Made by a program: the position numbers and the translations under genes | Shown: piece after piece, positions 1 through 64,000 of the stretch | Layout of the letters: the number at the start of each line of letters is the position of its first letter | Numbering within the stretch: position 1 is the first letter of the stretch | Sequence record: OR352954 | Length of the DNA: 64,000 bases | Source: Escherichia phage AV124 | Strand: one strand, 5' to 3' | The notes under the pieces: model-generated | The model's database searches: none | The model's input: the letters and a program-made list of their open reading frames with translations, nothing else | Told to the model about the DNA's origin: nothing

Positions 1-1200
1 AGGCCCGTGCATGACAAGGACTATGTTTGTGTCGGGTACACACACGAAGAGATGATCGCCGCCGGATTTACACAGGTTGGTGCAAATTTTGCAGTATACC
101 TTCATCCTGAAACCAAAGAAGAATACGCACTGGCCCGTACTGAGCGCAAAACGGGTGAGGGCCATACTGGCTTTGAGACCTTCTTCAGCCCGGATGTAAC
201 TCTGGAAGAGGATTTATCGCGTCGTGACCTGACGATCAATGCGATGGCTAAAGACATGGAAACAGGATTTATCATTGATCCGTTCAACGGTATGCATGAC
301 CTGTGCAACAGGACTCTTCGTCATACCACTTCGGCATTCATGGATGACCCATTACGTATCCTGCGACTTTTCCGATTCAAGGCCCAGCTGGGTGATGGTT
401 GGACTGTCGATCATGAGACATATAGTCTCGCTTACAACAACCGTTACCGCCTGGCAGAAATTAGCCCAGAACGCAAATGGAAGGAGATGGAGAAAGCTCT
501 TAATTCCAACAACTTTATGAGTTATGCTTACGAAATGGCCGTGCTTGGTGAACTCCCAGAGCTAGATGCCCTTCATGGTGTAGAGCAACCACCTGAGCAT
601 CATCCAGAGGGTGATGCCTTCATCCACACCCTGATGTGCCTGGAGCAGGCAGACAAAACCTTTTGCTCTCCTCAGGTGAAATTTGCGGTGCTGTGCCATG
701 ACTTTGGAAAGGCGATCACTTTCCGTAAGTACGGTAATCTCCTCGGTCATGAAGAAGCTGGTCTTGATCCTGTGCGGACGCTGTGCAGTCGAATTCGAGT
801 TCCTAACGAATTCAGGGATATTGCACTGTACGTGACAGAGCACCATACTCGTGTGCATTGCATTTTGGGCCGTGGGAATAATAAAGGAATCAAGCCACGT
901 TCCATGATGAAGCTTTTCGAAGCCGCAGGTAACGTGGCTAGTCAGAAGACACAGGACAAGGTGTTTGCCTTAGCAGACGCTTGTTTCTGCGATGCCCGTG
1001 GTCGTGGTGCCACGCACGCAGATAAGGAATACCCGCAAGGAAAAATTCTCCTTGATGCTTTCGATGCGGTTGTAAATACGGACAGCAAGGCGGTATCTTC
1101 AGCAATGCTGGAGAAAGGAAAAAGCGGCAAGGAGATCGGTGAGGCGATCCGTGTTGCACGTATTGATGCAATTCGTAATGTCCTTAAGGAGAGATCATGA
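1..1200 (+). CDS. cca: tRNA nucleotidyltransferase (CCA-adding enzyme) with HD domain; 5' end truncated by window edge
   Basis: Frame open from base 1; translation (DKDYVCVGYTHEEMIAAGFTQVG, YALARTERK, RRDLTINA, HHPEGDAFIHTLM, CHDFGKA) matches head and HD-domain motifs of bacterial class II CCA enzymes; track start at 7 is an internal GTG. Confidence 0.85.
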   Translation, partial: RPVHDKDYVCVGYTHEEMIAAGFTQVGANFAVYLHPETKEEYALARTERKTGEGHTGFETFFSPDVTLEEDLSRRDLTINAMAKDMETGFIIDPFNGMHDLCNRTLRHTTSAFMDDPLRILRLFRFKAQLGDGWTVDHETYSLAYNNRYRLAEISPERKWKEMEKALNSNNFMSYAYEMAVLGELPELDALHGVEQPPEHHPEGDAFIHTLMCLEQADKTFCSPQVKFAVLCHDFGKAITFRKYGNLLGHEEAGLDPVRTLCSRIRVPNEFRDIALYVTEHHTRVHCILGRGNNKGIKPRSMMKLFEAAGNVASQKTQDKVFALADACFCDARGRGATHADKEYPQGKILLDAFDAVVNTDSKAVSSAMLEKGKSGKEIGEAIRVARIDAIRNVLKERS

Positions 1201-1655
1201 AACTTGTAAGTCACGAAGATTTTAACTTGTGGTGGATAAGACGTTCTCCAAAGAATATTATAGACGCGAAGGCAGAGTATGCTCGACTTGTGGCGAGATG
1301 TGATTACCCGGCTTGGGAATTCCTTAAGTTCTTGGAAAAAGAGGCGAACAACTTTAGGACTGCAAATGAAGGGAAAAGGAAATTTCTTGTGTGGAAAAAT
1401 GGAGAGCTTCCTTTCCGCATAGAGAAGGTGGAAATCTTCGATATAACTGAGTATGGGGCTGATCACGCAATCAGTTTTAAAGGAATTTCTTGGGCGACTC
1501 TGTTTGAGAGAACGCTGCTCAACCATGCGTTAGCAAGACTTTTCAACCTGGCAGACAGCCACACGGAAAAAGATGAGAAACTGCTTGAACTTGAATCTTT
1601 CCAACAGACCAGAAATGAACTTGGGAATTGGCTGGAGGAGCAGAATAATGCCTAA
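1197..1655 (+). CDS. hypothetical protein
   Basis: ORF overlapping cca stop by 4 nt (coupled); no recognisable motif. Confidence 0.45.
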   Translation: MKLVSHEDFNLWWIRRSPKNIIDAKAEYARLVARCDYPAWEFLKFLEKEANNFRTANEGKRKFLVWKNGELPFRIEKVEIFDITEYGADHAISFKGISWATLFERTLLNHALARLFNLADSHTEKDEKLLELESFQQTRNELGNWLEEQNNA

Positions 1656-1857
1656 GGACAAAGAGGAGTACACTTACGAGAAACACCATTTCTTTCTGGA
1701 CAAACACGCAGGGAAACAAGTTTGTGCTTGGTGCGGCTTAGTCGCCCTGCGTAACAAGGCCACAGACTGGTGTATCGAAAAAGGTTGTAATTATCGCTTG
1801 CATCCAAGCTACAAGGGTGCTATGTTTAAATACACAGAGTTCTTTAAAAAAGGATAG
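1648..1857 (+). CDS. hypothetical small Cys-containing protein
   Basis: ATG at 1648 preceded by GGAGGAG; track ORF 1573..1857 shortened to SD-supported start. Confidence 0.4.
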   Translation: MPKDKEEYTYEKHHFFLDKHAGKQVCAWCGLVALRNKATDWCIEKGCNYRLHPSYKGAMFKYTEFFKKG

Positions 1858-1861
1858 AAAA

Positions 1862-2173
1862 ATGAATTATCTTGATGACGTTGTACTCCCTGTATGGAGA
1901 TTTATTTTTGATAACGCAGCCTTGTTGGTTATCGTTCTAAGCATCTTGGCTGGATTGTGTGTTGGTATCGTTTATCGTGCAGAGGATGATACAATCTGGG
2001 ATAAGTATGGAATACCGGCTTTTATAGCTGCTATGTGCGGTTTATTCCTTCCGGTGATTATAGGCTTGGGTATTCTACTTCTTCCTGCATTTATATTCCT
2101 CGCCATAACTGCGGCTATCAGTTTGGGGGTGTTCCTTCTGGTTAAGTTTGTGAAGGAAAGGAAAGAAAAATGA
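1862..2173 (+). CDS. hypothetical membrane protein
   Basis: ATG at 1862 after AAGGA; two long hydrophobic stretches. Confidence 0.45.
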   Translation: MNYLDDVVLPVWRFIFDNAALLVIVLSILAGLCVGIVYRAEDDTIWDKYGIPAFIAAMCGLFLPVIIGLGILLLPAFIFLAITAAISLGVFLLVKFVKERKEK

Positions 2174-2385
2174 TTTTTGCCATTATCTATATTATTCTCA
2201 GTATTATCACAGCGGGAGCTGTAATTTATTACACCCTTCGTGAACAAGATTTGCTGAGGGTAGAAGATATTTTAACTTCCCTGATCTGCGGTGTTTTTTG
2301 GTGGTTAACTATTTTATGCGGCGCCCGTGCTTGGATAGGAAAGCATCTTAATAGCAGGACAGTTGTGTATAGGAGAAAGAAATAA
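2170..2385 (+). CDS. hypothetical small membrane protein
   Basis: ATGA overlap with upstream gene; hydrophobic N-terminal half. Confidence 0.45.
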   Translation: MIFAIIYIILSIITAGAVIYYTLREQDLLRVEDILTSLICGVFWWLTILCGARAWIGKHLNSRTVVYRRKK

Positions 2386-2876
2386 TGAAGACACGCATGT
2401 ATTGCGTAGTAAATCAGTATATTGCAGGTATCCATGCCGGAATTCAGTCTGCTCATGCCATGACTGAAGTGTTCTTAGACTACCCACAGCGTAGGAACAA
2501 GGCCAGCAACCTGTTGTGGGACTGGGCGGATAGCGATAAGACGATGATCGTCCTTAATGGTGGCTACCAGTCAAACTTACAGGACCTTTGTTCAAAATTG
2601 CGGTTTCTCAGTGGCACTTACCCGTGGGCATTTTTCTGTGAAGAACACGATGCTCTAAACGGGGCAATGACAGCAGTTGCTGTTGTACTGCCGGAGTATA
2701 TGTACAACCCACAATACATGGAAGTTACGGATCTCGTATATCGACCAGGCCAACTCGTAGGGCCGCAGATTGCTAACCAGTACCGGGACGAGCTGGGCAA
2801 TGTGGTCCACAACTACACCCAAACAGAGAAAGACTTGATCACCATGATCAAATCCTTCCGCCTGAAAGGCGAATAA
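2385..2876 (+). CDS. peptidyl-tRNA hydrolase, Pth2-like
   Basis: GIHAGIQSAHAMTEV and PQRRN...MIVLNGG resemble the GKxAAQCSHAA / IQRRN...KVVVK core of Pth2-family hydrolases. Confidence 0.5.
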   Translation: MKTRMYCVVNQYIAGIHAGIQSAHAMTEVFLDYPQRRNKASNLLWDWADSDKTMIVLNGGYQSNLQDLCSKLRFLSGTYPWAFFCEEHDALNGAMTAVAVVLPEYMYNPQYMEVTDLVYRPGQLVGPQIANQYRDELGNVVHNYTQTEKDLITMIKSFRLKGE

Positions 2877-2877
2877 T

Positions 2878-3252
2878 ATGAATGATGTTCGTGGTGATAC
2901 TCTCAAGGTCGGCGACTCAGTTTATATTTATTTCGGGTACAATGAACTAAAACCTGGTATTGTAAAGCAGATCCGTGGTAAGCTGGCTAAGGTGCTGGTT
3001 GATGCATACCCTAACCGGGAAGACGACGAGAGTCGTTATTCCCTATCTAAGTGGAAACCTGGTGTCTGCATGATCAAGGCTGATGAGCCTACAGGTTGGT
3101 ATCCCGACGAGGTTATCCTACTCTTAGAAGAGATCCGCAGGTTGCGGGATGAGGCCCCTAGTAACAAAGAAGGTTTACCGACTAAACAACTATGCCAATA
3201 CCTCTTGAATTATTGGGATAGAAAACGACCATGTAACCTAGTCTGTTCATAA
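2878..3252 (+). CDS. hypothetical protein
   Basis: ORF directly after upstream stop; no motif. Confidence 0.5.
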   Translation: MNDVRGDTLKVGDSVYIYFGYNELKPGIVKQIRGKLAKVLVDAYPNREDDESRYSLSKWKPGVCMIKADEPTGWYPDEVILLLEEIRRLRDEAPSNKEGLPTKQLCQYLLNYWDRKRPCNLVCS

Positions 3253-3261
3253 GGAGAGATA

Positions 3262-4332
3262 ATGGAAAAGTTTGAAGTGATGCGATGCTATTCCGGTAGC
3301 CTCGCTTATGGCACAAATCTTCCAACTAGTGATGTGGATATTCGGGGTCTGTTCTGCGCCCCACCTAAATTCATCCGCACGCCGTTCTTTAACATCAAAG
3401 AGCAAACCTTGGAAGATGAAGAGGATGGGAAGATTTATGAGTTGACAAACTTCATGAGATTGTTTTCAGAGATGAACCCCAACATCATTGAACTGATGTT
3501 TGTCGATGACAAAGACATTTTACAAACCTCTGAAGTTTATGAATATCTTCGCACAATGGCCCCGGCACTGCTGACCAGTAAGGTAGCGTTCTCCTTCTCT
3601 GGGTATGCGATGGCACAGCTTAAACGTATTCGCGGTCATGATAAGTGGATCAGCAATCCGCAGCCTGAAGAAAAGCCTACGCAAAAAGAGTTCTTCCGAT
3701 TAGTTCACAACTATAGTGAGAACGAATTCCTTGCCGGGGCAATTAAGCACGATCGCTTCATGGAAGCAATGAACAATCTCAACGATATGTGTATCCTTGT
3801 ACCTTATGGGAACGATATCTATGGGGTGATGGAAAACTTCAGTAGCTCAGGGATGTTCAATGCTAACGGTTCAATTCGCCATGTTGACTATCAGCAACTT
3901 TCTGACTCTGACAAGCGGAGAAAACCTGTCTTTATTGTCAAATATTTGGCAGAGGAACACAAACAGGCCAAAGAGAAGCATCGTAACTATTGGACATGGA
4001 AACAGAACCGAAATGAAGTTCGTCACCAGCTCGAAGTTGATTTTGGTTATGACACGAAACATGCGATGCACCTTGTGCGCCTGATGCGTATGGCAGAAGA
4101 GATTCTTTCTGATGGGAAGGTCCTAGTGAAGCGTCCTGATGCTCAGGAACTTCTCGACATCCGGGCAGGTAAGTGGACTCTTGACGAACTGCTCTCTTGG
4201 GCTGATGAGAAGGACCGTTATATTCGTGAGGATCTGTACAAAAAGACACAGCTTCCTAAAATGGCGGATCTTGACCTGTTTGCTAGGGTTCTCATGACGG
4301 CTCAGGATATGTGTTGGAGTAAACTGGTATGA
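3262..4332 (+). CDS. Pol-beta superfamily nucleotidyltransferase
   Basis: N-terminal GS-x9-DVD motif (YSGSLAYGTNLPTSDVDIRG) typical of Pol-beta-fold nucleotidyltransferases; SD GGAGAG upstream. Confidence 0.55.
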   Translation: MEKFEVMRCYSGSLAYGTNLPTSDVDIRGLFCAPPKFIRTPFFNIKEQTLEDEEDGKIYELTNFMRLFSEMNPNIIELMFVDDKDILQTSEVYEYLRTMAPALLTSKVAFSFSGYAMAQLKRIRGHDKWISNPQPEEKPTQKEFFRLVHNYSENEFLAGAIKHDRFMEAMNNLNDMCILVPYGNDIYGVMENFSSSGMFNANGSIRHVDYQQLSDSDKRRKPVFIVKYLAEEHKQAKEKHRNYWTWKQNRNEVRHQLEVDFGYDTKHAMHLVRLMRMAEEILSDGKVLVKRPDAQELLDIRAGKWTLDELLSWADEKDRYIREDLYKKTQLPKMADLDLFARVLMTAQDMCWSKLV

Positions 4333-4541
4333 TTGAAGCACTGGTAGGAATATTTGGTGTTGCATATTCAATCATTGGCGTGATATACTCAATCAGGATG
4401 GAAAAGGACACAGTCCTTAAGCAAATCTATAAAGCCAAGACGGACCGGGACTGGTCTGAAATTTGTTTCACCATCGGTTTTGCATGGCCCTTCGGGGCCT
4501 TAATCCACTATGTTATGAGGAGAAGAAATGCGACAGCTTGA
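4329..4541 (+). CDS. hypothetical small membrane protein
   Basis: ATGA overlap with upstream gene; hydrophobic segments. Confidence 0.4.
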   Translation: MIEALVGIFGVAYSIIGVIYSIRMEKDTVLKQIYKAKTDRDWSEICFTIGFAWPFGALIHYVMRRRNATA

Positions 4542-4704
4542 GTTTATGGGGAGAATGGTAGAACTGGTTTCCGAATGGCAATCAGAATATAAGATGCACA
4601 GGAATCTCTCCGAAGAGCCTGAGAACTGGCCCGACACCAGAGATCAGGAAGATTGGTTGGGTGATTTCTTTGTTTGGCTACAATGTAAGGGGTATACAGT
4701 ATGA
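4528..4704 (+). CDS. hypothetical small protein (58 aa)
   Basis: ATG at 4528 preceded by GAGGAGAAG; below track size cut-off; fills gap between neighbours. Confidence 0.3.
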   Translation: MRQLEFMGRMVELVSEWQSEYKMHRNLSEEPENWPDTRDQEDWLGDFFVWLQCKGYTV

Positions 4705-4937
4705 GCTATGGGCCACTGACCGCAGAGCAGGCTAAGATCCTGCAAGACCGTTATTATGAGCAGCAAGGTATCAAGAAAGTTGTCTGGCCTTCTCCCGGTG
4801 ATGGTGATACCGGAACTGTGAAATGCATGCACGACGCTTGTCCTAATTGTGGTGGCACGGGTGTCAGAAAAGATGGCACTGGTTTATGCGTTCACGGCAT
4901 CTCTTGCCCTTGCCCTAAATGCAGCTTTAAGTGCTGA
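4701..4937 (+). CDS. hypothetical Cys-rich protein (putative zinc-binding)
   Basis: CPNCGG...CVHGISCPCPKCSFKC cysteine cluster. Confidence 0.4.
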   Translation: MSYGPLTAEQAKILQDRYYEQQGIKKVVWPSPGDGDTGTVKCMHDACPNCGGTGVRKDGTGLCVHGISCPCPKCSFKC

Positions 4938-5009
4938 ATCGTCCCTATCTTATATGATAACCCTGTTTTTCATGATAAAATGGATCTATCATTAAGATAG
5001 GAGGCTAGT

Positions 5010-5489
5010 ATGTTTCAAAAGATTGTACGTGAACACCCTATCCTTCGAGAGCACTGGCATACTCTGCTGGAAAAGGGTTTTATAGAAAACTCAAAAGGTT
5101 GCATCGCTCTCGTAAGGGAGCCTGTGACAGAAGAACGAGTTCTCGTCATAAGGGATGCCAAAAACGGCATCCTTTTTTCTATCAAAGTTGGTCGTCTGGA
5201 CGTCACTAGGGGTTCAAATACCATAAGACCAACAACTTACACTTTTCGTGTTGGAGACATGGGGAAGCTCTATCCAGAACATCTGGAAGAGGCCTTTGAT
5301 AGTTATGAAGGGTTCGAAGCCTCTATTCGTGATCTCTATAGATCGTTGGATAGGATTATCAGTGAACACAAGAAAACGCTAGGTGTAAAATACCGAGTAA
5401 AAGACTGGTTCAGAAATTCCAATAACCGCTGGTTTCTCCTAGCGGCAGTTCTCTACGGCCTGTTGACGGTATTTCTGACCTTGCACTAA
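5010..5489 (+). CDS. hypothetical protein with C-terminal transmembrane helix
   Basis: SD AGGAGG before ATG; C-terminal hydrophobic stretch WFLLAAVLYGLLTVFL. Confidence 0.5.
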   Translation: MFQKIVREHPILREHWHTLLEKGFIENSKGCIALVREPVTEERVLVIRDAKNGILFSIKVGRLDVTRGSNTIRPTTYTFRVGDMGKLYPEHLEEAFDSYEGFEASIRDLYRSLDRIISEHKKTLGVKYRVKDWFRNSNNRWFLLAAVLYGLLTVFLTLH

Positions 5490-5501
5490 GAGGAGATTCT
5501 T

Positions 5502-5876
5502 ATGAGAGATCGTCAGGAGTATTATCGTCAGTATGCCGCCCGTCGTCGTGAGATTGATCGTCAGCGGCGTTCTACACCAGAAGGTAAAGCAGAACAACTT
5601 CGTATCCGTCTTGCCCGTATTGAAGCAGAGAAACGCGCTACCCTTCATAGTGAGTGGGATGAGTTTGTCAGGGATGAGGCTGATCACTTGTGTTCTGTTC
5701 GTTGTGAAGATACTGGTATCAAGTGGGAACCAGACCACATGCTACCACTAAGGGCAACCAAAGTATCCGGCCTTAACTGTGGTGATAATATACAGGTGAT
5801 ACCTGCAACTCTCAACAGGAAGAAGAAAAACCGTATGATTTATACCGAAATGAATGAATGGTTGAAAGATGTATAG
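5502..5876 (+). CDS. HNH endonuclease
   Basis: WEPDHMLPL...GLNCGDNIQVIPATLNRKK resembles the HNH His-Asn-Asn core; SD AGAGGAG. Confidence 0.5.
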   Translation: MRDRQEYYRQYAARRREIDRQRRSTPEGKAEQLRIRLARIEAEKRATLHSEWDEFVRDEADHLCSVRCEDTGIKWEPDHMLPLRATKVSGLNCGDNIQVIPATLNRKKKNRMIYTEMNEWLKDV

Positions 5877-5908
5877 AAAAAACCCGGCGATTGCCGGTTT
5901 TTTTTTTA
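5877..5908. terminator. bidirectional rho-independent terminator
   Basis: A6-CCGGC-GATT-GCCGG-T10; stem-loop flanked by A-run and T-run between convergent genes. Confidence 0.65.
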
Positions 5909-6202
5909 TTGACCTTTGGATAGCTTTTCTATCACGAGATGGTCTGAATCATCCAGGTGCATCAGGTGATCAACTCGGATATCATGCAGGTATGGGAGTC
6001 CATCAACGTGGCAAAGAAACCATGATTCGTGACGAGGATAATATCCATTTACACCGAGAACGGTCTTCTCCAGCACAAGACAACGTTTACCGTTAAGGAT
6101 ATTATTCTCCGAGAATCCATACAACAGGCAGATTGAATCAACACAAACCTTATGGTCTGGCTCATTACGATCAGGCATACCACTATCTTCTAATTTCAGC
6201 AT
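5906..6202 (-). CDS. hypothetical protein
   Basis: Minus-strand ORF inside plus-strand block; overlaps upstream ORF by 7 nt. Confidence 0.4.
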   Translation of the reverse strand: MLKLEDSGMPDRNEPDHKVCVDSICLLYGFSENNILNGKRCLVLEKTVLGVNGYYPRHESWFLCHVDGLPYLHDIRVDHLMHLDDSDHLVIEKLSKGQ

Positions 6203-6435
6203 TTTTTATCTCCAAAGTTAAGTTCGCCATTCAACTTTTGTACACGGTGCGGGAGAATTTCCTGCCACCACCAATCCTTCTCATGAAGACGATAAGACAC
6301 ATAGACCTCTACGGTATCCTCGTCCTTACGGACAGTCCTGGTATAGATATCCCGAATGGTTGCTTCGAATTGACCGTCAACAAGGACGACCTCGTAAATT
6401 TTGTACTTGTCTTGTTCAAGAATTTGTTCTGACAT
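6196..6435 (-). CDS. hypothetical protein
   Basis: Minus-strand ORF, first gene of a two-gene opposite-strand cassette. Confidence 0.4.
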   Translation of the reverse strand: MSEQILEQDKYKIYEVVLVDGQFEATIRDIYTRTVRKDEDTVEVYVSYRLHEKDWWWQEILPHRVQKLNGELNFGDKKC

Positions 6436-6644
6436 TTTATCTCCTATTTGATTCTTTTTCCACCATGTTTTTCATAGATGGAGATGACTTTTTCTAAGTC
6501 TAGCACAGAAACGGTCTCGACAAACTCCACTCATCCTGTTCAAGCTCTTCTGCACAAGTAACACCGAAATCACTATAGTTCAAAATCAACCTCCTCTAAA
6601 GTCTGTACGGGGAGTATACCAACAAATTTGGTATCAATCAACTG

Positions 6645-6672
6645 TTGACACGACCTCTTTTTCTGTCATAAT
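6645..6672 (+). promoter_or_regulatory. sigma70-like promoter (TTGACA-N16-CATAAT)
   Basis: Consensus -35 hexamer and near-consensus -10 in intergenic region. Confidence 0.4.
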
Positions 6673-6842
6673 GCCAAGAAAAACAATTTCAGAGGAGAAA
6701 TCCTTGAGCATATTGTCAAAGCTGTCACCAACAACCAGAAAAAGAGAGACCAGTTTGAGAGAGGCTCATTAAATCGGGCAGTGATGACAGTGGCTATCGA
6801 TGAGCTTTTGTATGTTGGAGATTTCATAATGAAGAGGGGCGC

Positions 6843-6992
6843 ATGAAAAAATTCTGCGTCTATGGGTGGGTGAGCGTTGACAACGGCTGGTATTTGTGCA
6901 AATCTAGTGTCAGTGAAGACGAGCTTGCCAAGTTGCTGGACTACTACCGTAAAACTTGGCGTTATGTTAAGGGGATTTCTTACAATGAATAA
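6843..6992 (+). CDS. hypothetical small protein (49 aa)
   Basis: ATG after AAGAGGGG; below track cut-off. Confidence 0.3.
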   Translation: MKKFCVYGWVSVDNGWYLCKSSVSEDELAKLLDYYRKTWRYVKGISYNE

Positions 6993-7281
6993 ATTTAGGC
7001 TAAAATGTCAGGGTGGGCGATGGTGGGTTCAGGAAAAGTTCTTTGGATTCATGTGGCTAACCATTTGGAATTCCTCTTTGACGAAAGAAAGTGCAATGGC
7101 AAAGATTGCAGAGCACGTTCAGGAAAAGGAGGATGAGTGCATTTACTATCCAACACAGGAAGAGATTATCTCCGCAGTCTCTGCTAAAATGGTGCGACCA
7201 AGTACACCTCCCTCTCCACCAGCAGACTACTCTTTAAAAAGGAGACAGATATGTTCGAATGGTTTAAGCGAAGAAAGCTAA
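6988..7281 (+). CDS. hypothetical protein
   Basis: Track ORF 6877..7281 trimmed to internal ATG overlapping upstream stop (ATGAATAA). Confidence 0.4.
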   Translation, partial: NKFRLKCQGGRWWVQEKFFGFMWLTIWNSSLTKESAMAKIAEHVQEKEDECIYYPTQEEIISAVSAKMVRPSTPPSPPADYSLKRRQICSNGLSEES

Positions 7282-7520
7282 ACCTGATAGGTACATCAAA
7301 GTGGCAAATCAACTGGACAGATACAGGGTGTCAAGAGAAAGGGGTGTGGCTATATTACCAGTCAGAAAGTGGTAGACGGGAGATCGAATCATCTGCCATT
7401 CCCTGGGTCTATAAAGGTATGGGTGGTGAAACTCGCCTCCCAGGATATCCTGAGGCCCTGACGTGGTTGCGAGGAGGCACCCTACCAAAAAGCTTTGTTG
7501 GTGTTAAGGAGACGTTATGA
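7251..7520 (+). CDS. hypothetical protein
   Basis: SD AAGGAG before ATG. Confidence 0.45.
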   Translation: MFEWFKRRKLNLIGTSKWQINWTDTGCQEKGVWLYYQSESGRREIESSAIPWVYKGMGGETRLPGYPEALTWLRGGTLPKSFVGVKETL

Positions 7521-7762
7521 TTCAAGACGATTTTGAGTTGATAAAAAGAAACCTTCAGGAGTCTAGGAGCAATGGGATTTATTTCCGTGACCCGGCATGG
7601 CTGAAAGGAATTTACATCTATCTTTCCCAAAAAGGTAGTTTGTACATGGTCTACAACTTGGAGGACATGTTTGGAGGTGAGGGTTATCGATACACCCAGA
7701 TCAACGAGTACGATCTCCCTAACCTCGGTTGTAACTTTGAGATTTGGGAAGGTTCTGTATGA
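7517..7762 (+). CDS. hypothetical protein
   Basis: ATGA overlap with upstream gene. Confidence 0.45.
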   Translation: MIQDDFELIKRNLQESRSNGIYFRDPAWLKGIYIYLSQKGSLYMVYNLEDMFGGEGYRYTQINEYDLPNLGCNFEIWEGSV

Positions 7763-7935
7763 TTGAAATCTGGAAAACCTTGGGGTGTGTCATCATGACC
7801 ATTATTATGGGGACTGGCTTGGTGCTGACAACAGAATTCCGTGAATTCTTAGGGATGTTGTTGTTTGGAATGGCATTCGCATTCTGGGCTAACCTTTTCC
7901 TTGTCCGTTTTTGGCGGCTATTAGAAAATTATTAG
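7759..7935 (+). CDS. hypothetical small membrane protein
   Basis: ATG after GGGAAGG; hydrophobic throughout. Confidence 0.4.
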   Translation: MIEIWKTLGCVIMTIIMGTGLVLTTEFREFLGMLLFGMAFAFWANLFLVRFWRLLENY

Positions 7936-7943
7936 GAGACCAC

Positions 7944-8102
7944 ATGGGAAGCACTTTTACTGTTCAATACTGGACAAACGCCTACGAAGGCGAGTATAAA
8001 TACTACGTGTTCTGGCAGGGCGAGAGCTTTGACGAGGCCATTCGGCAGATGGTAAAATGTAAGGACAAAGGCTACGGTTGCGTGAAGCTGGAATGGCGTT
8101 AA
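7944..8102 (+). CDS. hypothetical small protein
   Basis: ATG after AGGAGAC; track ORF 7911..8102 trimmed. Confidence 0.35.
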   Translation: MGSTFTVQYWTNAYEGEYKYYVFWQGESFDEAIRQMVKCKDKGYGCVKLEWR

Positions 8103-8196
8103 CATATGGGCGCGAAGCGCCGCGCCGCCTCAATCCAGTACCCCCGCTACGCCGGGGCCTGGATTTTGCCGTCGATCTTTTTGTGAAGGAGTTTTC

Positions 8197-8304
8197 GTGG
8201 AAAATGTTAAAAAGGCATTAGAGCATCTTGATACAACGCGTCCCGGTATTCGATGGGCGGAAGGAGTTTCTAAGTTAATACCGACACCGGGAGTTATGAA
8301 ATGA
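8197..8304 (+). CDS. hypothetical small protein (35 aa)
   Basis: GTG after AAGGAG; ends in ATGA overlap with next gene. Confidence 0.25.
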   Translation: MENVKKALEHLDTTRPGIRWAEGVSKLIPTPGVMK

Positions 8305-8495
8305 CCACAGAAGAATACCTGAAAGAACTCTCTGATGAGCGACTGATTGAGTATGCCGAGACGGCAGAGAGTTACCTGGTAGAACACCCAGAACCTGAAA
8401 TTCTAAAAGGTCGTAGCCAAGTCCGTAAATGGGCCAGCTTTGCTCGTGAAGAGCTGGAACGTCGTAGATTAACGAAGGTGGGGAATGGAAAATAA
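8301..8495 (+). CDS. hypothetical protein
   Basis: ORF in co-directional array. Confidence 0.45.
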   Translation: MTTEEYLKELSDERLIEYAETAESYLVEHPEPEILKGRSQVRKWASFAREELERRRLTKVGNGK

Positions 8496-8805
8496 CATAA
8501 CCAGTCTTATTAGAAAGATAAGAGATATTTTCCCGCCTCAAGTAGACGTCAGTTGGGTAGGAAAAAACGGAAAATGTTATCAAGTAGCCTTGGTGCTCAG
8601 ACACATTTTCCCGGATTCAGAAATATGTTACTCCCCAAGTGAAGGCCATGTTTATACCAAAATAGGGAAGGTGTTCTACGATATAGAGGGGGCACATTTA
8701 TCCGTCCCTCCCGATACCACCAGATTGGATCATAACCGTGGGCACAAGCCGCACAGATGGCATAAAAGCTTTGGTGACATACCTATCGATAAATGGATAA
8801 TATGA
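8485..8805 (+). CDS. hypothetical protein
   Basis: ORF overlapping upstream gene end. Confidence 0.45.
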   Translation: MENNITSLIRKIRDIFPPQVDVSWVGKNGKCYQVALVLRHIFPDSEICYSPSEGHVYTKIGKVFYDIEGAHLSVPPDTTRLDHNRGHKPHRWHKSFGDIPIDKWII

Positions 8806-8806
8806 G

Positions 8807-9043
8807 ATGAACACCCTAAACACCTACACGAAAGTCTTTCACTTCTGGTGGCAAAATCTGGGAAGGCTCGATGTCGGCTCAAAAGATGAGGCACTCAGAG
8901 GTTGGCGAGACTGTATGCTTAAGCAGCACGAAATCAATGACAAAGGGAGTATCCTTCGGGGAACAGATGCTTATTGCTTGGGGTGGAACGCCGCTGTCGA
9001 GTTTATTCTTGGGGAGAATTACTATGGCTTACAGAACATTTGA
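8807..9043 (+). CDS. hypothetical protein
   Basis: ORF starting 2 nt after upstream stop. Confidence 0.45.
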   Translation: MNTLNTYTKVFHFWWQNLGRLDVGSKDEALRGWRDCMLKQHEINDKGSILRGTDAYCLGWNAAVEFILGENYYGLQNI

Positions 9044-9227
9044 TGAATGGAACGCCCGTGGGAGGATCGTCAAAAAGGGCGAGAAAGCTATGGGTCACCT
9101 TCTTGACGGAACTGCTCTTTTTGGGAAGGAACAGACCAAAGGGAAAAAGAGTCGTGACTGGGGAGAGACTGACCTGGGTGATGCGCCAGACTCCTGGTAC
9201 ATGGGTGGGCCTGAGGATTATTATTAA
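9024..9227 (+). CDS. hypothetical protein
   Basis: Track ORF 8871..9227 trimmed to internal ATG near upstream stop. Confidence 0.35.
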   Translation: MAYRTFDEWNARGRIVKKGEKAMGHLLDGTALFGKEQTKGKKSRDWGETDLGDAPDSWYMGGPEDYY

Positions 9228-9511
9228 TGAAACATATCCTACTGAAGAAGTGCAAACCTATAACCTACTGCAAATTCTGCAAAGCCATTGGTATACGCAG
9301 GCGTTGCACAGTTATGACGAAATACCAACCGCCGTGGGGACTGCGTGACTGGTACAAGCATTACGCCTGTGATGAACACAAACACCTGATTGAAGACCCC
9401 GACCCACGGGGAATCATGGAAGCTGCTGCAAAGAACCCTGCCCCACCACAAAAAGTTGCACGTGATGAGCACCACACAGAAGCTGACTATCAAACCTGGA
9501 TGAGGCTATAA
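9227..9511 (+). CDS. hypothetical Cys-containing protein
   Basis: ORF in array; CKFCK and CDEHKH motifs. Confidence 0.45.
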   Translation: MKHILLKKCKPITYCKFCKAIGIRRRCTVMTKYQPPWGLRDWYKHYACDEHKHLIEDPDPRGIMEAAAKNPAPPQKVARDEHHTEADYQTWMRL

Positions 9512-9940
9512 ATGATAAAACATTGCCATAATTGCAGTGCCTGTTGTGAAGTTATCGCCATAGATAACATCACGCACGAAGAATTTCACGAAAAGGTCAG
9601 GACCGGAAGAGTATCGGCTATCCACGGGGAGATGATGAAACCAATCTCCAGGGATGAGGCCTACAAACGGAATCCTCTTGTTGTTACAGGTCGTGAAGAG
9701 GTTGGTAAAGGAACAAAACACTTCACCAGCTACTTTACCTGCACAAAGCTGAAAGACAACAAGTGCTCAATATACGGGGATCGCCCGTACATGTGCAGCG
9801 GATATCCGTTCTATGACCGAGTGCCTGTGGACACACAATCACATGCTTCTCTGTGCAAGACACAGCTTCGCAGGAAGGACACCCCGTACTCCTCAACATG
9901 CACGTATGTCCCAAACCTGATCGCAGTCAAGAATATCTGA
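9512..9940 (+). CDS. YkgJ-like putative zinc/iron-chelating protein
   Basis: CHNCSACC near N-terminus and GDRPYMCSGYPF resemble the CxxCxxCC / RPxxC signature of the YkgJ family. Confidence 0.4.
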   Translation: MIKHCHNCSACCEVIAIDNITHEEFHEKVRTGRVSAIHGEMMKPISRDEAYKRNPLVVTGREEVGKGTKHFTSYFTCTKLKDNKCSIYGDRPYMCSGYPFYDRVPVDTQSHASLCKTQLRRKDTPYSSTCTYVPNLIAVKNI

Positions 9941-9950
9941 CCCACACAAC

Positions 9951-9981
9951 AAGGGAGCCTGAAGAGGCTCCTTTTCTTTTA
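9951..9981 (+). terminator. rho-independent terminator
   Basis: GGAGCCT-GAAG-AGGCTCC stem-loop followed by TTTTCTTTT, directly after last plus-strand gene. Confidence 0.6.
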
Positions 9982-9993
9982 TCTAAATTTTCC

Positions 9994-10022
9994 TTGACGT
10001 AAACAGTCAGCCCTGATATAGT
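9994..10022 (+). promoter_or_regulatory. sigma70-like promoter (TTGACG-N17-TATAGT) reading into ORF-poor region
   Basis: Hexamers with 17 nt spacing just past the terminator. Confidence 0.35.
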
Positions 10023-10834
10023 CATTATACGCCAAATCTCCTGAAGCGGGAGGATACAATCACCACCCCTGCGTGAAAGGTTGCACATCCCATTAACACA
10101 CATAATATGAAGGGTCTCCCCGATATGTCGATAAAACACCATTTCATAAACACATTGCCGTAACGTGTCGATGCCATAAACATTACGGTGCGAAGCACTT
10201 TGCCAAAGGCAAAAACCTCCGGTGCTATAAATATATCGCCTTGGGCGATTAGCCAGAGGCTAACCCGTACACGGGTAAATATATCGCGTAAACAGGCCCC
10301 TGTTTTCCCCGTATAACCACCCCTTCCCCCCGTGGGGAAATCAAAACATACCCCCTGCCGAAAATATCACTTGCCGAAAAATATCATGGCTTGGTCCTTG
10401 GGTAAAAAATATTGTATTCGCACCATCTGCGGTGTTAGACGGACAGCTCCGGGCGTCAACTATCTTTACGGATCTTTACAAAATATCATGGGCAAGGTCG
10501 ATCCGGTTCCCGGTTCCTCGGGGCCTCTTCAGGCATGATAGTTACTTGCCGAAACTAATAATAATTGGGTGTGTCAGATAGCAAGCTTATGGTTTGCCAG
10601 CTTAGAGCACGATTTGCTATTGACTTGTTTATATTTATATGAATTACACCATTTAACATAAAACACGTTATACGCACTGACCAACAACGCATAGCAGACT
10701 AATAATGCCCCAATGTTACCAGTGTGACGCATAGGACAGCCGCTTCAGGTCATTACATGGTGTGACTGTTACTGTGGTGATAGTTTCATATGTGATTATT
10801 CATGTTTTAGGGTTGTTTTGTGAATGAGACGACG

Positions 10835-10889
10835 AATGAGAATCATTATTATTTCGATTTCGAATTCAATTTCGAAATGAGAATCATTC
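10835..10889. repeat. two copies of palindrome AATGAGAATCATT flanking TTCGA-rich palindromic core
   Basis: AATGAGAATCATT at 10835-10847 and 10877-10889; related copies at 19711-19723 and 19744-19758. Confidence 0.6.
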
Positions 10890-11179
10890 CGCAAATATAA
10901 ATATTTTGTAAATTTATAAATAAAAGCTTGACGAGGGAAGAGAATCGTGTTTAGCAATACATACTCTTTGAGCATCATTATCATTTGCGACTAATTCCCA
11001 TAAACCCTTGCTACGCAAGGGATTGATAGATATTTTCGATAATAAAAACACTTGACACTTCAGATAAAATCATGCTCAAAAACAAGCCTTTTCTCATAAG
11101 ATACGATCATCATTCTAATGGTTTGTCAACCATTAAACACGAATTAATTTGATTAAACTGCTAATTGTTTACAGGGTTT

Positions 11180-11530
11180 ACTATCATCAGCGACACAATA
11201 ACACAATGCCCTTCGGGTTGTTTTCGCCACGGAAAACAATGTCCAGATTGACCAAAGGGGTTTTGTGAATCCCCTTTATCTGGACACAATAACACTAGGG
11301 CGATCAACGATAGTTGATCGGTGTTATCGTGGCGATGTGATAAAGTTTCATTGCTAATCATTACAGATGTAATGATAATATACTGTGATAATTTCGTCCT
11401 TGATCGTAGCGTCTACGAGCCACGATAACGCGAACGAGAATGCGATTTGTTCGCATTTGAGTTACCCTAGTGTTATTGTGTCGCTCGCTCCGCTCGCGCC
11501 ACTCCCCACGATTCGCGAACGAGAAATTTT
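11180..11530. repeat. nested inverted- and direct-repeat cluster (origin- or operator-like)
   Basis: GGACACAATAACACTAGGG (11283) vs reverse complement at 11464; GATCAAC-GATA-GTTGATC; GTTATCGTGG vs CCACGATAAC; CGAACGAGAA twice; several GC hairpins. Confidence 0.55.
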
Positions 11531-12142
11531 ATTGACAGAAAATGATTTCTATGCTCATAAAAAGCCAGTTCACACAATGAGTTAGATGAGGAAAGTTATC
11601 ATTATAGTGATTTATGCTCATATTCACTTCCAGTGCATAGAAATTCATGATTTATTCAGTTAATAACATGCGTTATTAATTAGGTGGGGTTGTGGGGTGA
11701 AAAGCCAGGACCGACACACAATTAAACGCAATATAAAGCGTTTTGAGCGTGGTTATCGGTTACCCTCATCATGGTATGTCTTGTGTTAGATCTCAATTAT
11801 GCACTTTTTTGCATAGCGGCGGGGCCGTGGTGTGGGTTGTTTATGGTGTGGATCTGCAAAGAGAAAAGCCAGGTAAAAACCTGGCCTTTGTGTGATTGTC
11901 TTATGACTGGCTAGCCATATTGTTTTAGATAGTTTACAGCGGAAATTATTGCTTGTGCTCGGCTGTACTCTTCGCCGTTCACACGATAGCGCCGCGCGCC
12001 TTTATGGCACTGGGTGATCATAACCTGGATTATTCCATCCATAACATAGAATGCTTTACTTACGAATAAAATCATCTGATACTTTGCAACCGTGATCCGT
12101 GGCGTATGTTATCGCGTCATCAATTTTTAACATGTCACAACC

Positions 12143-12355
12143 TCATTCATTGATTAGTTTAAATTCCGCTTCAGGGTGATAAAGATCAGCCATATAGCGC
12201 ATTTTGTAATAGAAAGATACTTCCACAATGTGAGGCGCTTCGATTTCTATTTGTGTGATGAGAACGCTACCCGGCTTAAATCCTGGGGCGATGTCCGGTA
12301 ATTCGATAATCATTCCGCCTTTTAAATCTTTCGCTTTTACAGTTCCCATGATCAT
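12143..12355 (-). CDS. hypothetical protein
   Basis: First ORF of leftward block; ATGA overlap with upstream gene. Confidence 0.45.
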   Translation of the reverse strand: MIMGTVKAKDLKGGMIIELPDIAPGFKPGSVLITQIEIEAPHIVEVSFYYKMRYMADLYHPEAEFKLINE

Positions 12356-12585
12356 TAGCCTTTTTTACGTTTCATTACTTTGATCGCTTTTATGCCTTTT
12401 TGTTCGAAAAATTCCGGGCTTCGCAATTGTGCGGCACTGCTACGGCTTTTTACCTTAGTAGACAATACACCATAATAGCGCCCGTCATCATACTGACCAA
12501 TAAAATAAAAATCGTTTACGCCATATTTTTCATCCCCTGCTTTCTGGATGATTTCGGATAACTTGTCAATACTAATATTAATCAT
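12355..12585 (-). CDS. hypothetical protein
   Basis: ORF in co-directional minus-strand array. Confidence 0.45.
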   Translation of the reverse strand: MINISIDKLSEIIQKAGDEKYGVNDFYFIGQYDDGRYYGVLSTKVKSRSSAAQLRSPEFFEQKGIKAIKVMKRKKG

Positions 12586-12633
12586 AATTGCTTTACCTCA
12601 AAGGATAGCGGGGCGGCTAGCGCCCCGGTTTGA

Positions 12634-12963
12634 TTATTTGTTAAGCTCTTTATATTCAGCGATCCAGCGGGTAAAAATCTCATACTGTTTTTGTGCTGCT
12701 TTCGCTGTTTTGTGAGAGATAACAGTTATATACCAGCAATTTCCTAAAACATAACCGGATGAATGATAAACCCACGGATATTTCGGATCGATCTCTTTCA
12801 GTTCTTTTTGACGTTCTGGGGACTCGCTCCAGACGTGAGAGACAAAATCAACGGCAGTATAACGGGGAACTTCAAGCGGGACACGCTGACCGAAAGCGTC
12901 AAACTTAAAATTGTGCGACTCTAAATGCTTGTCTAAAAAGGTGAAAAATTCTGATTTTGTCAT
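12634..12963 (-). CDS. hypothetical protein
   Basis: ORF in minus-strand array. Confidence 0.45.
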   Translation of the reverse strand: MTKSEFFTFLDKHLESHNFKFDAFGQRVPLEVPRYTAVDFVSHVWSESPERQKELKEIDPKYPWVYHSSGYVLGNCWYITVISHKTAKAAQKQYEIFTRWIAEYKELNK

Positions 12964-12969
12964 TTCCGT

Positions 12970-13137
12970 TTACCTCGTCAAGTTGTTTTCGTTTGTTTGC
13001 CCTACGAGATAAATAATAATATAAGCGGGGATCGCTGTAAATAGCTCTTTACGTATCTTTACATTACTGTCGTTGTTGAGAGTAATTCTCATTACCGGAA
13101 TAGCGGGCACCTCCGGTGGCTTTCCTCCGGTATCCAT
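12970..13137 (-). CDS. hypothetical small protein (start uncertain)
   Basis: Track ORF 12970..13242 trimmed to internal ATG; weak SD; hydrophobic C-terminus. Confidence 0.25.
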   Translation of the reverse strand: MDTGGKPPEVPAIPVMRITLNNDSNVKIRKELFTAIPAYIIIYLVGQTNENNLTR

Positions 13138-13210
13138 CGTTGCCGCTTCAAAAAAGAATAGCAAAAACCAGGACCGAAAGCAAGCCCTAGAATTGTAAAG
13201 ATTTTGCCTA

Positions 13211-13678
13211 TCATACCAGGCCGGATCGCTTCGCCTTTGCAATGTCTGAATATAATTTCCTGAAGTATGCCGGGCCTCGCTCGTTTACTCTCACATATTC
13301 ATCACGCGCCGCCAACTGGTGATCGTCGGGTAATAACCCATGATAACCACTGCTAACAACGGCAATCCGCTTTTTGTTGCAGTCATAGTAAACATATGAA
13401 CCATCGGCTAGATAAATTGTGCAGTTCTGCCGGATGTAGGGTATCAAATACGCGTTGCCCTGGTGCCGGATTTTGTAAAGCGCCATTTGTCCATTGTAGA
13501 TCCGGCGGACGTGATAAGGGTCATTGATTGCCTGGTGAATGTTTTCCTTCCAGGCCTGGCGAGCGTTGCCAACATTACGGATCAGCGCTTCCACCTCTGG
13601 GATCACGACGTTAGCACGGGCGGCGGCTTTTGCCTGGTCTGATAATTCATCGTAATAAAACATTCGTACACTAATCAT
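13211..13678 (-). CDS. hypothetical protein
   Basis: ORF in minus-strand array. Confidence 0.45.
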   Translation of the reverse strand: MISVRMFYYDELSDQAKAAARANVVIPEVEALIRNVGNARQAWKENIHQAINDPYHVRRIYNGQMALYKIRHQGNAYLIPYIRQNCTIYLADGSYVYYDCNKKRIAVVSSGYHGLLPDDHQLAARDEYVRVNERGPAYFRKLYSDIAKAKRSGLV

Positions 13679-13873
13679 TTTTTAATCCCCATGAAAGGAA
13701 AGCAAGCCAGATCGGCGGGGCGCAAGTGGTTAACACGTCGCCAGCCTTTTGGCGTTTCAACAAAAACGCGGTTTTCAATCCAGTGATAAATTTTACCAGA
13801 TCGCATATTGAGAAAACGTATCATTTGCGTTTATCCGTAAAAGTTGCCCCGGATCGCCGGGGCCTGGTGTACA

Positions 13874-14644
13874 TTATGCCACAATGGCGGGACGGTTTAC
13901 AACGGTTGTTTTTACGTCCTGATAGGTATCGTGTTTTTTAACGGTAGCCTTAAACTTAACAACCGCGCCAACCGGGCCGAACTCTTTTGATCCGATGTAT
14001 GTTACTAGGTCATCGCCCTGGCGGACTTTGATAATATAGTATGATGATTGATTCCATTCATCAATTTTGAGATAAGAGAAAACGATCTCACCCTCAAAAA
14101 CCAGGCGATCGCCAATGTTACCGATCCAATTGCTTTTTAAATCCTCGGCTTTACGCTCGGCGCGTTTCTGGTCACGGGCTGCAATGTAACCATGATCAAG
14201 AGCATAACCCAAACACGCCGCGCTTAGTGCTTCCATTACCGGGCCGTTATCTGGCTTGTTTGCCATATCAGCAAAAAATAAAACATAGGATTCTTTAACA
14301 TCGGCAAACGTTTTACCGCAATGCTTGCCAAAAGGAAAGCGCCCCGCTTCGATTTCTTCGATCCGGGCGGTATCGACGATCGACAATTTACCGCGACGTT
14401 GCCCCAGCTCAAAATCTGCGTAGCCTGCAAAAACTTGTTCAAAGTTTTCTGTGTTGGCGATCCGCGCGGTTACTCGATCAAAATATTCCTTTGCTTTAGT
14501 TTCTGCTTTTTGGGGATCGGTTGAAAGATTGCAGATGTAAGAATCTGCAAAAACGCCACCGCCAAAGTTACGGCGGCGCAATGTATACATTGCATTCAGC
14601 TTGCCGGAGTCGATGTAATAGGTAACGGTGATTTTAGTAGTCAT
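13874..14644 (-). CDS. hypothetical protein (FPFGKHCGKT motif)
   Basis: 256-aa ORF; hairpin CCCCGG-ATCG-CCGGGG downstream of stop. Confidence 0.5.
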   Translation of the reverse strand: MTTKITVTYYIDSGKLNAMYTLRRRNFGGGVFADSYICNLSTDPQKAETKAKEYFDRVTARIANTENFEQVFAGYADFELGQRRGKLSIVDTARIEEIEAGRFPFGKHCGKTFADVKESYVLFFADMANKPDNGPVMEALSAACLGYALDHGYIAARDQKRAERKAEDLKSNWIGNIGDRLVFEGEIVFSYLKIDEWNQSSYYIIKVRQGDDLVTYIGSKEFGPVGAVVKFKATVKKHDTYQDVKTTVVNRPAIVA

Positions 14645-14751
14645 TCTGTTTTACCTCGATTTGTGGGCCGTCGCATCATTGCCGCCCTATACATTAAATA
14701 TAATAAAAGTCGCTCACGTTTGCAAGCGACTTTTTAGATTAATTTTCTCAA

Positions 14752-15075
14752 TTAGTTAGCACGGAAAACATCGTTTACAATAGCAGTTGTAAACATCCAG
14801 ACCAGATCCGGGGTGGTTATCGGCAGGCTGTCAGCCTGTTTTATTGTTACTCCGCTTCTTTCAAGAGTGTAGGCGATAAAATGACGGTTTTCAAGTTTTC
14901 CACTATGTGATTGAATAGATTTTTCAGTACGGATCAGGACGGTTAAACGGTCCGCTTGTTCGCTGTCATTCTCATGACAAAACACTAACATGGTTTTTTC
15001 TCCCTGGCGATTAAAGTCACAATTAACATTATCGTTAACATTTTCCAGAAAGAAAAATTTGTTTGCCTTTTCCAT
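14752..15075 (-). CDS. hypothetical protein
   Basis: ORF in minus-strand array. Confidence 0.45.
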   Translation of the reverse strand: MEKANKFFFLENVNDNVNCDFNRQGEKTMLVFCHENDSEQADRLTVLIRTEKSIQSHSGKLENRHFIAYTLERSGVTIKQADSLPITTPDLVWMFTTAIVNDVFRAN

Positions 15076-15146
15076 ACTATTTTACCTTTTTGTTAGTGGG
15101 CCAATCTTGCCCGGTCCAAGTAATATAGCCTAACCGGGCCGGGTGA

Positions 15147-15443
15147 TCAATGATTATTTTCTTTTTCGGCGTACATCTGGATCAAGCTGGCTGCGTCGAT
15201 ATTGTCAACAAAAAACGAGGATACCGCCACCGCCGGATCACCGTCTACTGGTTCACCATCCGGCATAGGTTCGACTTCTGGCGATGGTATGCACGCCGGA
15301 TTAATCCAGCGCCCATAGCGCTGATAGTCAACGGCGACGATCTCGCAAGTCAATTGATCATCATAGCTTTCTACTACATAATCGCCACACTGTTTTAAGG
15401 CTAGCGCACTATAAAAACACACACCCGCGAATACTTCGAACAT
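15147..15443 (-). CDS. hypothetical acidic protein
   Basis: ORF in minus-strand array. Confidence 0.45.
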   Translation of the reverse strand: MFEVFAGVCFYSALALKQCGDYVVESYDDQLTCEIVAVDYQRYGRWINPACIPSPEVEPMPDGEPVDGDPAVAVSSFFVDNIDAASLIQMYAEKENNH

Positions 15444-15453
15444 GTTAACCGCC

Positions 15454-15696
15454 TTATTTTTTCAGAGTAATGATCGGGCGCTTGTCGCCCTCTTTGACGC
15501 CAGGATCTAACGTATCGCAGATCCCCACTTGCTCACCCTTTTTCAAAGTGTAGCTGTTTTCGTACACCTCGCAAGCTTGTTCGTCATCAAAAACTTTCTT
15601 TACAGTCCAATCACATTGTAATGACATTGAACTAACAGAAATGTGACAAGCTAATAAAATAAATCCGAACATGGTAGCCGCCTTAATGGGGCGCAA
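15454..15696 (-). CDS. small lipoprotein (predicted lipobox LLAC)
   Basis: N-terminus MRPIKAATMFGFILLAC: basic n-region, hydrophobic core, L-L-A-C lipobox; mature part about 63 aa. Confidence 0.5.
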   Translation of the reverse strand: MRPIKAATMFGFILLACHISVSSMSLQCDWTVKKVFDDEQACEVYENSYTLKKGEQVGICDTLDPGVKEGDKRPIITLKK

Positions 15697-15710
15697 GGCC
15701 CCGCTATTGA

Positions 15711-16034
15711 TTATTTGTTGATCTGGTTTGTCTGATTATAGATCCCATATTGAACACGGGACACGGTAACAGATTGAGGGAGTAAGCAACGAACACGATC
15801 CGCGCGGTTGTCATATTTTTTAATATGCGCCGGAGTATTGTTGCGGGTAAACTTAACACGCAAACGTAATTTATTTGGATCGCGGTCATCGATGCCGGTT
15901 ACCACACCGAAAGCGATTTGGCCATAGTTATGATAAACCATTTTACCCAGAAATTTTGATTCAAGATCGGCGATGTTAGATTTTACGTTTTGCATGTTGT
16001 TTACCTTTTTCAGAGTGGCGGTGAATTCCGCCAC
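15711..16034 (-). CDS. hypothetical protein
   Basis: ORF with SD-like AAAAAGG before ATG. Confidence 0.45.
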   Translation of the reverse strand: MAEFTATLKKVNNMQNVKSNIADLESKFLGKMVYHNYGQIAFGVVTGIDDRDPNKLRLRVKFTRNNTPAHIKKYDNRADRVRCLLPQSVTVSRVQYGIYNQTNQINK

Positions 16035-16295
16035 TGATTAAAGGATAGCATAACGCCGACAGGATGCAACAAATATTTTTAGAATTGTTGAGAACTGTTC
16101 TCATATGCAGTGATATGCATAGAAAATCGCTGTTATGCAATTAGTTTCAACTGGTTACTAAATTTGTGGCGTTTTGAGCGTGGCGCGGCTATCCGATACC
16201 CTCTAAAACGCCCTCAAATCGATTCTAAGCGCTTCAATCTGTAGCCCTGGTAAGTGCATTGCTACGCTGAGATCTCGCTAAATTCACTTTTTTGC

Positions 16296-16324
16296 ATAAA
16301 AAAGCCGGGGATAATTCCCCGGCC
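16296..16324 (-). terminator. rho-independent terminator (minus strand)
   Basis: GCCGGGG-AATTAT-CCCCGGC followed by TTTTTTAT on minus strand just after stop of 16328..16543. Confidence 0.6.
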
Positions 16325-16327
16325 TGG

Positions 16328-16543
16328 TTACTCACCTGTTACGGCGTATCGCTGCAAATTACGTTTACGATCGGCAAGGCGTTTATTTAACTTCGGGTCG
16401 TACTGGTCCGGCGACCATTGAACCGCGATCCGTTCCGGCTTATGCCGTTTATTGTTACGCTCTCGCCGCTCGTTAGTCTCACCAAAAGCAAGGCGATCGC
16501 GCTGGCTTGTCATCTTCTCAAAGTTGCGGCTTTTTGCTGTCAT
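16328..16543 (-). CDS. hypothetical highly basic small protein
   Basis: 71 aa rich in R/K/E (RRERNNKRHKPER); possible nucleic-acid binder. Confidence 0.45.
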   Translation of the reverse strand: MTAKSRNFEKMTSQRDRLAFGETNERRERNNKRHKPERIAVQWSPDQYDPKLNKRLADRKRNLQRYAVTGE

Positions 16544-16880
16544 GTTTTGATCCTCTGTGGTTGTATGTTTCCGCTCGCCATTCCGCGATCTGTTTTTTGC
16601 GATACTCGATCAGCTCTTCGATGTAGTCGAAAGATCCCTCTTTATGTACCAGGACCACGCCGCCCCGGTGTTTAATCTCACAAATCAGGCCGCTACCCTC
16701 CAAATCATTTAACGGCCCGGATCGCCTGGTGTGGTACTCCTCCCCCTGGAAGCAATATTCTATATAATGAAACATTGTTTTAACCCTGTACCAGTAGTAA
16801 AACCACTTCAGAACACGCCAGATCCTGACGTGAATTTTTGCATAATAACAAAATATGAGTAGAATCAAAAATTCTTTCAT
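16518..16880 (-). CDS. hypothetical protein
   Basis: Track ORF 16518..16952 trimmed to ATG adjacent to upstream stop. Confidence 0.35.
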   Translation of the reverse strand: MKEFLILLIFCYYAKIHVRIWRVLKWFYYWYRVKTMFHYIEYCFQGEEYHTRRSGPLNDLEGSGLICEIKHRGGVVLVHKEGSFDYIEELIEYRKKQIAEWRAETYNHRGSKHDSKKPQL

Positions 16881-16881
16881 A

Positions 16882-17277
16882 TTACGCCGCGCTGTTTTTA
16901 AATGGCTTATCCCATGATCCGAACTGTAGATCGATATAGTGACCAACATCAAAATAATCTGTCATCACGTCGCTATTGTTATAATTATCAGTGTCTAGCG
17001 CTTCAATGATTTTTTCAAGCGTTGCGGTAAACTCTTTATCACTCGAATAAGTATGAGCGTTATAATGGTTAACACTGATATATGTAAAGCCGTCCGGGTA
17101 TCCTTCTTTAACTGATTTATGATCCATTTTAGACACAAGATCAAACGGCGCGGATCGGATAGTGCAAACAATAGTTGAATAGTGACGGATCGCAAATGTT
17201 GCTTTCCAACCTTTGGGCAATACAGCTTTTACCGCTTCGACAATTTTCGCTTTCTTCTCTTTATTCATGTAGGCCAT
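16882..17277 (-). CDS. hypothetical protein
   Basis: ORF with SD AAAAGGTAAAC before ATG. Confidence 0.45.
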   Translation of the reverse strand: MAYMNKEKKAKIVEAVKAVLPKGWKATFAIRHYSTIVCTIRSAPFDLVSKMDHKSVKEGYPDGFTYISVNHYNAHTYSSDKEFTATLEKIIEALDTDNYNNSDVMTDYFDVGHYIDLQFGSWDKPFKNSAA

Positions 17278-17336
17278 TTTGTTTACCTTTTAGGTTATGC
17301 CGGGGACAATTCCCCGGCTTTAATCAGTATAGCGGT

Positions 17337-17849
17337 TTAAAGAATCTTTGCAACGTCTTTATAAGACCATGCAAAAAGAGAATTTTGCTTACCTGGTGCA
17401 ACGTCCGCCAGACGTCCAGCAAATCGGGCGCGGTTATGGGGGAACTCAAAGACTACCACGCGCCCGGATATCATTTCCACGCGATCACCGTTTTTCAGAA
17501 GTTTAATCCGGTCAATCAGTGCTTTATGCTCTTTTTTGTGTTTAACATGTTGACGACAAGCGGCGCGCCAATTAACGGAGAATTCATCTTGTTGCGTGGA
17601 TCGCTTAAGGAATTTTTCAGGACAATTGTAATAACACGGGCCGCAGGATTCATCCATATCTTTATAAAAAACCATACCATCTTTGCGGGAAAGGATTGTA
17701 ACACGAATGTAAAGACTTTCATCTCTCGCCCTTGCAAGCTGATAAACTTCATTGCCTACAATAGACGTTTCGATCACGCGGTTATCAGTCAGATAATTTT
17801 CAACAAATTTTTTGTTATTAAGATTAGAATAAATGCTAGTCCAGCCCAT
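17337..17849 (-). CDS. hypothetical protein
   Basis: ORF with SD GAGGTAAATAAA before ATG; downstream of consensus promoter. Confidence 0.5.
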   Translation of the reverse strand: MGWTSIYSNLNNKKFVENYLTDNRVIETSIVGNEVYQLARARDESLYIRVTILSRKDGMVFYKDMDESCGPCYYNCPEKFLKRSTQQDEFSVNWRAACRQHVKHKKEHKALIDRIKLLKNGDRVEMISGRVVVFEFPHNRARFAGRLADVAPGKQNSLFAWSYKDVAKIL

Positions 17850-17891
17850 TTTATTTACCTCGTTTAGTGTTTAATTTGTTGGTGCCTGGTA

Positions 17892-17921
17892 ATTATAGGC
17901 CCTTTCCGGGCCTGGTGTCAA
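17892..17921 (-). promoter_or_regulatory. sigma70 consensus promoter TTGACA-N18-TATAAT with hairpin-forming spacer
   Basis: Minus-strand read: TTGACA CCAGGCCCGGAAAGGGCC TATAAT; -35 overlaps stop of upstream gene. Confidence 0.5.
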
Positions 17922-18703
17922 ATGATACGTTCGAATTTATCGAATCTTTTTGCGGATCTGCCGTGAACGTCGATCACGACGTTGGCGCGTTTACCATCGC
18001 ATAAGCCGCAATCTAAGCAGCTAATGTTGTGAGTGGTATTAACGCAAGTGATCTCGCCCTCCAGGCGGCGCATATTGTGAGTTTTCACGCGGAAAGTTTT
18101 ATAACCCTTGCGCCATGCTGTGATCGCTTGTTTTTCCGTATCGGCTGAGATCTGGCAAATGGTAGCGATACGATGATCAAAATTCTTATGGTGGATCTGG
18201 TGAGTGTACCCCGTATTGCCTTGCGTATGGTTGACCATGTTTTGCCATACCTCAAAAGGGACCGCCGCCGGATCGCCGTAGGAACCTAAACGGATATAAC
18301 GCCCCGCAAAATGTACCAGATCGCGAGAATCAAGATCTTTATAATTGCCTTTTTTGTAAGACTTCCAGACTGACAGCGGGGCCTGGTGTAATGTCACATA
18401 ACAAGCGCCGTTTAAGCTGGTACGATGGGGACACATACCGCAAACAGATGAATCAAGTTTTTTAGCGCTCGCTTCCAGTGGGCTAACATCCTCACGCATG
18501 ATCCAGGTTTGAACCATATCGCCAGTCTTATCGTTAGCGGTTGACATTGTAGCAATGACCACGATCGGGGCCTTATCCAGGACTGACGGGCCTTTATATA
18601 ATACATAACCCTTTTTTGCTGTGGATTTTTTACCCGGTACACTATGCACGATCTCGGATTCAGAGTTGACAACCAGACCATTATTAAGTTTAAACGTAGA
18701 CAT
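17918..18703 (-). CDS. hypothetical protein
   Basis: 261-aa ORF; several Cys (CGMCPH, CLDCGLC). Confidence 0.5.
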   Translation of the reverse strand: MSTFKLNNGLVVNSESEIVHSVPGKKSTAKKGYVLYKGPSVLDKAPIVVIATMSTANDKTGDMVQTWIMREDVSPLEASAKKLDSSVCGMCPHRTSLNGACYVTLHQAPLSVWKSYKKGNYKDLDSRDLVHFAGRYIRLGSYGDPAAVPFEVWQNMVNHTQGNTGYTHQIHHKNFDHRIATICQISADTEKQAITAWRKGYKTFRVKTHNMRRLEGEITCVNTTHNISCLDCGLCDGKRANVVIDVHGRSAKRFDKFERII

Positions 18704-18795
18704 TGCTTTTTACCTCGATTTATCGCGGCCCTTGCCGCCTGAGAAAACACTTTAGCAAGGGCGCTAACTGAAAGCAAGCGCCCAGGGTAAAATAT

Positions 18796-18963
18796 TTTAT
18801 TTAGCTAGTGATAAGGTTTTTCCGTGGTTGATCCCAGGGATAACCCATTGCCCGGCGCCATCTTTAACAGGCTGACGTAAACGCGCCGCCGTGGTTACCT
18901 TGCTGTTAACATTACGGGCAAAAGCGCGGGCCTGGTCACGGGTAGTAAAAGAAATATTTTTCA
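18796..18963 (-). CDS. hypothetical small protein (55 aa)
   Basis: ATG after GAAGAGG on minus strand; below track cut-off. Confidence 0.3.
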
Positions 18964-19252
18964 TGTTGTAGCCTCTTCAGTAGATGTAATTTTGTTTTGC
19001 CCTGGATTTTGGAGATCCTCACCTTTCCGGGCCAGATTGAATCCTCATCGCTTGCGCTTTACTCCACGCCCCACTATTTCAACCGGGGGCCTTGGATTCA
19101 CCCCGCCCCGGTGAGATGAATATTAAGTGATAGCGATCCCCGCGTCAATCCCCTGGATGAAAATAAATTAAAAATATTTTTGTTCGTGTGGGCTTGCGCC
19201 CCGGCCTGGTTAGTGTACTATATAAGGACTCCCACAAATAAAGGTAAACGAA

Positions 19253-19438
19253 ATGGAAAACGCAAAAGTGATAACGAGTGAAACAATGGTTACCCTTTCC
19301 ACCTGGGAGACGGAAAGCGCAGCGCCCCAGGTTAGGATCGTGCCTTTACCCTTCGCGTTGAAAATGTATAATGCAGGATTTACCAGGGTGAGAATTGTTG
19401 CGGAAAATGGGGAAGTGATCGCGGACTCCTGGGAGTAA
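19253..19438 (+). CDS. hypothetical small protein (plus strand, within minus block)
   Basis: ATG after AAAGGTAAACGAA; promoter-like TTGCGC-N16-TACTAT upstream. Confidence 0.3.
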   Translation: MENAKVITSETMVTLSTWETESAAPQVRIVPLPFALKMYNAGFTRVRIVAENGEVIADSWE

Positions 19439-19818
19439 AAAATATTTTATCACGGGGCTTGCAAACGGCCCCGACCTGGGTTATATTTATCAGACAGGAG
19501 AAGAGACGCCACCCCCACGGCGGAAAGGCGGGGCTAACATACCAGGCGCGGCGATCTGGTTGGAAGGTGGATCGCCGGTAGCTCGCCTTAAGCCTGTTTG
19601 TAAAGAATTGTAAAGACGATTGCAACCGGGGGTAGGATATACTATATTATACACATAGCGGGAACATTGAAACCGGAGTACAAAACACCGGGGGTGCCTA
19701 TCATTCAGCAAATGAGAATGATTACCATTCAAATAACTAAATAAGAATGCTTCTCATTCAACAAAAAATTTAAATATTGACTTCTGATTTTTCGTGTGAG
19801 ATACTGAGCGATACCCCT

Positions 19819-20024
19819 AAAAAATTTTTTCGCGTAAGAAAACAAATACGATCTGGAAATTGAGATCTCGATCGAGAACCGGGCCGAAAAATTTTTTCTA
19901 GAGAGAAAACAATTACGATCTCGATTTTGAAAAACCGATCGAGAACCCGGTTGATACAGAGAAAAATTTTTTGATAGTGAGAGCAAATACGTTTTTGAAA
20001 ACGAAAAGTCGATCGAGAACCCAG
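19819..20024. repeat. three tandem imperfect direct repeats of about 70-75 bp
   Basis: Each unit has AAAAATTTTTT, GAGAAAACAA(T)TACG and CGATCGAGAACC; units start near 19819, 19887, 19962. Confidence 0.7.
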
Positions 20025-20297
20025 AGTTTGCTACCTGAAAATTTGAGTTATCTTTTTCGCTTATTTGAGATAAATGTCCAATCTTGATGCCAAGATACCT
20101 ATAGCAATCATACACTTGTGCATCATTTTTCGACATAGCTCCCACAAAGGTTTGAGATAATCTACTCCCAAAACTCTTGATTTAAAAATTTGCAGGGAAG
20201 ATGAAATCCGTTTCAAAAACGATTTTGAAAACCATTTCGAATTTTAAAATATCTTTGGGATATTAAATATCATACAAATATCCCACAGTTTTGAATC

Positions 20298-21134
20298 TTA
20301 TCTGGGATTGAAAATATCCTTCCATTTAATAATATCATAGGTTGTGCCTGTAGAAATTTCATACATTTTAATCTCATCTGGGGTCGGATTACAAATGTCA
20401 ATGAAAAATGTGCTCAATACAGAAATCAGGAACCGTTCTGTCTTTCCTGGGACTGTGTAAACAATACGCATATCACCGGGAATAGGAGAAATGGCCAAGG
20501 AGGTAGGGCCATTCATAAGTGTAACGGTATTATCAGCAATCTTGATACGACCATCGACACCATACACCAAATCATGGACAGAAGAATAATGTGCAAGCAC
20601 CTCTACTACCGGGTTACCGACAAGGTTCACGAGGTAATCAAGATACAGGTCTCGCCATCCACGATTCTGCATCATGTACCGTATATGGGAACCTCCATCA
20701 AACATCTCGCCCAGTTGCTCTGCGATCCAGGCAACACCATTTGCAATGTCTTCTCTGTTCCAAGTGTTGTCGATATCTAAAATATCCTTGCTGAACTTGT
20801 TCAAACGGCGCATAGCATTGAGTACATACTCACCTCTTTCAACGAAGGCACGTTCAGTGTCTTTTGCATAATCGAGAAGCCCTTCAACCTCTGATCCTGT
20901 GGCGTATTGCTTAAGGTCATCAAGCACACTTTCCACACTGGCCTTGGCCTGATTGAAAGTATACTCATCAGTCTCGTCAGTAGAGAATTCTACACCACCA
21001 AGGGCGTATGTAGCATCATCATAGAGCTTTTTGAGATCATGACGCATATCCGGGAAGTCATAACCAACCTTGTTATGAGGGATAAGTTCAAGAGTGTTTA
21101 AAATAGTAGTCATCGTATATCGTCCTGTAATCAA
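20298..21134 (-). CDS. hypothetical protein
   Basis: 278-aa ORF; no motif. Confidence 0.5.
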   Translation of the reverse strand: MITGRYTMTTILNTLELIPHNKVGYDFPDMRHDLKKLYDDATYALGGVEFSTDETDEYTFNQAKASVESVLDDLKQYATGSEVEGLLDYAKDTERAFVERGEYVLNAMRRLNKFSKDILDIDNTWNREDIANGVAWIAEQLGEMFDGGSHIRYMMQNRGWRDLYLDYLVNLVGNPVVEVLAHYSSVHDLVYGVDGRIKIADNTVTLMNGPTSLAISPIPGDMRIVYTVPGKTERFLISVLSTFFIDICNPTPDEIKMYEISTGTTYDIIKWKDIFNPR

Positions 21135-21394
21135 TCCTGAGGCGTTTTATTAAAAGGCAGTACGTTTGCCTATCTTACATGCTAAAAACCCCGCTACGGC
21201 GTTCCTACGCATCATACGGGGTATTCTAGCATCTGTTTTTCAGTCACGTTTCATTTGGTAGCGCATATACGCCATATTCATTCTGTGTTTGACGTTGTAA
21301 GTTACCGGAAGATGACCAAATACAAAGTAACAGACATCATACAGGATCTCCCAGAACTTAAAAACCAAATATTTAGACCGTTTTTCTAAGCTCA

Positions 21395-21805
21395 TCATCT
21401 CACCTCCACAGGTTCAATAAAATAGTTCTGGCCTTGTTTTGTTTGACAAAATGAACCAATGTACCAGACACCGCCGCCGCCATGCTGGGTGATACGGAGA
21501 ATATCATACCCACCAAGCTTTTCTGGTCTTTTGACACTTGCTGGTGCATCGACTATCTTCATCAACAAATCAAACCCAGACATTGACATCAGGAACTTGT
21601 TCCCGTCTTGATCGACCATTTCAATATTCGCAGCAGAACGACCACGACTGAATCCAGTATACTGGAGTTTCAGCTCTCGAATTTCATGACGATCGGAAAC
21701 ATCCACCTTATCTTCCATCTTCCAGTCATGGGCGTACCCGGTATACCAAGCATTACTGCCCTTCAGGTATAGTGCGGGGTATCCGCGCTTTCCTAACTTA
21801 GCCAT
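21395..21805 (-). CDS. hypothetical protein
   Basis: Track ORF trimmed to ATG with GAGGG SD overlapping upstream stop. Confidence 0.45.
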   Translation of the reverse strand: MAKLGKRGYPALYLKGSNAWYTGYAHDWKMEDKVDVSDRHEIRELKLQYTGFSRGRSAANIEMVDQDGNKFLMSMSGFDLLMKIVDAPASVKRPEKLGGYDILRITQHGGGGVWYIGSFCQTKQGQNYFIEPVEVR

Positions 21806-22148
21806 GCTTACCCTCGTTCTTTTCAATACCAAGGATCATACCCTGGAGTTGCTGTTTCATTGGAATCAGGATTGGCATATCGTCAATCCAGACATCTGGT
21901 GTCCAGCGATTTTCTGCACACACCTGTGCCTTTTGTACACCACTACAGTAGATTATCTTGATATCCAGCTCATTAGCCCAGAACTCAATGTCCGAGTTAT
22001 TATCAGTCGGATATCGGAAGGTAACGAAACGAACATCAAAGTCACCCTCGATGACCATCAAATCAACAATGTGATGCCACATGGTTGGATTTAACGTGAA
22101 AGTATCATCGAAGTCAAGTGCTATTTTCTTTTTCTCGAATGGTTTCAC
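21798..22148 (-). CDS. hypothetical protein
   Basis: ORF in minus-strand array. Confidence 0.45.
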   Translation of the reverse strand: MKPFEKKKIALDFDDTFTLNPTMWHHIVDLMVIEGDFDVRFVTFRYPTDNNSDIEFWANELDIKIIYCSGVQKAQVCAENRWTPDVWIDDMPILIPMKQQLQGMILGIEKNEGKHG

Positions 22149-22531
22149 TCAGCCTCCCACTTGACTACAATCCCATGTGCTGACAAATACTTTTCAACAC
22201 TGACCTTGCATTCCAGCCGACACGCATTATGTATTGCTGCCAAATCATCATTGCCGAATTCACCATCAACGTAATCAGATGGTAATCGGCGGGATGCTAG
22301 ATTCACGGTGACGGTGCGGGACTCCAACTGAGAAATCCGCTGCTGCACCTTCTCCAGCGCCTCTACCAGCGCGAGAACGTTGACAGGGTTAGCAAGACTA
22401 ATAAGATTTATCTTTGACTTATGAACGGTACAAATCTGATGGCCTTCCTCAAACCATTCACTGTCGTAATTTTTAATAACGCGCACTGCTGCCGCTTTCA
22501 GGCTCTGCGCCAGTTCGTTGATATCAATCAT
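22145..22531 (-). CDS. hypothetical protein
   Basis: Track ORF trimmed to ATG preceded by AAAAAGGA. Confidence 0.45.
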   Translation of the reverse strand: MIDINELAQSLKAAAVRVIKNYDSEWFEEGHQICTVHKSKINLISLANPVNVLALVEALEKVQQRISQLESRTVTVNLASRRLPSDYVDGEFGNDDLAAIHNACRLECKVSVEKYLSAHGIVVKWEAE

Positions 22532-23174
22532 GCTGAGAATCCTTTTTATCTTCTTTTGTTTTGGCGGCTGCATCCAACTCTTCAGTATATTTCTTGATTT
22601 GAGCATCAAGATACTTAATGGTGCTATCAGCCAGTTGTTGTGTACGTGGTGACTCAACCACATTCTGACCTACATACGCTGCCAGCATCTTATAGGCCGT
22701 CTCTTTCTGCGGCATAAAGTTAGCGTACAGGATACCTAGGAAACATATAACCATGCCAAAGACTGCGATCTTACGTGGACCTTTGGTAACATCCTTTACC
22801 ACAACAGGTGTTGTTGATTGGCCTTCCTTCCGGGTTACTTTGTAGATTGTGGACTGCTTAATATCGTTGCTGGAGACCCTTCCATTCGGCAAGCGAACTC
22901 GAAGCGTATTATCACTGTTCCATACCGTAACGATTTCAATCGTATCCCCGGCCTTACATCCATTCCAGTCTTGATTAAGAATCAGGTTTTCACCTTCGAA
23001 GAACTGATACCCTAAGGCTGTACCATTCTTCTCAAGATCTTCATAAATCTTCTGACCGAAATAGCAACCGGCGTATGCGAGAGCAGAGATAAGCATCAGA
23101 GCAACCCAACCACCATAATTACCGTCTGTAGTCAGAACATCAATTACATAAATCAGAAAAGGCCATGAACCCAT
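22524..23174 (-). CDS. hypothetical membrane protein (two TM segments)
   Basis: Hydrophobic stretches near N-terminus and mid-protein; Lys-rich C-terminus. Confidence 0.5.
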   Translation of the reverse strand: MGSWPFLIYVIDVLTTDGNYGGWVALMLISALAYAGCYFGQKIYEDLEKNGTALGYQFFEGENLILNQDWNGCKAGDTIEIVTVWNSDNTLRVRLPNGRVSSNDIKQSTIYKVTRKEGQSTTPVVVKDVTKGPRKIAVFGMVICFLGILYANFMPQKETAYKMLAAYVGQNVVESPRTQQLADSTIKYLDAQIKKYTEELDAAAKTKEDKKDSQHD

Positions 23175-23199
23175 TTTGTAATCTCCTCTTAGGATAACT

Positions 23200-23460
23200 T
23201 TAATTAAGTGTTAAATTTCCAACAGTTTCAATGAAGCCGAAGGGCATAGAGAATACCTTCACCATATAAATCTTGTCCTTACCATCTTCATAGTAAGGCA
23301 CAACTACAACATCATCAGCTCCCAGAGGAAGCATAGTCATAATCATACCAGAATCTACAACGTATTCAAGCACAGCTTCTTTGGTGGCAGGAATTTCTTT
23401 CTCTGTTTGTTTGCTTTCCAACAGGCCACCACGGTGTTGACGAATACGGATCGTTTTCAT
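23200..23460 (-). CDS. hypothetical protein
   Basis: ORF in minus-strand array. Confidence 0.45.
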   Translation of the reverse strand: MKTIRIRQHRGGLLESKQTEKEIPATKEAVLEYVVDSGMIMTMLPLGADDVVVVPYYEDGKDKIYMVKVFSMPFGFIETVGNLTLN

Positions 23461-23777
23461 TTGTTGTCGGCCTCGCGCCGCCCCCAGTTAAGTCGTTCAT
23501 AAGATTCACTGTCGCCCATGCCTCCATCACATAAGCGAACAAGTTCGCACTTCCACACACATCTAACACCCGTAAACGGGTTAGCTCATGGCTAATCCAC
23601 TTGTGGATGACTGAAGTGATGAATCACTTCCTCTTGAAACTAACTATACACTAACTAAACCATAGATCAAGATCTTTTTATAAAGATCTATGTTTTATGT
23701 TTTTAAGATCTTATGTGTATTATTTTATATATGTATTCATGTGCAAAATTTGCATGACACGAGACGCAAAATTTGCA
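23461..23777. promoter_or_regulatory. operator-like palindromes in intergenic region
   Basis: 32-bp near-perfect palindrome CATAGATCAAGATCTTTTTATAAAGATCTATG (23661-23692); direct repeat GCAAAATTTGCAT at 23743 and 23766. Confidence 0.4.
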
Positions 23778-24056
23778 TCACAAGACGGTGTACTCATACG
23801 TACTCATCCCTCTGCGTTCTGTAGATAGATACCCTAGTGCCACGAGGTTTTTTATGGATGTACTGATTGACCTTTCAGACACACCCGTAGCTTCACTAAT
23901 CGTTTTATAACTAGCAAAGTATTTCTTCCCTTTTGTCTCTAAGTATCCTGCCTTGTACTTTATGTGGAGCAGGACACGAAGATCTGTGCATGACAGGTTC
24001 TTATCATGCAGCTCTTTTTCGTCACAAGCTACCCACTTCTCACTCTTTTTTGGCAT
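23778..24056 (-). CDS. winged-helix DNA-binding protein (putative transcriptional regulator)
   Basis: ASYKTISEATGVSERSISTSIKNLVALGYL is a typical HTH recognition pattern; start trimmed to ATG after GGAG. Confidence 0.45.
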   Translation of the reverse strand: MPKKSEKWVACDEKELHDKNLSCTDLRVLLHIKYKAGYLETKGKKYFASYKTISEATGVSERSISTSIKNLVALGYLSTERRGMSTYEYTVL

Positions 24057-24450
24057 CCAAGTATTTCTCCAAATGAGTGAGTACAACCCCTTGGGCATAC
24101 TCTTGAGATGCATCATTGTGGTGAAGAACAGCCAGATCACATCCAAGTTTGTGCAAACTCCTCTCGAATGGAGACAAGTGTGTCATCATAACTTCGACCA
24201 GACTAAGCTCTTCTTCTGTGATGTGGAGGGGATCATCCGTGAAATCCCTGGAGATGAGAATCTCTCTCTCACCTCCTTCTCCGTGACCATAGACCTCGAC
24301 AATCCTCCTGTTACAGAAAATTTCGTACTGATAGCCGTTCCAATCTTGACCGTCTTGGGCTTCAAAGTTCACAATGAGGCAACAACCAAGCCCCAACAAG
24401 AGTACCTGGAAATCCAAATTGTGAACAATTTTTTTATTTAAAGTGTTCAT
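24040..24450 (-). CDS. hypothetical acidic protein
   Basis: ORF in minus-strand array. Confidence 0.4.
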   Translation of the reverse strand: MNTLNKKIVHNLDFQVLLLGLGCCLIVNFEAQDGQDWNGYQYEIFCNRRIVEVYGHGEGGEREILISRDFTDDPLHITEEELSLVEVMMTHLSPFERSLHKLGCDLAVLHHNDASQEYAQGVVLTHLEKYLDAKKE

Positions 24451-25873
24451 CTAAGTCCACAGCTTTTCCAAATGGTGGAATCCAACCCTTGCGCCCACCG
24501 CAGATAACCCAGAGAGTGTTGTACTTACGCCCCCAGCTTGAGCCACGATGTCTCAGGTCCTCTATGTAACCATCTGTGAAGATTATAACCTCTTTTGCCT
24601 TAGGAATAAACTCATCGATGTACTCAAAAGCACATGCAGCAGTTGTCCCACCAGTCGATGTAACTCTGTAATCCAGAATTTCCTTTATGTTATCCTGTGT
24701 GTACACGTTGACGTTGCCAACTTGGGTTGACCAACAGAACAATGTGATACGGAAACATTGGTACAGGGTGCTCAAAGCGATTATCTCATTGAAGATACGT
24801 GTCATTGTTTGACGAGAGATAGAACCTGAAACGTCAAAACCGATTACAATATCAACAGTCTCTGTTCTTTTTCTGCCAGGCATAACCATGAACTGTTTCT
24901 TAGTTAGAGCGCCGTGATCACGAAGGACTTTTGTCATTCCTCCTGATCGACGACCTAAGACCCGATAAGTACGGTCTGATTTAACACGAGAAATCATTCG
25001 CTGCTTAATGATTTGCAGGTAATTAATCTTCGGTTTACCTTTTTGTGCGATTAATTCTCTGGCTTCTTTTGGCCCTTCACCACCTGCGGCTTTCATAGCA
25101 GCGTCAATCATGTCCTCAGACCAAGACATATCCTCATCTTCCTGATCAGCAGACTTCTGTGGGTGTGGGTCCGTATACCCCAGGATGTCAAGGTCTTTAT
25201 CATAATCCCCTATGTGCGCTCCCAGCGGCTTACCTTCACCGTCACCAATCTCTTCCGGTAGTAGAGCATAAATCTCTTCAGCCGTTTTTCCCTCATATTG
25301 GTAATCGCAATAACAGTAAGCAAGGAAACCAAATTCTTTTGACTTATCAAACACTTGTCGATGAGTGAACCATTTCAAACTCTCGGCTTTCTGGCCCAAC
25401 TCCTTGACTAGGTCAGTATTGATATAGTGATCAGCGGCGATGTTGAAACGTTTGCGATCAAATGTTTTCCCACGAGACATGTGGTCGTTGGTGACATGGC
25501 GGACCTCATGCATCATGATGAATACAATTTCTTTCATGGTCTTTTGACGATAAAATACATTGATGTACTCTTTGTAATCATCTTTTTGCTGTTGTGTCAT
25601 CATCGGATGCTTGTCAATACGAGCAAAGACTTTTTTCTTGCGATCAGCAGGCATACCCATAATGAACTCTGGGTTAAAGTATAGATTGCGATGATCAGTT
25701 GCTGCGGTTGGAAGCCATGCACAGTCAACTATCAGCGGCATACCGCTTAATAATGTCCCATAGAATGGTCGATTAGTAAGTAAAGCGATGCGGGCAGACT
25801 GAACTCTCTTCAGTGCTTCATCAGCCAGTTCCATAATGCTTTCTTTTTCATCAGTATACATTCTTATCTCCAA
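24434..25873 (-). CDS. vWA domain protein with N-terminal HExxH metallopeptidase-like domain
   Basis: HExxH motif (MMHEVRH) in N-terminal half; MIDAS-like DVSGSIS in C-terminal half. Confidence 0.6.
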   Translation of the reverse strand: MEIRMYTDEKESIMELADEALKRVQSARIALLTNRPFYGTLLSGMPLIVDCAWLPTAATDHRNLYFNPEFIMGMPADRKKKVFARIDKHPMMTQQQKDDYKEYINVFYRQKTMKEIVFIMMHEVRHVTNDHMSRGKTFDRKRFNIAADHYINTDLVKELGQKAESLKWFTHRQVFDKSKEFGFLAYCYCDYQYEGKTAEEIYALLPEEIGDGEGKPLGAHIGDYDKDLDILGYTDPHPQKSADQEDEDMSWSEDMIDAAMKAAGGEGPKEARELIAQKGKPKINYLQIIKQRMISRVKSDRTYRVLGRRSGGMTKVLRDHGALTKKQFMVMPGRKRTETVDIVIGFDVSGSISRQTMTRIFNEIIALSTLYQCFRITLFCWSTQVGNVNVYTQDNIKEILDYRVTSTGGTTAACAFEYIDEFIPKAKEVIIFTDGYIEDLRHRGSSWGRKYNTLWVICGGRKGWIPPFGKAVDLDEHFK

Positions 25874-25910
25874 GAAAAAAGGCCATCAGTTACGATGGCC
25901 TTATTATAGG

Positions 25911-26171
25911 TTAATTCATCACCCTTTGCAATGCAATTTGGGGTAAAAATTCATCTATCCCCTCAACCCTGAAACCCCACGCTAATTGTGGACCAGGCGC
26001 TCCCGGAAGGTGAGGAACAGCAAACAAGACGATCCCATCAATAGCTCCGCGAATCGCGTTCTCTGTGAAAGTCTCTACCAGATCCCCGAAATTAAGACCC
26101 GGCCTGAAGCCAGCATTCAGCATTTTTTGCTCTGGCGCGGATGCAGGCCTGCCCAAGATATCTTCGTACAT
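25911..26171 (-). CDS. hypothetical protein
   Basis: ORF in minus-strand array. Confidence 0.4.
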   Translation of the reverse strand: MYEDILGRPASAPEQKMLNAGFRPGLNFGDLVETFTENAIRGAIDGIVLFAVPHLPGAPGPQLAWGFRVEGIDEFLPQIALQRVMN

Positions 26172-27037
26172 TACACCACCTTGTTGAGCATTGCTGCAAC
26201 TTTTGGCAGGCTCAGGCCCGTCTGGATCATCAGTTGGGTCATCGCAGTTTCCATTTTCTTGGAGACAATGATGAAATTATCTTTGGCAAAGCCAATGTTC
26301 AGATCCAGAATCAGAATAGATTTCGGTTCTTCAGTTAATTTTTCACCAGATAAGGCACAGGTGTTGCGAATGTATCGTGCCTTAAATTGCGAATAGGTGA
26401 CCGATACAGACATTCCAGCCTCGTGGAAGGTGTTGCAGTAACGGGCATACGCCAATGCAACAGAGACGTCCTCAGGCAACTTCTGGGCCTCTTTCTGAGC
26501 ACTTGTCTCTTCCGCCGCAGGTTTTTGGTTGTGAACATGTTCTTCGGCATTATCCATAGCGTTCTGCATTGTCTCTTCAGTATTCATTTCGTTCTCCTGT
26601 TGTGGGATATATTTGGTTTTCAGTTTTTCAAGGTGGTCTTTGGACATGTTCAACATCATGGCCTTTACTATTTCGCGATCTAAAGGATCTTGAATCAGTA
26701 TAGATGTTGTCTTGTCAACTAAACGGTCCTTAAGTTGGTTTGCGCGAAGCATAACCACACAGACGTTTCCCCGGACATACCCTTTCGAGTCATCGATTCT
26801 CTCTATAGACGGATACCTTGGGTTAGCTTCCTCACCATCATTCGCGATGTTGGTACTGAAAGGTAGCCCCGTGTAATCACAAGAGCCGTGGCCCAAAAGC
26901 TTGAATCCGAGCATACGCATATCTTGCATTGTTAAATCACAGTCAAGGCCCCGTTTTCGAGCATTCAACTTCTTATGCTTCAAACGATTCCTCAACTTTT
27001 CCACTTCTTCAGGTGTAAACTCTTGTAATACAGACAT
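26171..27037 (-). CDS. HNH endonuclease-like protein
   Basis: CDYTGLPF...PSIERIDDSKGYVRGNVCVVMLRANQLK matches phage HNH nuclease core; SD AAGGAG. Confidence 0.5.
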   Translation of the reverse strand: MSVLQEFTPEEVEKLRNRLKHKKLNARKRGLDCDLTMQDMRMLGFKLLGHGSCDYTGLPFSTNIANDGEEANPRYPSIERIDDSKGYVRGNVCVVMLRANQLKDRLVDKTTSILIQDPLDREIVKAMMLNMSKDHLEKLKTKYIPQQENEMNTEETMQNAMDNAEEHVHNQKPAAEETSAQKEAQKLPEDVSVALAYARYCNTFHEAGMSVSVTYSQFKARYIRNTCALSGEKLTEEPKSILILDLNIGFAKDNFIIVSKKMETAMTQLMIQTGLSLPKVAAMLNKVV

Positions 27038-27076
27038 TTCTAACTCCTTGGGTCTTGCCCGTTCTTAGTAAGGTGA

Positions 27077-27104
27077 TTATCACCATTCGGAAAAGGGTTG
27101 TCAA
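27077..27104 (-). promoter_or_regulatory. sigma70 consensus promoter TTGACA-N17-GATAAT (minus strand) in divergent region
   Basis: Minus-strand read TTGACA ACCCTTTTCCGAATGGT GATAAT upstream of SD AAGGAG and ATG at 27037. Confidence 0.5.
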
Positions 27105-27170
27105 CCCTTGATTTCTAAAAAGTGGCGGTGTATCTTTGTCCATTATTCGTATAAGAGGGTAAGTGAGATT

Positions 27171-28178
27171 ATGAGCAAAGTAGATATTAATGTAAAACCA
27201 AACGAGGCTTGGAATGAGGAGCGAGATTTCATAGATAAGTTGTTACAAGGGAAGCAGGCTGCTCAAGAGAGATTTCTTTCAACTTTTGAGAGGGACAGAC
27301 ATGTTGACAATCCCATCACCCGCTTTATCGAGTATCTTCGTGGGGTGGGGGATCAGAATCCTGTGTTGGAAATTGTTTTGTCTTGCCTTCATAAACTTCC
27401 CACACATGGCGGACCTTTTTATTGGGAATGGTTTGATGGTAATGATGAGGATGTGATGGATTTCGCTTTTGATATGAATCGGAAGACTACCTCTCATTCC
27501 CTATCCAGTATGGTGGCAGAGCATAGAACACATCGCACAGGCGGAAATCATCCTTGGTCAGATCGTTTAACAGAGACAGTGGAACTTTGTTTTCATGGTC
27601 ATGGGAATAGTGAGGCGTTTAAATGCTCGTTCTGGGATTTTTCACACCGTACCCGCAATTTTCTTTATCATTTGAAGCCTCTTCTTGAGGATATGTCGAA
27701 TGGGGATGACCTTCGTTTAGTTGTAGAGTATGCGAGTCATCAAAGAAATGCCTCGATATCGTGGAAGAATCTCCCTGCTGGTCGATTTGAACTTCTGCAT
27801 GTGAGGCTGGTTTGTGGTGACTTGGTTCTTTACTCTGACTATCTTGAGCCTTCGGCGTTCGATCGTGTTTGTAGCCAACTGAACCATTCTGTTATCAACA
27901 TCATGAACAGAAAGATCGCTAATAAGGCACGTAAAGCAATGTTCGTTTGTTCTCCGAAAGAAACGATGTTCCACTTGGAATATGACCCCAAGCTACAGAG
28001 CATGATGGAGGGGGACTCCCCGACAGAAGAAGAACTCATGATGATGTCTATTGCAGGATATGAAGATGAGTTTTGGCTTGACAACGTAAAATCTTTCGAT
28101 AGACTGAACATAAAACCCTTTAACCTAGAGGAAGCTGTCAAATGGTATCAACAGACAAGAGTTGTATTCAAGCTTTAA
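27171..28178 (+). CDS. hypothetical protein
   Basis: First gene of rightward block; track ORF 27108 trimmed to ATG after AGAGGG. Confidence 0.5.
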   Translation: MSKVDINVKPNEAWNEERDFIDKLLQGKQAAQERFLSTFERDRHVDNPITRFIEYLRGVGDQNPVLEIVLSCLHKLPTHGGPFYWEWFDGNDEDVMDFAFDMNRKTTSHSLSSMVAEHRTHRTGGNHPWSDRLTETVELCFHGHGNSEAFKCSFWDFSHRTRNFLYHLKPLLEDMSNGDDLRLVVEYASHQRNASISWKNLPAGRFELLHVRLVCGDLVLYSDYLEPSAFDRVCSQLNHSVINIMNRKIANKARKAMFVCSPKETMFHLEYDPKLQSMMEGDSPTEEELMMMSIAGYEDEFWLDNVKSFDRLNIKPFNLEEAVKWYQQTRVVFKL

Positions 28179-28651
28179 GTCCAGCACAAGAACTTGCTTT
28201 GGCAATTAAAATTGCAGCAGAAGGCCACCTGAATCAGAAAGATAAGGGTGGTAACCCGTACATCCTTCATCCACTGAAGGTAATGCACTACCTGAAGACT
28301 GATGATTTTCAGCTCATGGCTATCGCTGCCCTACATGATGTTATCGAAGATACTGACGTTATGGCGGCTGATCTCGTGATGATGGGATTCTCCAACCGTG
28401 TTGTCTGTGCAGTGGTCCTACTGACGAAGACACCAAACCAGTCACCAGAAGAATATTTTCAGGGTATTGCAAGCAACTACGACGCGGTTCGTGTGAAGCT
28501 TGCAGACCTGCGTCACAACTCTGACGTTCGTCGCCTGAAAGGTCTGACAGATAAGGATTTGTTGCGTGTTCGTAAGTATCACGACATGTATCTTCGTTTG
28601 ACAAAGATGAAAGAACACCACGAAGCGATCAACGTCTTATCTAAACTATAA
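28142..28651 (+). CDS. HD-domain phosphohydrolase, SpoT/RelA (p)ppGpp-hydrolase-like
   Basis: GNPYILHPLKV and AALHDVIEDTD match the SpoT-type HD hydrolase signature. Confidence 0.75.
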   Translation: MVSTDKSCIQALSPAQELALAIKIAAEGHLNQKDKGGNPYILHPLKVMHYLKTDDFQLMAIAALHDVIEDTDVMAADLVMMGFSNRVVCAVVLLTKTPNQSPEEYFQGIASNYDAVRVKLADLRHNSDVRRLKGLTDKDLLRVRKYHDMYLRLTKMKEHHEAINVLSKL

Positions 28652-28710
28652 AGGAGTGCCACTGATGACAATTAAATCAAGTGATGAATTTGAACTGAGG
28701 GGGATAAAAA

Positions 28711-29088
28711 ATGCCTGACTGGAAAACTACTCTTGACATAAGTGATATATGGTCTAAAAGAAATGGTGAATGCGGCAGAGAAGACTGGACAGACAAGACG
28801 GTGCATGAGCTTGCTAAGGAGATAGCTCGTCGTCTTGAACGGAAATTCCCTCGCGAGTCAAACTATGACAACTGGGATAATGGCTGCGATTATGAGCTGT
28901 GTGATATAATTGGCTATTTCCGGGATGTTTCAACATACCCAGATTGGTTAGCCTCTATTGCGGAATGTGAGAATGAGGGGTATGATGCCGACCCAATTCG
29001 CCATTATACACCCTTGCGGGAATTCAACGACATCATGAAAGATTTTTATGATTGGTGTGATGAAAATCGTGTTTGGGTGGATAAATAA
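28711..29088 (+). CDS. hypothetical protein
   Basis: ORF in array; Trp/Asp-rich. Confidence 0.45.
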   Translation: MPDWKTTLDISDIWSKRNGECGREDWTDKTVHELAKEIARRLERKFPRESNYDNWDNGCDYELCDIIGYFRDVSTYPDWLASIAECENEGYDADPIRHYTPLREFNDIMKDFYDWCDENRVWVDK

Positions 29089-29151
29089 TCATTGCAATGG
29101 GGGAGGATCAAATGTATCCTGCTCCCGAATTTCATTTACAGGAGACAAATA

Positions 29152-30348
29152 ATGTCAAGTCGCAACATCTTTTCTGGTAACTGGATCACTTTGCGTGATC
29201 TCCCGCCGCTCGTACAATTTTGCCAGCGTCACAAACGTTCACTGATGATCTTCGGCGGGGCAGGTATTGGTAAAAGTCAGGCTGTGAAGCAAATTGCGGA
29301 TTCTCTTTTCGGGCCTGGTGATAACTTGGTAGACTTCCGCTTGGCTGATAAAGATAACACCGACCTCACCGGGGTGCAGATTCCATACACCGATGACAAT
29401 GGTGTTACTCGCACAGTGTACGCCTTGCCGGATTTCTGGCCTCGTGATCCTAACTGGAAAGGTATTGTGTTCCTTGACGAGCTTCTCCACGCCGAGCCTT
29501 ACCTTCAGAAACTGGCATTCCAAATCATGCTGGACCGTCGAATCGGGACCTACCAGTTCCCTGAAGGGGCTGTACTGGTTGCTGCTGGTAACCGTGCTGG
29601 GGATGGTACTGCCGTGACTGCACTGGAAGCTCCTTTGGCTAACCGTATGATGCTGGTAGAGCTTACCTATAGCGCATCGGTGTTCATCGAAGACTATGCC
29701 ATGCAGAACGGTATTCATTCGTCAATCATTGGTTTTCTGTCTCGTAAGAACAGTGCTATTGAAAACTATGAAGAAATGCTGGATATCGGGTGTCCTTCTT
29801 TCGCCACACCGCGTACTTTAACTTACGCCAGTGATGTATTGTACGATTACGATGCTAATTTGCTGCCTGCCAACCTAGCTAAGGTTGCTCTTCAGGGCTT
29901 CATTGGCACACCTTTAATGGCTGAACTGTGGGCATACCACACTAAGATTCGTAATATGGTCCCGATCGAAGACGTTATGAACGGTACTGCCCAAGACCCC
30001 GGAGACCTTCCATCCGATAGTTTGTGGATTTTAGGTTCCGAAGGTGCTATTTGGTTGCGTAAGGCTATTGCAGATACCAACTACACCGATGATCAGATTA
30101 TTGAATTCTCTGGTAACTTCCTACAGTATCTTTATGATCACTTTATGGACCAGAACCGAGACTTCGTAAGCTCTATTTTCCTGTCGTTCATTAAGGAAAA
30201 TGCATTCGGTAAGGCGCTGTTGACCACTGCAAGCAACCGTGACAAGCTTCCTGCACGTTTGTTGAAGGCAAAGCCCATCATAATGAAAATTATGGCAGAC
30301 TTCCAGGTCAACTACGCTGAAGATATTAAGCTTATCGAAGGAAAATAA
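29152..30348 (+). CDS. AAA+ ATPase (AAA_5/MoxR-like)
   Basis: Walker A GGAGIGKSQ, Walker B VFLDEL, sensor region AAGNRAGDGT; start trimmed to ATG after AGGAGA. Confidence 0.6.
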   Translation: MSSRNIFSGNWITLRDLPPLVQFCQRHKRSLMIFGGAGIGKSQAVKQIADSLFGPGDNLVDFRLADKDNTDLTGVQIPYTDDNGVTRTVYALPDFWPRDPNWKGIVFLDELLHAEPYLQKLAFQIMLDRRIGTYQFPEGAVLVAAGNRAGDGTAVTALEAPLANRMMLVELTYSASVFIEDYAMQNGIHSSIIGFLSRKNSAIENYEEMLDIGCPSFATPRTLTYASDVLYDYDANLLPANLAKVALQGFIGTPLMAELWAYHTKIRNMVPIEDVMNGTAQDPGDLPSDSLWILGSEGAIWLRKAIADTNYTDDQIIEFSGNFLQYLYDHFMDQNRDFVSSIFLSFIKENAFGKALLTTASNRDKLPARLLKAKPIIMKIMADFQVNYAEDIKLIEGK

Positions 30349-30350
30349 TA

Positions 30351-30379
30351 TTGACAGCCCCTCTTGGGGCTGTTATGCT
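30351..30379 (+). promoter_or_regulatory. sigma70-like promoter TTGACA-N17-TATGCT with hairpin in spacer
   Basis: TTGACA GCCCCTCTTGGGGCTGT TATGCT; spacer forms CAGCCCC-TCTT-GGGGCTG stem-loop. Confidence 0.4.
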
Positions 30380-30411
30380 TCATGTATCAAACAAAACGAG
30401 GATAGACTCAA

Positions 30412-30750
30412 ATGCAAATTACTGAAACTCTGAATGATCAACAACGTCTTATGTCTTTGGGACACAAAGAAGCTCTCCAACAGACATTCCCTATTTTCAA
30501 CGAGCTGACTGCTGACGGCTATGAAGTTGAGTTCTATTATGTGGATGGTTTTGGTGGCCTGACCATCGTTCCAAGCGTGAAGCGTATCCGCGTTAAGGCA
30601 AACCAAGAAGCGTTAGCGGATGCTGATTATTGTTCTAGCTTCGCGCACAAAGTACGCCAGTCTTTTGAATCGCGTCTGACTAATCCTAAATTCTTGGCAG
30701 GCCAGAAAATTTCTACCAGACTCAAACACAAGGGTCATTACAGTGTCTAA
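30412..30750 (+). CDS. hypothetical protein
   Basis: SD AGGATAG before ATG. Confidence 0.45.
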   Translation: MQITETLNDQQRLMSLGHKEALQQTFPIFNELTADGYEVEFYYVDGFGGLTIVPSVKRIRVKANQEALADADYCSSFAHKVRQSFESRLTNPKFLAGQKISTRLKHKGHYSV

Positions 30751-30903
30751 TTCTGTGATCTACAAAAACCAGTTTCGTAACATCTGGCGCAAGTTTGTTA
30801 ACGGTAAAGGCTATGTGTCTGGTGACCAAGGCCTCACTTGGACAGAAAACGGTGCCTCTGAGGACTTGATAAAGCGATTACCTTATTACGTGGAGGTTAA
30901 AGT

Positions 30904-31203
30904 ATGATCCGTTCACCCGGTTTTGGTTATATCTACATCCCAGATTTCACTGGGGAAGATCGTCTTGTTAGGATCAGTGATCTTGACATCAGTGATATTG
31001 AAAATCAGGCACGATATGGACAGGCTGAAAAAGAGTGTTATATTCGTACAGATAATGGCTTCTGTCAGACAAGCTGGACATCGGGCATAACTGCAATGGA
31101 AGTTCTTGAGAAGATTGCTAAACACGATAAAGATAATCTTGGAGCCTTCCGTGATTATGCACATCGTAACCGGATTGTCTTAATGAAGGGGGAATTATGG
31201 TAA
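30904..31203 (+). CDS. hypothetical protein
   Basis: SD GGAGG before ATG. Confidence 0.45.
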   Translation: MIRSPGFGYIYIPDFTGEDRLVRISDLDISDIENQARYGQAEKECYIRTDNGFCQTSWTSGITAMEVLEKIAKHDKDNLGAFRDYAHRNRIVLMKGELW

Positions 31204-31523
31204 AAAACTTTTCGAATTCTGACGATATCCCTTCTTCTGTACCAATTACGGAAGAGCATTTCCAGATTGTTGGTAATGCGTGGGAGTTGGTTATGTCATA
31301 CAAACCAATTTGGTATGATGTTGAAGCACTTTCCTACTTCTTCGTGTTCTGCTCTAATCGAGACAGCATGTATAAGCCTGCTTGCGATGCTGTTGATCGA
31401 CTCTATGGTGAGATCAAGAATGAAGGTTGGAACGATAATCGAATTCAGCGTTTCAAGAACTTAGATGCTCTGTCGCGTGAAATTCATGATACGACCCCTG
31501 ATATGTTCGTTCAGGACATGTGA
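31197..31523 (+). CDS. hypothetical protein
   Basis: ORF overlapping upstream stop. Confidence 0.45.
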   Translation: MVKNFSNSDDIPSSVPITEEHFQIVGNAWELVMSYKPIWYDVEALSYFFVFCSNRDSMYKPACDAVDRLYGEIKNEGWNDNRIQRFKNLDALSREIHDTTPDMFVQDM

Positions 31524-31795
31524 TGAGAGACATACCTGAGAGCAAGTATCAATGCTTCTGGAAGTGCCGCCGCTGTGGAACATTCCTACGCCTAGGTGTT
31601 AGGTATTGTGATTGCGGCTGTCAGGAGATCGTTGCAGAGCTTATAGGTCTCGATGTGCTGGCAAGTTATGGCTACCTTCCCGACCGAAAGGTAGAGGTTG
31701 AATTGAAAGGCCAAAAACCTAAAAGGTTAGAAGATTTGCGAAAAGCACAAGCGTATCTGAATGAACTTATCAAACTGGTGGAAGAAGATGGCTAA
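31520..31795 (+). CDS. hypothetical zinc-ribbon protein
   Basis: CFWKCRRCG...CDCGC cysteine pairs. Confidence 0.45.
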   Translation: MMRDIPESKYQCFWKCRRCGTFLRLGVRYCDCGCQEIVAELIGLDVLASYGYLPDRKVEVELKGQKPKRLEDLRKAQAYLNELIKLVEEDG

Positions 31796-31964
31796 GTTTA
31801 AATTCCAGAAATCTGAGCTAAACGAGTGTTGGTGGCTTGACACCGCCGACTGTGTTATGGCAGGATACACCTATCGACGGCATCGGGTTTTTGTTGTCTG
31901 TGCGAAAAATCGTGCGGATGCTATTGAATCCATGAAAGAGTTTAAAGAGAGGAGTTGCAAATGA
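31791..31964 (+). CDS. hypothetical small protein
   Basis: Track ORF trimmed to ATG after GGAAGAAG. Confidence 0.35.
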   Translation, partial: AKFKFQKSELNECWWLDTADCVMAGYTYRRHRVFVVCAKNRADAIESMKEFKERSCK

Positions 31965-32473
31965 AGGAGAGCGAAGAGGCATTGCAGGCACTTAAATCTT
32001 CCTTCTCATATGACCCTGAGACAGGTTTGTTTACTTGTATCAATCCTCTCGCTCGTCGTCATTTTGGTAAGGTTGCAGGCACAAAAAGGAAAGATGGGTA
32101 TATACGCCTCGGTGTTAAGGTAAGCGGCAAGCTGAAAATGTTTCTCGCGCATAGGGTTGCCTGGGCTTTTTATCACGGTGTGTGGCCTGATGGCCTTATT
32201 GACCATAAAGACTGGGACAGACAAAATAATAAAATAGACAATCTCAGGGTTGTTGACAAAAGCACAAATAATTATTATTATTCCCCTTGGAAAGGGAAGT
32301 CACAGACAGGTTACAGGGGTGTTAGGATAGATAAAAGGAGAAATCCTCCCAGATATCAAGCTATTTTCTGCGACACTCATCTTGGGATGTTCTCTACAGC
32401 AGAAGAGGCATATGCTTGCTATCAAAAGTATGTTATGAAGACACAGGAGATTATCGCAGATGCTGAAATATAA
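31955..32473 (+). CDS. HNH homing endonuclease with AP2-like DNA-binding domain
   Basis: HRVAWAFYHG...IDHKDWDRQNNKIDNLRVV (HNH) followed by GYRGVRI...YQA (AP2-like). Confidence 0.65.
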   Translation: MQMKESEEALQALKSSFSYDPETGLFTCINPLARRHFGKVAGTKRKDGYIRLGVKVSGKLKMFLAHRVAWAFYHGVWPDGLIDHKDWDRQNNKIDNLRVVDKSTNNYYYSPWKGKSQTGYRGVRIDKRRNPPRYQAIFCDTHLGMFSTAEEAYACYQKYVMKTQEIIADAEI

Positions 32474-32951
32474 AGTTGGTGATTTGATTAAAGCTATTCA
32501 AGATGGTGAAGTAAATGTTTTTGGTCATGGTTGTAATTGCTTTGTGACTATGGGTAGCGGGATCGCCCCGTTGATCAAAGAAGCATTCCCTAAGATGTAC
32601 GCTGCCGACCTGAAAACTGAGAAGGGCGACAAGACCAAGCTGGGAACCTGTACAATGGCCTTTTTGAATGATGGGTCTCTCGTAGGATTTAATCTGTACT
32701 CACAGTACGGTTATAATCGCCGCAAACAGGGTCTCAGGGACCTTGACTACAATGCCCTGTATGATTCAATGGTTGAAATGAAAAAGCTCTTACAGAGCTA
32801 TACAGACGGCCCTATGGACACCTATCGAATCGGGTTCCCTAAACTAGGTGCTGGGCTTGCAGGGGGTGACTGGAATGTCATCGAAGCAATGATCAAATCA
32901 ATCTTCTTTGATTGTGATGTAACTGTGTACATTCTGCCGGAGAAAAAGTGA
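32460..32951 (+). CDS. macro domain protein (ADP-ribose binding/processing)
   Basis: GDLIKA..VNVFGHGCNCFVTMGSGIAPLI and IGFPKLGAGLAGGDW match macro-domain core motifs. Confidence 0.65.
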   Translation: MLKYKVGDLIKAIQDGEVNVFGHGCNCFVTMGSGIAPLIKEAFPKMYAADLKTEKGDKTKLGTCTMAFLNDGSLVGFNLYSQYGYNRRKQGLRDLDYNALYDSMVEMKKLLQSYTDGPMDTYRIGFPKLGAGLAGGDWNVIEAMIKSIFFDCDVTVYILPEKK

Positions 32952-32952
32952 T

Positions 32953-33126
32953 GACAGAAAAGAAAAACCTACACCCTGATACTGCATATGATCGTATTGT
33001 TGCGGCAATTCGTGCAATCGACCCGAAATTGGTAGACGCCCTTGACAGAAAGGATGCCCTCAACGATATTAATGATGCTTGCTATGAAGTTTTATGGCAA
33101 GATTGGATGGGGGATGATGAATGATT
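32953..33126 (+). CDS. hypothetical small protein (57 aa)
   Basis: Below track cut-off; start overlaps upstream stop, stop overlaps next start. Confidence 0.3.
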
Positions 33127-33330
33127 GAACTTAAAGACGGCATGGTGGCCCACACCAAGAAGATCGACCTTCACGTTGGTAACACAGTGTTTACATACAA
33201 TGCACCACGAGGAAAGAGCTTTGTTGTTCTTCTACTTGGCGTAGAGAAGCCGGATGGTCAAGGAGAAGGTATTCAGATTGACGAATGGCTGAATAGTCGT
33301 GGCTGGAAGCTGGAGGGTCCTGATGAGTAA
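33121..33330 (+). CDS. hypothetical protein
   Basis: ORF in array. Confidence 0.4.
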   Translation: MIELKDGMVAHTKKIDLHVGNTVFTYNAPRGKSFVVLLLGVEKPDGQGEGIQIDEWLNSRGWKLEGPDE

Positions 33331-33541
33331 ATCGGTTTTTGTCATCTATGACACTGTTGACAAATGCCTCTGGAACCACAAAGCCAAGATTGGGTGGATT
33401 AGTTCCGGCGCGGCGAAGAACGCCTGGAATCTTGCCCACGCAACCTGGAGTGGGAAGCAGTATTTTGATGACCAGCAAAGATATGTAGTTCTTGAGCTTT
33501 CTGGCGGACACGTTAGTAAATTATTTGAGGAGAATAAATGA
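33323..33541 (+). CDS. hypothetical protein
   Basis: Track ORF trimmed to ATG after GGAGGG. Confidence 0.4.
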   Translation: MSKSVFVIYDTVDKCLWNHKAKIGWISSGAAKNAWNLAHATWSGKQYFDDQQRYVVLELSGGHVSKLFEENK

Positions 33542-33894
33542 CCATGAATGAATCTGTAGATTCTGCAACCACCCCAATGATCGGTGGTAAGATTTACGCT
33601 GGCGTTATCATCAACGCCCGTCCGTTTGTGGAGGTATGGCCCCGTTGTATTTGTGGTTATCTGGCTGGCAAGGATCATCACAACCGAGGGTTTGATAATG
33701 GCCCTATTCGTACCTCCACGGTGCAAAGCCTGCTGCTGGAGAATGGTAAGCTATTCGCCATCACACTGAATAGCGCTTATCGCCTAGAATCTGTAGATCT
33801 GGCAGCTTTTCTTAATTGTCCTGGGTGGTTCGATGACCTTGATAATTTGATCACTCAGGCTGTAGCTCCTAAAAAGGGGGTGTCCATTGACTAA
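33538..33894 (+). CDS. hypothetical protein
   Basis: ATGA overlap with upstream gene. Confidence 0.45.
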   Translation: MTMNESVDSATTPMIGGKIYAGVIINARPFVEVWPRCICGYLAGKDHHNRGFDNGPIRTSTVQSLLLENGKLFAITLNSAYRLESVDLAAFLNCPGWFDDLDNLITQAVAPKKGVSID

Positions 33895-34930
33895 ACCAAT
33901 TAAATACCCAAGCACCGCACAGTTCCGTCAGGTTATCCGCACCATGCATGATAAACTGACGTTCGACGGTCTTGATGAAGAAGGCAATATCAAGCGTAAG
34001 GTTTTGCCACCGGACGCATACTTGATCCCGTACATTGGTACGGTTAAGCTCCACGGCACAAATGGTAGCGTGGTATTCCACTCTGAGGATGAAGTTGTCT
34101 TCCAGTCCAAAGAGCGTGTCGTTACTGTAGGTGACGATAACAATGGCTTCGCGGCTTTCATGTCTCGAAAAGACACCTCAGAGCTGCTTTCCCAGGTTAA
34201 ATACCTGTGTGAAGTCAATGAAGTTGAGTTCCAGTTCCCGGTTGAAATTGCTGGTGAATGGGCTGGTCGCGGCATTCAGAAAGGTGTTGCCATCACTGAA
34301 GTAGAGCCATTCTTTGCTATCTTCCGTGTGGCTGTAGGCCGGGATGAGGCGACGGATACCCTCAACTGGCTACCACCAACGTTCCAGTTTGGAATGGGAT
34401 TGCCGGATGCTCGTATCTACAGTATCCTTGACTTCGGTTACTGGATGGCTAATATCCCATTCAATGAGCCAGAACTTGTCCAGAATGACTTGGCAGAACT
34501 GACTCGTGAAGTGGAAAACAAATGCCCGGCAGGTAAGTTCTTTGGCGTAGAAGGTATCGGTGAAGGCATTGTCTGGTCTCCAAAAGATCCTGAGCTTTCT
34601 AAAATCTCTGGTCTGTGGTTTAAAGTCAAGGGTGATAAACATTCTGTATCCAAAGTTAAGACCCTGGCAGCGATCGACCCAGAACGCCTCGCAAGTATGC
34701 GTGAGTTCGTTGAGTACGCTGTGACGGAAGCACGTCTTGAGCAGGGTGTTAGCGAAGTCGGTCTTGACCAGACTAAGATTGGTGAATTCATTGGATGGAT
34801 TAACCGAGACATCAACAAGGAAGAGGGTGATGTTCTGGAAGCCAGCTCCATGACCATGAAAGATGTTGGTAAGTTTATCAGCAACAAAGCTCGTGCATGG
34901 TACATGACTCGTCTGAGTGAGGAGGGCTAA
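33887..34930 (+). CDS. RNA ligase, Rnl2-like
   Basis: Nucleotidyltransferase motif I KLHGTN, EIAGEWAGRGIQKGV (cf. T4 Rnl2 FGEFAGPGIQKNV), motif IV EGIVW, motif V WFKVKGDK. Confidence 0.75.
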   Translation: MTKPIKYPSTAQFRQVIRTMHDKLTFDGLDEEGNIKRKVLPPDAYLIPYIGTVKLHGTNGSVVFHSEDEVVFQSKERVVTVGDDNNGFAAFMSRKDTSELLSQVKYLCEVNEVEFQFPVEIAGEWAGRGIQKGVAITEVEPFFAIFRVAVGRDEATDTLNWLPPTFQFGMGLPDARIYSILDFGYWMANIPFNEPELVQNDLAELTREVENKCPAGKFFGVEGIGEGIVWSPKDPELSKISGLWFKVKGDKHSVSKVKTLAAIDPERLASMREFVEYAVTEARLEQGVSEVGLDQTKIGEFIGWINRDINKEEGDVLEASSMTMKDVGKFISNKARAWYMTRLSEEG

Positions 34931-35112
34931 TGGCCCTCATTGTAGCCACAACGCGGTCTGTTGAAAAAAGACCTGGACATTCTTTCACCGAGTGTGATAC
35001 CTTGATTTTCGAAGATGAAGAACAGGGAAAAAAGTTTGTTAAAGATAACAAACAGTTTGTCTATAATGTCCAAAAAGCGAGGGTCATTAAAAATGGTGAG
35101 ACCAGAACCTAA
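34930..35112 (+). CDS. hypothetical small protein
   Basis: ATGGCC overlapping upstream stop. Confidence 0.35.
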   Translation: MALIVATTRSVEKRPGHSFTECDTLIFEDEEQGKKFVKDNKQFVYNVQKARVIKNGETRT

Positions 35113-35278
35113 GTTTAAAGTCGGGCAGACAGTCAAAGATACCTGGAGCGGCAAGGTTGGCCCTATTTCCACCATGTACTTTTCAGAAGGAGACCAGTAC
35201 AACAAGGCAGAATGGGCATATTCTATAGACCATATCGGGTGGTTATTCCATCCAGAGTCTGACTTGGAGTCGGTGTAA
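35093..35278 (+). CDS. hypothetical small protein
   Basis: Track ORF trimmed to ATG after GAGGG. Confidence 0.35.
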   Translation: MVRPEPKFKVGQTVKDTWSGKVGPISTMYFSEGDQYNKAEWAYSIDHIGWLFHPESDLESV

Positions 35279-35697
35279 TGGGTCTTCGTGAATACTTAGC
35301 AGTCAAATTAAAACATGCAAAGGGGCAATCTATGGTTAAAGTGAATGGTAATACCATCACGATCAACGGGAATACCGTCGTTAATGGTGACATCATTGGT
35401 GGAGACTTGAGTATTTCTGCAAATGGGGATAAAATCCTCATCAACGGAAAAGAGGTCTATACCACTTCTGATAAAAACATTACCGTAGTCATCCACGGAA
35501 ATACAGGAAGCATAAACACCACATCTGGTGGTGTGAAGGTGTATGGCACAGCAGGTAATGTTAAGACTGTTTCTGGTGATGTCCGTATCGAAACAGGGTC
35601 ACTTGCAGATGTGACTACCGTCTCAGGAGATGTTATAGCAGAAACCATTGAAGGTAATGTGAAAACAGTTTCAGGAGATGTTTCTCACCGTCGTTGA
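35278..35697 (+). CDS. beta-strand repeat protein (bactofilin/GIN-like repeats)
   Basis: Repeats of TVSGDV / NG-x-I pattern throughout the 139-aa product. Confidence 0.4.
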   Translation: MGLREYLAVKLKHAKGQSMVKVNGNTITINGNTVVNGDIIGGDLSISANGDKILINGKEVYTTSDKNITVVIHGNTGSINTTSGGVKVYGTAGNVKTVSGDVRIETGSLADVTTVSGDVIAETIEGNVKTVSGDVSHRR

Positions 35698-35701
35698 TAT
35701 A

Positions 35702-35724
35702 CAGCCCCATTATGGGGCTTTTTA
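35702..35724 (+). terminator. rho-independent terminator
   Basis: AGCCCCA-TTA-TGGGGCT followed by TTTTT. Confidence 0.55.
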
Positions 35725-35739
35725 ATTTGGAGTGTAAAT

Positions 35740-36270
35740 TTGAAATTGAAAAATATGATTTTGGCAACCGCCTGTATCCTTTCTCTGACTACCACACCTG
35801 TCTTAGCCAAAGAAAGTGTAAAGAAGCCCAAAGTTATCCATCTTTGTAAGAAGGATGACACAGCGGTAAACATTTTAGCCTGCAACATGTACAAAGAAGC
35901 TCGTGGAGAGAGTGATTCCGGGTTAATGTCGATCGCATTCGTAACTTTGAATCGTAAGGATAACGATAAGTACCCTGGAACAGTAAAGAAGATCGTCTAC
36001 CAGCCCGGACAATTCTCCTGGACATCTTCAGGAACAACGTTTAAAGTCTATGAAAAGGATCGCTGGGAGAAGGCACAAGAGTTTGCAAAAGTTCTGATCA
36101 AGATTCATAAACAAAACAGGGTCGTCTACGATGCTCTGGACATAACACATGGAGCAACCCACTACCATTCACGAAAAGTAAAACCCTACTGGACAAAGGC
36201 CATGCTACGCACAGTCAGGATCGATAACCATATCTATTATAAAGAGAAAGAAGATTCTCAGGGGGCATGA
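35740..36270 (+). CDS. secreted cell wall hydrolase, SleB/CwlJ-like
   Basis: N-terminal signal peptide (MKLKNMILATACILSLTTTPVLA); NMYKEARGES...VTLNR...YQPGQFSW matches SleB/CwlJ catalytic-domain motifs. Confidence 0.6.
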   Translation: MKLKNMILATACILSLTTTPVLAKESVKKPKVIHLCKKDDTAVNILACNMYKEARGESDSGLMSIAFVTLNRKDNDKYPGTVKKIVYQPGQFSWTSSGTTFKVYEKDRWEKAQEFAKVLIKIHKQNRVVYDALDITHGATHYHSRKVKPYWTKAMLRTVRIDNHIYYKEKEDSQGA

Positions 36271-36274
36271 ACTC

Positions 36275-36430
36275 ATGAAGAAATTCTTAGCAATATTTGT
36301 TTGCATTACCCCTTTGTGTGTGATATTGTCACTGTCACAGCCCATATATTGGGAACAAATTTGTGGAGCATACGCAATAGGTATGGCTACAGCGGCCTTT
36401 AGACTAAATACAAACAACTGCAAAAAGTAG
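36275..36430 (+). CDS. hypothetical small membrane protein (51 aa)
   Basis: Below track cut-off; hydrophobic; weak SD. Confidence 0.25.
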   Translation: MKKFLAIFVCITPLCVILSLSQPIYWEQICGAYAIGMATAAFRLNTNNCKK

Positions 36431-36439
36431 GAGAAGTAG

Positions 36440-38431
36440 ATGATAATCGAGCGTAATGAGAAGAAGGTAGAAGTTAGTACCAACGTCAAACGCTATCAAG
36501 CTGGTATCGCGATCAATGCTGAAACTTTCAGTATCTTGATCGATGGTATTTATGAGGACAAGATCCTTGCTGCCTGTCGTGAACCCCTGTTCAATGCGGT
36601 AGATGCACACACAGAAGCCGGATGCCGGGACAAACCGATTATCATCCACTCCCCAACGGACTTGGAACCGTGGTATTCTGTCAAGGATGGTGGTATTGGG
36701 ATGGACTTTGACATGGTTACCCAGACCTTCATGATGCTGGGATCGTCCACTAAACGTGAATCCAACGATCTGATCGGTGCGAAAGGTATTGGTTCCAAGG
36801 CCCCGTTCACCGTTACGGACATGTTCAGTGTCATCTCTATCAAAGATGGTACTAAAACTGTGTACTCTGTTCATAAAGACCAAGGTATTCCTGAGGTTGT
36901 TCCTCTTCACGAGTCTAAAACCATAGAAGAAAATGGTGTTGAAATCAAATTCAACGTTGATCCGACAGAGACTGAGAAATACCGCCGTGCAATTATTAGT
37001 TGCCTGCGTTATGCTAAGTTCCCTTACGAGATCAATGACCCGTTTGTGACTTCATCTATTCGAGACCGTACCTACCCGGTGCAGTATACGTTCAAAGATG
37101 AAGAATCTGGTTGGATGCTGGAAATGTATTCGTCGGTATCTAACAACGCCGATAGCGTTGTGGTTATGGGACAACAGCCATACAAGTCAAAGTTTCTGAG
37201 CAATAACCCTGAATGGCCTTTAATGATGGTTTCCATTCCGATCGGGGATTGTGACGTAAACCCAGGACGTGAATGGACTATCGAGGGTAAGAATGACCGT
37301 GGATTCGAAGAGCGTCTTAAGGCATTTGTCCAGACTGCCCTTGATCGTCGTGGTGAAGAAATCTATCATGAACTCCGTAAGCTTTCAAATCTGGCTGATG
37401 TATTAGCTTATATGAAGCGGGTAGGTGGTTGGTTTGCCACTAAATATGGTGCAAAGTACATCGCAGAACTCTTCGCAGAGCACACTAACTCTTTGAATAT
37501 TAAAGAGTGCGTGACTTATAATGGTCATGGTGAAAAGCGGAGGATGGATAAGACATACTCTTACACAGACATGATGAACGGCTTCCACCTTGTCTACAAC
37601 GATATTAATAAACTTGTTCGTAGCCGTTGTAATCAGTTATTTGATGTAACAGGCAAGGCCGTCTATCTGACGGACAATCTTGGTGTGGCACAAATGTGTG
37701 ATAATCCATTCTTTGCGGGAATGGTCCATAAGCTGTCGGATTTGGAAAAGCGTCCAGCATCGAAATCGGATAAAAAGTATGGCGGATATAGCCTGTATGA
37801 ACCAGGGCATCCAGTATGGATCATTGAGCAGAGTGGAGCTATTAGGAAAACACGTATCTCCCGTGCGGAATTTGATGATATCAAATATGCCATGGTCTAT
37901 TCTGGTGGTCAGGCACGAGGGACTTGTGACCTTGGGTCTACGGCGTACCTTTCTAACCGTCATCAACCGGAGACCTTCTTGTCAGATCTTGGTATTGATG
38001 ATAAATTATACATCGTACCTTTAAACCGAGTGAGTTGGCTGGATGATGATGTTAGGATGATTACACAGGACGACCTTTATAAGGTTGCAAGTTCAAACCT
38101 GTTGGATTATCATCTTAGTCAGTTAACCAGACAGCGTGAGTATCGCTCTCTCTTGGACGACTTAAAGGGAATAGGTGTAGAGGTTGTCAAAGATCCTGAA
38201 TACAAGCAAAAGGTTAATATGGCTAACACTCTTTACAATATTAAAGGTTATTATAGTGCAGAAAGAACTGCGAAGAGAATCATCAATGGACGTATTCGTG
38301 TTGGGAAAAGTCTGATTAACAAGGTAAAAGAGCGTTACCCGTTGCTGAAACACGTCCCGATGCAACATTTTAACTCACCAGAGGTGGTTGAGTACCGTAA
38401 ATTTATTGATAGCAAAGGAGAAAATAAATGA
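36440..38431 (+). CDS. rIIA: rIIA protector from prophage-induced early lysis (GHKL ATPase-like N-terminus)
   Basis: N-terminal 150 aa align closely with T4 rIIA (MII..E, REPLFNAVDAH, VKDGGIGMD, ESNDLIGAKGIGSKAPF). Confidence 0.8.
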   Translation: MIIERNEKKVEVSTNVKRYQAGIAINAETFSILIDGIYEDKILAACREPLFNAVDAHTEAGCRDKPIIIHSPTDLEPWYSVKDGGIGMDFDMVTQTFMMLGSSTKRESNDLIGAKGIGSKAPFTVTDMFSVISIKDGTKTVYSVHKDQGIPEVVPLHESKTIEENGVEIKFNVDPTETEKYRRAIISCLRYAKFPYEINDPFVTSSIRDRTYPVQYTFKDEESGWMLEMYSSVSNNADSVVVMGQQPYKSKFLSNNPEWPLMMVSIPIGDCDVNPGREWTIEGKNDRGFEERLKAFVQTALDRRGEEIYHELRKLSNLADVLAYMKRVGGWFATKYGAKYIAELFAEHTNSLNIKECVTYNGHGEKRRMDKTYSYTDMMNGFHLVYNDINKLVRSRCNQLFDVTGKAVYLTDNLGVAQMCDNPFFAGMVHKLSDLEKRPASKSDKKYGGYSLYEPGHPVWIIEQSGAIRKTRISRAEFDDIKYAMVYSGGQARGTCDLGSTAYLSNRHQPETFLSDLGIDDKLYIVPLNRVSWLDDDVRMITQDDLYKVASSNLLDYHLSQLTRQREYRSLLDDLKGIGVEVVKDPEYKQKVNMANTLYNIKGYYSAERTAKRIINGRIRVGKSLINKVKERYPLLKHVPMQHFNSPEVVEYRKFIDSKGENK

Positions 38432-39663
38432 GCAATCTTTTTAAATCCCGTGCAGATGCTCGTGTTTGTGCTGCAAGTCGTGGTATGAAAGTTGTGGACC
38501 GTGGTGTATCTCCGGCGGTCCTGGCAGAGGGGCGTTGGATGGTTGTCCCCAAAGACAGTATTGGTGCTTCCCCGGAAAAGACGATTTCCTTCGATATGGA
38601 AACTTACCCTGCGCCAACTGCTTCTATGTTCTTTGCGAGTCGGGGAGAAGCCCGAGCATTCTCTAAGACTGTACAGAATGCGAAGATTATCGATCATGCA
38701 AAGACAACAGCAGGACATGACAAAGAGGAGGGGGTTGTCAAGGACCTTGGCAAGCGTGGTAAGCGCTGGGAAGTGGTGTTCGTAGTTTCTGATGTAGAAG
38801 TGAGCATTACTGTTCCTCAGCTTCCAGAACCTACACCTGTGCCTATTAAGATTTCGGTTGTTGATGACACGAAAGCTGATCCCATTGTCATCATGACACC
38901 AGGCAACGTTTCCATCACACTTCCCGATGGAACTATTCATACTCTGGGCAGTAACAGCGAAATCTTTAACGACGTTGGTATGTTACTGTTAAACAACAAG
39001 ATCGACGAAGCCGTAGCTCTTATTGAGGCGGGAATCGCTGCAAAAGCTGAGGTGGCAATCGATCTTGGACCGGATATGAAGCTACTCGACGGTGTTCTAT
39101 ACTGGCACGGCATCAAACAAGAAAGCGGTATTGCTCGCCGTATTGTTTCGGATATCGAGACCGGGAAGTTCGATAACCGTTATGTTGAGTTCATGCGTAA
39201 ACTGATGCTCAACCCTTCTTACAAATCGGTTGAAATGCTGTACGACTTCCTGGAGCATAACAAGTTTGAGATCCTGGAGAATGGCAACATCTTGGCCTAC
39301 AAGGGGCTTAAACGCACTGAGAATGGTCCTCGTGACTGGTTCACAGGCTTGGTCCCTAACTGGGCTAACACCACCGTCACGATGCCAAGAAACATGGTTG
39401 AAGATGACCCAACCAAAGCTTGTAGTCAAGGGCTGCACATCGCTTCCAAGGAATATGCCCGCGATTATGGCAATGTGGTTGAGGTTTCTGTTGACCCGGC
39501 AGACATTGTTAGCGTACCATATAACTACAATAACAAGAAATGCCGATGCTGCCGCTATGAAGTATTGACAGGAAAAGAAAAGCCAGCAGGTGCTCCTGAT
39601 GTTATTGTTGTGGGTGTAAGGGGTGCTATCCTGGACGAAATTTATCTCGATAAGGAGGATTAA
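38428..39663 (+). CDS. rIIB: rIIB protector from prophage-induced early lysis
   Basis: C-terminal region matches T4 rIIB (CSQGLHIASKEY vs CSRGLHVCSKSY; IVSVPYNYNNKKCRCCRYEV vs VVSIPIDYNDAKMRTCQYEV); directly downstream of rIIA. Confidence 0.75.
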   Translation: MSNLFKSRADARVCAASRGMKVVDRGVSPAVLAEGRWMVVPKDSIGASPEKTISFDMETYPAPTASMFFASRGEARAFSKTVQNAKIIDHAKTTAGHDKEEGVVKDLGKRGKRWEVVFVVSDVEVSITVPQLPEPTPVPIKISVVDDTKADPIVIMTPGNVSITLPDGTIHTLGSNSEIFNDVGMLLLNNKIDEAVALIEAGIAAKAEVAIDLGPDMKLLDGVLYWHGIKQESGIARRIVSDIETGKFDNRYVEFMRKLMLNPSYKSVEMLYDFLEHNKFEILENGNILAYKGLKRTENGPRDWFTGLVPNWANTTVTMPRNMVEDDPTKACSQGLHIASKEYARDYGNVVEVSVDPADIVSVPYNYNNKKCRCCRYEVLTGKEKPAGAPDVIVVGVRGAILDEIYLDKED

Positions 39664-40970
39664 TGTCTGATTTTGGAGTGGGAACGGAAGAGGCCTTAGG
39701 TGCTATCATTGAAGGCAAAAACGTTTTCATTACGGGGCCGGGGGGCAGTGGCAAGAGCCATCTGATCAAAACAATCCAATCCCTGTATCCAAGTTCAACA
39801 TTAACAGTGGCCCCGACAGGGGTCGCTTCACTTAATGTTGATGGAATGACAACTCATCGAGCTTTCGGGTTATCAATGGGGATAGCCACAGAAGATGATG
39901 GTAAGACAGTAAAAACTAAACCTAAAAAACTTTTAAAAAGCAAATCTCTTGAGCGTATCATTATTGATGAAATATCTATGGTCCGAGCCGACAAATTGTG
40001 GGAAATGGATCAGAAACTGCGTGTTGCGAGAAGGGAGCCTAAGAAAGCTTTCGGCGGTCTTCAGGTCATCATGTTTGGTGATTTCTTTCAGAACCCTCCC
40101 GTTCTGACAGAGTCTGAAGAAAACGCTTACTTTGAACTCCACAGCACAGAATTATCTTGTTTCTCAGACACTTGGGGAGAGATAAGTCCATACCCTGTGC
40201 TTCTTGACAAGATTTATCGTCAAAACAGCGTGCATTTTTCATCGCTATTGAATCATATGAGGAAAGGCGAGCGTATTGATGAAATAGTTAAATTCCTCAA
40301 CAATCAGTGCTATTCAAAGGGTGCAGCACTGAATGCGATTACCCTAACTTCAACTAATGCCGCAGCGGAGCGTATCAACAAAAAGCATTACGATCAGATA
40401 CCGGGTGAAGAGGTTATTTACAAAGCCTCCAAAACAGGAGATTTTGCCCAGCGTCCAGTTGCTGAGAGTCTACACCTCAAGGTAGGGACTCGTGTCATGA
40501 TCACCGTTAATGATCAGAATCCAGATGAAGACGGTCCTAAATTTGTCAACGGAACGAGGGGTATTATCAAGGCTCTCGGAAAATTTTCGGTAGATGTTGA
40601 GCTGGAAAATGGTAAGATCGTAGAGATCGAAAAGAATGTGTGGGAGAATGTAGAATACTTCCCAAGAAAGGTTATCAAGAATGGTAAGACTGAAGAGGAA
40701 TTGGAAAAGATTGTTGTTGGAACATACACAAACTTGCCCATTCGCCTTGGTTATGCAGTGACCATTCACAAAGCTCAAGGCTTGACTTTGCCAGAGGTTA
40801 ATATAGACTTTGGTTATGGAGCTTTTGCTCCTGGGATGGCCTATGTTGCCTTTAGCAGGGCCACTTCTACAAAAGGTTTAAGATTGTTGCGTCCGGTTAA
40901 AGAACGTGATATTATCGTAGACCAAAGAATTGTTAAATTCTACAAAGACACATTCCCAGGAAAATTTTAG
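39663..40970 (+). CDS. SF1B DNA helicase, Dda/RecD-like
   Basis: Walker A ITGPGGSGKSH, Walker B IIIDEISMV, C-terminal TIHKAQGLT motif. Confidence 0.75.
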   Translation: MSDFGVGTEEALGAIIEGKNVFITGPGGSGKSHLIKTIQSLYPSSTLTVAPTGVASLNVDGMTTHRAFGLSMGIATEDDGKTVKTKPKKLLKSKSLERIIIDEISMVRADKLWEMDQKLRVARREPKKAFGGLQVIMFGDFFQNPPVLTESEENAYFELHSTELSCFSDTWGEISPYPVLLDKIYRQNSVHFSSLLNHMRKGERIDEIVKFLNNQCYSKGAALNAITLTSTNAAAERINKKHYDQIPGEEVIYKASKTGDFAQRPVAESLHLKVGTRVMITVNDQNPDEDGPKFVNGTRGIIKALGKFSVDVELENGKIVEIEKNVWENVEYFPRKVIKNGKTEEELEKIVVGTYTNLPIRLGYAVTIHKAQGLTLPEVNIDFGYGAFAPGMAYVAFSRATSTKGLRLLRPVKERDIIVDQRIVKFYKDTFPGKF

Positions 40971-40979
40971 GAGAAAATA

Positions 40980-41438
40980 ATGGCATCATATTCTCGTCTG
41001 GAGCTGGTAGAAAAGTTCCGCAAAGAACTTGAAGTATGGAATCAATGGCAGGTTCCTCGCTCTGAAAAAGCTATGGACACTACCCACATCCAAATGGCCT
41101 CTCTTGACGAGATGATGTCTGCTTATGGGTATGTCCCTCGTCGTCTTTCGAACTTCCCAGAAGTTAAAGATGGTCGCTTTGGCTACCAGCTTGCATTCCC
41201 TCGATGTAAAAAGATTTGTCGCCCATTCTTTATCTCGTTACAGGATGCAGTTAGCATCCATAATGGCAATGGGTACAAGGGGAATCCATTCCGTAGGTTG
41301 GGGGATCGCATGAGTTTTGCTCTACAGAACCGTATTGTTGAGCAGGTGGCGGTTCAGAGGGATAAGTCTTTGGAAGGTGGTATCAAATCAACTAAGAAGT
41401 GGATTAAGTTCTATGAGGAGAACAAAAATGCAGGTTGA
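40980..41438 (+). CDS. hypothetical protein
   Basis: ORF in array. Confidence 0.45.
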   Translation: MASYSRLELVEKFRKELEVWNQWQVPRSEKAMDTTHIQMASLDEMMSAYGYVPRRLSNFPEVKDGRFGYQLAFPRCKKICRPFFISLQDAVSIHNGNGYKGNPFRRLGDRMSFALQNRIVEQVAVQRDKSLEGGIKSTKKWIKFYEENKNAG

Positions 41439-41610
41439 AGATTTTACCGACTTGAGTAAGGTAACAACAGAAAAGCTAATGAAACTCCGTGATATCGCTC
41501 AAGATTATCACGATGAGATGCAGCAAGCTGAACTGGAAGCGTGGGAAAGACTCCAAGATATAATTCATGAAATTGTCAAGAGGGCGAAGAATGTTCAAAC
41601 GTCTAATTAA
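41428..41610 (+). CDS. hypothetical small protein
   Basis: Track ORF trimmed to ATG after GAGGAGAA. Confidence 0.35.
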   Translation: MQVEDFTDLSKVTTEKLMKLRDIAQDYHDEMQQAELEAWERLQDIIHEIVKRAKNVQTSN

Positions 41611-41905
41611 CTGGCTCTTTGCCAAAGAGGATGACACCACAGAAAATGAAGTTCGGGTATTCGACTTCACAGAGCAAGGGCCTGGTCATGACATCACTAT
41701 GCGAGTAATCAATGATGGTGAATATGCAGAGGCAGTGGTTGCCCTGAAACTTGCGGATCTGCCGCCTGCGGTTGGTGACTTCATTGTCGTAGTTTTAGAT
41801 GGTGTCCACAATACTTTTGTGGTAGAAACAGTGGAAGGCGTGAGCCTGACAGTTACTAAATTGACCCTGACTCGTTATGAAGGTGCAGAAGATGAAACAT
41901 CGTGA
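41591..41905 (+). CDS. hypothetical protein
   Basis: Track ORF trimmed to ATG after GAGGG. Confidence 0.4.
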   Translation: MFKRLINWLFAKEDDTTENEVRVFDFTEQGPGHDITMRVINDGEYAEAVVALKLADLPPAVGDFIVVVLDGVHNTFVVETVEGVSLTVTKLTLTRYEGAEDETS

Positions 41906-42374
41906 AAATATTTGTAAGCTTATTGATGATTTGAAGCGCATCGCAAGACAAGCAACACCAGGTAAGTGGTGGATAGATTCACATGGCCATGCTATGGTTG
42001 CATTTTCAACGGAAGATGCTGGCATGGAAACAGTGTTTGTGACAGACGGGAATATGGGTCCGGTTGTGCGCCATGAGAACACAGGTAATCTCTCGGCTTG
42101 GCGCAATGATATGGATGCAACATACATTGCGACTGCCTGCCCTCAGAATGTGCTGGCAGTTCTGGAATATCTAAGTTCTGGTGCTAACGCGTGGAATACC
42201 ATAAGCACTTATATGGAAACTCGCCTGCATGGTGATGCAGCCGCTTTACGTAATGATGTAAGCCGGAAGTTGTTTGATGACGGTTGTCATAGTGCAGCAA
42301 TCCATGCAATTCAGTTTATCGAGGCACTGATTGACCAGAATATTGAATTAAAGGCCGAACTGGAGTCTAAATGA
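41892..42374 (+). CDS. Ead/Ea22-like protein
   Basis: QATPGKWW motif characteristic of the Ead/Ea22 family; start ambiguous (41877 or 41892). Confidence 0.45.
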   Translation: MKHRENICKLIDDLKRIARQATPGKWWIDSHGHAMVAFSTEDAGMETVFVTDGNMGPVVRHENTGNLSAWRNDMDATYIATACPQNVLAVLEYLSSGANAWNTISTYMETRLHGDAAALRNDVSRKLFDDGCHSAAIHAIQFIEALIDQNIELKAELESK

Positions 42375-42607
42375 TAAAAGATTGTTTTGGGAATGAGGCG
42401 AGAGTTGGCGACAAGATCGCCTTCTCTCAAGGCAATGCTGGAGCAAAAAAGTGGGAATTCGGGGAGATTACCCGGATAACCGATAAGTGCATATATTTTC
42501 ATGGTCGCGCCGGGGGAATGTTCCGTGACTGGCGTGATGATACCGAGCTTCGCCGTGGAGAAGGCGCGTTCGTAATTAATTTAGAAGCGAGAGGACTTAA
42601 TGAGTAA
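42371..42607 (+). CDS. hypothetical protein
   Basis: ATGA overlap with upstream gene. Confidence 0.45.
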   Translation: MIKDCFGNEARVGDKIAFSQGNAGAKKWEFGEITRITDKCIYFHGRAGGMFRDWRDDTELRRGEGAFVINLEARGLNE

Positions 42608-42884
42608 AGCCGCACTTCCTGTAGAGATCGAATTCAGTTATGACCACCCTACTGCTGGTGTCGTCACCGTCGAAGCACTTTATTCTGTGATGGAAGGCGA
42701 CCGTAACAGTCGTGAAAGCGATGTAGATTACAACGGTTTCCAGGATCTGGAGTATTATGCTGTATTCTCTGGAGATAAACAGATCTACGTTGACATTCCA
42801 GATGATGTCCTATACCATCATTTACGCGAGTATATCCGCAATCTTGAAATTGTAGGTTGCTTCCAGGAAGAGGAGGATTTTTAA
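42600..42884 (+). CDS. hypothetical protein
   Basis: ORF in array. Confidence 0.45.
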   Translation: MSKAALPVEIEFSYDHPTAGVVTVEALYSVMEGDRNSRESDVDYNGFQDLEYYAVFSGDKQIYVDIPDDVLYHHLREYIRNLEIVGCFQEEEDF

Positions 42885-43102
42885 TGAAACACGAAGTTAA
42901 AGTCGTTGAATTCGAATTCGGTAAACACAGAGGTCCAGACTATGTGGCTAAAGTGTTGGCAGAACATCTTGATGAAGGATATACTATCGTAGGGCAATCT
43001 GAAAGTGCTAGATATCTGACCTACACTCTAGTTAAAATTATCCCAATTTCCATGACGGGTACGGTAACAAATGCCGATCACCAAGGGGTCAGTTTCCACT
43101 AA
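42884..43102 (+). CDS. hypothetical protein
   Basis: ATG after GAGGAGGA. Confidence 0.4.
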   Translation: MKHEVKVVEFEFGKHRGPDYVAKVLAEHLDEGYTIVGQSESARYLTYTLVKIIPISMTGTVTNADHQGVSFH

Positions 43103-43805
43103 GGGAGGCCGTTTGAAGAAGAAAGTGATCATTCTTTATGATTACACTTCGGTCATGGCGCGTCCTTGGTTAGAGGCTGGCTATGAAGTTTGGACTTTTG
43201 ATGGTCAACATTCACCAGGAGTCACCCGCGAGGGTGACCTTGTTAAAGTCGGGATGTGGTTCTTCCACGACAAGACCGTTCAACAAGCTCAAGAGATCAA
43301 AGAAATGGTTGGTGACAATGTTCACATCGTCTTTGGTTTCCCGGAATGTACTCACCTGACCAATGCGGGTTCACGTCATTGGGCTAAGAAAAGAGCAGCA
43401 AACCCTAACTTCCAGAAGGAAGCAATGGAACTTTGCCTATTGGTAGAGAAGGTTGGAGATTTATATAATGTTCCGTGGGCCTTTGAAAACCCTGTCGGTG
43501 TTCTTTCTTCAATGTATCGAAAACCTGATTACATGTTTGATCCTAAGGATTACGGCGGGTATCTCCCAGCCAATGATATACACCCACTATATCCGCACGT
43601 ATACCCTCCTCAGGACGCGTATAACAAGAAGACGTGTATTTGGATGGGTAATGGCGCAAAACAGCCTGACAAGCTTCCTGTGAAGGAATTGTACAAGGAC
43701 AATCCGGGCTGGAAGAAGTGTGGTGGCAAATCCACCAAGACTAAAAATATTCGTAGTTGTACACCTCGCGGTTTTGCGGAGGCGTTTTACCAGAAAAATA
43801 AATGA
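43071..43805 (+). CDS. DNA cytosine-5 methyltransferase-like protein with degenerate SAM-binding motif (start ambiguous; alternative TTG at 43113)
   Basis: LEAGYEV (post-motif I region), FGFPECTHLTNAG (motif IV-like PC), AFENPVG (motif VI-like ENV); canonical FxGxGG replaced by YDYTSVMARP. Confidence 0.35.
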   Translation: MPITKGSVSTKGGRLKKKVIILYDYTSVMARPWLEAGYEVWTFDGQHSPGVTREGDLVKVGMWFFHDKTVQQAQEIKEMVGDNVHIVFGFPECTHLTNAGSRHWAKKRAANPNFQKEAMELCLLVEKVGDLYNVPWAFENPVGVLSSMYRKPDYMFDPKDYGGYLPANDIHPLYPHVYPPQDAYNKKTCIWMGNGAKQPDKLPVKELYKDNPGWKKCGGKSTKTKNIRSCTPRGFAEAFYQKNK

Positions 43806-45877
43806 GAGGGATAATGGGAAATGGACCGGATTGGGCGGCGTATCGCAAAGGCGGCAATGAAAACCCAAGAGCAGGTTTTGGAAGTAATCGCGGAGGCAAG
43901 TTGAGTTATAGTAACAATCGAGTAGAAGAGACCCTGGAATCAGTGCTGTCTGGCACCCGCATCATGGCTGTTCCCGAAATGAGTCTCTCTCTTGAAGCAG
44001 CACAGTATTTTAAGATCCGTTCTGCGGTATCCCCGGCGGATGGTATCACCCCGGTAGCAACATACTTGCCATATTATGATAAGTATGGGAAACTGACAGG
44101 ATTCAAGAAACGTGACTGGACGCTACAAAAGGAGAAGACGGGACACTTTTCAACTGTTGGCGCTGTGAAGGCATCATCTCAGTTCTTCGGGCAGCATGAA
44201 GCCTCTATGGGTGTTGGTCGTAAACAGATCAATATCGTAGAAGGTGAAGGTGACGTATGCGCAGCATGGCAGGCAGCGTATGAGATGGTCAAGGCTATGT
44301 CTACCAGCCCAAAAGCCAGTAAAGGCGTTAAGGACTGGGCCGATAGCATCCTAAAAGGTATCCGTCATATCCAGAACGACGAAGACATTGGCGGTCTTCC
44401 GACACTACCTTATGTCGGATTAAACTGTGGTACTGCAAACGCTGTTGATACTTTCGCAAACAACGAAAAGTTCATTCGCAGTTATGAGAAGGTAGTCTTA
44501 GGTTTTGATAACGATGAAGCAACAGCGTTAGAAAAAGAAAAGAAAATAAAGAAAGGTAAAGAAGCAACCGACGATGTAGCCAGCTTCCTGCTGTCAGAAA
44601 ACATTTACGTTGTGCGATATCCCAACGAGCGTAATGACCCGGATGGCTTTAAAGACATTCGTGACATGTTTGATGCTGGTAAGATACGTGAACTTTACGC
44701 AATGTTCACCAAAGCAGACGATCGCTATGTTCCTGATAAATTGATCGGTCTTAAGGATATCACCATTGAAAACCTTCGTAAGAAGAAAAAAGATGGTGTT
44801 CCATTACCGGGTATGCCGGGGCTTTACAACCTTACCAGAGGCCCTCGTACTGGTGAGCTTTGGACATTGACCGGGCCGTCTGGTGGTGGTAAGTCTACAA
44901 TCTCTCGTAAGATTGAATACGCAATCATTGATTATCTTCGTGATATGTCAATTCCCCGCCTCGATGGCTGGACCGAGAGTGAGAAAGTAGCTATCATCCG
45001 GCTGGAAGAGGATGAAGAAGAGTCTGTAAACAGCTTGTATGCTGAAGAGCTGAAGGTGGACCCTAAGGCATTTGTTGCTGACCCGGAGCAGTTCTTAACC
45101 GAAGAGCAACACCTTGAAATTCACCAACGCTGGATTAGGGAAGATAAGATTAAGATCTTCGATCACTTTGGTTCTATCCCGACAGACCAGCTTATTCAGA
45201 AACTTAAGCAGATGGTGTTCCTTGATGGTTGTAAATGGATCATCCTCGATCACCTGTCGATGGTAATCTCTGGTCTTAAGTCCGACAACGAACGTCGAGA
45301 CCTTGATAACATCATGACCGAGCTGGCGGCTTTCTGTAAGAAGTACGATGTTTTCATCTTATCAATCAGTCACATGAAGCGTAAAGAACTTCAGCTTCCG
45401 AAAGATAAAGATGGGAATCTATTACCGTTCTGGTATCCGGTCCGTAAAGAAGACCTGCGCGGTTCTGCGGCCCTTGAACAACTCTCATGGGTGGTTCTGG
45501 GTGTTGAACCAGAAGAGCTTCCTGACCGCTCCCGTGGACGTGTACGTATCGTGGTGCTGAAGAACCGCCCACACAAAAAACTGGGTATCGCTGATACAAT
45601 GGTTATGGATGACAACGGGCAGTTCTCCGATGCTTCCGGCTGGGAATGGGAAGATGGGATGTTCAAGCTTAATGGTGAAGTTATGCTTCGTCCTCAGAGT
45701 CTGATCCATCAACTCTCTCTGGAAACTCCGGTTGGAAAGGTAAATGTTCCGGCACCTGAGTATAAGCCAACCATCGATCTTGATAGGACACCAGTCCCTA
45801 CTCTTGATCCTGACGATGATACGCCTTTCGCCCCGATAGGATTGCAATACGCAAAACATGCAATTTATGTAATTTAA
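43802..45877 (+). CDS. primase-helicase (TOPRIM primase fused to DnaB-like helicase, T7 gp4-like)
   Basis: TOPRIM motifs IVEGEGD and GFDNDEA; helicase Walker A GPSGGGKST and DnaB-like WIILDHLS. Confidence 0.8.
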   Translation: MRGIMGNGPDWAAYRKGGNENPRAGFGSNRGGKLSYSNNRVEETLESVLSGTRIMAVPEMSLSLEAAQYFKIRSAVSPADGITPVATYLPYYDKYGKLTGFKKRDWTLQKEKTGHFSTVGAVKASSQFFGQHEASMGVGRKQINIVEGEGDVCAAWQAAYEMVKAMSTSPKASKGVKDWADSILKGIRHIQNDEDIGGLPTLPYVGLNCGTANAVDTFANNEKFIRSYEKVVLGFDNDEATALEKEKKIKKGKEATDDVASFLLSENIYVVRYPNERNDPDGFKDIRDMFDAGKIRELYAMFTKADDRYVPDKLIGLKDITIENLRKKKKDGVPLPGMPGLYNLTRGPRTGELWTLTGPSGGGKSTISRKIEYAIIDYLRDMSIPRLDGWTESEKVAIIRLEEDEEESVNSLYAEELKVDPKAFVADPEQFLTEEQHLEIHQRWIREDKIKIFDHFGSIPTDQLIQKLKQMVFLDGCKWIILDHLSMVISGLKSDNERRDLDNIMTELAAFCKKYDVFILSISHMKRKELQLPKDKDGNLLPFWYPVRKEDLRGSAALEQLSWVVLGVEPEELPDRSRGRVRIVVLKNRPHKKLGIADTMVMDDNGQFSDASGWEWEDGMFKLNGEVMLRPQSLIHQLSLETPVGKVNVPAPEYKPTIDLDRTPVPTLDPDDDTPFAPIGLQYAKHAIYVI

Positions 45878-45933
45878 TACCAACTGAGAGGTGGGCGACG
45901 GTACAGTCTAGCCCACTTTGAATAGGAGGAATC

Positions 45934-48300
45934 ATTAAAGGTCTGTTTATACTGGATAACGAGGCCGATGGCCTGTTAGACGAAGTAACTAAGTACCATT
46001 GTACTTTGCTGAAAGAATTCGGAGTCAACAACTGGAACCTGTTTTTAGACCCCGCACACCCTGAATATGAAAGCGCTGTAGCCTTTGCCAGGAGCAAGAA
46101 GGATGCTAATCTTACAATTCGTTCATACGACGAGCTGGAAAGCTTCCTGAAGACTTGTAGAGCCATTGCGTGTCACAACCTGTTTGGTTATGACCTGCGC
46201 CTGTGGAAGAAGTTATCGGGCATTGAATATGATATGTTCAAAGACCCGAAGTGCATGGGGACGATTGGGGATACACAGGTAAATCTCTACGACACCCTCT
46301 CTATGAGCCGTGTGCTTTATCCTGACCGTCCATTACCTAACGGTTGCCCTGACTCTGTTCTTAACCCGGTAACCGGGAAGCGAGACCGTGTAGGTCCTCA
46401 TGGCCTGTTGGCCTGGGGCTACCGCGTAGCAAACAAGAAAGTTCAGATCGATGACTGGCGTAACCAACCCTTGTGGGAATACGTTAATCGTGTCTGGGAA
46501 GACGTTTTAATCAACGAGTTAGTATGGCAATCCCTGATCGATGAATCTACAGGTGCTCGCTGGCCTGATGACAAGCAGTTCATGTACAAAGATAAACCGG
46601 AAGGGATGCGGCAGATCAACTGGAAGAACGCGCTACGCCGCCGTATGTTGACTGATTACCTGATGATTGAGCAAGAAATTCAGGGTGTTCCATTCAATAA
46701 GCATGAAGCTGAAAAGCTGAGAGACCGTATTGATGTAATGATGAAAGAGATTGAGGAAGAAGTAGAACCTCAACTCCCGCTCAAAGAGATGACGAAGTCT
46801 CAACAGCCAAAATTCCCTGCTAATCCTTTTGATGGTGCAGGAAGAATTTCCCATCACGGGTGGAATTGGTTAGAATACAAGCTGGGATATCCAGTTAATC
46901 GTGAAGCGCTGGAATTCAAAGGTCCACCGAAGACGGCGTTTAAAGGTAACGGTGATGTAAGTGCAGCAGGGGAAAGATACTGTATCCAGAATGGTGTTGA
47001 AGACCCGGCAGCGATGCCAGACTTCATTAGAAGCCAGATAAAGAAAGAGAATACCCTTGTCCCATTGCCACCAGACCTAATGGAAAAGGCAATTGCCGAT
47101 CTTCGTGCTGGAAAGATGCCAGACCTGATGGTTCCGATGAAGATCTCGAACCAGGACGACATCAAGAAGTACCTGATCCGCGATGCGGGATGGAAACCAA
47201 CGCTCTGGCGTGTTAAAGATGTGACGAAAGACCAGTTCAAAAAGACCCGCGATGATGCGGAGGTTGATGGTCTGGTGCGTAAGTACATCGAAGAACTTGG
47301 AGAGTCCGAGTATAAATCTCTGATTCTTGAGCACTTAAATAATAGTGACGCAAAGTTCAATATCTCGGAAAACAAGTTCGACCATCGTCATGGTTCTGAT
47401 CGTGTTTACGAGGAGGTCTTCAAGAAGTTCCGACGCAAAGCTCGTCAACTGCCGACTTCACCACAGTTGAAGGATAACTTTGGCAAGCTGTGTCCTAACC
47501 TTGAAGTTATCGATGTTCACTTGGCTAAACAGATTGTTAAGTGGCTGTCATTACGTAACCGTCGTTCTGTTCTCGACCCTATTGACGAGGATAAAAACGA
47601 TACAGGGCTGTTGAATCATCCTCGCCTGGCGATTGATGGAAAACTTCCAGCTCGTTTCTCTGGTATCACTAACACCGGGCGTTGTAAGCACACCATTTGT
47701 GCAAACATGCCTAAGCCAGATCCTAAGGTGTTGTTGGGTAAAGAGATGCGTGGTCTCTGGGGTGTGACCGATGAATATTACCAGGTCGGTATCGATGGTT
47801 CTAACCTCGAAGGTATGATCGCGGCATGGGGTGCATATCAGTTCGATGGTGGTGAATACCTCCGTATCATGGAAAGTGGAGATGCCCACGCACGAAACGC
47901 CGAGGCATACACCAAAGCTTCTGGTACTCTGGTAACGCGTAACGGTGGTAAAGGGGTAACCTACGGCATCATGTATGGTGCTCAGGCAGCTAAGATTGCA
48001 GCAATGCTTCACATTTCCCTTGACAAGGCACAGGCGGTAATCGATGCTTTCTGGGATAGTAACTTTGGTTTGAAAGGTCGTAAGGAATGGCTTGAAAACT
48101 TCTGGGAAGCAACGGGTAAACGTTATATCCCTGGTCTCGATGGTCGTAAGATTTGGACCCGTTCTAAGCACTCTCTTCTGAATGCTTTCCAGCAAAACGG
48201 TGGTGCATCTCTATTCGATCTGGTTGGTATCCTGCTTCACTGGGAACTGATCAAACGTGGCTGGTATGATGATGACGTTCGTCGCCTGATTTACTACCAT
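45934..48300 (+). CDS. DNA polymerase, family A (T7 gp5-like), 5' exon; apparent non-canonical start
   Basis: Alignable to T7 gp5 (LDNEADGLLDEVTKYHC exo I region, GPHGLLAWGYRV, motif B KGVTYGIMYG); frame open from 45922 with no ATG/GTG/TTG before conserved exo I motif; exon ends at YYH just before motif C. Confidence 0.75.
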
Positions 48301-49071
48301 AAATAACATTGTGGCTTTGTGAGGTAACTCACATCGAATAACTCCTTTAATTGCTGGGAGGCTAAGGTTGATATTCACTCGATAATAGAGTAAAATACAA
48401 CTATGTTAATCAGCAGCGAAGAGGATCAATGAAAAGTGTAAACTACCACGGATATGTGGTTTACGAAGACGGAACCATTATCGGAAGGCGCGGGAAACCG
48501 ATGCAAAAGGTAGATAATGGGAGGGGCTACCTAATTGTAAGTCTCTACCTTAATAAAAGAACAACGACAAAAGCTGTGCATGTTTTAGTGGCTGAGTGTT
48601 TCGTTCCCAACCCGGATAACCTCCCAGAGGTTGACCACAAGGATGGTGATAAGACCAACAACCACTACACCAACCTCCGCTGGGTAACAAGAGGTAAGAA
48701 CATAGAACATTGCTACACGTTGGAAGGTAGAAGTGCAACAGGTATTGCCAATGCAAACAGTAAGTTGTCAGAGGGAGAAGTGGAGAAAATCTGCTACCTC
48801 TTGCAGGAAGGCTTTAGTCAAGCTGCCATCCGAGACATGGGCTACCCATACGGAACAGTTAGGGCCATCAAGCAGAGACGACAATGGCTGCATATATCAT
48901 CTTCGTATCATTGGTCTTAACGTTCAGAGGCCAGCCGAAAGGCGTAGACGAGCGAGTGCCGTCGAAATGGGGAGCATCCTGAAAAGGATGGTGATATGGT
49001 CCGATCCTACGTGAAAACGTATGGCAACACGTAATGGTGTGGGCGAGATTAACGACCTCGCTAAACTTTTG
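48301..49071 (+). mobile_element. putative group I intron in DNA polymerase gene, carrying HNH homing endonuclease
   Basis: Polymerase frame stops at YYH-K-stop; in-frame C-terminal continuation DEYQ resumes at 49072 and restores motif C HDE; upstream exon ends in T, intron ends in G; internal ORF has own SD. Confidence 0.6.
48429..48920 (+). CDS. HNH homing endonuclease (intron-encoded)
   Basis: EVDHKDGDKTNNHYTNLRWVTRGKN HNH core; SD GAGGA before ATG. Confidence 0.7.
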   Translation: MKSVNYHGYVVYEDGTIIGRRGKPMQKVDNGRGYLIVSLYLNKRTTTKAVHVLVAECFVPNPDNLPEVDHKDGDKTNNHYTNLRWVTRGKNIEHCYTLEGRSATGIANANSKLSEGEVEKICYLLQEGFSQAAIRDMGYPYGTVRAIKQRRQWLHISSSYHWS

Positions 49072-49419
49072 GATGAATACCAGCTCCAGGTTCCTAAGAA
49101 ATACCTGAAGAAGTGGGAGTTCGACACCCTGGAAGAGGCAACAGCTTTCGTCAAAGAATGGGAAGCAAAAGGCCGGGTATTTGACGGACATGAATGGAGA
49201 AAGGCCGTCAAAGATGACAACGGTGATAAAGTCAAGGATGCGGAAGGCAATACAGTCTACGAAGGTATTTTCGGGGACGATGGTAAAATCCACATCCAGT
49301 ATTGCCCTGTTGGTGAAATGGTCGTAAGATGTGTAGAGAAGGCCGCTCGTATCATGGGCAGTCCTGTACATATCACAGGGGCATATCTTACGGGCGCCAA
49401 TTGGGCGCAATGTCATTGA
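49072..49419 (+). CDS. DNA polymerase, family A, 3' exon (motif C to C-terminus)
   Basis: DEYQ...TLEEATAFVKEWEAKGRVFDGHEW...ANWAQCH aligns with T7 gp5 C-terminus (HDEIQ...RTEEIAQVV...WVGDHW...PNWAICH). Confidence 0.65.
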   Translation, partial: DEYQLQVPKKYLKKWEFDTLEEATAFVKEWEAKGRVFDGHEWRKAVKDDNGDKVKDAEGNTVYEGIFGDDGKIHIQYCPVGEMVVRCVEKAARIMGSPVHITGAYLTGANWAQCH

Positions 49420-49437
49420 TATATAAGGATATTTTAT

Positions 49438-50073
49438 ATGGAATTATGGAAAGACATCCCCTCTACGGAGGGGAGATACCAAGTAAGTAATTATGGAAGA
49501 ATAAAAAGGCAACGGTATTCTCGCATAAACAGCAATCAAGCAGCAAGTTGGGAGCAAGTATATGAAACAAAGATATTAAAGCCTTCAAAGGACACACACG
49601 GTTACCTACAAGCTTGTTACCTTGTGGAAGGAGAGAGGACTATAGCCCTGGTCCATAGGCTTGTTGCAGAAGCCTTCCTTGCACCGCCAAGTCAAGAGTT
49701 GATAGATGAATGTATGAAGGCTGGTCACAAAGTGGTTCTTGTCAACCACAAGGATGGAAACCCACTTAACAACCATGTTGACAACCTTGAGTGGTGTACT
49801 CCTTCTTACAACAATGAGTATAGTCCCCAAGATTATTCAAATAGGTCTGGGGATAACTGTAAACATGCGGTTCTTAAAGAATCTGATGTTGACAAAATAC
49901 TGGAACTACGTGGTAAAATGAGTCAGCAGGCCATCGCGGATATGTTCGATGTGAAACAGATCACTATCAGCAACATTTTCACCGGAAGGTCTTGGTCTTC
50001 TTATACCGGAATACCTCGCAAAGAGCGTAACAAAGGAAAACGTGCAGCTAAGACCAAACTGTTATCACAATAG
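49438..50073 (+). CDS. HNH homing endonuclease (free-standing, NUMOD-like N-terminus)
   Basis: IPSTEGRYQVSNYGRIKR N-terminal module; HNH core VNHKDGNPLNNHVDNLEW. Confidence 0.7.
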   Translation: MELWKDIPSTEGRYQVSNYGRIKRQRYSRINSNQAASWEQVYETKILKPSKDTHGYLQACYLVEGERTIALVHRLVAEAFLAPPSQELIDECMKAGHKVVLVNHKDGNPLNNHVDNLEWCTPSYNNEYSPQDYSNRSGDNCKHAVLKESDVDKILELRGKMSQQAIADMFDVKQITISNIFTGRSWSSYTGIPRKERNKGKRAAKTKLLSQ

Positions 50074-50081
50074 GAGATACC

Positions 50082-50309
50082 ATGTTTCCGAACAAACCTA
50101 AAGAAGCCACCCATTATTTTATGTATCCAGGGCATCCTACTCCGGGTGGTAATTGGGCATACTATGTCAGCTTTTTCAGGAAAGTTGCAGGTGAGTGGAT
50201 GGTGTACACTACCGATACCGACAATGAGTACCCAGGCTGGACATTAGCTTCTCGACGCTATAAGAATAAAAGCTTAGAGACTATGATTGAATATTTGCAA
50301 GAAATTTAA
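50082..50309 (+). CDS. hypothetical protein
   Basis: SD GGAGA before ATG. Confidence 0.45.
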   Translation: MFPNKPKEATHYFMYPGHPTPGGNWAYYVSFFRKVAGEWMVYTTDTDNEYPGWTLASRRYKNKSLETMIEYLQEI

Positions 50310-50405
50310 AAAATAGTGTTGACACCCGTTTCGAATAGCATTAAAGTGTATCACATGAAGACGAGAGATCTCGCTTCAAAACAACCTCACAAACAGGAGA
50401 ACGAA

Positions 50406-52436
50406 ATGACCGCAAAATATGAAACCGTACCTTATGCTGACTTCGTAAAAGCTCTGAAAGCTCAGTTCGCTGTCATGCAAGCGCTGGGTGCGCTTTACAC
50501 GGTCGATGTACCGAAAGATGAACTGTACGACCTGTACCTTGATTCTTTCCCGGAAGGCACCAACCTGATGTATAAAGAGCGCCGTGAATACGACTGCAAC
50601 TGCTGCAAGAGCTACATCCGTACTCTGGGCCGCGTAGTTGCTATTCACAACGGCAAGCTGGTATCTATTTGGGACGTTAAAGTTGGTGGTTATTACCAAG
50701 TAGTTGCCGATGCGATGAAAGCGCGTGTTGAAAGCTCCGAGATCCGCGATCGCTTCTTCCACTTCGAAGGCCGCGTTGGTACTGAGAGCAACGTAGTTCT
50801 CCTGGAAAATGGGAAAACCAAAACCTGGACCCACTTCCATCAGGCCCTGCCTCGCGAACTGGTTAAACGTGGTGAAGATATCCCTTCTGCCCTGGGTGAG
50901 TACCGTGACAACGCAACTGTGCTGGCACGTTCTCTGAAAGATATCGATATGGACTCTGCCGAAACGGTAATGGACCTGATCAACCAAGGCTCTCTGTACC
51001 GTGGTGATGAGAAAAAGCACATTGTTGCTGCCTTTATTAAGGCGAAACGTGCATACGACAAAACGCCGGAAGACCAGCGAATGAACTTCTGCTGGAAACA
51101 AAGTGAAACGCTGGGTAGACTGGGTCGCTTCCGTAATGATGTCATCGGAACACTGATGAGCGATCTGGCAGAAGGTGTTGATCTTGAAGCCGCAGTGAAG
51201 TCCTTTGAAGACAAAGTCTCAGGGACCAACTACAAACGTACTACTGCTCTGGTAACTCCGGGCATGATCAAGGCAGCACAAGAGAAAGTTGAAGCCCTCG
51301 GCTTGACTGAATCTCTGGCACGTCGCTTTGCGGTGACCTCTGACCTGACGATCAACAACGTGTTGTTTGCTGACCGTTCTGCAAAGGCCCAAATGAACGT
51401 ATTCGAGCAACTGGCAGCGTCAACCAAAAACGCGCCTAAGTCACTGTCGAAAGTGGAAGAGATCAGCATTGAGGATTTCATCAACAACGTTCTACCGAAA
51501 GCGGACACTATCGAAGCGCTGGTTGAAGGTCGTCTGACACCGAACCTGATGAGCTTGGTTGCCCCGGCAAACGCAGGTGCTCCTAACCTGTTCAAATGGG
51601 ATAACGGCTTCTCCTGGTCGTATAATGGCGAAGTAACTGACTCCATCAAGGAGCGTGTGAAAGCCGCTGGCGGCAGCGTGACTGGTGACCTGCGTGTTTC
51701 GTTGTCTTGGTACAACAGTGATGACCTCGACCTGCACGTATTCGAGCCTGGTGGCGGTCAAATTTACTTCGGTAACAAACGTGGTCGCTCAACGGGTACG
51801 CTGGATGTGGATATGAATGCCTATGGCAAGTCAGACGCACACCATCCGGTTGAGAACGTTACGTGGGAAAATGAGCGTAATATCACGGAAGGTGTTTACA
51901 AGGTTGTTGTTAACAACTATAATAAGCGCATGACTGATCGCGTTGGCTTCGAAGTCCAGATGGAATACAAAGGCCAAGTGTTCAACTTCGCATACCCGCA
52001 AGCTTTGGGTAATAGCAAGAGCCAGACCGTTGTAACATTTAAGTATTCTCGTGCGAAAGGTGTTGAAATTGTAGACAGCATCGGGCATACTAAGCAATCT
52101 AAAGAAGTGTGGGGCGTCTCTACCGAGACCTTCCAGAAAGTTTCTCTGGTGCTAAATTCTCCTAACTTCTGGGATGGTCAGACCAAAGGTAACAAACACT
52201 ACTTCTTTATGCTGGAAGGTTGCATTAACCCTGACGATACTCGTGGCTTCTACAATGAGTATCTGCGTGACGAGCTGCATGAGCATCGTAAAGTGTTCGA
52301 AGTGTTGGGTTCCAAGCTCAAAGCTGAACACTCCGCTGATCAACTGAGCGGCCTGGGCTTCTCGTCTACCCAGCGTAATGAGTTGGTTGTGAAGGTGACT
52401 GGTTCTTTCAACCGCACCCTGAAGATTAAGTTCTAA
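50406..52436 (+). CDS. hypothetical protein (676 aa), strongly codon-optimised
   Basis: ATG after AGGAGAACGAA; CTG/CGT/GGT/GAA/AAA-dominated codon usage and higher GC than flanks; hairpin after stop; track start 50316 likely upstream extension. Confidence 0.6.
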   Translation: MTAKYETVPYADFVKALKAQFAVMQALGALYTVDVPKDELYDLYLDSFPEGTNLMYKERREYDCNCCKSYIRTLGRVVAIHNGKLVSIWDVKVGGYYQVVADAMKARVESSEIRDRFFHFEGRVGTESNVVLLENGKTKTWTHFHQALPRELVKRGEDIPSALGEYRDNATVLARSLKDIDMDSAETVMDLINQGSLYRGDEKKHIVAAFIKAKRAYDKTPEDQRMNFCWKQSETLGRLGRFRNDVIGTLMSDLAEGVDLEAAVKSFEDKVSGTNYKRTTALVTPGMIKAAQEKVEALGLTESLARRFAVTSDLTINNVLFADRSAKAQMNVFEQLAASTKNAPKSLSKVEEISIEDFINNVLPKADTIEALVEGRLTPNLMSLVAPANAGAPNLFKWDNGFSWSYNGEVTDSIKERVKAAGGSVTGDLRVSLSWYNSDDLDLHVFEPGGGQIYFGNKRGRSTGTLDVDMNAYGKSDAHHPVENVTWENERNITEGVYKVVVNNYNKRMTDRVGFEVQMEYKGQVFNFAYPQALGNSKSQTVVTFKYSRAKGVEIVDSIGHTKQSKEVWGVSTETFQKVSLVLNSPNFWDGQTKGNKHYFFMLEGCINPDDTRGFYNEYLRDELHEHRKVFEVLGSKLKAEHSADQLSGLGFSSTQRNELVVKVTGSFNRTLKIKF

Positions 52437-52486
52437 TTAAACAGCCCCTTCGGGGGCTAATATTGAAATCATAGAGGAGATAAAAG

Positions 52487-52882
52487 ATGACCACTACTAA
52501 CCTGTTCGAAGTTGCCACCCGTAAAAAACTGCGTTTTGCAAGTCCGAAAGGTCTACTGACCACAGAAGATCTGTGGGATCTGCCGATGACTGGTAATACC
52601 AGCCTAGATACGGTTTCCAAACTGGCTAACCGTGATGTGAAAGCATCTGCTGAAGAAAGTTTCGTTGTCGAGGCCAGTGCTGTAAATGGCGAAGCAAACC
52701 TGAAGCTGGATATCCTGAAGTACATCATCTCGGTGCGTAAAGCGGAGATCGCGGATCGCCAGGCAGCGAAAGAGAAGGTTGAGCGTAAGCGTAAACTTCT
52801 GGACCTGCTGGCAGAGAAGGATAACGAGAAAGATGCAGCGATGACTCGTGAAGAAATCCTGAAAGAGCTGGAATCTCTGTAA
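52487..52882 (+). CDS. hypothetical protein (131 aa), strongly codon-optimised
   Basis: ATG after AGGAGATAAAAG; same codon bias as upstream gene; followed by terminator. Confidence 0.55.
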   Translation: MTTTNLFEVATRKKLRFASPKGLLTTEDLWDLPMTGNTSLDTVSKLANRDVKASAEESFVVEASAVNGEANLKLDILKYIISVRKAEIADRQAAKEKVERKRKLLDLLAEKDNEKDAAMTREEILKELESL

Positions 52883-52889
52883 TCTGCCC

Positions 52890-52914
52890 GCCAAGGCCCT
52901 TCGGGGCCTTTTTG
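52890..52914 (+). terminator. rho-independent terminator
   Basis: AAGGCCC-TTCG-GGGCCTT followed by TTTTT. Confidence 0.6.
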
Positions 52915-52927
52915 CATTGGAGAAAAA

Positions 52928-53287
52928 ATGAAAGTAACTGGCAAACAAACTGTTGTACAGAACGTGGAAGTAGATATCTCTGATGAAGAGATCATGAATA
53001 TTGTCAAGGCACAAACACCAGACTACCTCGCAGATGTCCTCACCAAAGAACTGCTGAGGAACTTCATCTATAGCTTGCCAGCAGATTTTACTGGTGAGCG
53101 GGCCGTGTGGGAAACACGTAAAAGAGGATATGAACCGTTTCTTGTACTTGTCCATGTAGACGCTTGGTGGGACTACCACAACAATGTTGGTGTGGATGAA
53201 GAAGTCAGACCGCTCACCGAAGAAGAAACGGCAAAATATAATATGATTTGCGGTTTGCGGGACTACATTAAGCATCTGCAAAAATAA
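52928..53287 (+). CDS. hypothetical protein
   Basis: SD GGAGAAAAA before ATG. Confidence 0.5.
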   Translation: MKVTGKQTVVQNVEVDISDEEIMNIVKAQTPDYLADVLTKELLRNFIYSLPADFTGERAVWETRKRGYEPFLVLVHVDAWWDYHNNVGVDEEVRPLTEEETAKYNMICGLRDYIKHLQK

Positions 53288-53356
53288 TTCAAAAGCCTCT
53301 TGACTTCATGGTTGAGGGGCTTTATTGTTATGGAAGCTAAATAACCTGGGGGGTGT

Positions 53357-53524
53357 ATGTTAGAGGCAATCAATTATTTCTTTTTAGTTCTGGCAGCAGT
53401 GGCCTGTGTTTCTTGTGCCTTCGGTGCTGTCTTTTCAAAAGATGAAACACACCGTACGGTGTACGTGCTTTGTGCAGTCATCAACGCCGCTTTTACGGTG
53501 CATCTCTGGAGTATCGCCCTATGA
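53357..53524 (+). CDS. hypothetical small membrane protein (55 aa)
   Basis: ATG after GGGGGG; hydrophobic; below track cut-off. Confidence 0.3.
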   Translation: MLEAINYFFLVLAAVACVSCAFGAVFSKDETHRTVYVLCAVINAAFTVHLWSIAL

Positions 53525-53715
53525 AGCTTTCACATTTTATTTATGCTGTGTTAGGCCTTATGGCCCTGACCATGCTGACAACGTTGGGGCTTTCATTTAC
53601 AGCAGGTCATGAGCAACAAACAAAAGAAATTTTGGGCGCAGGTTTCGGTATGTTCATGCTTGAATTCTTCCTGCTTCTTTTGGGAGGCGTGATTGTGGAT
53701 ACTTCCGGCTGGTAA
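53521..53715 (+). CDS. hypothetical small membrane protein
   Basis: ATGA overlap; two hydrophobic helices. Confidence 0.4.
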   Translation: MKLSHFIYAVLGLMALTMLTTLGLSFTAGHEQQTKEILGAGFGMFMLEFFLLLLGGVIVDTSGW

Positions 53716-53725
53716 GGAGAAATAA

Positions 53726-53932
53726 ATGCGTGGATTTATGCCTTTGGTGAAACCTTTAGTAATCGTTGGAATAATTGTGGTAGTGGCGCTTTTTATTGTT
53801 GACACAGCAGATACCGTCACTCATAATTGTAAGCCTAACGGTGAGCAACGCCTTGCAAACAGTGCGGATGGCATTGTCGTTGAGAACAAACTGATCTGCG
53901 ACGGTGGTCGCGTGAAGTGGTCTCGCTACTAA
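53726..53932 (+). CDS. hypothetical small membrane protein
   Basis: SD AAGGAGAAA; N-terminal TM helix. Confidence 0.45.
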   Translation: MRGFMPLVKPLVIVGIIVVVALFIVDTADTVTHNCKPNGEQRLANSADGIVVENKLICDGGRVKWSRY

Positions 53933-53967
53933 ATCCTGACTAAATAATCTCAAGAGGAGAAAAACAA

Positions 53968-55056
53968 ATGACGATTACTCGCGGCCTTATCTTCGGGAAG
54001 TTTGCACCCCTGACCAACGGGCATATTGAATTCATTCGCCAGGCGGCTTCGCAGGTTAGTGCTCTGTACCTGTTCCTGTCATATGATCAGAAATTCGTTG
54101 ATGCACAACCAGAATGGATTCGTCCAAAGCTGGGGCTTGCTGATCGTTATCGTGACCTGCTGGATGTTATTGCCGATGAGGGACTTGACAACGTGAAGGT
54201 AGACTACGTTGATGAGTCGAATATCCCAGGATACCCTGAAGGCAGTGCTGCCTATGCAAAACTGATCCGTGAAAAGCAACCGTTCGTTAAGTACGATTTT
54301 GCTTTCTCTTCTGAGCCGGAGTATGAGTCTTACTTCAGTGAGTTCTTCCCTGAAGCGAAGCATGTAGTTATCGACGCAGAACGTAAAGCTGTTCCTATCT
54401 CAGCCACGATGATCCGTAATGATCCGTACAACAACTTCTACAACCTAGCGTGGCCTGCACGTAAGCGCTTCATGAAGAAGGTTGCCATCATTGGTGTTGA
54501 GAGTACGGGCAAGACAACCCTGACAAAACATCTGGCGCATACCTTCGGTGCTGGTTGGATTCCTGAGATCGGACGGCTTATCTGTGAGCGTGAATATCAC
54601 TCCAGTGAGTTCGCAATGTCTCGTGAAGACTACCTGCGTATCGCTATGGAGCACCGCCTGAAGGAGATGGAGTTGGCTGGTTGGGGTGATCGTGGGGTTA
54701 TGTTCTCTGACACCACAAACCTGATCACACACTTCTCTGGTGTTTGTGCTGATAAGATCGACTACGCAGACCTGTTGTTCCGGACACTAAGCCGTGAAGA
54801 GAGCTACAACTTCTATGACCTGTTCCTGCTCCTCACACCAGAGGTTCCGTGGGTTGCTGATCCTCTTCGCTTGCAGGATACACCAGAGAAACGTAAAGAA
54901 ACCCATTCTTTGCTTGACACAATGATCAGAGCATCTTACGATACAAGCAAGGTGGTGGTTATCTCCGGCAGTGATTACGAAGAGCGTACTCAGAGAGCTG
55001 AAGAAGCTGTCCGTAAATTGCTGAATATCAAAGGAGAACAAGATGGATCAAACTAA
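53968..55056 (+). CDS. nadR: bifunctional NMN adenylyltransferase / ribosylnicotinamide kinase (NadR-like, no HTH domain)
   Basis: N-terminal nucleotidyltransferase signature GKFAPLTNGHIEFI (GxFxPxHxGH); C-terminal P-loop GVESTGKTT; layout as NadR catalytic domains. Confidence 0.75.
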   Translation: MTITRGLIFGKFAPLTNGHIEFIRQAASQVSALYLFLSYDQKFVDAQPEWIRPKLGLADRYRDLLDVIADEGLDNVKVDYVDESNIPGYPEGSAAYAKLIREKQPFVKYDFAFSSEPEYESYFSEFFPEAKHVVIDAERKAVPISATMIRNDPYNNFYNLAWPARKRFMKKVAIIGVESTGKTTLTKHLAHTFGAGWIPEIGRLICEREYHSSEFAMSREDYLRIAMEHRLKEMELAGWGDRGVMFSDTTNLITHFSGVCADKIDYADLLFRTLSREESYNFYDLFLLLTPEVPWVADPLRLQDTPEKRKETHSLLDTMIRASYDTSKVVVISGSDYEERTQRAEEAVRKLLNIKGEQDGSN

Positions 55057-55468
55057 TCTGGCAATTCTTCAGTTCTTGAAAGAGGATTTGGAGAGAACCG
55101 AGGCATGGACTTTCCACTATGTTATTGAGGAGGCCTTAGACCTCAGTCCGATGGTGGTGGACATCTCCCTCACGCAACTGGAGCAGGGTAAGATGATCAC
55201 TCGCTGCCTGTGTGGTTGCAATGGCATTATGATTGCCCCTGGTGGGTATGAGGTGCTTCCAAAGCCTGAAAAGAAAGAGCAGATTCTGGTCTGGAAAACA
55301 GCACAAGGAGATGTTGTCAGGTTGACTCATATGGCAGATGATCATCTCCGTAACGCGATGGTATGGCTTCTGGAGCAGCCCTATTTGAGCGAAGAATACG
55401 AAGGTGTTGGTATAACGACATGGCTCAAGGAGATGTCAATTGAACTGCACAGGAGATTTTCACTATAA
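55043..55468 (+). CDS. hypothetical protein
   Basis: ORF overlapping nadR stop. Confidence 0.45.
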   Translation: MDQTNLAILQFLKEDLERTEAWTFHYVIEEALDLSPMVVDISLTQLEQGKMITRCLCGCNGIMIAPGGYEVLPKPEKKEQILVWKTAQGDVVRLTHMADDHLRNAMVWLLEQPYLSEEYEGVGITTWLKEMSIELHRRFSL

Positions 55469-55662
55469 TGGCGATCAAAGTAATCTCCGAAGGTACTCCG
55501 TTTACGGCAACGTGTAAGAGTTGCAGGTCTGTGGTTGAATACAATTACACGGATACCTATGTATATTCCTACACTGTTGCTCGTGGAATGCGGGTAGGTC
55601 ATGGTGCGTACCGCTGCATCACCTGTCCTGTGTGCTCATCAAGGATCAGGCATAATGGCTAA
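55468..55662 (+). CDS. hypothetical zinc-ribbon protein
   Basis: CKSC and CITCPVC motifs. Confidence 0.4.
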   Translation: MAIKVISEGTPFTATCKSCRSVVEYNYTDTYVYSYTVARGMRVGHGAYRCITCPVCSSRIRHNG

Positions 55663-56008
55663 GGTGCTCAACTTCTACCACATTGGTAAAGTGATCCCTG
55701 AAAATGCCGAATACATGGGGCGAGCAATGCCCCATCTAGGCCTGAAGCAATCTAAATTCGCTAACCCATATAAGTTGTCGAAGGATGAGCCTCGTGGAGC
55801 CACCATTGAGCGCTATCGCGTGTGGTTGTGGCAACAGATCCGTTCTGGGAAAATTACTATTCAAGATCTTCTTGACTTGGATGGTAAAGACCTTGTATGC
55901 TTCTGTAAACAGCCGAACAAAGAGGTGGCATGTCATTGTGATGTGATACTTGCGGCAATCGAATGGGCAAAACAGAGGAAGACAAATGGCAATTCATGCA
56001 AAAAGTAA
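55655..56008 (+). CDS. hypothetical protein (conserved Cys/His motif)
   Basis: Track ORF trimmed to ATG; VCFCKQP...CHCDVILAAIEW motif. Confidence 0.4.
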   Translation: MAKVLNFYHIGKVIPENAEYMGRAMPHLGLKQSKFANPYKLSKDEPRGATIERYRVWLWQQIRSGKITIQDLLDLDGKDLVCFCKQPNKEVACHCDVILAAIEWAKQRKTNGNSCKK

Positions 56009-56222
56009 TGGTCTGCTGATCGGCGGTAAGATCATCGAGGAGACACTGACAGGCTGGGTTTTCCAGGCAATGGATAACAAAGGTACTAATTTTGTGTTCA
56101 AGTCAGATGAGAAGAACCAAGTTTTTGACGGACCGAATGCTGTTGACGAAGCAATGGCTTGGCAAACTAAAGTCCGGGCAGAAATGAAAAATAAAAAGAG
56201 AAAGGGGCGCAAAAATGGCTAA
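55986..56222 (+). CDS. hypothetical protein
   Basis: Track ORF trimmed to ATG after GAGGAAG. Confidence 0.4.
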   Translation: MAIHAKSNGLLIGGKIIEETLTGWVFQAMDNKGTNFVFKSDEKNQVFDGPNAVDEAMAWQTKVRAEMKNKKRKGRKNG

Positions 56223-56475
56223 AGATACATGGGAAGTATTTCAGGATGACGACGAAATAAAGGTCATTGTCTCAGGCTCTCTTGAGGTAGGTGCCGGGTG
56301 GCGATCTTACAGCGACGTGTGTTCAGAGATTAATAACCTTGATGATGCAAAACTCATTGCCGCAGCACCTGAATTGCTTGACGCGGTTCTGGATCTGAAG
56401 TATAAGTTATACGGTAACGGCGCAGCAAGTCCTAAAATCGAGGCACTGTTGAAACGCTTGGAGAGAATTACATGA
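56215..56475 (+). CDS. hypothetical protein
   Basis: ORF in array. Confidence 0.45.
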   Translation: MAKDTWEVFQDDDEIKVIVSGSLEVGAGWRSYSDVCSEINNLDDAKLIAAAPELLDAVLDLKYKLYGNGAASPKIEALLKRLERIT

Positions 56476-56702
56476 ACAAATACTACTTCGCCTTCGGAAT
56501 GAACCAAGAAACGAAGGATGGTATGTCTCTCGGTAATTACTACGTCTGCATCGAAGCCAAACACCATTACGATGCCAGATTTGAGATGTTCGATGCTCGT
56601 GGCAGTTCTTGGTCTTTTTGCTACACAGAAGAAGAATTTGCTGGACAACCAGAAAAATATGGATTAAAGTCTATTTCGTTAGACGAAGTTCGTATCCGAT
56701 AA
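56472..56702 (+). CDS. hypothetical protein
   Basis: ATGA overlap with upstream gene. Confidence 0.45.
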   Translation: MNKYYFAFGMNQETKDGMSLGNYYVCIEAKHHYDARFEMFDARGSSWSFCYTEEEFAGQPEKYGLKSISLDEVRIR

Positions 56703-56722
56703 ACAATAGGAGAAAAGATTAC

Positions 56723-57424
56723 ATGATGAATCTATACGTAAAAACAACCTGGACAGACTTCTATGGTTGGACAAAACTCGAATACCTTTGGCTTCTAATC
56801 TGTTCTGCATCCATTGCAACGGTCTCTATCGTTACAGGTGGTACGGTGGTGGAGTTTATTTCCTCCGTCACAGGCATCGTCGGTGCGATTCTGGTTGCGA
56901 AAGGTAAACTTTCCAGCTACTATTGGGGCTTCATTGCCACGGTTCTGTATGCATATATCTCTTTCACGTACAAGTTGTACGGTGAGACGATTATGTACAC
57001 CCTGTTGTTCACCCCCATGCAGGTCATTGGCGGGGTGATCTGGGCGCGTAAGTTAACCGTCTCTGCGGATGGTGAGCGTGCGGATGTCATAAAGAAATAT
57101 CTGACCACAAAACAGCGCTGGATTGTTGGTATCGGGACATTGGTGACGATCGGATTATACGCCGAGTTCGTTAGCCTATTGAAAGGAAGTATGCCGGGTC
57201 TAGATTCTGCGACAGCAATCCTGTCAGTTCTAGCAACCTACCTGATGATGGTTCGTTATGCAGAACAATGGCTGATTTGGCTACTGGTGAACACTGTTGC
57301 AATTGTTATGTGGGTACAAGCTACGATTCATCATCAAGGAGCTGGTTCTGCAATTTTGGCTATGTGGGTCACATTCTGGCTCAACTCTCTTTATGGTTGG
57401 TATAAGTGGAGAAAGAATGGCTAG
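56723..57424 (+). CDS. pnuC: nicotinamide riboside transporter PnuC
   Basis: Multi-TM protein; TGIVGAILVAKGKLSSYYWGFIATVLYAYISF and C-terminal WLIWLLVNTVAIVMW resemble conserved PnuC segments; ATG after AGGAG; track start 56609 is upstream extension. Confidence 0.7.
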   Translation: MMNLYVKTTWTDFYGWTKLEYLWLLICSASIATVSIVTGGTVVEFISSVTGIVGAILVAKGKLSSYYWGFIATVLYAYISFTYKLYGETIMYTLLFTPMQVIGGVIWARKLTVSADGERADVIKKYLTTKQRWIVGIGTLVTIGLYAEFVSLLKGSMPGLDSATAILSVLATYLMMVRYAEQWLIWLLVNTVAIVMWVQATIHHQGAGSAILAMWVTFWLNSLYGWYKWRKNG

Positions 57425-57538
57425 AAAACTAGTGTACGGGGTGGGCGAGTGATTCAACGCTTTACGGAAGTTCTAGACGGTATACTGGAAGACATTTCAA
57501 ATTTACGTGAAACAACCAATTTTGGAGGGGGGTAATAT

Positions 57539-57910
57539 ATGATTGGATTTTGGGAATGGTTGACCATGCACAACAACTGGGTTCCTGGCGTTATCATGTA
57601 TGCAATGATGTTGCTATGGGCTTTGGTCATCGCTTTCCGTAGTACGTGGAAAGGGTATGTTGTTGCAATCGTCTTGATGGCTGGTGTTGGTGGTACACTG
57701 TTTAACTTCCTCAGCACATACCTTGACGGTTATGGAATGTATCAGCGCCATTATACTACTTGCGCAAAGCCAGAGGCTGTGGTATCATTCTATGTGTTTG
57801 ATGCAAAGAAAGAGCGCTGTTATAAACCTGTTGTTGGATTTGCACCTGTTGATGATAATCAGGTAAAGACTCTGACACCGAAACAAATGGAGACTGGAGA
57901 ATGGCTTTAA
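57539..57910 (+). CDS. hypothetical membrane protein
   Basis: SD GGAGGGGGG; two TM helices. Confidence 0.45.
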   Translation: MIGFWEWLTMHNNWVPGVIMYAMMLLWALVIAFRSTWKGYVVAIVLMAGVGGTLFNFLSTYLDGYGMYQRHYTTCAKPEAVVSFYVFDAKKERCYKPVVGFAPVDDNQVKTLTPKQMETGEWL

Positions 57911-58185
57911 CTCGTGAAGAACGCACAGGTGCCAAGTTTGTCGAGATGTATGAAGCAAGCTTAGGGGACAATCCTAATCTGGAAGAACAGTTAGTTCTCT
58001 CATATTTCAAGAAAAATGTAGAGGACCTGCCCGTGGACTTGTCTGATCCAACAAGTTTCCACAAAGCATTCCGGCAGGTTGACATCTGCCGTAAAGGTTA
58101 TCAAGACATGGTGATTTGGTCCCTGATGTCTGGTGGAGAATTAAATACAATCTGGAAAGTTTTGGAGGAATTTTATGCTAATTGA
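57901..58185 (+). CDS. hypothetical protein
   Basis: ORF overlapping upstream stop. Confidence 0.45.
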   Translation: MALTREERTGAKFVEMYEASLGDNPNLEEQLVLSYFKKNVEDLPVDLSDPTSFHKAFRQVDICRKGYQDMVIWSLMSGGELNTIWKVLEEFYAN

Positions 58186-58477
58186 TGAACTTGGTGTTAG
58201 TGGCCTTGTCCCAGATGCTTGGGCAGAGGCATATGGTAAGCCACAAGCTGATCCTCATTCTGTTTTCGCAGAGCTGCTTGGTGTAACACGACAACAAGCG
58301 AAGGTAATCAATTATGAGTATATGTACTCTGAAGAGGCCAAGCATGTTCGGGCGATCAAACTGTGGCATCTGGCGGGAAAAGAAACTCGGTATGTTTACC
58401 GGAAGCTTGCTAACCTCTTGTTGGAGAATGGGGTTATTGTTCCTCCACTGAGAGAAATTCTTGAAGAGATGGATTGA
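58175..58477 (+). CDS. hypothetical protein
   Basis: ORF in array. Confidence 0.45.
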   Translation: MLIDELGVSGLVPDAWAEAYGKPQADPHSVFAELLGVTRQQAKVINYEYMYSEEAKHVRAIKLWHLAGKETRYVYRKLANLLLENGVIVPPLREILEEMD

Positions 58478-58478
58478 A

Positions 58479-58883
58479 ATGACTAAAATCCGAAAATTTT
58501 TCAAATGGTTATTGGGGTTATTCAGTACAACAACGGTCGTATCTATAGGGAAAGGAAACAGCACTTTTGTTAGCCAAACAACCAAGGTGACCACAATATC
58601 TTCTGAAGAGCTTAATGAGATGCTCAACAAAGCCTTTCGTCAAGCAAGACAAAATAGTGAGCGTAGATTGAAAATGTCACCCCCAACGCCACCTTCACCG
58701 CCTAAAAGACGTGTGGTCGTGGAGGATGGCGGTTATCGCCGGAGAAATGATGATGCGGCGATCATCAATACAACCACGATTAGTGATACGTATACCCATC
58801 ATACGCCAAGTCACTCGTCAAGTAGTCATGACTCGTATTCCTCCTGTGATTCGAGTTCATCATTTTCAGGTAGTTGTGATTAA
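58479..58883 (+). CDS. hypothetical membrane-anchored protein with Ser-rich C-terminus
   Basis: N-terminal TM helix; Pro-rich linker; Ser/Cys-rich tail. Confidence 0.4.
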   Translation: MTKIRKFFKWLLGLFSTTTVVSIGKGNSTFVSQTTKVTTISSEELNEMLNKAFRQARQNSERRLKMSPPTPPSPPKRRVVVEDGGYRRRNDDAAIINTTTISDTYTHHTPSHSSSSHDSYSSCDSSSSFSGSCD

Positions 58884-58892
58884 GGAGATAAA

Positions 58893-59114
58893 ATGAAAAT
58901 TGGTTTCTTAGGTCTTTTGGCGTTGGTATTTATCACGCTTAAACTGTGCGGCGTGATCGCCTGGTCTTGGTGGCTTGTTCTACTGCCGCTCTACTTCGGG
59001 TTGGCACTTGTTGTTAGTTTCGGGGTGGTTTTTGTTCTCGGAGCTTTCGGTGTATTCGCTGCTTCTGCGCTTATTGAAAAACTCAAATTCTGGAATAAAA
59101 AATCTGGAAAATAA
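58893..59114 (+). CDS. hypothetical small membrane protein
   Basis: SD AAGGAGATAAA; two TM helices. Confidence 0.45.
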   Translation: MKIGFLGLLALVFITLKLCGVIAWSWWLVLLPLYFGLALVVSFGVVFVLGAFGVFAASALIEKLKFWNKKSGK

Positions 59115-59117
59115 TTA

Positions 59118-59146
59118 TTGACATAACGAGTGTAAAGGGGTAAGAT
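59118..59146 (+). promoter_or_regulatory. sigma70-like promoter TTGACA-N17-TAAGAT
   Basis: Consensus -35 with 17-nt spacer; hairpin AAGGGG-TAAGATA-CCCCTT overlaps -10. Confidence 0.4.
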
Positions 59147-59173
59147 ACCCCTTCACTCATAAATGGAGGATTG

Positions 59174-59512
59174 ATGACTGAAGAAGTAACCCCTACCAAC
59201 GAAGCACGATTCCTTGGACTAGACCCCAATCAGTTCGGAACTGTGGTCTTCCTCTCAAGTGCCAGCGTTCAGATGGCTGACCATATCAATTCTGAACCCG
59301 TCAGAAAAGAAATGGAACGTTTAATCAGTGAAGGCAAACACGAAACTATCGAAACGGCGTTGGCCTGGGTTCGTGGTCAGCGTAATGCTGTGATGCAACT
59401 GAGCGGAGCTTCAACCTTCGCGCAAAACCTTTTGGCGCAAGTTGAAGATATGTTGGTTGATCAACTTCTTGCTGTACCAGTTACACAAGCCGTTGAAGAA
59501 AAATCTGAGTAA
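59174..59512 (+). CDS. hypothetical protein
   Basis: SD GGAGG before ATG. Confidence 0.45.
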   Translation: MTEEVTPTNEARFLGLDPNQFGTVVFLSSASVQMADHINSEPVRKEMERLISEGKHETIETALAWVRGQRNAVMQLSGASTFAQNLLAQVEDMLVDQLLAVPVTQAVEEKSE

Positions 59513-59525
59513 TAAAGGAGAGAAG

Positions 59526-60713
59526 ATGAGCGTAGTAAACGAATACAAAGACCCAATGTCCGGCAAAGTAAACCACTTCGCAAAAGGCAGCATCAAATTC
59601 ATCAGCATCAAACCCGTGAAGAATGCTGATCAAGATGGTATTAAGCGTACCCACATCCCTGCACGTAACGGTCAACCTGCTAAGGTGATTGAAGCCACCC
59701 ACACTATCAGCTTTTTAATGCAGGAAGTTGATGCGGATAATAACGTGGTAGACCCACAGAGCCAAGGCGATTGGATTGGTATGGGTGAGAAGAAACTTCA
59801 CGCCAGCCACACGGATAAGGTTCAGGTCAAGTTTGATTCCGGTTATAAAGATATTCTAGCTGGCATGGTTGTATCTTTCCCGCTGAAAGTCTCTAAGAAT
59901 GGGGATAAAACCTATATCAACGGCACTTTAAGCGGTAAGACATTCAACATTCTGGATGAAAGCAAAGCGGGCCAAGCTGCCCCTCGTCAACAGCAGTCTT
60001 CTGCCCAGGCAGCACAGTCGGGCGGTGGTGTTAAGATCTATGGTGAGATTACCGAAATCGTAGGTAATCTGGCGACTGTTAATGACGAGAAGAACGGCCC
60101 CGGCGGTGTAGTTCTTTCCGATGAACAACTGGCACAGGTATCTGTTGGTGGACGAATGACTGCCTTTGTGGATATGTCTAACGGTAACATCCTGAATGGA
60201 TTCAAAGCTTACGGCCCCGCAGGTCAGAACAACGGCGGTTCTGGTGGTAAAAAGAGTGGTGGGTACGACCAATTTGGTGTTGAAACAGGGCACGCCATTA
60301 ACGGTCTGAAAGAGTTGATGGGTGCTGGTTATAAAGTGAAGGATGAGCTGGAGACAGCTAAAGCCATTCACCGTGCCACATTGGATATGAAAGCGTTCGT
60401 TGCGGAGCGTACTGGTAAGCCAGTCGATTCTAACCCGGTTGGTGCAAGTGCAGGCAACGCAATTCTGGTTGCATGTAGCCGTTTCAATGCTAAGTCAGAT
60501 GTTTCTGAAGCAACGATTCTGAACGCAGCCAAAGATGTGTATACAAAGCTCTCTGAGCCGCTTTATACGTTCATTAGTGAAAGTGCCAAGGGTGCCGATC
60601 AAACTCCGTCACAGCCCGTCCAGGAGCGTTTAACGACACCTCCTGCCCAAGAGGCGCCCGCTATGGATTTTGATGAGCCACCGATGGACTGGGACGAAGA
60701 AATACCGTTTTGA
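59526..60713 (+). CDS. single-stranded DNA-binding protein (SSB-like)
   Basis: Gly-rich linker (GQNNGGSGGKKSGG) and acidic C-terminal tail MDFDEPPMDWDEEIPF typical of SSB; ATG after AAGGAGAGAAG. Confidence 0.55.
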   Translation: MSVVNEYKDPMSGKVNHFAKGSIKFISIKPVKNADQDGIKRTHIPARNGQPAKVIEATHTISFLMQEVDADNNVVDPQSQGDWIGMGEKKLHASHTDKVQVKFDSGYKDILAGMVVSFPLKVSKNGDKTYINGTLSGKTFNILDESKAGQAAPRQQQSSAQAAQSGGGVKIYGEITEIVGNLATVNDEKNGPGGVVLSDEQLAQVSVGGRMTAFVDMSNGNILNGFKAYGPAGQNNGGSGGKKSGGYDQFGVETGHAINGLKELMGAGYKVKDELETAKAIHRATLDMKAFVAERTGKPVDSNPVGASAGNAILVACSRFNAKSDVSEATILNAAKDVYTKLSEPLYTFISESAKGADQTPSQPVQERLTTPPAQEAPAMDFDEPPMDWDEEIPF

Positions 60714-60715
60714 TA

Positions 60716-61141
60716 ATGAAAAGATGTTCTAATTGTGGGGCTGAAAAGCCCCTTGAACAATTTCAGATCAGGAGGGCTTCTAAGGATGGATATACCGCAT
60801 CGTGCAAGATTTGTCTTAAGGAACGCGACCGAATCAGGGACCAAGATCCTGAACGTAAAGCAATGAAAGAACGATACGTTAAAGGTATCGGAAGAGAAGC
60901 GGCAGCACGAGCAAAGCGGAAGTATATCGAGAAGAATCCGAAGAAGAGATCTGTGCATATAAAAACAGGTAATGCGATCCGTGACGGCAAGATATTTAAA
61001 CAGCCTTGTGAAGTTTGCGGAAGTGAAAATGTACAAGCTCATCATTGTGATTACGATAAACCTTTAGAGGTTATGTGGCTATGTCCTATTCATCATGAAG
61101 AGTGGCACAGGCAATACGGCGAGGCAAAGAACGCTATATAA
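60716..61141 (+). CDS. HNH endonuclease (zinc-finger type)
   Basis: CSNCG...CKIC zinc-finger pair and HHCDYDKPLEVMWLCPIHHEEWH HNH core. Confidence 0.65.
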   Translation: MKRCSNCGAEKPLEQFQIRRASKDGYTASCKICLKERDRIRDQDPERKAMKERYVKGIGREAAARAKRKYIEKNPKKRSVHIKTGNAIRDGKIFKQPCEVCGSENVQAHHCDYDKPLEVMWLCPIHHEEWHRQYGEAKNAI

Positions 61142-61173
61142 AAGAAAAGGCTCCCAAATGGGAGCCTTTTTTA
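61142..61173. terminator. bidirectional rho-independent terminator at strand switch
   Basis: A-run, GGCTCCC-AAAT-GGGAGCC, T6; between convergent HNH (+) and tail fibre (-) genes. Confidence 0.7.
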
Positions 61174-62934
61174 TTACGGTCTTTGATAGACAGCTACATC
61201 ATAGACAGTCCCTCTTCCACAATAGGTTACTTGTAGAATTGTAACTGAATTTGCAGTAGTGCTGATCGTACCACCATTTATGATTTTATAAGATGCATCA
61301 AGGGTGACGGCATGTCCGCCAGTTGCATCCTGGAACAGATAGATCGTGGCAGTAAAAGCACTACCAAGATTTGCCCAAGGCCCGATAGTTAAAGTATTTG
61401 TCACATCTACGTTGTAGATGTTATTCATCTTCGTCAGATCAGAGCCTGTCCCTCCTGGTGTCCAAGTTGTTCCTGCGGAAGGTGTGGTAACAGAACCAGG
61501 GGTTGTTCCTACAAAATTCGCAGTGACCTTAGGAGCCGTTGCTTCACCCGTAATAACGAGGGATGCACCTTTTAGAGACCCGTATGCCTCTATTGTGGTG
61601 GTTGCCAGAACGGAGTTAGGGTTAATGTCCTTCCCGTTGACATCAACAGAAACGCCCGTTAGAGTACCAAGTACGTTAAGATTGTTTACAGTTGTTGTGC
61701 CTGTCCCACCATTATTAAGGTTGGCGTTTCCAGTAACTGTAAGGTTGGTGCTTACCGTAGCTGCCCCAGTAACTGCAAGCAGGCCCGTGATGGAGAGGTT
61801 TCCTGCAACAGAGCTAGCACTACCGGCTGTAAATCCCCCAGTTAATGTGCTGTTTCCATCGACTGTTAATGAACTTACTACGCCTAAATTCTGAATAGAG
61901 GCACTTCCGAGAGTTGTTACACCGTTTACAGTTAGATCAGACCCTATCTCGGCTGTTGTCGTTGTGGCAATAGAGTTGGGGAGAATGTCTAAGCCATCAA
62001 CACCGACATTGACACCGGACAACGAACCCGTTACTCTTACGTTTTCAAGTTCTGTCGTTCCGGTTACCTTAAGTCTTGGTTCCGTAGAGGCCTTGGAAGA
62101 GTTCCCTCGGATATACACATAGTCGAAGGTGTTATTACCGACACCAGTTAATGACATTGTGGTGTTATCTGCACTAGCTGTCCCATTCACAATAACTGCG
62201 GAAGTCAGATTATTGGTTTGAACAGAGTTCGGAGATATGATAGTCTTCAGATAGTTAGAGGCAGCGGTGTAGTCAAAAGAAAGAGTGGCAGTTTGTCCAG
62301 ATAACGAAATTTTCTGGAATTTACCAAGCACACCAGAGGCATCAAGCGTCCCACCAAATTGGGATGTCCCAGAAACAACCAATGTGTTAAGGGTTGAAGC
62401 ACCAACCACCGTAAGAGCAGCATAACTTGGAGAAGACCCAGCAAGAGAATTGATCGCTGCTGCGACAGCCAAGTTGACAAATGCAGTTGTCGCTATTGCA
62501 CCACTATTACTTCCCTGAGCAGGGGTAGGCGCTGTCGGAGAACCGACAAATGCAGGGGTATTAAGAGGTGCAAATTTTTCAGAAACTACAACGGAGTCAT
62601 TATAAACTTTCCAAGCGGTGCTTGTGGACGGATCGGCAGGTAAAGTGATAGGTGTAGATGGTGACGCTCCTGGGGCATACCACCAGAAAGTCCCTGCTGA
62701 ATTGGTGAAGGAATACAGTTGATTAAAAACTGTCGCCTGTGTACCAGCCACCCAAGGTTGTGGTGGTGTTTTAAAATACACATTGTCAAGAAGCGCTTTA
62801 CGTAATGTTGGAATCGTGCTACCATCTTCTACAATAACAGTGTCGATCGCCGATCCGTTGACCACCTTATGGAGACGCTCAGAATCCTCGATAACCTGAT
62901 CCACAGCCTGTTCAAATTGTGTTGTATCAGCCAT
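61174..62934 (-). CDS. tail fibre protein
   Basis: 586 aa, Gly/Ser/Thr/Asn-rich with repeated TVxG / LTVTG beta-rich segments typical of phage fibres. Confidence 0.6.
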   Translation of the reverse strand: MADTTQFEQAVDQVIEDSERLHKVVNGSAIDTVIVEDGSTIPTLRKALLDNVYFKTPPQPWVAGTQATVFNQLYSFTNSAGTFWWYAPGASPSTPITLPADPSTSTAWKVYNDSVVVSEKFAPLNTPAFVGSPTAPTPAQGSNSGAIATTAFVNLAVAAAINSLAGSSPSYAALTVVGASTLNTLVVSGTSQFGGTLDASGVLGKFQKISLSGQTATLSFDYTAASNYLKTIISPNSVQTNNLTSAVIVNGTASADNTTMSLTGVGNNTFDYVYIRGNSSKASTEPRLKVTGTTELENVRVTGSLSGVNVGVDGLDILPNSIATTTTAEIGSDLTVNGVTTLGSASIQNLGVVSSLTVDGNSTLTGGFTAGSASSVAGNLSITGLLAVTGAATVSTNLTVTGNANLNNGGTGTTTVNNLNVLGTLTGVSVDVNGKDINPNSVLATTTIEAYGSLKGASLVITGEATAPKVTANFVGTTPGSVTTPSAGTTWTPGGTGSDLTKMNNIYNVDVTNTLTIGPWANLGSAFTATIYLFQDATGGHAVTLDASYKIINGGTISTTANSVTILQVTYCGRGTVYDVAVYQRP

Positions 62935-62945
62935 TTAAGGTCTCC

Positions 62946-63221
62946 TTATTTAATTTCTTGTTTATCTTCATCTTCCGCTGCCTTTATAGCTAAACCCCAG
63001 CGAAGTGAGATTAGCTTGCTTATAAGTTGTGGAGCTGCTACAGTAGGTGCATATACCCACATGTACCATTCTGTAAGGGTTCCTTTAAATCCCCAGTACA
63101 GGAAAACAGCCGTCATGGATGCCAGACCTATATTGCTCCAAAACTTGGTATGTGAGGCCTTATCAGGGTCTATAGGGGACCTGACTAAGTCCTTTAGGAA
63201 CTTCATTATTCGAGTTGGCAT
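62946..63221 (-). CDS. hypothetical small membrane protein (holin-like?)
   Basis: Track ORF trimmed to ATG after GAGGT; two TM segments, charged C-terminus. Confidence 0.35.
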   Translation of the reverse strand: MPTRIMKFLKDLVRSPIDPDKASHTKFWSNIGLASMTAVFLYWGFKGTLTEWYMWVYAPTVAAPQLISKLISLRWGLAIKAAEDEDKQEIK

Positions 63222-63234
63222 TTTACCTCGGGGA

Positions 63235-63708
63235 TCAATGAGTGAAGAATGGTAATGCCCTGGCAATCACCAACAGGCTTATGACAGTTGCAGTTTTTAT
63301 CCATTCCTTTATCGTCGTGTCTTTAAAATTTGCACAAAGTATGATAATTTCCATCCAAGTTTGGTAGGAAGAATTTATTACAAAATCAAAGAGTCCGGGG
63401 ATTATTAACGGAAACTGCATGGATATTATCTGGCAGAAGAGAATTGGCACTGCTACAGAGAGTGTTAGCTTTTTCTTCCATCCCGATAATATACACGCAG
63501 CACCAAAGATAAAAGAGATATCTAGGAACCAACATAGATTAAGGTAAAGAGATAGATCGAAAAACTGGGTGTTTGAAGAAAACCACCATAGGAGGGTATT
63601 CTCAAGAAAGATATGGACCATGCCAAAAACAGACATGATCCTTATACCTTTGTCAGAATGAAACAACAAAATAATAAAGCACAGAAAATAGAATACTGAG
63701 CTTATCAT
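63235..63708 (-). CDS. hypothetical multi-pass membrane protein
   Basis: At least four hydrophobic helices; ATGA overlap with upstream gene. Confidence 0.45.
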   Translation of the reverse strand: MISSVFYFLCFIILLFHSDKGIRIMSVFGMVHIFLENTLLWWFSSNTQFFDLSLYLNLCWFLDISFIFGAACILSGWKKKLTLSVAVPILFCQIISMQFPLIIPGLFDFVINSSYQTWMEIIILCANFKDTTIKEWIKTATVISLLVIARALPFFTH

Positions 63709-64000
63709 TTTGCGGATCTTTCCATTAACATCTGGAATTGCTTGGTGAGGTCTGTTCTTAAATCACCAACATCTCCCTTGATGTCCCTTCTAAGATCGGA
63801 AACATCATCCCTAATCGCTTTTAGCTTTTTATCTAAGATATCATCCAGCTTTTCTTTAGTGACCATTTCGGCCCTTATACGGATGATATCTTTGTCAAGC
63901 TCATCAAGGCGCTCTTGAGTCTTTTTGTAATCCGAGTACGTTATTCTTAGGACTCCGATCAGGACAAAGGTAATAACCCCCCAGACCGCCTTCAGGATAG
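63705..64000 (-). CDS. hypothetical membrane/coiled-coil protein, 5' end beyond window
   Basis: Minus-strand frame open to window edge; N-terminal-side TM (ILKAVWGVITFVLIGVL) then charged heptad-like region. Confidence 0.4.
   Translation of the reverse strand, partial: ILKAVWGVITFVLIGVLRITYSDYKKTQERLDELDKDIIRIRAEMVTKEKLDDILDKKLKAIRDDVSDLRRDIKGDVGDLRTDLTKQFQMLMERSAK

Follow-up and report, generated by a model that had tools for sequence, protein, structure and literature searches.

A conserved array of three bipartite repeats in rV5-like phages, most likely a triple docking site for a factor and possibly at a replication origin

The window analyzed here, that is, the whole 64,000-nt stretch of the Escherichia phage AV124 record OR352954, contains an array of three direct repeats that most likely forms a triple docking site for a factor, possibly at a replication origin. 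As judged from its sequence, the object that is conserved is a bipartite primary-sequence site with a fixed geometry, present three times. The interpretation that we favor, tentatively, is that three bipartite DNA sites would be read by a lineage-specific factor in a process coupled to transcription, most likely as part of a replication origin or of an early control region. The array's long bipartite core, fixed copy number and fixed span are atypical for a recognition-site array standing by a promoter and AT-rich DNA; it was not described in the literature searched, and its box sequences were found there in no relevant context.

Anatomy and conservation of the repeat array

The three imperfect tandem repeats of the original prediction are real, as shown by both a repeat finder and an exact 12-mer that occurs three times. 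The direct repeats lie on the + strand at 19819-19886, 19887-19960 and 19961-20024, and the repeat finder reports them as a single family of three 64-nt copies (19820-19883, 19887-19950 and 19961-20024), which are 100, 80 and 69% identical to the first copy and start 67 and 74 nt apart. Tandem Repeats Finder, one of the checks proposed with the prediction, did detect the array but stopped after 1.9 copies (19820-19947; score 172, with 80% matches at a period of 67), missing copy 3 because this copy is more diverged. The exact 12-mer CGATCGAGAACC is found at 19869, 19936 and 20010, and there is no further site with up to one mismatch on either strand of the 64 kb; 0.20 chance matches are expected, and three were reached in one of 100 shuffles. 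Similarly, exact copies of AAAAATTTTTT are present at 19820, 19887 and 19962. Box A, which reads AATACG or ATTACG and occurs at 19845, 19912 and 19986, is always located exactly 18 nt ahead of CGATCGAG. The middle block of each unit, as originally proposed, is genuine, but its conserved part is shorter and limited to AATACG/ATTACG. The three units are composed as follows.

19819..19886, + strand: unit 1, with an A6T6 tract (19819-19830), box A AATACG (19845-19850), an 18-nt spacer, box B CGATCGAGAACC (19869-19880) and a GC-rich linker.
19887..19960, + strand: unit 2, with an A5T6 tract (19887-19897), box A ATTACG (19912-19917), an 18-nt spacer, box B (19936-19947) and a linker.
19961..20024, + strand: unit 3, with an A5T6 tract (19962-19972), box A AATACG (19986-19991), an 18-nt spacer and box B (20010-20021).

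The unit core is 36 bp long, AATACG-N18-CGATCGAGAMCC, and across 20 arrays with 59 units it shows not a single indel. Positions that are invariant or nearly so are scattered along its whole length, and the spacer between the two boxes follows a loose pattern only, T-rich and then GAAAA-like. The A5T6 tract is dispensable, being missing in Certrevirus and partly missing in Vequintavirus. The 206 bp of the array contain six GATC (Dam) sites, which is the maximum for the window, tied with a region at ~18.1 kb. Significance of this clustering in its own right was rejected: it arises as a side effect of the CGATCG box, and Henunavirus boxes have no GATC. A second copy of the array elsewhere was likewise dismissed, since the "2-3 places per record" returned by blastn are probably shifted registers of one array.

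The window, ~95% identical to Klebsiella Mydovirus phages such as KB57, KpS11 and KPP-1, can be assigned to Mydovirus, a genus of the Vequintavirinae (rV5-like myoviruses). In other genera, the array and its flanks are recognizable at 72-79% nucleotide identity, and the surrounding gene order is kept. Our sample comprised Mydovirus, Seunavirus (arrays of PVP-SE1, 4MG, EC152 and EspYZU15), Avunavirus (Av-05), Certrevirus (CR3, CR9, F2M1E and phiTE), Henunavirus (pEa_SNUABM_55) and Vequintavirus (AlexBoehm), together with IMG/VR contigs. Comparing copy number across relatives, as suggested with the original prediction, revealed exactly three units in every Vequintavirinae array examined, in six genera. 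Units 1 and 3 are 139-145 bp apart (18 arrays), in most cases 141-143 bp, a distance made up of inner spacings that vary: 63+78, 67+74 to 76, 71+74, 74+65 and 75+67. In phi92 (Stephanstirmvirinae), three repeats with a different motif occupy the same position, spaced by 75 and 67 bp, and in ESCO5 two clear 72-nt copies are 138 bp apart with a degenerate copy between them. A copy number and span that are fixed, and kept even where the motif has been replaced (phi92), are unusual for repeat arrays and point to a structural constraint.

The boxes themselves differ between genera, reading AATCCA ... CTCTCAAGTACC in Henunavirus and AATCCR ... AGATCGAGTACT in Vequintavirus, with a GAGACCC variant in Certrevirus. 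Box identity is 0.74-1.0 within a genome, as against 0.61-0.74 when Henunavirus or Vequintavirus is compared with the other genera and 0.67 when these two are compared with each other. Within a genome, boxes A and B change in concert across all three units, and the changes in box A show no complementarity to those in box B. Spacers diverge to a similar extent within genomes (0.52-0.69 identity) and between them (0.57-0.70), and the best spacer matches between genera ignore unit order, which suggests exchange among units.

These comparisons bear on the nature of the repeats. CRISPR is ruled out, as it had been originally, by units that are 69-80% alike, "spacers" that are homologous across genera and a copy number that is fixed. 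A neutral recent duplication is excluded because the array is conserved across eight genera with a fixed copy number. As for an origin of the sequence in a host or plasmid, none of 5,426 complete E. coli genomes matched, and the plasmid records yielded a single match of 63 bp (79% identity), which involves the inverted-repeat part only (see below) and lies in a 137.6-kb E. coli record that may itself be a phage genome.

The promoter and the island surrounding the array

The array is located inside a 16-kb block of leftward early-type genes. The 1.3-kb gap with little coding sequence in which it had been placed corresponds to 18965-20297 (1333 bp), which is free of genes but for one genuine small gene at 19253-19438. 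The original prediction had missed a single conserved promoter directly upstream of the array and a wider conserved non-coding island, the features of which are the following.

19148-19120, - strand: leftward promoter-like site, from the promoter scan.
~19194-19221, + strand: promoter P1, identified by eye, which serves the DUF7170 ORF.
19253-19438, + strand: small gene, Pfam DUF7170 (E 9e-26).
19459-19487, + strand: promoter P2, from the promoter scan.
19620-19648, + strand: promoter P3, from the promoter scan.
19711-19730 and 19740-19759, no strand assigned: inverted repeat AATGAGAATGATTNTCATTC, two copies just upstream of P4.
19777..19805, + strand: promoter P4, TTGACT-17-GATACT with TGn (extended -10), sigma70-type, from the promoter scan.
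20025..20297, no strand assigned: AT-rich non-coding tail, 31.5% GC.
20064 and 20151, with a degenerate copy at 20042: TTTGAGATAA, in the tail after the array.
20203-20241: GAAAACCATTTC, with a 12-nt period, in the tail after the array.
20253-20264/20277-20288: hairpin, terminator-like for the upstream leftward gene.

Of the island's four rightward promoters, P4 comes last. Its predicted start, ~19812, reads into unit 1, which places the array within the first 215 bp transcribed. As read from alignments, P4 is conserved in Mydovirus, Seunavirus, Avunavirus and Henunavirus, with ~37-40 nt separating its -10 element from box A of unit 1 in each of the four; in Certrevirus, a promoter-like site is found nearer unit 1. 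No intrinsic terminator is present after the array in 10 genomes. The AT-rich tail (20025..20297), which also harbors three copies of AAATATC, contributes to the least stable 600 bp of the window (19734-20333), with a value of -1.226 versus a mean of -1.351 (sd 0.033) and a GC content of 0.30-0.36 versus 0.447 overall.

The rest of the island is conserved as well. It contains two other probable small-RNA units, each behind its own promoter, and at least one probable small RNA shows 84-89% nucleotide identity across two subfamilies. A conserved element also lies at 19488-19590. The adjacent 278-aa protein belongs to PHROG 12959, which has no annotated function; only eight close homologues were found, Pfam, NCBIfam and the PDB returned no match, and its AlphaFold pLDDT is 40. 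The AATGAGAATGATTNTCATTC pair upstream of P4 probably corresponds to operators. The window contains just one more copy of this inverted repeat, at 10834 within the terminal repeat, and two to five copies are present in other genera.

This setting bears on the proposal that the array is an operator or insulator, on which an early phage protein bound to the three sites would block or time transcription. The targets would be rightward read-out from P4 and/or leftward read-through into the 11.4-19 kb block from the one at 20.3-27 kb, and the island would thereby keep apart early genes of two temporal classes. The island does lie between leftward blocks that differ in GC skew, with the leftward promoter-like site (19148-19120) and the terminator-like hairpin (20253-20288) in it, operator-like inverted repeats are present both by P4 and in the terminal repeat, and boxes that change together within a genome are what is expected of sites read by a factor. 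However, three operators spread over +30 to +210 past the start would be an unusual layout for repression, no regulator was found, and such a role would leave both the conserved 142-bp span and the location in the least stable DNA unexplained. We therefore regard an operator or insulator as unlikely.

Coding potential, promoter activity and RNA products

The one ORF that spans the array (19729..20145, - strand) had been considered unconvincing, and indeed it exists but is not conserved as a gene. A stop-free minus-strand frame runs across the array in every genome (15 of 15), which might favor a repetitive protein. However, mostly two such frames are open together, and because two are open at once, this is a composition effect. 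Furthermore, the phase of box B in the three units is 2,1,2 in the window, 1,1,2 in KB57 and 2,0,1 in an IMG/VR relative, and other genera show further differences; 1-nt indels in the A/T tracts shift it even among phages with 98% identity. A repetitive protein encoded by ORF 19729..20145 was thus rejected, its frame being conserved neither among relatives nor among repeat copies. Conservation of this ORF as a protein and absence of the repeats from relatives were the two outcomes named as counting against the original prediction, and neither was observed.

The idea of a repeated promoter module, also part of that prediction, did not hold. The sole sigma70-like match within the array is a weak one in unit 3 (TTGATA-16-GATAGT, 19951-19978, 9/12), which is absent in Seunavirus and Certrevirus, and the scan gave no promoter match in units 1 and 2 or on the minus strand of the array. 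In addition, the motifs are confined to a single locus in 64 kb, whereas a class of promoters would recur. Taken jointly, promoters or an enhancer in each unit, a repetitive protein and a neutral recent duplication are highly improbable explanations for the array.

The main alternative, possible if doubtful, is that the array constitutes the body of a non-coding RNA. The P4 transcript would in this case carry three A-rich, largely unstructured modules serving as a protein sponge or decoy. As the analogous pseudo-ToxI repeats of the related phage phiTE suggest, one possible target is a host defence or RNA-binding factor. The conservation of P4 at its set distance from unit 1 in four genera is compatible with this, as are the orientation of every unit, which is that of P4, and the presence of two other probable small-RNA units in the island. 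The + strand is purine-rich in the array (0.587) as in the adjacent rightward units (0.575-0.59 for 19253-20024), unlike in the flanking leftward genes (0.46-0.47). Moreover, boxes that change together would suit an RNA-binding factor as well as a DNA-binding one, and a decoy made of repeat RNA is already on record for a Vequintavirinae phage (PMC3475682).

RNA structure argues in the opposite direction. Of three candidate stems evaluated on 30 distinct cores, none was above shuffle controls, and RNAalifold on the units gave 0 pairs and no covarying hairpin. A fourth stem, pairing box A with box B, was discarded because Henunavirus retains 0-1 of 5 pairs, by script count only. Folding of the whole array gave z scores of -2.4 (+ strand) and -0.9 (- strand) relative to shuffles, which is not decisive, the mild excess on the + strand being driven by the palindromic CGATCG. 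Rfam contains no matching family up to E 1, and the minus-strand RNA has no Rho-loading bias (C/G 1.17). The lack of an intrinsic terminator in the 10 genomes also counts against a discrete RNA product, and the strict spacing without indels, together with the 142-bp span, would be unusual for an unstructured RNA.

The closest RNA precedent, ToxI, consists of head-to-tail 36-mers without linkers that form pseudoknots, in a copy number of 1.5 to 5.5 (PMC3475682). The array is like ToxI and pseudo-ToxI in being a set of promoter-proximal tandem repeats that is non-coding, has a conserved core of 36 nt and resides in a Vequintavirinae genome. Unlike ToxI, its units are 63-78 nt long with variable linkers, there is no conserved structure and the number is fixed. 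Identity with pseudo-ToxI was rejected on the basis of the period, the linkers, the absence of pairs and of an Rfam match, and the locus, since pseudo-ToxI is at 106.7 kb in phiTE, a phage that also has the array described here.

The array as DNA sites and its relation to known systems

In the preferred interpretation, that of DNA sites, each site would consist of box A (AATACG), an 18 bp spacer and box B (CGATCGAGAMCC), read by one sequence-specific factor. The three sites would be held in a fixed frame, the outer two ~142 bp apart, within the DNA of the region that melts most easily. RNA polymerase starting from P4 would open or prime this AT-rich DNA, and the factor sitting on the three sites would assemble an initiation complex. 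Protein binding to the boxes as double-stranded DNA and a role in starting replication are both inferred. A bipartite primary sequence of fixed geometry that is repeated three times indicates recognition by a common factor, probably one encoded by the phage, given that phages infecting the same host have different boxes.

Several lines of evidence support a reading as DNA sites: the core without indels, the three units, the fixed span, the boxes that evolve together, the absence of any stem above controls and the confinement of the boxes to a single locus in 64 kb. Further support comes from the conservation of P4 and from the location in the least stable DNA, and the lack of a terminator in 10 genomes would fit the act of transcription mattering more than a discrete RNA. 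A further point in favor comes from rV5, which encodes a T7-gp4-like primase-helicase, whose genome map shows an unexplained "non-coding" box, and for which skew analysis gave no origin (PMC3606486). On the other hand, the placement of P4 and the purine richness of the + strand fit an RNA product equally well, which counts against the DNA reading.

A cognate initiator was sought among neighboring genes, where the only DNA-binding candidate is an HTH_36 "replication initiation protein" (ORF 23778-24146). It was rejected as the cognate factor since its two alleles are only 47% identical while the corresponding arrays are 98-99% identical, and since tblastn matches are found in Mydovirus and Seunavirus only. 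The cognate initiator may be distant or unrecognized. The unit spacings of 63-78 bp are not multiples of 10.5, i.e., there is no helical phasing, and the same is true of the A/T tracts, for which power at 10-12 bp is average and suggests no phased curvature. DnaA boxes are limited to sporadic single matches in 3 of 10 genomes at positions that are not conserved, and neither IHF sites nor oriC-type 13-mers were found in the 10 genomes. GC skew displays a step at the island between two leftward-transcribed blocks, with ~-0.03 in the left one and -0.13 in the right one. This gives an origin no support because the sign of the step is opposite to that of a bidirectional origin; the skew is dominated by transcription, and it was likewise uninformative on the origin of rV5 (PMC3606486). 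What counts against the preferred interpretation is the missing cognate initiator, the missing phasing, the lack of conserved DnaA and IHF sites, and the sign of the skew.

The array had been likened to iterons, and this stands in part: repeated sites for one factor are the best-supported reading, but the array is not a typical iteron set. Iterons, such as the O sites of the lambda origin and those of the plasmids P1, R6K, RK2 and pSC101, are usually 17-22 bp long and closely packed, with helical phasing and a variable number of copies. The gene of their own initiator contains or adjoins them, and they are homogenized within replicons and diverged between them. Like iterons, the array consists of direct repeats of one recognition sequence at a single locus beside an AT-rich unwinding region, with boxes that are homogeneous within a genome and diverged between genomes. 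Unlike iterons, its cores are 36 bp long, unphased and always three in number, with no co-varying initiator nearby and no conserved DnaA boxes.

In its layout, the array is closest to the transcription-activated origins of phages. The primary origin of T7 has tandem promoters 1.1A and 1.1B followed by an AT-rich region; in T4, oriF and oriG combine a promoter with an unwinding element, while oriE has a promoter, short iterons and RepEB. Here too, a promoter reads straight into easily melted AT-rich DNA, at a locus without a second copy in the genome, a few per cent in from the left end, and, as in T4 oriE, the promoter is combined with direct repeats. Unlike in these origins, the promoter of the array is of the host sigma70 type, and its 36-bp cores are 63-78 bp apart and always three. 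A further parallel to T7 is that rV5-like phages carry the T7-gp4-like primase-helicase (PMC3606486).

The position of the array relative to the genome ends invites comparison with T5 and a different explanation. The 514-bp direct terminal repeat of KPP-1, determined by PhageTerm (PMC9862379), corresponds to 10438-10951 in the window; the same 514 bp are annotated as a repeat region in phage DP, with a second match elsewhere in that record, and the KP12 record starts there. The array is consequently 9.4 kb (6.5%) from the physical left end and ~9-12 kb from it in other genera, which amounts to 6.5-8.5% of the genome. In T5, the injection stop region is an untranslated stretch of 1.2-1.7 kb with ordered direct repeats, including two of 66 bp; it lies ~8% (7.9%) from the left end, is more conserved than the neighboring genes, and is located in a 10-kb terminal repeat together with paired DnaA boxes and 131-bp inverted repeats (bioRxiv 10.1101/866236). 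By analogy, the island could control DNA entry, the array pausing or anchoring the incoming DNA ~9-12 kb from its leading end. The leftmost host-takeover genes would thereby be expressed first, and four rightward host-type promoters would then reel in the remaining ~130 kb.

Like the T5 stop region, the island is untranslated, conserved, repeat-bearing and 6.5-8.5% from the left end, and P1-P4 all face away from that end, within 16 kb of leftward genes and with no terminator. Unlike in T5, however, there are no clusters of DnaA boxes or large inverted repeats, and the region is outside the terminal repeat, which is 514 bp long and 9 kb away. Moreover, two-step or transcription-dependent entry is without report for these phages, and the similar distance from the end may simply mirror the conserved gene order. 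DNA-entry control is accordingly a long shot among the explanations considered.

The rV5-like and phi92-like myoviruses are widely used as therapeutic and biocontrol phages, and the region is now a defined and deeply conserved module with a promoter, three 36-bp sites in a 142-bp frame, operator-like inverted repeats that also occur in the terminal repeat, and at least one probable small RNA. If the array is an origin, it would offer a handle for phage engineering, for replicon building and for reading the phenotypes of replication-based defence. If it is instead an RNA decoy or an entry signal, it would represent a new kind of phage-host interface. In the improbable event that it controls entry, it would be an independent second instance of DNA delivered in stages, here in a large myovirus family with therapeutic use, such a module being otherwise known only from T5 and T7.

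With the terminal repeat 9 kb away, the array itself is not a genome end or packaging site. Several database records, including EC152 and PQ002170, start or end within the array, and these record ends are probably assembly breaks at the repeats.

Conserved elements behind two promoters

The region to the left of the array contains the following features.

19488-19590, + strand: GC-rich element of ~95 nt behind the promoter at 19459-19487
19620-19648, + strand: second promoter, TTGCAA-17-TATATT
within 19620-19700, + strand: conserved stretch of ~60 nt, acatagcggg...caccgggggtgcc, 3' of the second promoter

The GC-rich element shows almost no variation throughout the Vequintavirinae and retains 84-89% identity in phi92-like and ESCO5-like phages, which belong to another subfamily, while the neighboring genes are far less conserved. 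Folding with RNAalifold yields a structure of 16 pairs, one of which covaries (A-U/G-C, 5:5), and comparison of the element with Rfam gave no family match. We consider that it is probably a small RNA gene that has escaped annotation. As for the stretch behind the second promoter, it is also present in the Vequintavirus AlexBoehm (at about 2470-2530 of locus L078), a phage without the first element.

An inverted repeat and the genome ends

19711-19730, 19740-19759 and 10834-10854: inverted repeat AATGAGAATGATTNTCATTC
10438-10951: homologous region, 94% identical to the direct terminal repeat (514 bp) of phage KPP-1

These three sites are the only copies of AATGAGAATGATTNTCATTC in the 64 kb, two of them lying directly 5' of the array's promoter and one within the terminal repeat, and other genera have 2-5 copies. 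The repeat may represent an operator common to the genome end and the island. The Fur box of E. coli shares the center of this repeat, AATGATTATCATT, yet each copy in the window differs from the 19-mer Fur consensus at more than three positions.

The presence of the terminal-repeat homologue implies that the physical genome ends lie inside the window, where they coincide with the switch in gene direction from rightward to leftward. The same 514 bp are annotated as a repeat region in the record of phage DP, which contains a second match, and the KP12 record starts at this site. Two other records have their limits inside the array, that of the Seunavirus EC152, which starts there (at the end of locus L002), and PQ002170, which ends there, one of the two carrying an "attR" label within the array. 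Both limits probably arose from breaks in assembly at the repeats, not from physical ends of the genomes.

Flanks of the array and neighboring genes

within 20203-20297: 12-nt periodic repeat GAAAACCATTTC, 3.2 copies
19253-19438, + strand: 61-aa ORF, matches to Pfam DUF7170 (E 9e-26) and PHROG 4653
23778-24146, - strand: small winged-helix protein (HTH_36), annotated as "replication initiation protein" in relatives
26171-27037, - strand: 288-aa protein, matches to HNH endonuclease (PHROG 3118) and Srd anti-sigma/sigma70-decoy families (PHROGs 1400 and 4592)

GC skew is about -0.01 to -0.05 to the left of the island (11500-18900) and -0.13 to -0.155 to its right (20300-24500), even though both blocks are transcribed leftward. 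A difference between the blocks in expression class or in origin may underlie this step. In the gap that separates the array from the leftward gene downstream of it (20298-21134), the GAAAACCATTTC repeat precedes three copies of AAATATC and a hairpin (20253-20264/20277-20288), which is probably the terminator of that gene. Some relatives have HNH endonuclease genes inserted in this gap (Raoultella phage Ro1; PVP-SE1 gp204, 3044-3631 of locus L003), making it a landing site for homing endonucleases.

The DUF7170 ORF, whose strand is opposite to that of every neighbor, is found in most genera; the annotation of the Certrevirus island includes no ORF of this type. The HTH_36 protein exists as two alleles, only 47% identical to each other, among otherwise near-identical Mydoviruses, and Salmonella phage PVP-SE1 has an allele ~91% identical to the one in the window, a pattern that looks like mosaic exchange. 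Finally, the gene for the 288-aa protein heads the leftward early block and adjoins a divergent promoter region near 27.05 kb.

Follow-up and report, generated by a model that had tools for sequence, protein, structure and literature searches.

A winged-helix gene with paired dyad sites beside easily melted DNA forms a swappable, possibly origin-like module in rV5-like phages

The locus lies within a 64,000-nucleotide stretch of phage DNA, here called the window, which over the 1.1 kb compared is about 99% identical to Raoultella phage Ro1 (Mydovirus; Vequintavirinae). A spacer at positions 23461-23777 is flanked by a minus-strand gene encoding a 92-aa winged helix-turn-helix (wHTH) protein (23778-24056, stop codon 23778-23780), which overlaps its upstream neighbor within an operon, and by the next leftward gene (23200-23460, minus strand, 86 aa, PHROG 8785), whose start codon is preceded by a GC-rich element. 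Some labels carried by neighboring genes are questionable, namely "HNH endonuclease" for a DUF2201/VWA protein and "tail protein" for what is a small early protein.

The duplicated GCAAAATTTGCAT element that an earlier note had reported at 23743 and 23766 is real, both copies being exact, and the coordinates given there are right, including those of the element CATAGATCAAGATCTTTTTATAAAGATCTATG at 23661-23692. Each copy of the duplicated element is itself dyad-symmetric (TGCAAA-A-TTTGCA). We define predicted cognate site 1 as TGCAAATTTTGCG on the minus strand (23765-23777), whose first base is the one next after the wHTH stop codon, and predicted cognate site 2 as TGCAAAATTTGCA (23742-23754), 23 bp from site 1. 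The best direct repeat and the best inverted repeat in the 317-bp spacer both measure 13 nt, a length reached by 0 of 300 dinucleotide-preserving shuffles in either case (shuffle maximum 12). The motif pair occurs once in the 145.8-kb Ro1 genome, at this locus, outside which Ro1 has no exact TGCAAATTTTGCA. In the window, exact TGCAAATTTTGCA is also found at 81-93, with one-mismatch copies at 9269 and 62569; a regulon built on these three was rejected, all of them being judged to be coding and treated as chance occurrences.

The wHTH protein passes Pfam HTH_36 (PF13730), scoring 42.5 bits where the cut-off is 25 (E 5.8e-11), as do its divergent counterparts from Erwinia phage Hena1 and locus L021. 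It matches PHROG 8102 at 2e-30, covering only positions 12-105 of that 337-position profile; 8 of its 12 PHROG matches are replication initiators or DnaD-like loaders, and further matches are mostly N-terminal domains of O-like and DnaD-like initiators. An AlphaFold2 model resting on a 7-sequence alignment (pLDDT 87) has the classic winged-helix topology H-beta-H-H-beta-beta. Among the best 50 Foldseek matches listed almost all are winged-helix domains, and the top query TM-scores among those listed belong to the N-terminal domains of RepA_N initiators (4pt7 and 5kbj, 0.63-0.69); the matches have weak E-values, 2e-3 at best, and repressors and centromere binders are also among the top ones listed. 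The protein ends at residue 92, after the wing, without a C-terminal domain of the kind that recruits a helicase loader. HHpred places HTH_36 at the N-terminus of lambda O (PMC5509034). Homology of the protein to lambda O could not be demonstrated, for want of a significant profile match: Phage_rep_O (PF04492) scores 14.6 bits, below its cut-off of 28.7, and hhalign of the wHTH family profile against lambda O returned only a spurious 20-column match (probability 0.4%). The Ro1 orthologue is named "replication initiation protein" in RefSeq. The family is narrow, since relatives were scarce in two large protein searches (3 clusters, and 15 representatives with E up to 0.001); metagenome and IMG/VR scans added 8 and 10 loci, mostly from the same phages.

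Across 26 loci, sites 1 and 2 co-vary with the wHTH allele. Five divergent alleles at this locus (locus 1) each have their own repeat pair, mostly dyad-symmetric, 22-24 bp apart and always abutting or overlapping the wHTH stop codon. Type A (the window, Ro1, PVP-SE1, L011, L022, L024 and L026) carries two copies of TGCAAAWTTTGCR at a spacing of 23; type A' (L021, 51% identical) two copies of TGCAATTTTGGCR at 24; type B (Mydo, FENT2, KE22, SalP219, L016-19 and L030-31) two copies of GGWCA-N4-TGWCC at 23; type C (4MG, GAP31, SPLA5a and L027-29) two copies of TGACAAAAACG at 23; and type D (Hena1) two copies of TGACA-N4-TGTCM at 22, site 1 here enclosing the stop codon. In GAP31 (147,940 bp) there are exactly two copies of TGACAAAAACG, both at locus 1. 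The duplicated GCAAAATTTGCAT elements thus behave as cognate sites, kept in all phages that carry this wHTH allele and giving way to other paired repeats where the allele differs. From this covariation it is highly probable that the 92-aa protein encoded alongside binds the two TGCAAA(A/T)TTTGC(A/G) dyads (23742-23754 and 23765-23777), probably with one dimer bound to each dyad.

The gene and its sites move between genera as a single mosaic unit. Compared with Mydo, the window is 80-98% identical upstream of the wHTH gene, 22-62% identical across the gene to about 85 nt past its stop codon, and 100% identical again thereafter; with PVP-SE1, good alignment (68-90%) is confined to the interval from -260 to +135. 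The neighbor protein upstream of the wHTH gene is 82-98% identical where the wHTH itself is only 38% identical. The gene, as the variable half, very probably makes up a self-contained specificity cassette together with its sites and an AT-rich stretch of some 50 bp (23691-23741), and phages of the genera Mydovirus, Seunavirus and Henunavirus have very probably passed this cassette to one another by horizontal exchange.

The element at 23661-23692 had been described as a 32-bp near-perfect palindrome and put forward, like the duplicated element, as an operator of the wHTH protein. Its location stands and its near-perfection does not, 10 of the 16 position pairs being complementary. It consists of two overlapping inverted repeats of AGATCT units with different centers, the outer (TAAACCATAGATC / GATCTATGTTTTA) having 13-nt arms that match at 12 of 13 positions around a 16-nt spacer, and the inner (AGATCTTT-TTAT-AAAGATCT) having perfect 8-nt arms. 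The AGATCT palindrome is present beside unrelated wHTH alleles (Mydo, FENT2), is degenerate in PVP-SE1 (same wHTH allele, 91%), is replaced by a AATTAATT pair in L022 (same allele, 84%), and is not conserved as a palindrome in 4MG. Since it is independent of the allele, and phages sharing the wHTH may have it in degenerate form or have something else in its place, it is not the operator of this protein; loss from relatives carrying the same gene, which the earlier note had named as an outcome that would speak against its proposal, is what PVP-SE1 and L022 display for the 32-bp element. The palindrome instead appears to belong to a shared unwinding/promoter core, a separate conserved element unrelated to the wHTH.

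The palindrome sits in an allele-independent conserved non-coding block at 23609-23711, which also holds a promoter and GATCT-led T-rich repeats and is unique in the genome: a 13-locus profile matches Ro1 only at 15620-15722 (equivalent to window 23609-23711; E 9.9e-24, next best 3.4). A recurring promoter class was rejected as an account of the block, the nhmmer profile matching this locus alone. DNA similarity to phages of other genera peaks in the block (query 184-286, 77-86% identity), and conservation is not limited to the promoter hexamers but runs well beyond them, covering the spacer and entering the leader. The promoter, found by consensus scan, is a sigma70-like TTGATC-16-TATAGT with an upstream A-tract, AAAAAGATC, at 23643-23670 on the minus strand; it is predicted to point leftward to gene 23200-23460, and its hexamers and spacing are kept in 13 loci. 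With its A-tract/UP element, hexamers and a spacing within 16-19 bp it is a predicted Vequintavirinae sigma70-type early promoter, resembling the CB7/Certrevirus early-promoter consensus AAAA(N4)TGTTGAC(N17)TATAAT (PMC7344957).

Just downstream of the promoter lies an inverted repeat, GAAGTGAT-GA-ATCACTTC (23613-23630), whose stem is conserved among phages and whose loop is variable. The remainder of the leader (23461-23608, minus strand) holds short palindromes at 23535-23548, 23568-23581 and 23595-23608, the last of which includes the DnaA-box-like TCATCCACA; the latter two fall within a stretch missing from PVP-SE1 and 4MG. A structured leader RNA was dropped as an explanation because the 183-nt putative leader folds no better than shuffles (z -0.85). 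Rfam, scanned over 23150-24100 with E values up to 1, returned just two sub-threshold chance matches, and the small ORFs in the leader, compared by eye, have no conservation between phages.

The AT-rich tract of the cassette lies within the 100 bp of lowest GC content in the window (20% GC, from 23637), and in Ro1 it falls in the genome's least stable duplex at both 60 and 100 bp (z 4.5-4.7). Its minus strand bears the -10-like hexamers TAAAAT (23727 to 23722) and AATAAT (23724 to 23719). Three GATCT-led T-rich 13-mers occupy 23671-23719 on the plus strand (starts 23671, 23685 and 23707), matching the oriC unwinding repeat GATCTnTTnTTTT at 8, 9 and 8 of its 11 specified positions, and PVP-SE1 has a perfect GATCTTTTGTTTT (11 of 11 against the oriC 13-mer consensus), both being scores easily obtained in T-rich DNA. 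In the unwinding element of E. coli, AGATCT serves as the single-strand ATP-DnaA box (PMC4285127). Four GATC sequences within 50 bp form the densest such cluster in the window, which random placement equals 48% of the time (P about 0.48), and the cluster was rejected as a signal in itself. AT-rich, GATC-bearing DNA is typical of promoter upstream regions too. GC skew tracks gene orientation, with its minimum at about 26-27 kb at a divergent junction and no switch at 23.7 kb; it is unusable for calling origins here because it follows the direction of transcription, as likewise reported for rV5 (PMC3606486).

A second module (locus 2) lies outside the window, at about 74 kb in Ro1; it combines a paralogue of the wHTH with repeats of its own and shares the GATCT/AT core. 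Ro1 gp149 and GAP31_179 are the paralogues (BLASTP 9e-8; hhalign 96%, E 1.4e-9). The repeats of locus-2 modules are unique to them and 23-24 bp apart, two paralogue alleles having their own pairs; across the alleles of both loci the spacing runs from 22 to 25 bp. The order of GATCT repeats, AT tract, two sites and gene is common to both loci, with the gene inverted at locus 2, where the GATCT-type 13-mers stand in tandem at a 13-bp spacing. In both Ro1 and GAP31 no duplex segments are less stable than those of locus 1 and locus 2, which rank first and second respectively in Ro1 and in the reverse order in GAP31. Mosaicism is seen at locus 2 as well, with alleles that appear to assort independently of the locus-1 alleles. 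The modules are not universal in the subfamily, since rV5 lacks both: neither a wHTH gene nor a comparable spacer is found at the syntenic position of locus 1 or at the ORF81/82 divergent junction, taken as the counterpart of locus 2.

The anatomy of the locus favors an origin-like element at least as strongly as the control of downstream early genes that had been suggested for it, and, with the cassette placed next to the DNA that melts most readily in the genome, the resemblance is to a replication origin more than to a classical operator. Because a unique site pair adjoins the least stable, AT-rich flank with its GATCT repeats, and because the wHTH has initiator-type relatives and a paralogous module with an oppositely oriented gene, we tentatively interpret the locus as an initiator-site plus unwinding-element module and a plausible candidate for a replication origin. 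The cassette would be the initiator-binding half of such an element: the bound wHTH would adjoin the most easily melted tract of the genome, whose GATCT-led T-rich repeats would be like those of a DNA unwinding element, and its binding would aid the opening of the tract, helped by transcription passing through or starting nearby, whereupon the T7-gp4-like primase/helicase of the phage could load. The paralogous module would serve as a second origin. As to the general traits of iteron origins, cognate sites at the initiator gene are suggested by seven allele-site pairs at two loci and by the uniqueness of the sites, and an adjacent AT-rich unwinding element is present (stability ranks 1 and 2 in Ro1 and GAP31). 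Counting against an origin are the presence of two sites only and the lack of any domain beyond the winged helix for recruiting a helicase or loader. With yet more reserve, Seunavirus, Mydovirus and Henunavirus phages may possess two origins, each combining a stand-alone wHTH and two private dyads with a shared GATCT/AT core, the wHTH-plus-dyads halves being freely swapped between genera.

In lambdoid phages, the specificity of O and ori co-varies with the DNA-binding domain. The locus is like oriLambda in that a wHTH DNA-binding domain falls under HTH_36 (PMC5509034), in that dyad-symmetric sites located at the initiator gene are repeated at 20-24 bp from center to center, and in that an A/T-rich tract directly follows the sites and is itself followed by a palindrome. 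It differs in having two sites, against four in oriLambda, which lie just beyond the gene instead of within it, in a protein that is a winged helix only (92 aa) without the C-terminal P-binding domain of lambda O, and in its setting, a virulent myovirus of 146 kb that has a primase/helicase of its own. Lambdoid repressor-operator immunity cassettes, too, are mosaic units of a DNA-binding protein and adjacent sites swapped with sharp boundaries and several specificities; unlike them, the cassette described here occurs in a virulent phage, has its sites away from the regulator's own promoter, belongs to another fold family, and is attached to an extreme AT-rich tract.

In T4, oriF and oriG each consist of a promoter and an A+T-rich unwinding element, and origins are found close to where transcription diverges (PMC3016281). 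The proposed likeness covers a virulent myovirus, a factor-binding site at a promoter-like element with about 50-100 bp of AT-rich unwinding DNA, several origins per genome near transcriptional divergence, and small early genes beside an iteron-bearing origin (PMC3016281). The wHTH has no homology to MotA or RepEB, and specificity cassettes are swapped between relatives here, which for T4 is not described. As at iteron plasmid and chromosomal origins, putative initiator sites flank one side of an unstable AT-rich region with GATCT-led T-rich repeats (PMC4285127); the locus is unlike such origins in lacking a good conserved DnaA 9-mer box, the sole candidate (8 of 9) lying in the stretch that PVP-SE1 and 4MG lack, and in having just two sites.

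An operator or promoter function is still viable because a -10-like hexamer stands 51-56 nt past the stop codon and the conserved block contains the sigma70-like promoter. Local control of transcription, in which the wHTH, as an early gene product on its dyads, would repress, road-block or activate transcription into the downstream early genes, is the main rival reading, possible though somewhat less likely; its targets would be read-through from the wHTH operon, in which no terminator was found by scan between gene and sites, or a weak promoter with its -10 at about 51-56 nt past the stop, TTGATC-16-TATAGT with its A-tract then being the constitutive early promoter of the next genes. Vequintavirinae depend on host sigma70 promoters (PMC3606486, PMC7344957), and the scan detected a minus-strand promoter-like TTTGCA-17-AATAAT overlapping site 2. 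TATAAT, CATAAT or TAAAAT occupies +51-56 in alleles A, B and C, but the gap between site 2 and the -10-like hexamer varies among alleles (14, 5, 8 and 17 bp), and types B and C have no conserved -35. The wHTH fold is common to many repressors (MarR, ArsR, MecI and CodY matches) and one PHROG match is a transcriptional regulator, whereas initiator domains predominate among the closest profile relatives. Free swapping fits a repressor cassette that is self-contained and can do without a co-adapted partner, but transcription control gives no reason why two modules should be the two least stable segments in two genomes, nor for a module order that is the same at both loci though transcription crosses them oppositely. 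Autoregulation, which had also been suggested, is unlikely at locus 1 because the sites lie downstream of the regulator gene, past its stop codon and not at its own promoter. At locus 2, allele X has a TTGACA-17-TAGCTT promoter between repeats 2 and 3, with repeat 3 overlapping the ribosome-binding site, a layout like that of an autoregulated gene and compatible with autoregulation there.

Clustered GATC hexamers are a feature of P1 pac, and a pac-like packaging-initiation site, or a partition or anchoring site of a centromere-type wHTH, would agree with the unique site pair adjoining its gene and with the top Foldseek matches, which are to the centromere-binding wHTH AspA (TubR being among those listed). 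We regard such a role as improbable: these fold matches are weak and generic, each genome has two paralogous modules, the terminase gene is far away (89.2 kb in Ro1), the wHTH lacks the oligomerization domain typical of small terminases, and partition answers no obvious need in a virulent phage. Several records (FENT2, K54_rec1-6, VLCpiM5b and 18-India) begin 0.1-2.7 kb from the locus, but record start points are the arbitrary choice of submitters. That the repeats are chance or a functionless relic is extremely improbable, for although an AT-rich, low-complexity region makes short repeats easier and the GATC cluster is not significant alone, no shuffle matched either repeat, five locus-1 and two locus-2 alleles each have paired repeats in the same place at 22-25 bp, and the motifs are unique in their own genomes.

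Phages related to rV5 are widely used in phage-therapy work on Klebsiella, Salmonella and Cronobacter. Skew analysis in the rV5 genome paper yielded no origin (PMC3606486), and the origin-like interpretation supplies two precise candidate loci for this group, at 23.6-23.8 kb of the window and at about 74 kb in Ro1. The name "replication initiation protein" given to the 92-aa wHTH by RefSeq and PHROG is a transferred label, which now has structural context. With at least five alleles at locus 1 and two at locus 2, each with a defined motif, the modules constitute a natural specificity-swap series, useful for winged-helix recognition codes and for orthogonal protein-DNA pairs. If the candidate origins are true ones, their swappable cassettes would amount to a plasmid-like incompatibility logic in virulent phages.

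The wHTH gene (23778-24056, - strand), a 92-aa ORF in a locus 1 stretch whose genes are all carried on the - strand, overlaps its upstream neighbor and is followed by a 317-bp spacer (23461-23777). No other sizeable gap interrupts these leftward genes, of which the next, at 23200-23460, lies downstream of the spacer. Across 1.1 kb around locus 1, identity of the window to Raoultella phage Ro1 (Vequintavirinae, Mydovirus) is 99.1%, and to many Klebsiella phages 93-98%. Both copies of GCAAAATTTGCAT that the earlier note had located here, and its coordinates, were exact on re-checking. The element is a dyad, TGCAAA-A-TTTGCA, whose copies at 23765-23777 (site 1) and 23742-23754 (site 2) are spaced 23 bp, the former beginning at the base right after the wHTH stop codon. 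When the spacer was dinucleotide-shuffled 300 times, no shuffle matched this 13-nt direct repeat, and in the whole Ro1 genome the A-type site pair occurs once, at locus 1. An extra exact copy of TGCAAATTTTGCA at window 81-93, in what reads as coding sequence (expected ~0.003 per window), is probably due to chance, since the Ro1 genome has no exact copy beyond locus 1.

A tblastn search found the wHTH in 58 phage records, with identities falling into sharply distinct classes of 90-100% or just 30-43%. Reading the DNA 3' of the wHTH stop codon in 26 loci (GenBank, IMG/VR, metagenomes, assemblies) revealed that every allele class has its own repeat pair at the same position. In allele A (window, Ro1, PVP-SE1) the recognition helix SERSISTSIKNL accompanies a pair of TGCAAAWTTTGCR at a spacing of 23; in allele A' (51% identical), represented by locus 1 of another phage (L021), SERSMSRIVDHL accompanies TGCAATTTTGGCR at 24; in allele B (Mydo, FENT2, KE22, SalP219) SERTVRRSMEKL accompanies GGWCA-N4-TGWCC at 23; in allele C (4MG, GAP31, SPLA5a) SPRSVQRSLKNL accompanies TGACAAAAACG at 23; and in allele D (Erwinia phage Hena1) TERTVRRAVDSL accompanies TGACA-N4-TGTCM at 22, with site 1 enclosing the wHTH stop codon. 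A GACA core is common to the sites of alleles B, C and D, whose recognition helices are related, while allele A is distinct from them in helix as well as site. GAP31, with its 147,940 bp, has exactly two copies of the 11-mer TGACAAAAACG, both at locus 1. Sequence comparison thus shows covariation of wHTH allele and paired repeat, on the strength of which the duplicated dyads are very probably the cognate binding sites of the adjacent wHTH.

Compared with Mydo, of the same genus, the window is 80-98% identical upstream of the wHTH gene, 22-62% from the wHTH start to ~85 nt past its stop, and 100% again beyond. Compared with PVP-SE1, of another genus, good alignment (68-90%) is limited to -260 to +135; the identity profiles against both phages have sharp boundaries. 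The upstream neighbor protein is 82-98% identical where the wHTH is just 38% identical, and in PVP-SE1 the wHTH is 91% identical and the neighbor just 40%. These boundaries and discordant neighbor identities argue that the wHTH gene, its sites and ~50 bp of AT-rich DNA travel jointly as one cassette.

The other element proposed as an operator, a 32-bp palindrome at 23661-23692 that the earlier note called near-perfect, has complementary bases at just 10 of 16 pairs. Two repeats make it up: an outer one, whose 13-nt arms pair at 12/13 across a 16-nt spacer, and an inner one, AGATCTTT/AAAGATCT, which is perfect and has a different center. The 13-nt inverted repeat was likewise matched in none of the 300 shuffles, and the four GATC within 50 bp have no significance on their own. 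A link to the wHTH was not borne out: the AGATCT palindrome is unchanged beside unrelated alleles (Mydo, FENT2), degenerate in PVP-SE1, which has the same allele, and replaced in another phage's locus 1 (L022; same allele, 84%; Logan SRR33991139 contig) by a AATTAATT palindrome pair ~70-105 nt past the wHTH stop, a pair that may represent a further exchanged recognition element, for some other factor. On these comparisons, the wHTH and the AGATCT palindrome do not go together.

The palindrome is instead contained in a block at 23609-23711 that is 77-86% conserved between genera whose genes flanking it are barely alignable, and that is unique in the genome, a 13-locus profile matching Ro1 there alone (E 9.9e-24; next best 3.4). 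On its - strand the block holds TTGATC-16-TATAGT, a sigma70-like promoter with AAAAAGATC ahead of it, and this arrangement matches the UP-element type of early promoter in Certrevirus (PMC7344957); the right arm of the palindrome is the promoter's A-tract and -35 hexamer. Read on the + strand, this DNA forms three T-rich 13-mers that begin with GATCT and agree with the oriC unwinding repeat, GATCTnTTnTTTT, in 8-9 of 11 positions, with a perfect copy in PVP-SE1. In the E. coli unwinding element, AGATCT is also the single-strand ATP-DnaA box (PMC4285127). Tandem 11-nt repeats ACTAACTATAC / ACTAACTAAAC (23639-23660) cover the -10 hexamer and part of the promoter spacer, and a related AAGTTAGT pair is found at locus 2, a paralogous module outside the window, in allele X. 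Outside the window, Ro1 55,032-55,883 (gp111, dpnM) is annotated as a DpnIIA-like methylase. Such enzymes are GATC-specific, so the phage itself probably methylates the conserved GATC/AGATCT repeats.

Downstream of the promoter, a palindrome ATCCACTTGTGGAT (23595-23610), present in the window, Ro1 and Mydo and absent from PVP-SE1 and 4MG, holds a DnaA-box-like TCATCCACA (8/9, - strand). A hairpin GAAGTGAT-NN-ATCACTTC (23613-23630) has its two central bases inverted between the window (TC) and Ro1 (GA; - strand), and among other phages the stem is kept with loops of 2-17 nt. A short upstream ORF (23457-23558, - strand) overlaps through its terminal ATGA the start codon of the gene at 23200-23460; a GC-rich GGGGGCGGCGCGAGGCCGA is conserved between genera, its 4MG counterpart being the 5' end of a real gene, and the stretch may be a remnant, or may serve to couple translation.

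The wHTH matches Pfam HTH_36 (5.8e-11, exceeding the gathering threshold) and PHROG 8102 (2e-30); its Ro1 orthologue is named 'replication initiation protein' in RefSeq, a name tied to PHROG 8102 in the pharokka-annotated FENT2 record. Its nearest relatives among phage families, 8 of 12 PHROG matches, are mainly replication initiators and DnaD-like loaders, to whose N-terminal parts it aligns, and the lambda O N-terminus has been assigned to HTH_36 by HHpred (PMC5509034). The best query TM-scores of its AlphaFold2 model (pLDDT 87) are with RepA_N initiator domains, at Foldseek E-values that are all weak and with AspA, CodY and MecI also among the matches. Elsewhere, RefSeq product names for window 24434-25873 and 24040-24450 look wrong; a 479-aa protein labeled 'HNH endonuclease' is a DUF2201 metallopeptidase/VWA protein, and a 136-aa early protein is labeled 'tail protein' via PHROG 6790.

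No 60- or 100-bp duplex anywhere in the Ro1 genome is less stable than the tract adjoining the dyads (z 4.5-4.7), which is also the window's lowest-GC 100 bp (20%). Database records of FENT2, vB_Kpn_K54_rec1-6, VLCpiM5b and 18-India start 0.1-2.7 kb from locus 1; these starts may be arbitrary, or may reflect assembly breaks or termini close to the AT-rich tract. Locus 2 (Ro1 NC_048682 73,840-74,534; GAP31 NC_019400 79,338-79,933) lies at the major divergent junction, ~74.0 kb in Ro1 and ~79.5 kb in GAP31. It encodes a wHTH paralogue (BLASTP 9e-8; hhalign 96%, E 1.4e-9), and ahead of the paralogue gene stand two repeats of its own with a spacing of 23-25 bp, GGGAATAATTAG in Ro1 and TATCAATTTGAG in GAP31, each unique in its genome, together with an AT tract and an AGATCT/T-rich core alignable to that of locus 1. 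At both loci the GATCT repeats come first, followed by the AT tract, the two sites and the wHTH gene; the gene is inverted, however, so transcription crosses the loci in opposite directions. In Ro1, duplex stability is lowest at locus 1 and second lowest at locus 2, and in GAP31 both again rank top two, in reversed order (z 6.4 and 5.3). Mosaicism is seen at locus 2 as well, its two alleles assorting independently of those of locus 1.

Duplex stability, protein relatives, the second module and known origin architectures shape the reading we favor, tentatively and at slightly below an even chance: that locus 1 is an origin-like element in which sites of an initiator-type wHTH flank a DNA unwinding element, locus 2 being a second origin. 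The wHTH would act on the dyads as an initiator beside the unwinding element. The phage encodes a T7-gp4-like primase/helicase, an enzyme that can load where DNA has been opened and needs no dedicated loader, so a bare DNA-binding initiator would suffice. In its sequence record, oriLambda has dyad iterons 20-24 bp apart and then an A-rich tract; T4 oriF and oriG combine a factor-dependent promoter with an A+T-rich unwinding element, and T4 origins are located near transcriptional divergence points (PMC3016281). Against an origin stand the presence of just two sites, the lack of a recruitment domain in the wHTH, a homology to lambda O not demonstrable by Pfam score or hhalign, an uninformative GC skew, and the absence of both modules from rV5, for which skew analysis also failed to define an origin (PMC3606486).

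The main rival, that dyads and wHTH serve local transcription control, is possible though somewhat improbable. It draws on a promoter-like site overlapping site 2, a -10-like hexamer 51-56 nt past the wHTH stop codon in alleles A, B and C, and the autoregulated look of locus 2 in allele X. However, site-to-hexamer geometry differs among alleles, module order is kept regardless of transcription direction, and the extreme duplex instability has no reason under an operator model.

Full-text literature searches turned up no account of these modules, nor of any replication origin for this group of phages. Initiator sites with an adjoining unwinding element, as in the favored origin reading, make up a system of a known kind; what varies here is that the 92-aa wHTH stands alone, that exactly two dyads lie at the stop codon of its gene, that each genome has two paralogous modules, and that the specificity halves are freely exchanged between genera of virulent phages.

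Follow-up and report, generated by a model that had tools for sequence, protein, structure and literature searches.

How two genes whose products are predicted to work as partners come to lie on opposite strands of a phage genome, and whether their separation alters how they are used, is the question raised by a locus of Escherichia phage AV124 (sequence record OR352954). The window—the whole stretch of 64,000 nucleotides that was analysed—belongs to a Mydovirus-like, rV5-like phage of the Vequintavirinae. Both open reading frames of the original prediction are present, at 24434-25861 on the minus strand and 29152-30348 on the plus strand, and its description of a pair about 3 kb apart on opposite strands matches the 3.3 kb seen between them. 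Judged by their sequences, the two genes encode a phage MoxR AAA+ ATPase and a vWA adaptor, forming a module of the N4 gp24/gp25 type. The arrangement is probably best explained by an intact MoxR-vWA-peptidase module that was split by a single inversion and still sits on a shared sigma70-type junction. The locus comprises:

24040-24450, minus strand: 136-aa ORF that overlaps the vWA stop codon (ORF list; homologs in Seu621 and 4MG)
24434-25861, minus strand: zincin metallopeptidase and vWA/MIDAS protein, N4 gp25-like (Pfam; phrog_1314, 2e-116; invariant motifs; AF2 model)
25875-25931, minus strand: cassette of sigma70-like promoter, hairpin and T6 run (promoter scan, terminator scan, sequence)
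25911-26171, minus strand: 86-aa ORF between the Srd-like and vWA genes (phrog_10489; homologs in Seu621 and 4MG)
26171-27037, minus strand: Srd-like/endonuclease VII-like protein of 288 aa, first leftward gene (phrog_3118, 3e-94)
27076-27136, both strands: divergent, back-to-back promoter core (scan, sequence, alignment with Mydovirus and Seunavirus junctions)
27171-28178, plus strand: 335-aa protein, first rightward gene (phrog_10920, 1.5e-139; start as annotated in Seu621)
28142-28651, plus strand: HD-domain phosphohydrolase, in the same rightward unit as the ATPase (phrog_990, 1.5e-67; weak Pfam HD_4)
29152-30348, plus strand: MoxR-class AAA+ ATPase, N4 gp24-like, 398 aa (phrog_1297, 4e-100; remote homology; AF2 model)

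The two predicted partners

The leftward protein had been predicted to combine an HExxH metallopeptidase-like N terminus with a vWA/MIDAS C terminus (DVSGSIS), an architecture borne out by Pfam and by intact motifs. DUF2201_N (PF13203; E 3e-22, 79.9 bits against a cut-off of 23.2) and the VWA-like DUF2201 (PF09967; E 2e-10, 41.1 bits against 26.4) follow each other in N-to-C order, both above the gathering score. Translation from ATG 25861 yields 475 aa and from TTG 25873 yields 479 aa. The ATG is the likely start rather than the TTG; it has a Shine–Dalgarno sequence (GGAG, 25871-25868) and gives the 475-aa form annotated in relatives, while the TTG adjoins a terminator T-run. Numbered in the 479-aa frame, HEVRH occupies residues 122-126 (25510-25496) and the MIDAS motif DVSGS residues 347-351 (24835-24821). 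Across phage lineages, neither the zinc site (H122, E123, H126, and H131) nor the MIDAS (D347, S349, S351, T410, and D434) varies. The AF2 model (pLDDT 86.1) returned only vWA matches in fold searches, with none for the N-terminal half; these matches assign a Rossmann-like alpha/beta vWA fold to the C-terminal half and liken it to the NorD VWA domain, BchD, and the MDN1 MIDAS. The N-terminal peptidase fold lacks an independent fold-search match because the vWA domain dominated the matches, and the HExxH region has weak sequence matches to Lit (NCBIfam, 1e-4), minigluzincin MJ1213 (E 0.03), and M48 (E 0.15).

The rightward gene starts at ATG 29152, behind the Shine–Dalgarno sequence AGGAG, and carries Walker A (GGAGIGKS) at 29254-29277 and Walker B (DE) at 29476-29481. 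An AAA_5/MoxR-like label cannot be read directly from the 398-aa protein, because no Pfam or NCBIfam family, AAA_3 and AAA_5 included, comes near threshold; the class itself, as originally proposed, is supported indirectly, by remote homologs, profile, predicted fold, and invariant motifs. Homologs at E ~1e-36 carry AAA_3, AAA_5, or bpMoxR (PF07726/PF07728/PF20030), and the family profile matches midasin AAA modules in the PDB at 3e-22, while a PDB search with the sequence by itself yielded nothing beyond weak matches to Clp D2. For the AF2 model (pLDDT 88.7), the best Foldseek matches are NorQ (9qh4, 9qh6, and others) and CbbQ (6l1q and 5c3c), at E 6e-9 and TM 0.65-0.67 normalised to target; relative to these, the phage protein has an extra helical C-terminal region of ~140 residues. 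Walker A G38/G40/K41/S42, Walker B D109/E110, sensor-1 N147, and the conserved arginines R165 and R221 (finger/sensor 2) are invariant in 54 sequences.

These structural likenesses bear on what the pair does. Among solved structures, NorQ and CbbQ are the nearest relatives of the ATPase. These relatives, and the MoxR-vWA paradigm in general (PMC13036017), would fit a maturation chaperone that inserts a cofactor or metal into a phage or host enzyme, on the model of NorQD, which delivers iron to NOR, CbbQO, which activates Rubisco, and the chelatases CobST and BchID; the HExxH region would then be a metal-binding or adaptor module and not a protease. The resemblance of the vWA domain to NorD, BchD, and MDN1 agrees with such a role. 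However, from N4-like phages to bacteria the zincin signature is invariant in full, the general-base glutamate E123 included, which argues at the sequence level for real hydrolysis, and across phage families the pair is not accompanied by any conserved gene for a client enzyme. A maturation chaperone is thus regarded as improbable.

Gene order and a probable single inversion

The expectation that such genes normally form an adjacent, co-oriented pair holds widely: the ATPase gene is adjacent to and co-oriented with the vWA gene in 69 viral loci, counting loci with enough flanking sequence, and in 57 of 58 bacterial or archaeal loci. Because adjacency is near-universal elsewhere, the arrangement in the window is a genuine exception. 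Only one clade, with 18 terminals (Mydo-, Seuna-, and Vequintavirus), shows the split state; it is sister to the adjacent-type Certrevirus/Kashira group in a neighbour-joining tree without support values. The split layout is common to Seu621, naam, and 4MG. Within the Vequintavirinae, Kashira and Certrevirus F4M1E keep the adjacent order, and their synteny with the window fits a single inversion, one breakpoint of which would separate the ATPase gene from the vWA gene and the other lie past the Srd-like gene. In Kashira the Srd-like homolog is found across the junction, while the HD gene is syntenic upstream of the ATPase gene in both Kashira and F4M1E, at 50-55% identity.

One ancient inversion, in an ancestor shared by Mydovirus, Seunavirus, and Vequintavirus, would account for this pattern. 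The inverted block would run from the Srd-like gene through the divergent promoter junction and the HD gene to the ATPase gene; a breakpoint between the ATPase gene and its vWA partner would have split the pair. The model requires that small ORFs were additionally gained or lost, and no homology is detectable between the window and Kashira for the gene that comes first after the junction. Since the divergent junction would have flipped as a unit, both genes still lie downstream of back-to-back promoters, within one sigma70-type junction of ~130 bp.

That junction, 27038-27170, had been put forward as a divergent sigma70 promoter region, and its two halves differ in consensus strength. The leftward promoter (-35 TTGACA 27104-27099, 17-nt spacer, -10 GATAAT 27081-27076) scores 11/12 in the scan and stands as proposed. 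The rightward one (-35 TTGATT 27108-27113, 17-nt spacer, -10 TATCTT 27131-27136) is weak by consensus, at 8/12, and fails the promoter scan, albeit with both boxes positionally conserved in the diverged Seunavirus 4MG. The two -35 boxes are 3 bp apart, and alignment of the window, Mydovirus, and Seunavirus junctions conserves both pairs of boxes. Certreviruses have no phage RNA polymerase, and their early promoters are sigma70-like (PMC7344957).

The blocks on either side are early-type, containing the Srd-like anti-sigma protein, the ppGpp-hydrolase-like HD protein, small ORFs, RNA ligase, and rIIA/B. The Srd-like protein also matches phrog_1400, 'Srd anti-sigma factor', at 2e-22, and the HD gene is annotated as a ppGpp 3′-pyrophosphohydrolase in relatives; the 335-aa protein has no Pfam match. 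The context of the pair is early/middle—host takeover and nucleic-acid metabolism—and not late morphogenesis. The phrog_10489 label 'tail protein' for the 86-aa ORF is doubtful. The 136-aa ORF shows a weak profile match (hhalign probability 41%, E 2.8e-4) to the gene in the same position in Kashira and F4M1E, and is tentatively a conserved downstream companion of the vWA gene.

A private cassette and the timing of expression

Immediately upstream of the vWA gene lies a compact regulatory cassette. Its promoter (-35 TTGCAA 25931-25926, 17-nt spacer, -10 TATAAT 25908-25903) abuts a hairpin (GGCCATC 25900-25894/GATGGCC 25887-25881), followed by the T6 run (25880-25875) and then the Shine–Dalgarno sequence; transcription from this promoter would start within the hairpin. 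Across loci, the element is enriched ahead of the vWA gene, with 25 of 88 against 5 of 83 upstream of the ATPase gene; where a promoter abuts it, the counts are 17 and 0. The cassette occurs in both split and adjacent relatives, and is absent in Vequintavirus and some Mydoviruses (L012-L014).

Promoter and stem-loop cassettes of this kind recall the T4-type PeSL (promoter-early stem-loop), many similar copies of which are dispersed between early genes. A dispersed PeSL-like element is rejected here on account of the single copy in the 64 kb window (0.1 expected). Inverted cassette copies as mediators of the inversion are likewise rejected, there being no convincing inverted repeat joining the breakpoints.

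An 18-nt match (83%) upstream of both genes is probably due to chance.

As the cassette is conserved in split and unsplit relatives alike, the vWA gene was probably its own transcription unit before the inversion, and since the cassette is present where the genes are adjacent, any regulatory separation is older than the split and not its result. The cassette would predate the inversion and probably made the break harmless; it may also keep the vWA adaptor sub-stoichiometric.

The original prediction placed the two genes in different temporal or regulatory classes, and a loss of coupling after the split, with each protein perhaps acting separately, would be the corresponding functional reading. 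The genes do occupy opposite strands and different transcription units, the vWA gene is preceded by a terminator and a promoter of its own, the junction promoters are unequal in consensus, and two loci of the split clade (L005 and L015) have no ATPase gene within 10-15 kb of the vWA gene. Against this, both junction promoters are sigma70-type and share, back to back, a single conserved junction, which would have inverted whole; the vWA cassette is shared with relatives whose genes are adjacent; early-type genes fill both flanking blocks; and the genome behind one of the two loci, NINP13076 (L005), looks rearranged relative to Seunavirus 4MG, which has the ordinary split layout. Moreover, the catalytic residues of both proteins are all kept in the split clade, and the window proteins are 97-100% identical to relatives (the ATPase 100% identical to that of Seu621). 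Uncoupling is accordingly judged a poor prospect. The split gives no support to temporal separation, and that part of the original prediction is unsupported; a literature search found no transcriptome of an rV5-like phage. The inversion is an ordinary rearrangement, and nothing shows a changed use of the pair, whose predicted partnership is upheld.

Possible functions and closest known systems

We infer the following mechanism as a whole. If the pair works as NorQ-NorD and CbbQ-CbbO do, the ATPase would assemble into a hexamer on which one vWA protein would dock, gripping its target via the MIDAS metal site; ATP hydrolysis would pull or twist the docked protein, and the fused peptidase would then cut the target. 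A docking mechanism has been described for a MoxR-vWA pair (PMC13036017). PADLOC gave no defence-system match for the ATPase, the vWA protein, or the two junction genes.

An assembly role has been put forward for group 2.2 jumbo phages (Iyer et al. 2021, PMC7824862) on the model of the Acidianus two-tailed virus, whose tail development requires a MoxR-vWA pair. Such a chaperone-protease would fold or assemble structural proteins and process them proteolytically. The phAPEC6 pair lies just downstream of structural genes, e.g., tail sheath and head completion, and some virion-protein genes lie near gp24/gp25 in N4-like roseophages (PMC4193335). In the window and in all Vequintavirinae examined, however, the neighbours are early-type and the promoters sigma70-like; N4 gp24/gp25 are middle transcripts, not late (PMC4193335); and the phiA009 pair belongs to an early-type block that is oriented divergently beside a DNA polymerase/primase block. 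The main text of the CB7 virion-proteome paper also names neither an ATPase nor a vWA protein, although a chaperone need not be present in virions. An assembly role is hence considered unlikely. A speculative alternative is that the pair acts early in infection, in host takeover, as an ATP-driven, MIDAS-targeted, site-specific protease that seizes and cuts a host protein, beside the Srd-like and ppGpp-hydrolase genes and with the promoter-inside-terminator cassette fixing a sub-stoichiometric ratio of adaptor to ATPase hexamer. If this were true, cassette insulation of the adaptor-protease gene would be what let the inversion break the operon without cost.

Neither protein is novel: public phage genomes already contain annotated close relatives, and earlier work has described the pair in jumbo and N4-like phages. 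What is added here is the recognition of the split as a clade-wide derived state arising from one junction-carrying inversion, and, as a new detail, the conserved private promoter/terminator cassette of the adaptor-protease gene. A search of 50,697 phage records matched the module in about 700-800 of them, and it is a core gene pair of N4-like phages; a literature search found no experiment on the function of N4 gp24/gp25. Phages of the split clade are natural material for finding out whether both genes need co-expression. The practical gain is modest, with the correction of propagated mis-annotations (e.g., 'HNH endonuclease' for the vWA-peptidase) as a by-product.

Among known systems, Midasin/Rea1 gives the best PDB profile match to the window ATPase and likewise has AAA_5-type modules acting with a MIDAS domain, but it is a giant eukaryotic protein, with six AAA modules fused in a single chain, that serves ribosome biogenesis. 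NorQ-NorD and CbbQ-CbbO provide the best PDB matches to the ATPase model, and their vWA proteins have an intact MIDAS as in the window; they share about 15-20% sequence identity with the phage pair, NorD and CbbO have no peptidase domain, and their clients (NOR and Rubisco) are irrelevant to a phage. The Acidianus two-tailed virus, likened here by description, pairs a viral MoxR ATPase with a vWA protein (PMC7824862), but this is an archaeal virus whose pair lacks the peptidase domain and acts in extracellular tail development.

Closer in architecture are bacterial and archaeal DUF2201_N-DUF2201 proteins with a neighbouring MoxR ATPase, as in Izemoplasmatales and Oxobacter, which share the Pfam architecture and partner at 21-26% identity. 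Some of these may be prophage-borne, with TerL nearby in two loci (L091 and L092). In group 2.2 jumbo phages, the MoxR AAA+ and metallopeptidase-vWA 'chaperone-cochaperone' pair (PMC7824862) has the same architecture as in the window, including the N-terminal peptidase fused to vWA, with homologs in Asteriusvirus phAPEC6 24-28% identical to the window proteins. The jumbo-phage genes are adjacent and co-oriented, with a gap of about 60-75 nt, whereas those of the window are split, and the assembly role proposed there is not favoured by the early-gene context in Vequintavirinae.

N4 gp24 (AAA ATPase) and gp25 (vWFA protein) of the N4-like phages (Schitoviridae), core genes of that group (PMC4193335), are homologous to the window pair. 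Both family HMMs match strongly in N4-like loci, and tblastn against Litunavirus Ab09 pairs the window genes with the gp24-like and gp25-like ORF30 and ORF32 (E 2e-12 and 1e-17). The N4-like vWA proteins are shorter, at about 335-410 aa. In these phages the genes are co-oriented, 0-2 kb apart, and served by phage RNA polymerase II, with the ATPase gene upstream of and close to the vWA gene; the window departs from this canonical order, its two genes lying on opposite strands under sigma70-type promoters.

Domain make-up and genome setting of the pair

The window shares ~91% nucleotide identity with Mydovirus phages of Klebsiella and Raoultella (Vequintavirinae; rV5-like myoviruses, ~145 kb), and its gene layout is identical to that of phage Seu621. 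Three features of the partner genes are considered here.

24434-25873, (-): ORF of the vWA-peptidase, as given in the ORF list
25875-25931, (-): cassette of sigma70-like promoter, terminator-like hairpin and T-run, identified by scans and from the sequence
29152-30348, (+): ATPase gene, 398 aa, SD sequence AGGAG

The leftward protein had been described as an HExxH metallopeptidase-like N terminus joined to a vWA/MIDAS C terminus, and domain searches bear this out: the Pfam families DUF2201_N ('putative metallopeptidase'; E 3e-22) and DUF2201 ('VWA-like'; E 2e-10) both match above their curated cut-offs, and HEVRH and DVSGS followed by IS are present. Alignments covering phage lineages and cellular homologs show that H122, E123, H126, and H131 are invariant (numbered in the 479-aa frame), as is the full MIDAS set of D347, S349, S351, T410, and D434. 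On sequence evidence, the N-terminal half is a predicted zincin; fold searches with the vWA-peptidase did not recover an N-terminal zincin fold. The 479-aa ORF exists as proposed, but translation more likely starts at the ATG at 25861, yielding 475 aa, than at the TTG at 25873, because GGAG precedes the ATG and a 475-aa product is also annotated in relatives.

The rightward 398-aa protein received no direct Pfam or NCBIfam assignment. Its proposed AAA_5/MoxR-like character is nevertheless supported, as that of a predicted MoxR-class AAA+ ATPase, by three indirect lines: homologs at E ~1e-36 bear AAA_3, AAA_5, and bpMoxR; a 54-sequence profile of the family matches midasin AAA modules (3e-22); and the structural model (pLDDT 88.7) finds its closest matches in NorQ, NorQ-NorD-VWA complexes among them, and in CbbQ. 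Walker A, Walker B, sensor-1, and conserved arginines are invariant. The domain make-up of both proteins is shown, catalytic residues are intact in each, the pair is structurally akin to MoxR-vWA machines, and the two genes strictly co-occur.

Several database names in this region look wrong and have spread through many GenBank/RefSeq records. The PHROG name of phrog_1314 (24434-25873 (-)) is 'HNH endonuclease', yet the protein is a DUF2201 peptidase-vWA; phrog_10920 (27171-28178 (+)) is called 'thymidylate kinase' without Pfam support; and phrog_10489 (25911-26171 (-)), an 86-aa early-region ORF, is called 'tail protein'. For the 288-aa Srd-like protein (26171-27037 (-)), a putative nuclease or RNAP modulator, the PHROG hits cover the N-terminal ~110-180 residues and are of the Srd anti-sigma, 'decoy of host sigma70', and endonuclease VII types. 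Directly 3′ of the ATPase stop lies a strong promoter-like site (30351-30379 (+); TTGACA, 17 nt, TGnTATGCT), the spacer of which is an 8-bp GC-rich palindrome (ACAGCCCC/GGGGCTGT) that might be an operator or an opposite-strand terminator.

Gene arrangement and origin of the split

HMMs of both families were run on 88 loci, 80 of them from IMG/VR and 8 from annotated phage records. In 69 the two genes share a strand, with the ATPase gene 5′ and gaps of -136 to 2,277 bp as measured between stop-to-stop ORFs; in 14 they occupy opposite strands, 3.4-5.1 kb apart; the ATPase was not found within the flank in two loci, and three contigs are truncated. Among bacteria and archaea (a sample of mostly Streptomyces), 57 of the 58 loci with both genes have them co-oriented and adjacent, and the individual cellular gene contexts examined agree. 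The premise that such partners normally form an adjacent co-oriented pair therefore holds, and the arrangement in the window is unusual. The sole cellular exception, in a Bacillales MAG (L098; CANHCR010000048.1), is an independent break of co-orientation: the genes are convergent, the ATPase gene lying on the other strand 13 bp past the 3′ end of the vWA gene.

Every one of the 14 split loci is either Mydovirus-like (95-97% identity) or Vequintavirus-like (42-43%), and Seunavirus 4MG has the same split layout as the window. A neighbour-joining tree built on the vWA-peptidase (without bootstrap values) gathers all split loci in one clade of 18 terminals, which takes in both loci without a nearby ATPase and contains no adjacent-type locus; its sister is a Certrevirus/Kashira-like clade in which the adjacent order is kept. 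The two members lacking a neighbouring ATPase are Salmonella phage NINP13076 (L005; MZ326168.1) and an IMG/VR contig (L015; 3300045988_163358), where the ATPase was not found within 10-15 kb of the vWA gene. NINP13076 carries a primase/polymerase block in place of the HD-ATPase segment, and the absence in these two loci could reflect rearrangement, assembly error, or loss.

Serratia phage Kashira carries helicase, RNA ligase, and Srd-like genes leftward of its junction and, rightward, the first gene, HD, small ORFs, ATPase, vWA-peptidase, and further small ORFs. By protein synteny, the block downstream of the vWA gene and the helicase/RNA-ligase block are collinear between the window and Kashira, while the segment bounded by the Srd-like gene and the ATPase gene, junction included, is inverted. 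One inversion would fit this layout, together with some gain or loss of small ORFs; its breakpoints would fall past the Srd-like gene on one side and, on the other, between the ATPase gene and the vWA gene. No inverted repeats mark these breakpoints today. The HD-domain phosphohydrolase (28142-28651 (+); ppGpp 3′-pyrophosphohydrolase in relatives' annotation) belongs to the same unit as the ATPase and also lies upstream of it in Kashira and F4M1E (50-55% identity); its position being kept, the HD gene would have moved with the ATPase.

Three further observations concern this region. An 18-nt inverted match (83%; 25916-25933 and 29090-29107; CATTGCAAAGGGTGATGA and CATTGCAATGGGGGAGGA), with TTGCAA in each copy, lies upstream of both partner genes; it is probably due to chance, though it could be a shared regulatory site. 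Across 26171-28178, identity to the Mydovirus counterparts is only ~65% for the Srd-like protein and ~72% for the phrog_10920 protein, against 97-100% for the flanking vWA-peptidase and ATPase and 94-97% (DNA) for the intergenic promoter region, a pattern that reads as local mosaicism. Finally, a 125-136-aa gene always lies 3′ of the vWA-peptidase gene (window 24040-24450 (-), where it overlaps the vWA-peptidase stop codon; L006 16723-17103; L007 16551-16928). Its Mydo/Seuna and Kashira/Certre versions align weakly (92 columns, hhalign probability 41%, E 2.8e-4), and the gene may belong to the module as a third member, or its position may be mere coincidence.

Promoters of the junction and of the vWA gene

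In the divergent sigma70 promoter region between the partners, the leftward promoter is TTGACA-17-GATAAT (11/12 in the promoter scan); the rightward candidate is weak (TTGATT-17-TATCTT, 8/12) and falls under the scan threshold. The two -35 boxes are separated by 3 bp, and all four boxes are kept across Mydoviruses and at the diverged junction of 4MG. Because the junction would have been inverted along with its segment, both genes still lie downstream of one ~130-bp region, and early-type genes flank both sides (Srd-like anti-sigma/endonuclease VII-like, HD ppGpp-hydrolase-like, RNA ligase, rIIA/B, and many small ORFs). Certreviruses have no RNA polymerase of their own and concentrate sigma70-like promoters in the small-ORF early region (PMC7344957); no rV5-like phage transcriptome was found in the literature. 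Given the shared junction, conserved boxes, and early-type neighbours, the different temporal or regulatory classes suggested for the two genes are not indicated. On this model, transcripts would start near 27068 (leftward), 27143 (rightward), and 25896 (from the vWA gene's own promoter), and both mRNAs would belong to one early/middle class. The original prediction is confirmed as an observation, with small corrections to the start codon, the ATPase assignment, and the rightward promoter, and partly supported in its interpretation: the partnership and the uncommon layout stand, temporal separation does not.

A new detail is the cassette upstream of the vWA gene, in which TTGCAA-17-TATAAT, a 7-bp GC-rich hairpin, T6, GGAG, and the ATG follow in order, the -10 box ending two bases ahead of the hairpin. 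The 64-kb window holds one such combination of promoter, hairpin, and T-run, where Markov-shuffled sequence gives an expectation of 0.1. The design is conserved in both split and adjacent-type phages (loci L089, L007, L008, L022, L023, L025, L029, L032, L033, and L036-L038): it recurs 5′ of the vWA gene in split 4MG and also where the upstream neighbour is the ATPase gene, as in Certrevirus F4M1E, Plateaulakevirus phiA009, and a number of uncultured relatives. In Kashira the hairpin is accompanied by a weaker promoter, and the cassette is absent from N4-likes, Vequintavirus, and three Mydovirus-like loci with a different upstream gene. A hairpin and T-run precede the vWA gene in 25/88 loci versus 5/83 for the ATPase gene; for an abutting promoter of at least 9/12, the same survey gives 17 versus 0.

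The cassette may insulate the vWA gene and set its expression level. Upstream read-through would terminate at the hairpin and T-run (T-run at 25880-25875), while transcripts from the private promoter would start within the hairpin 5′ arm and so escape termination. The adaptor (vWA) gene would then already have been an insulated unit in the ancestral operon, a breakpoint immediately 5′ of it would for that reason have been tolerated, and the cassette could hold the adaptor below the level of the ATPase.

Proposed role and relation to known pairs

In the mechanism proposed, a hexameric ATPase would dock one vWA-peptidase, the MIDAS of which would bind an acidic residue of the client, and ATP-driven pulling would bring the client to the zincin site. 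Insertion of a cofactor is a less likely role because the catalytic glutamate is invariant. Virion assembly and processing has been proposed for the MoxR ATPase and metallopeptidase-vWA 'chaperone-cochaperone pair' of group 2.2 jumbo phages (Iyer et al. 2021, PMC7824862); for the present pair, however, the early/middle gene context in Vequintavirinae and N4 speaks more for a target in host takeover or the replication phase than for virion morphogenesis.

The two genes are homologous to N4 gp24 and gp25, which are among the 14 core genes of N4-like phages and are middle transcripts with no assigned function (PMC4193335), and close relatives carry the GenBank names 'ATPase' or 'MoxR ATPase' and 'putative metallopeptidase domain protein'. 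A lower level of adaptor than of ATPase, as proposed for the phage pair, would be in line with NorQD, in which a single adaptor is docked on the hexamer (PMC13036017). The system thus belongs to a known kind, of which it is a clade-specific variant in organisation.
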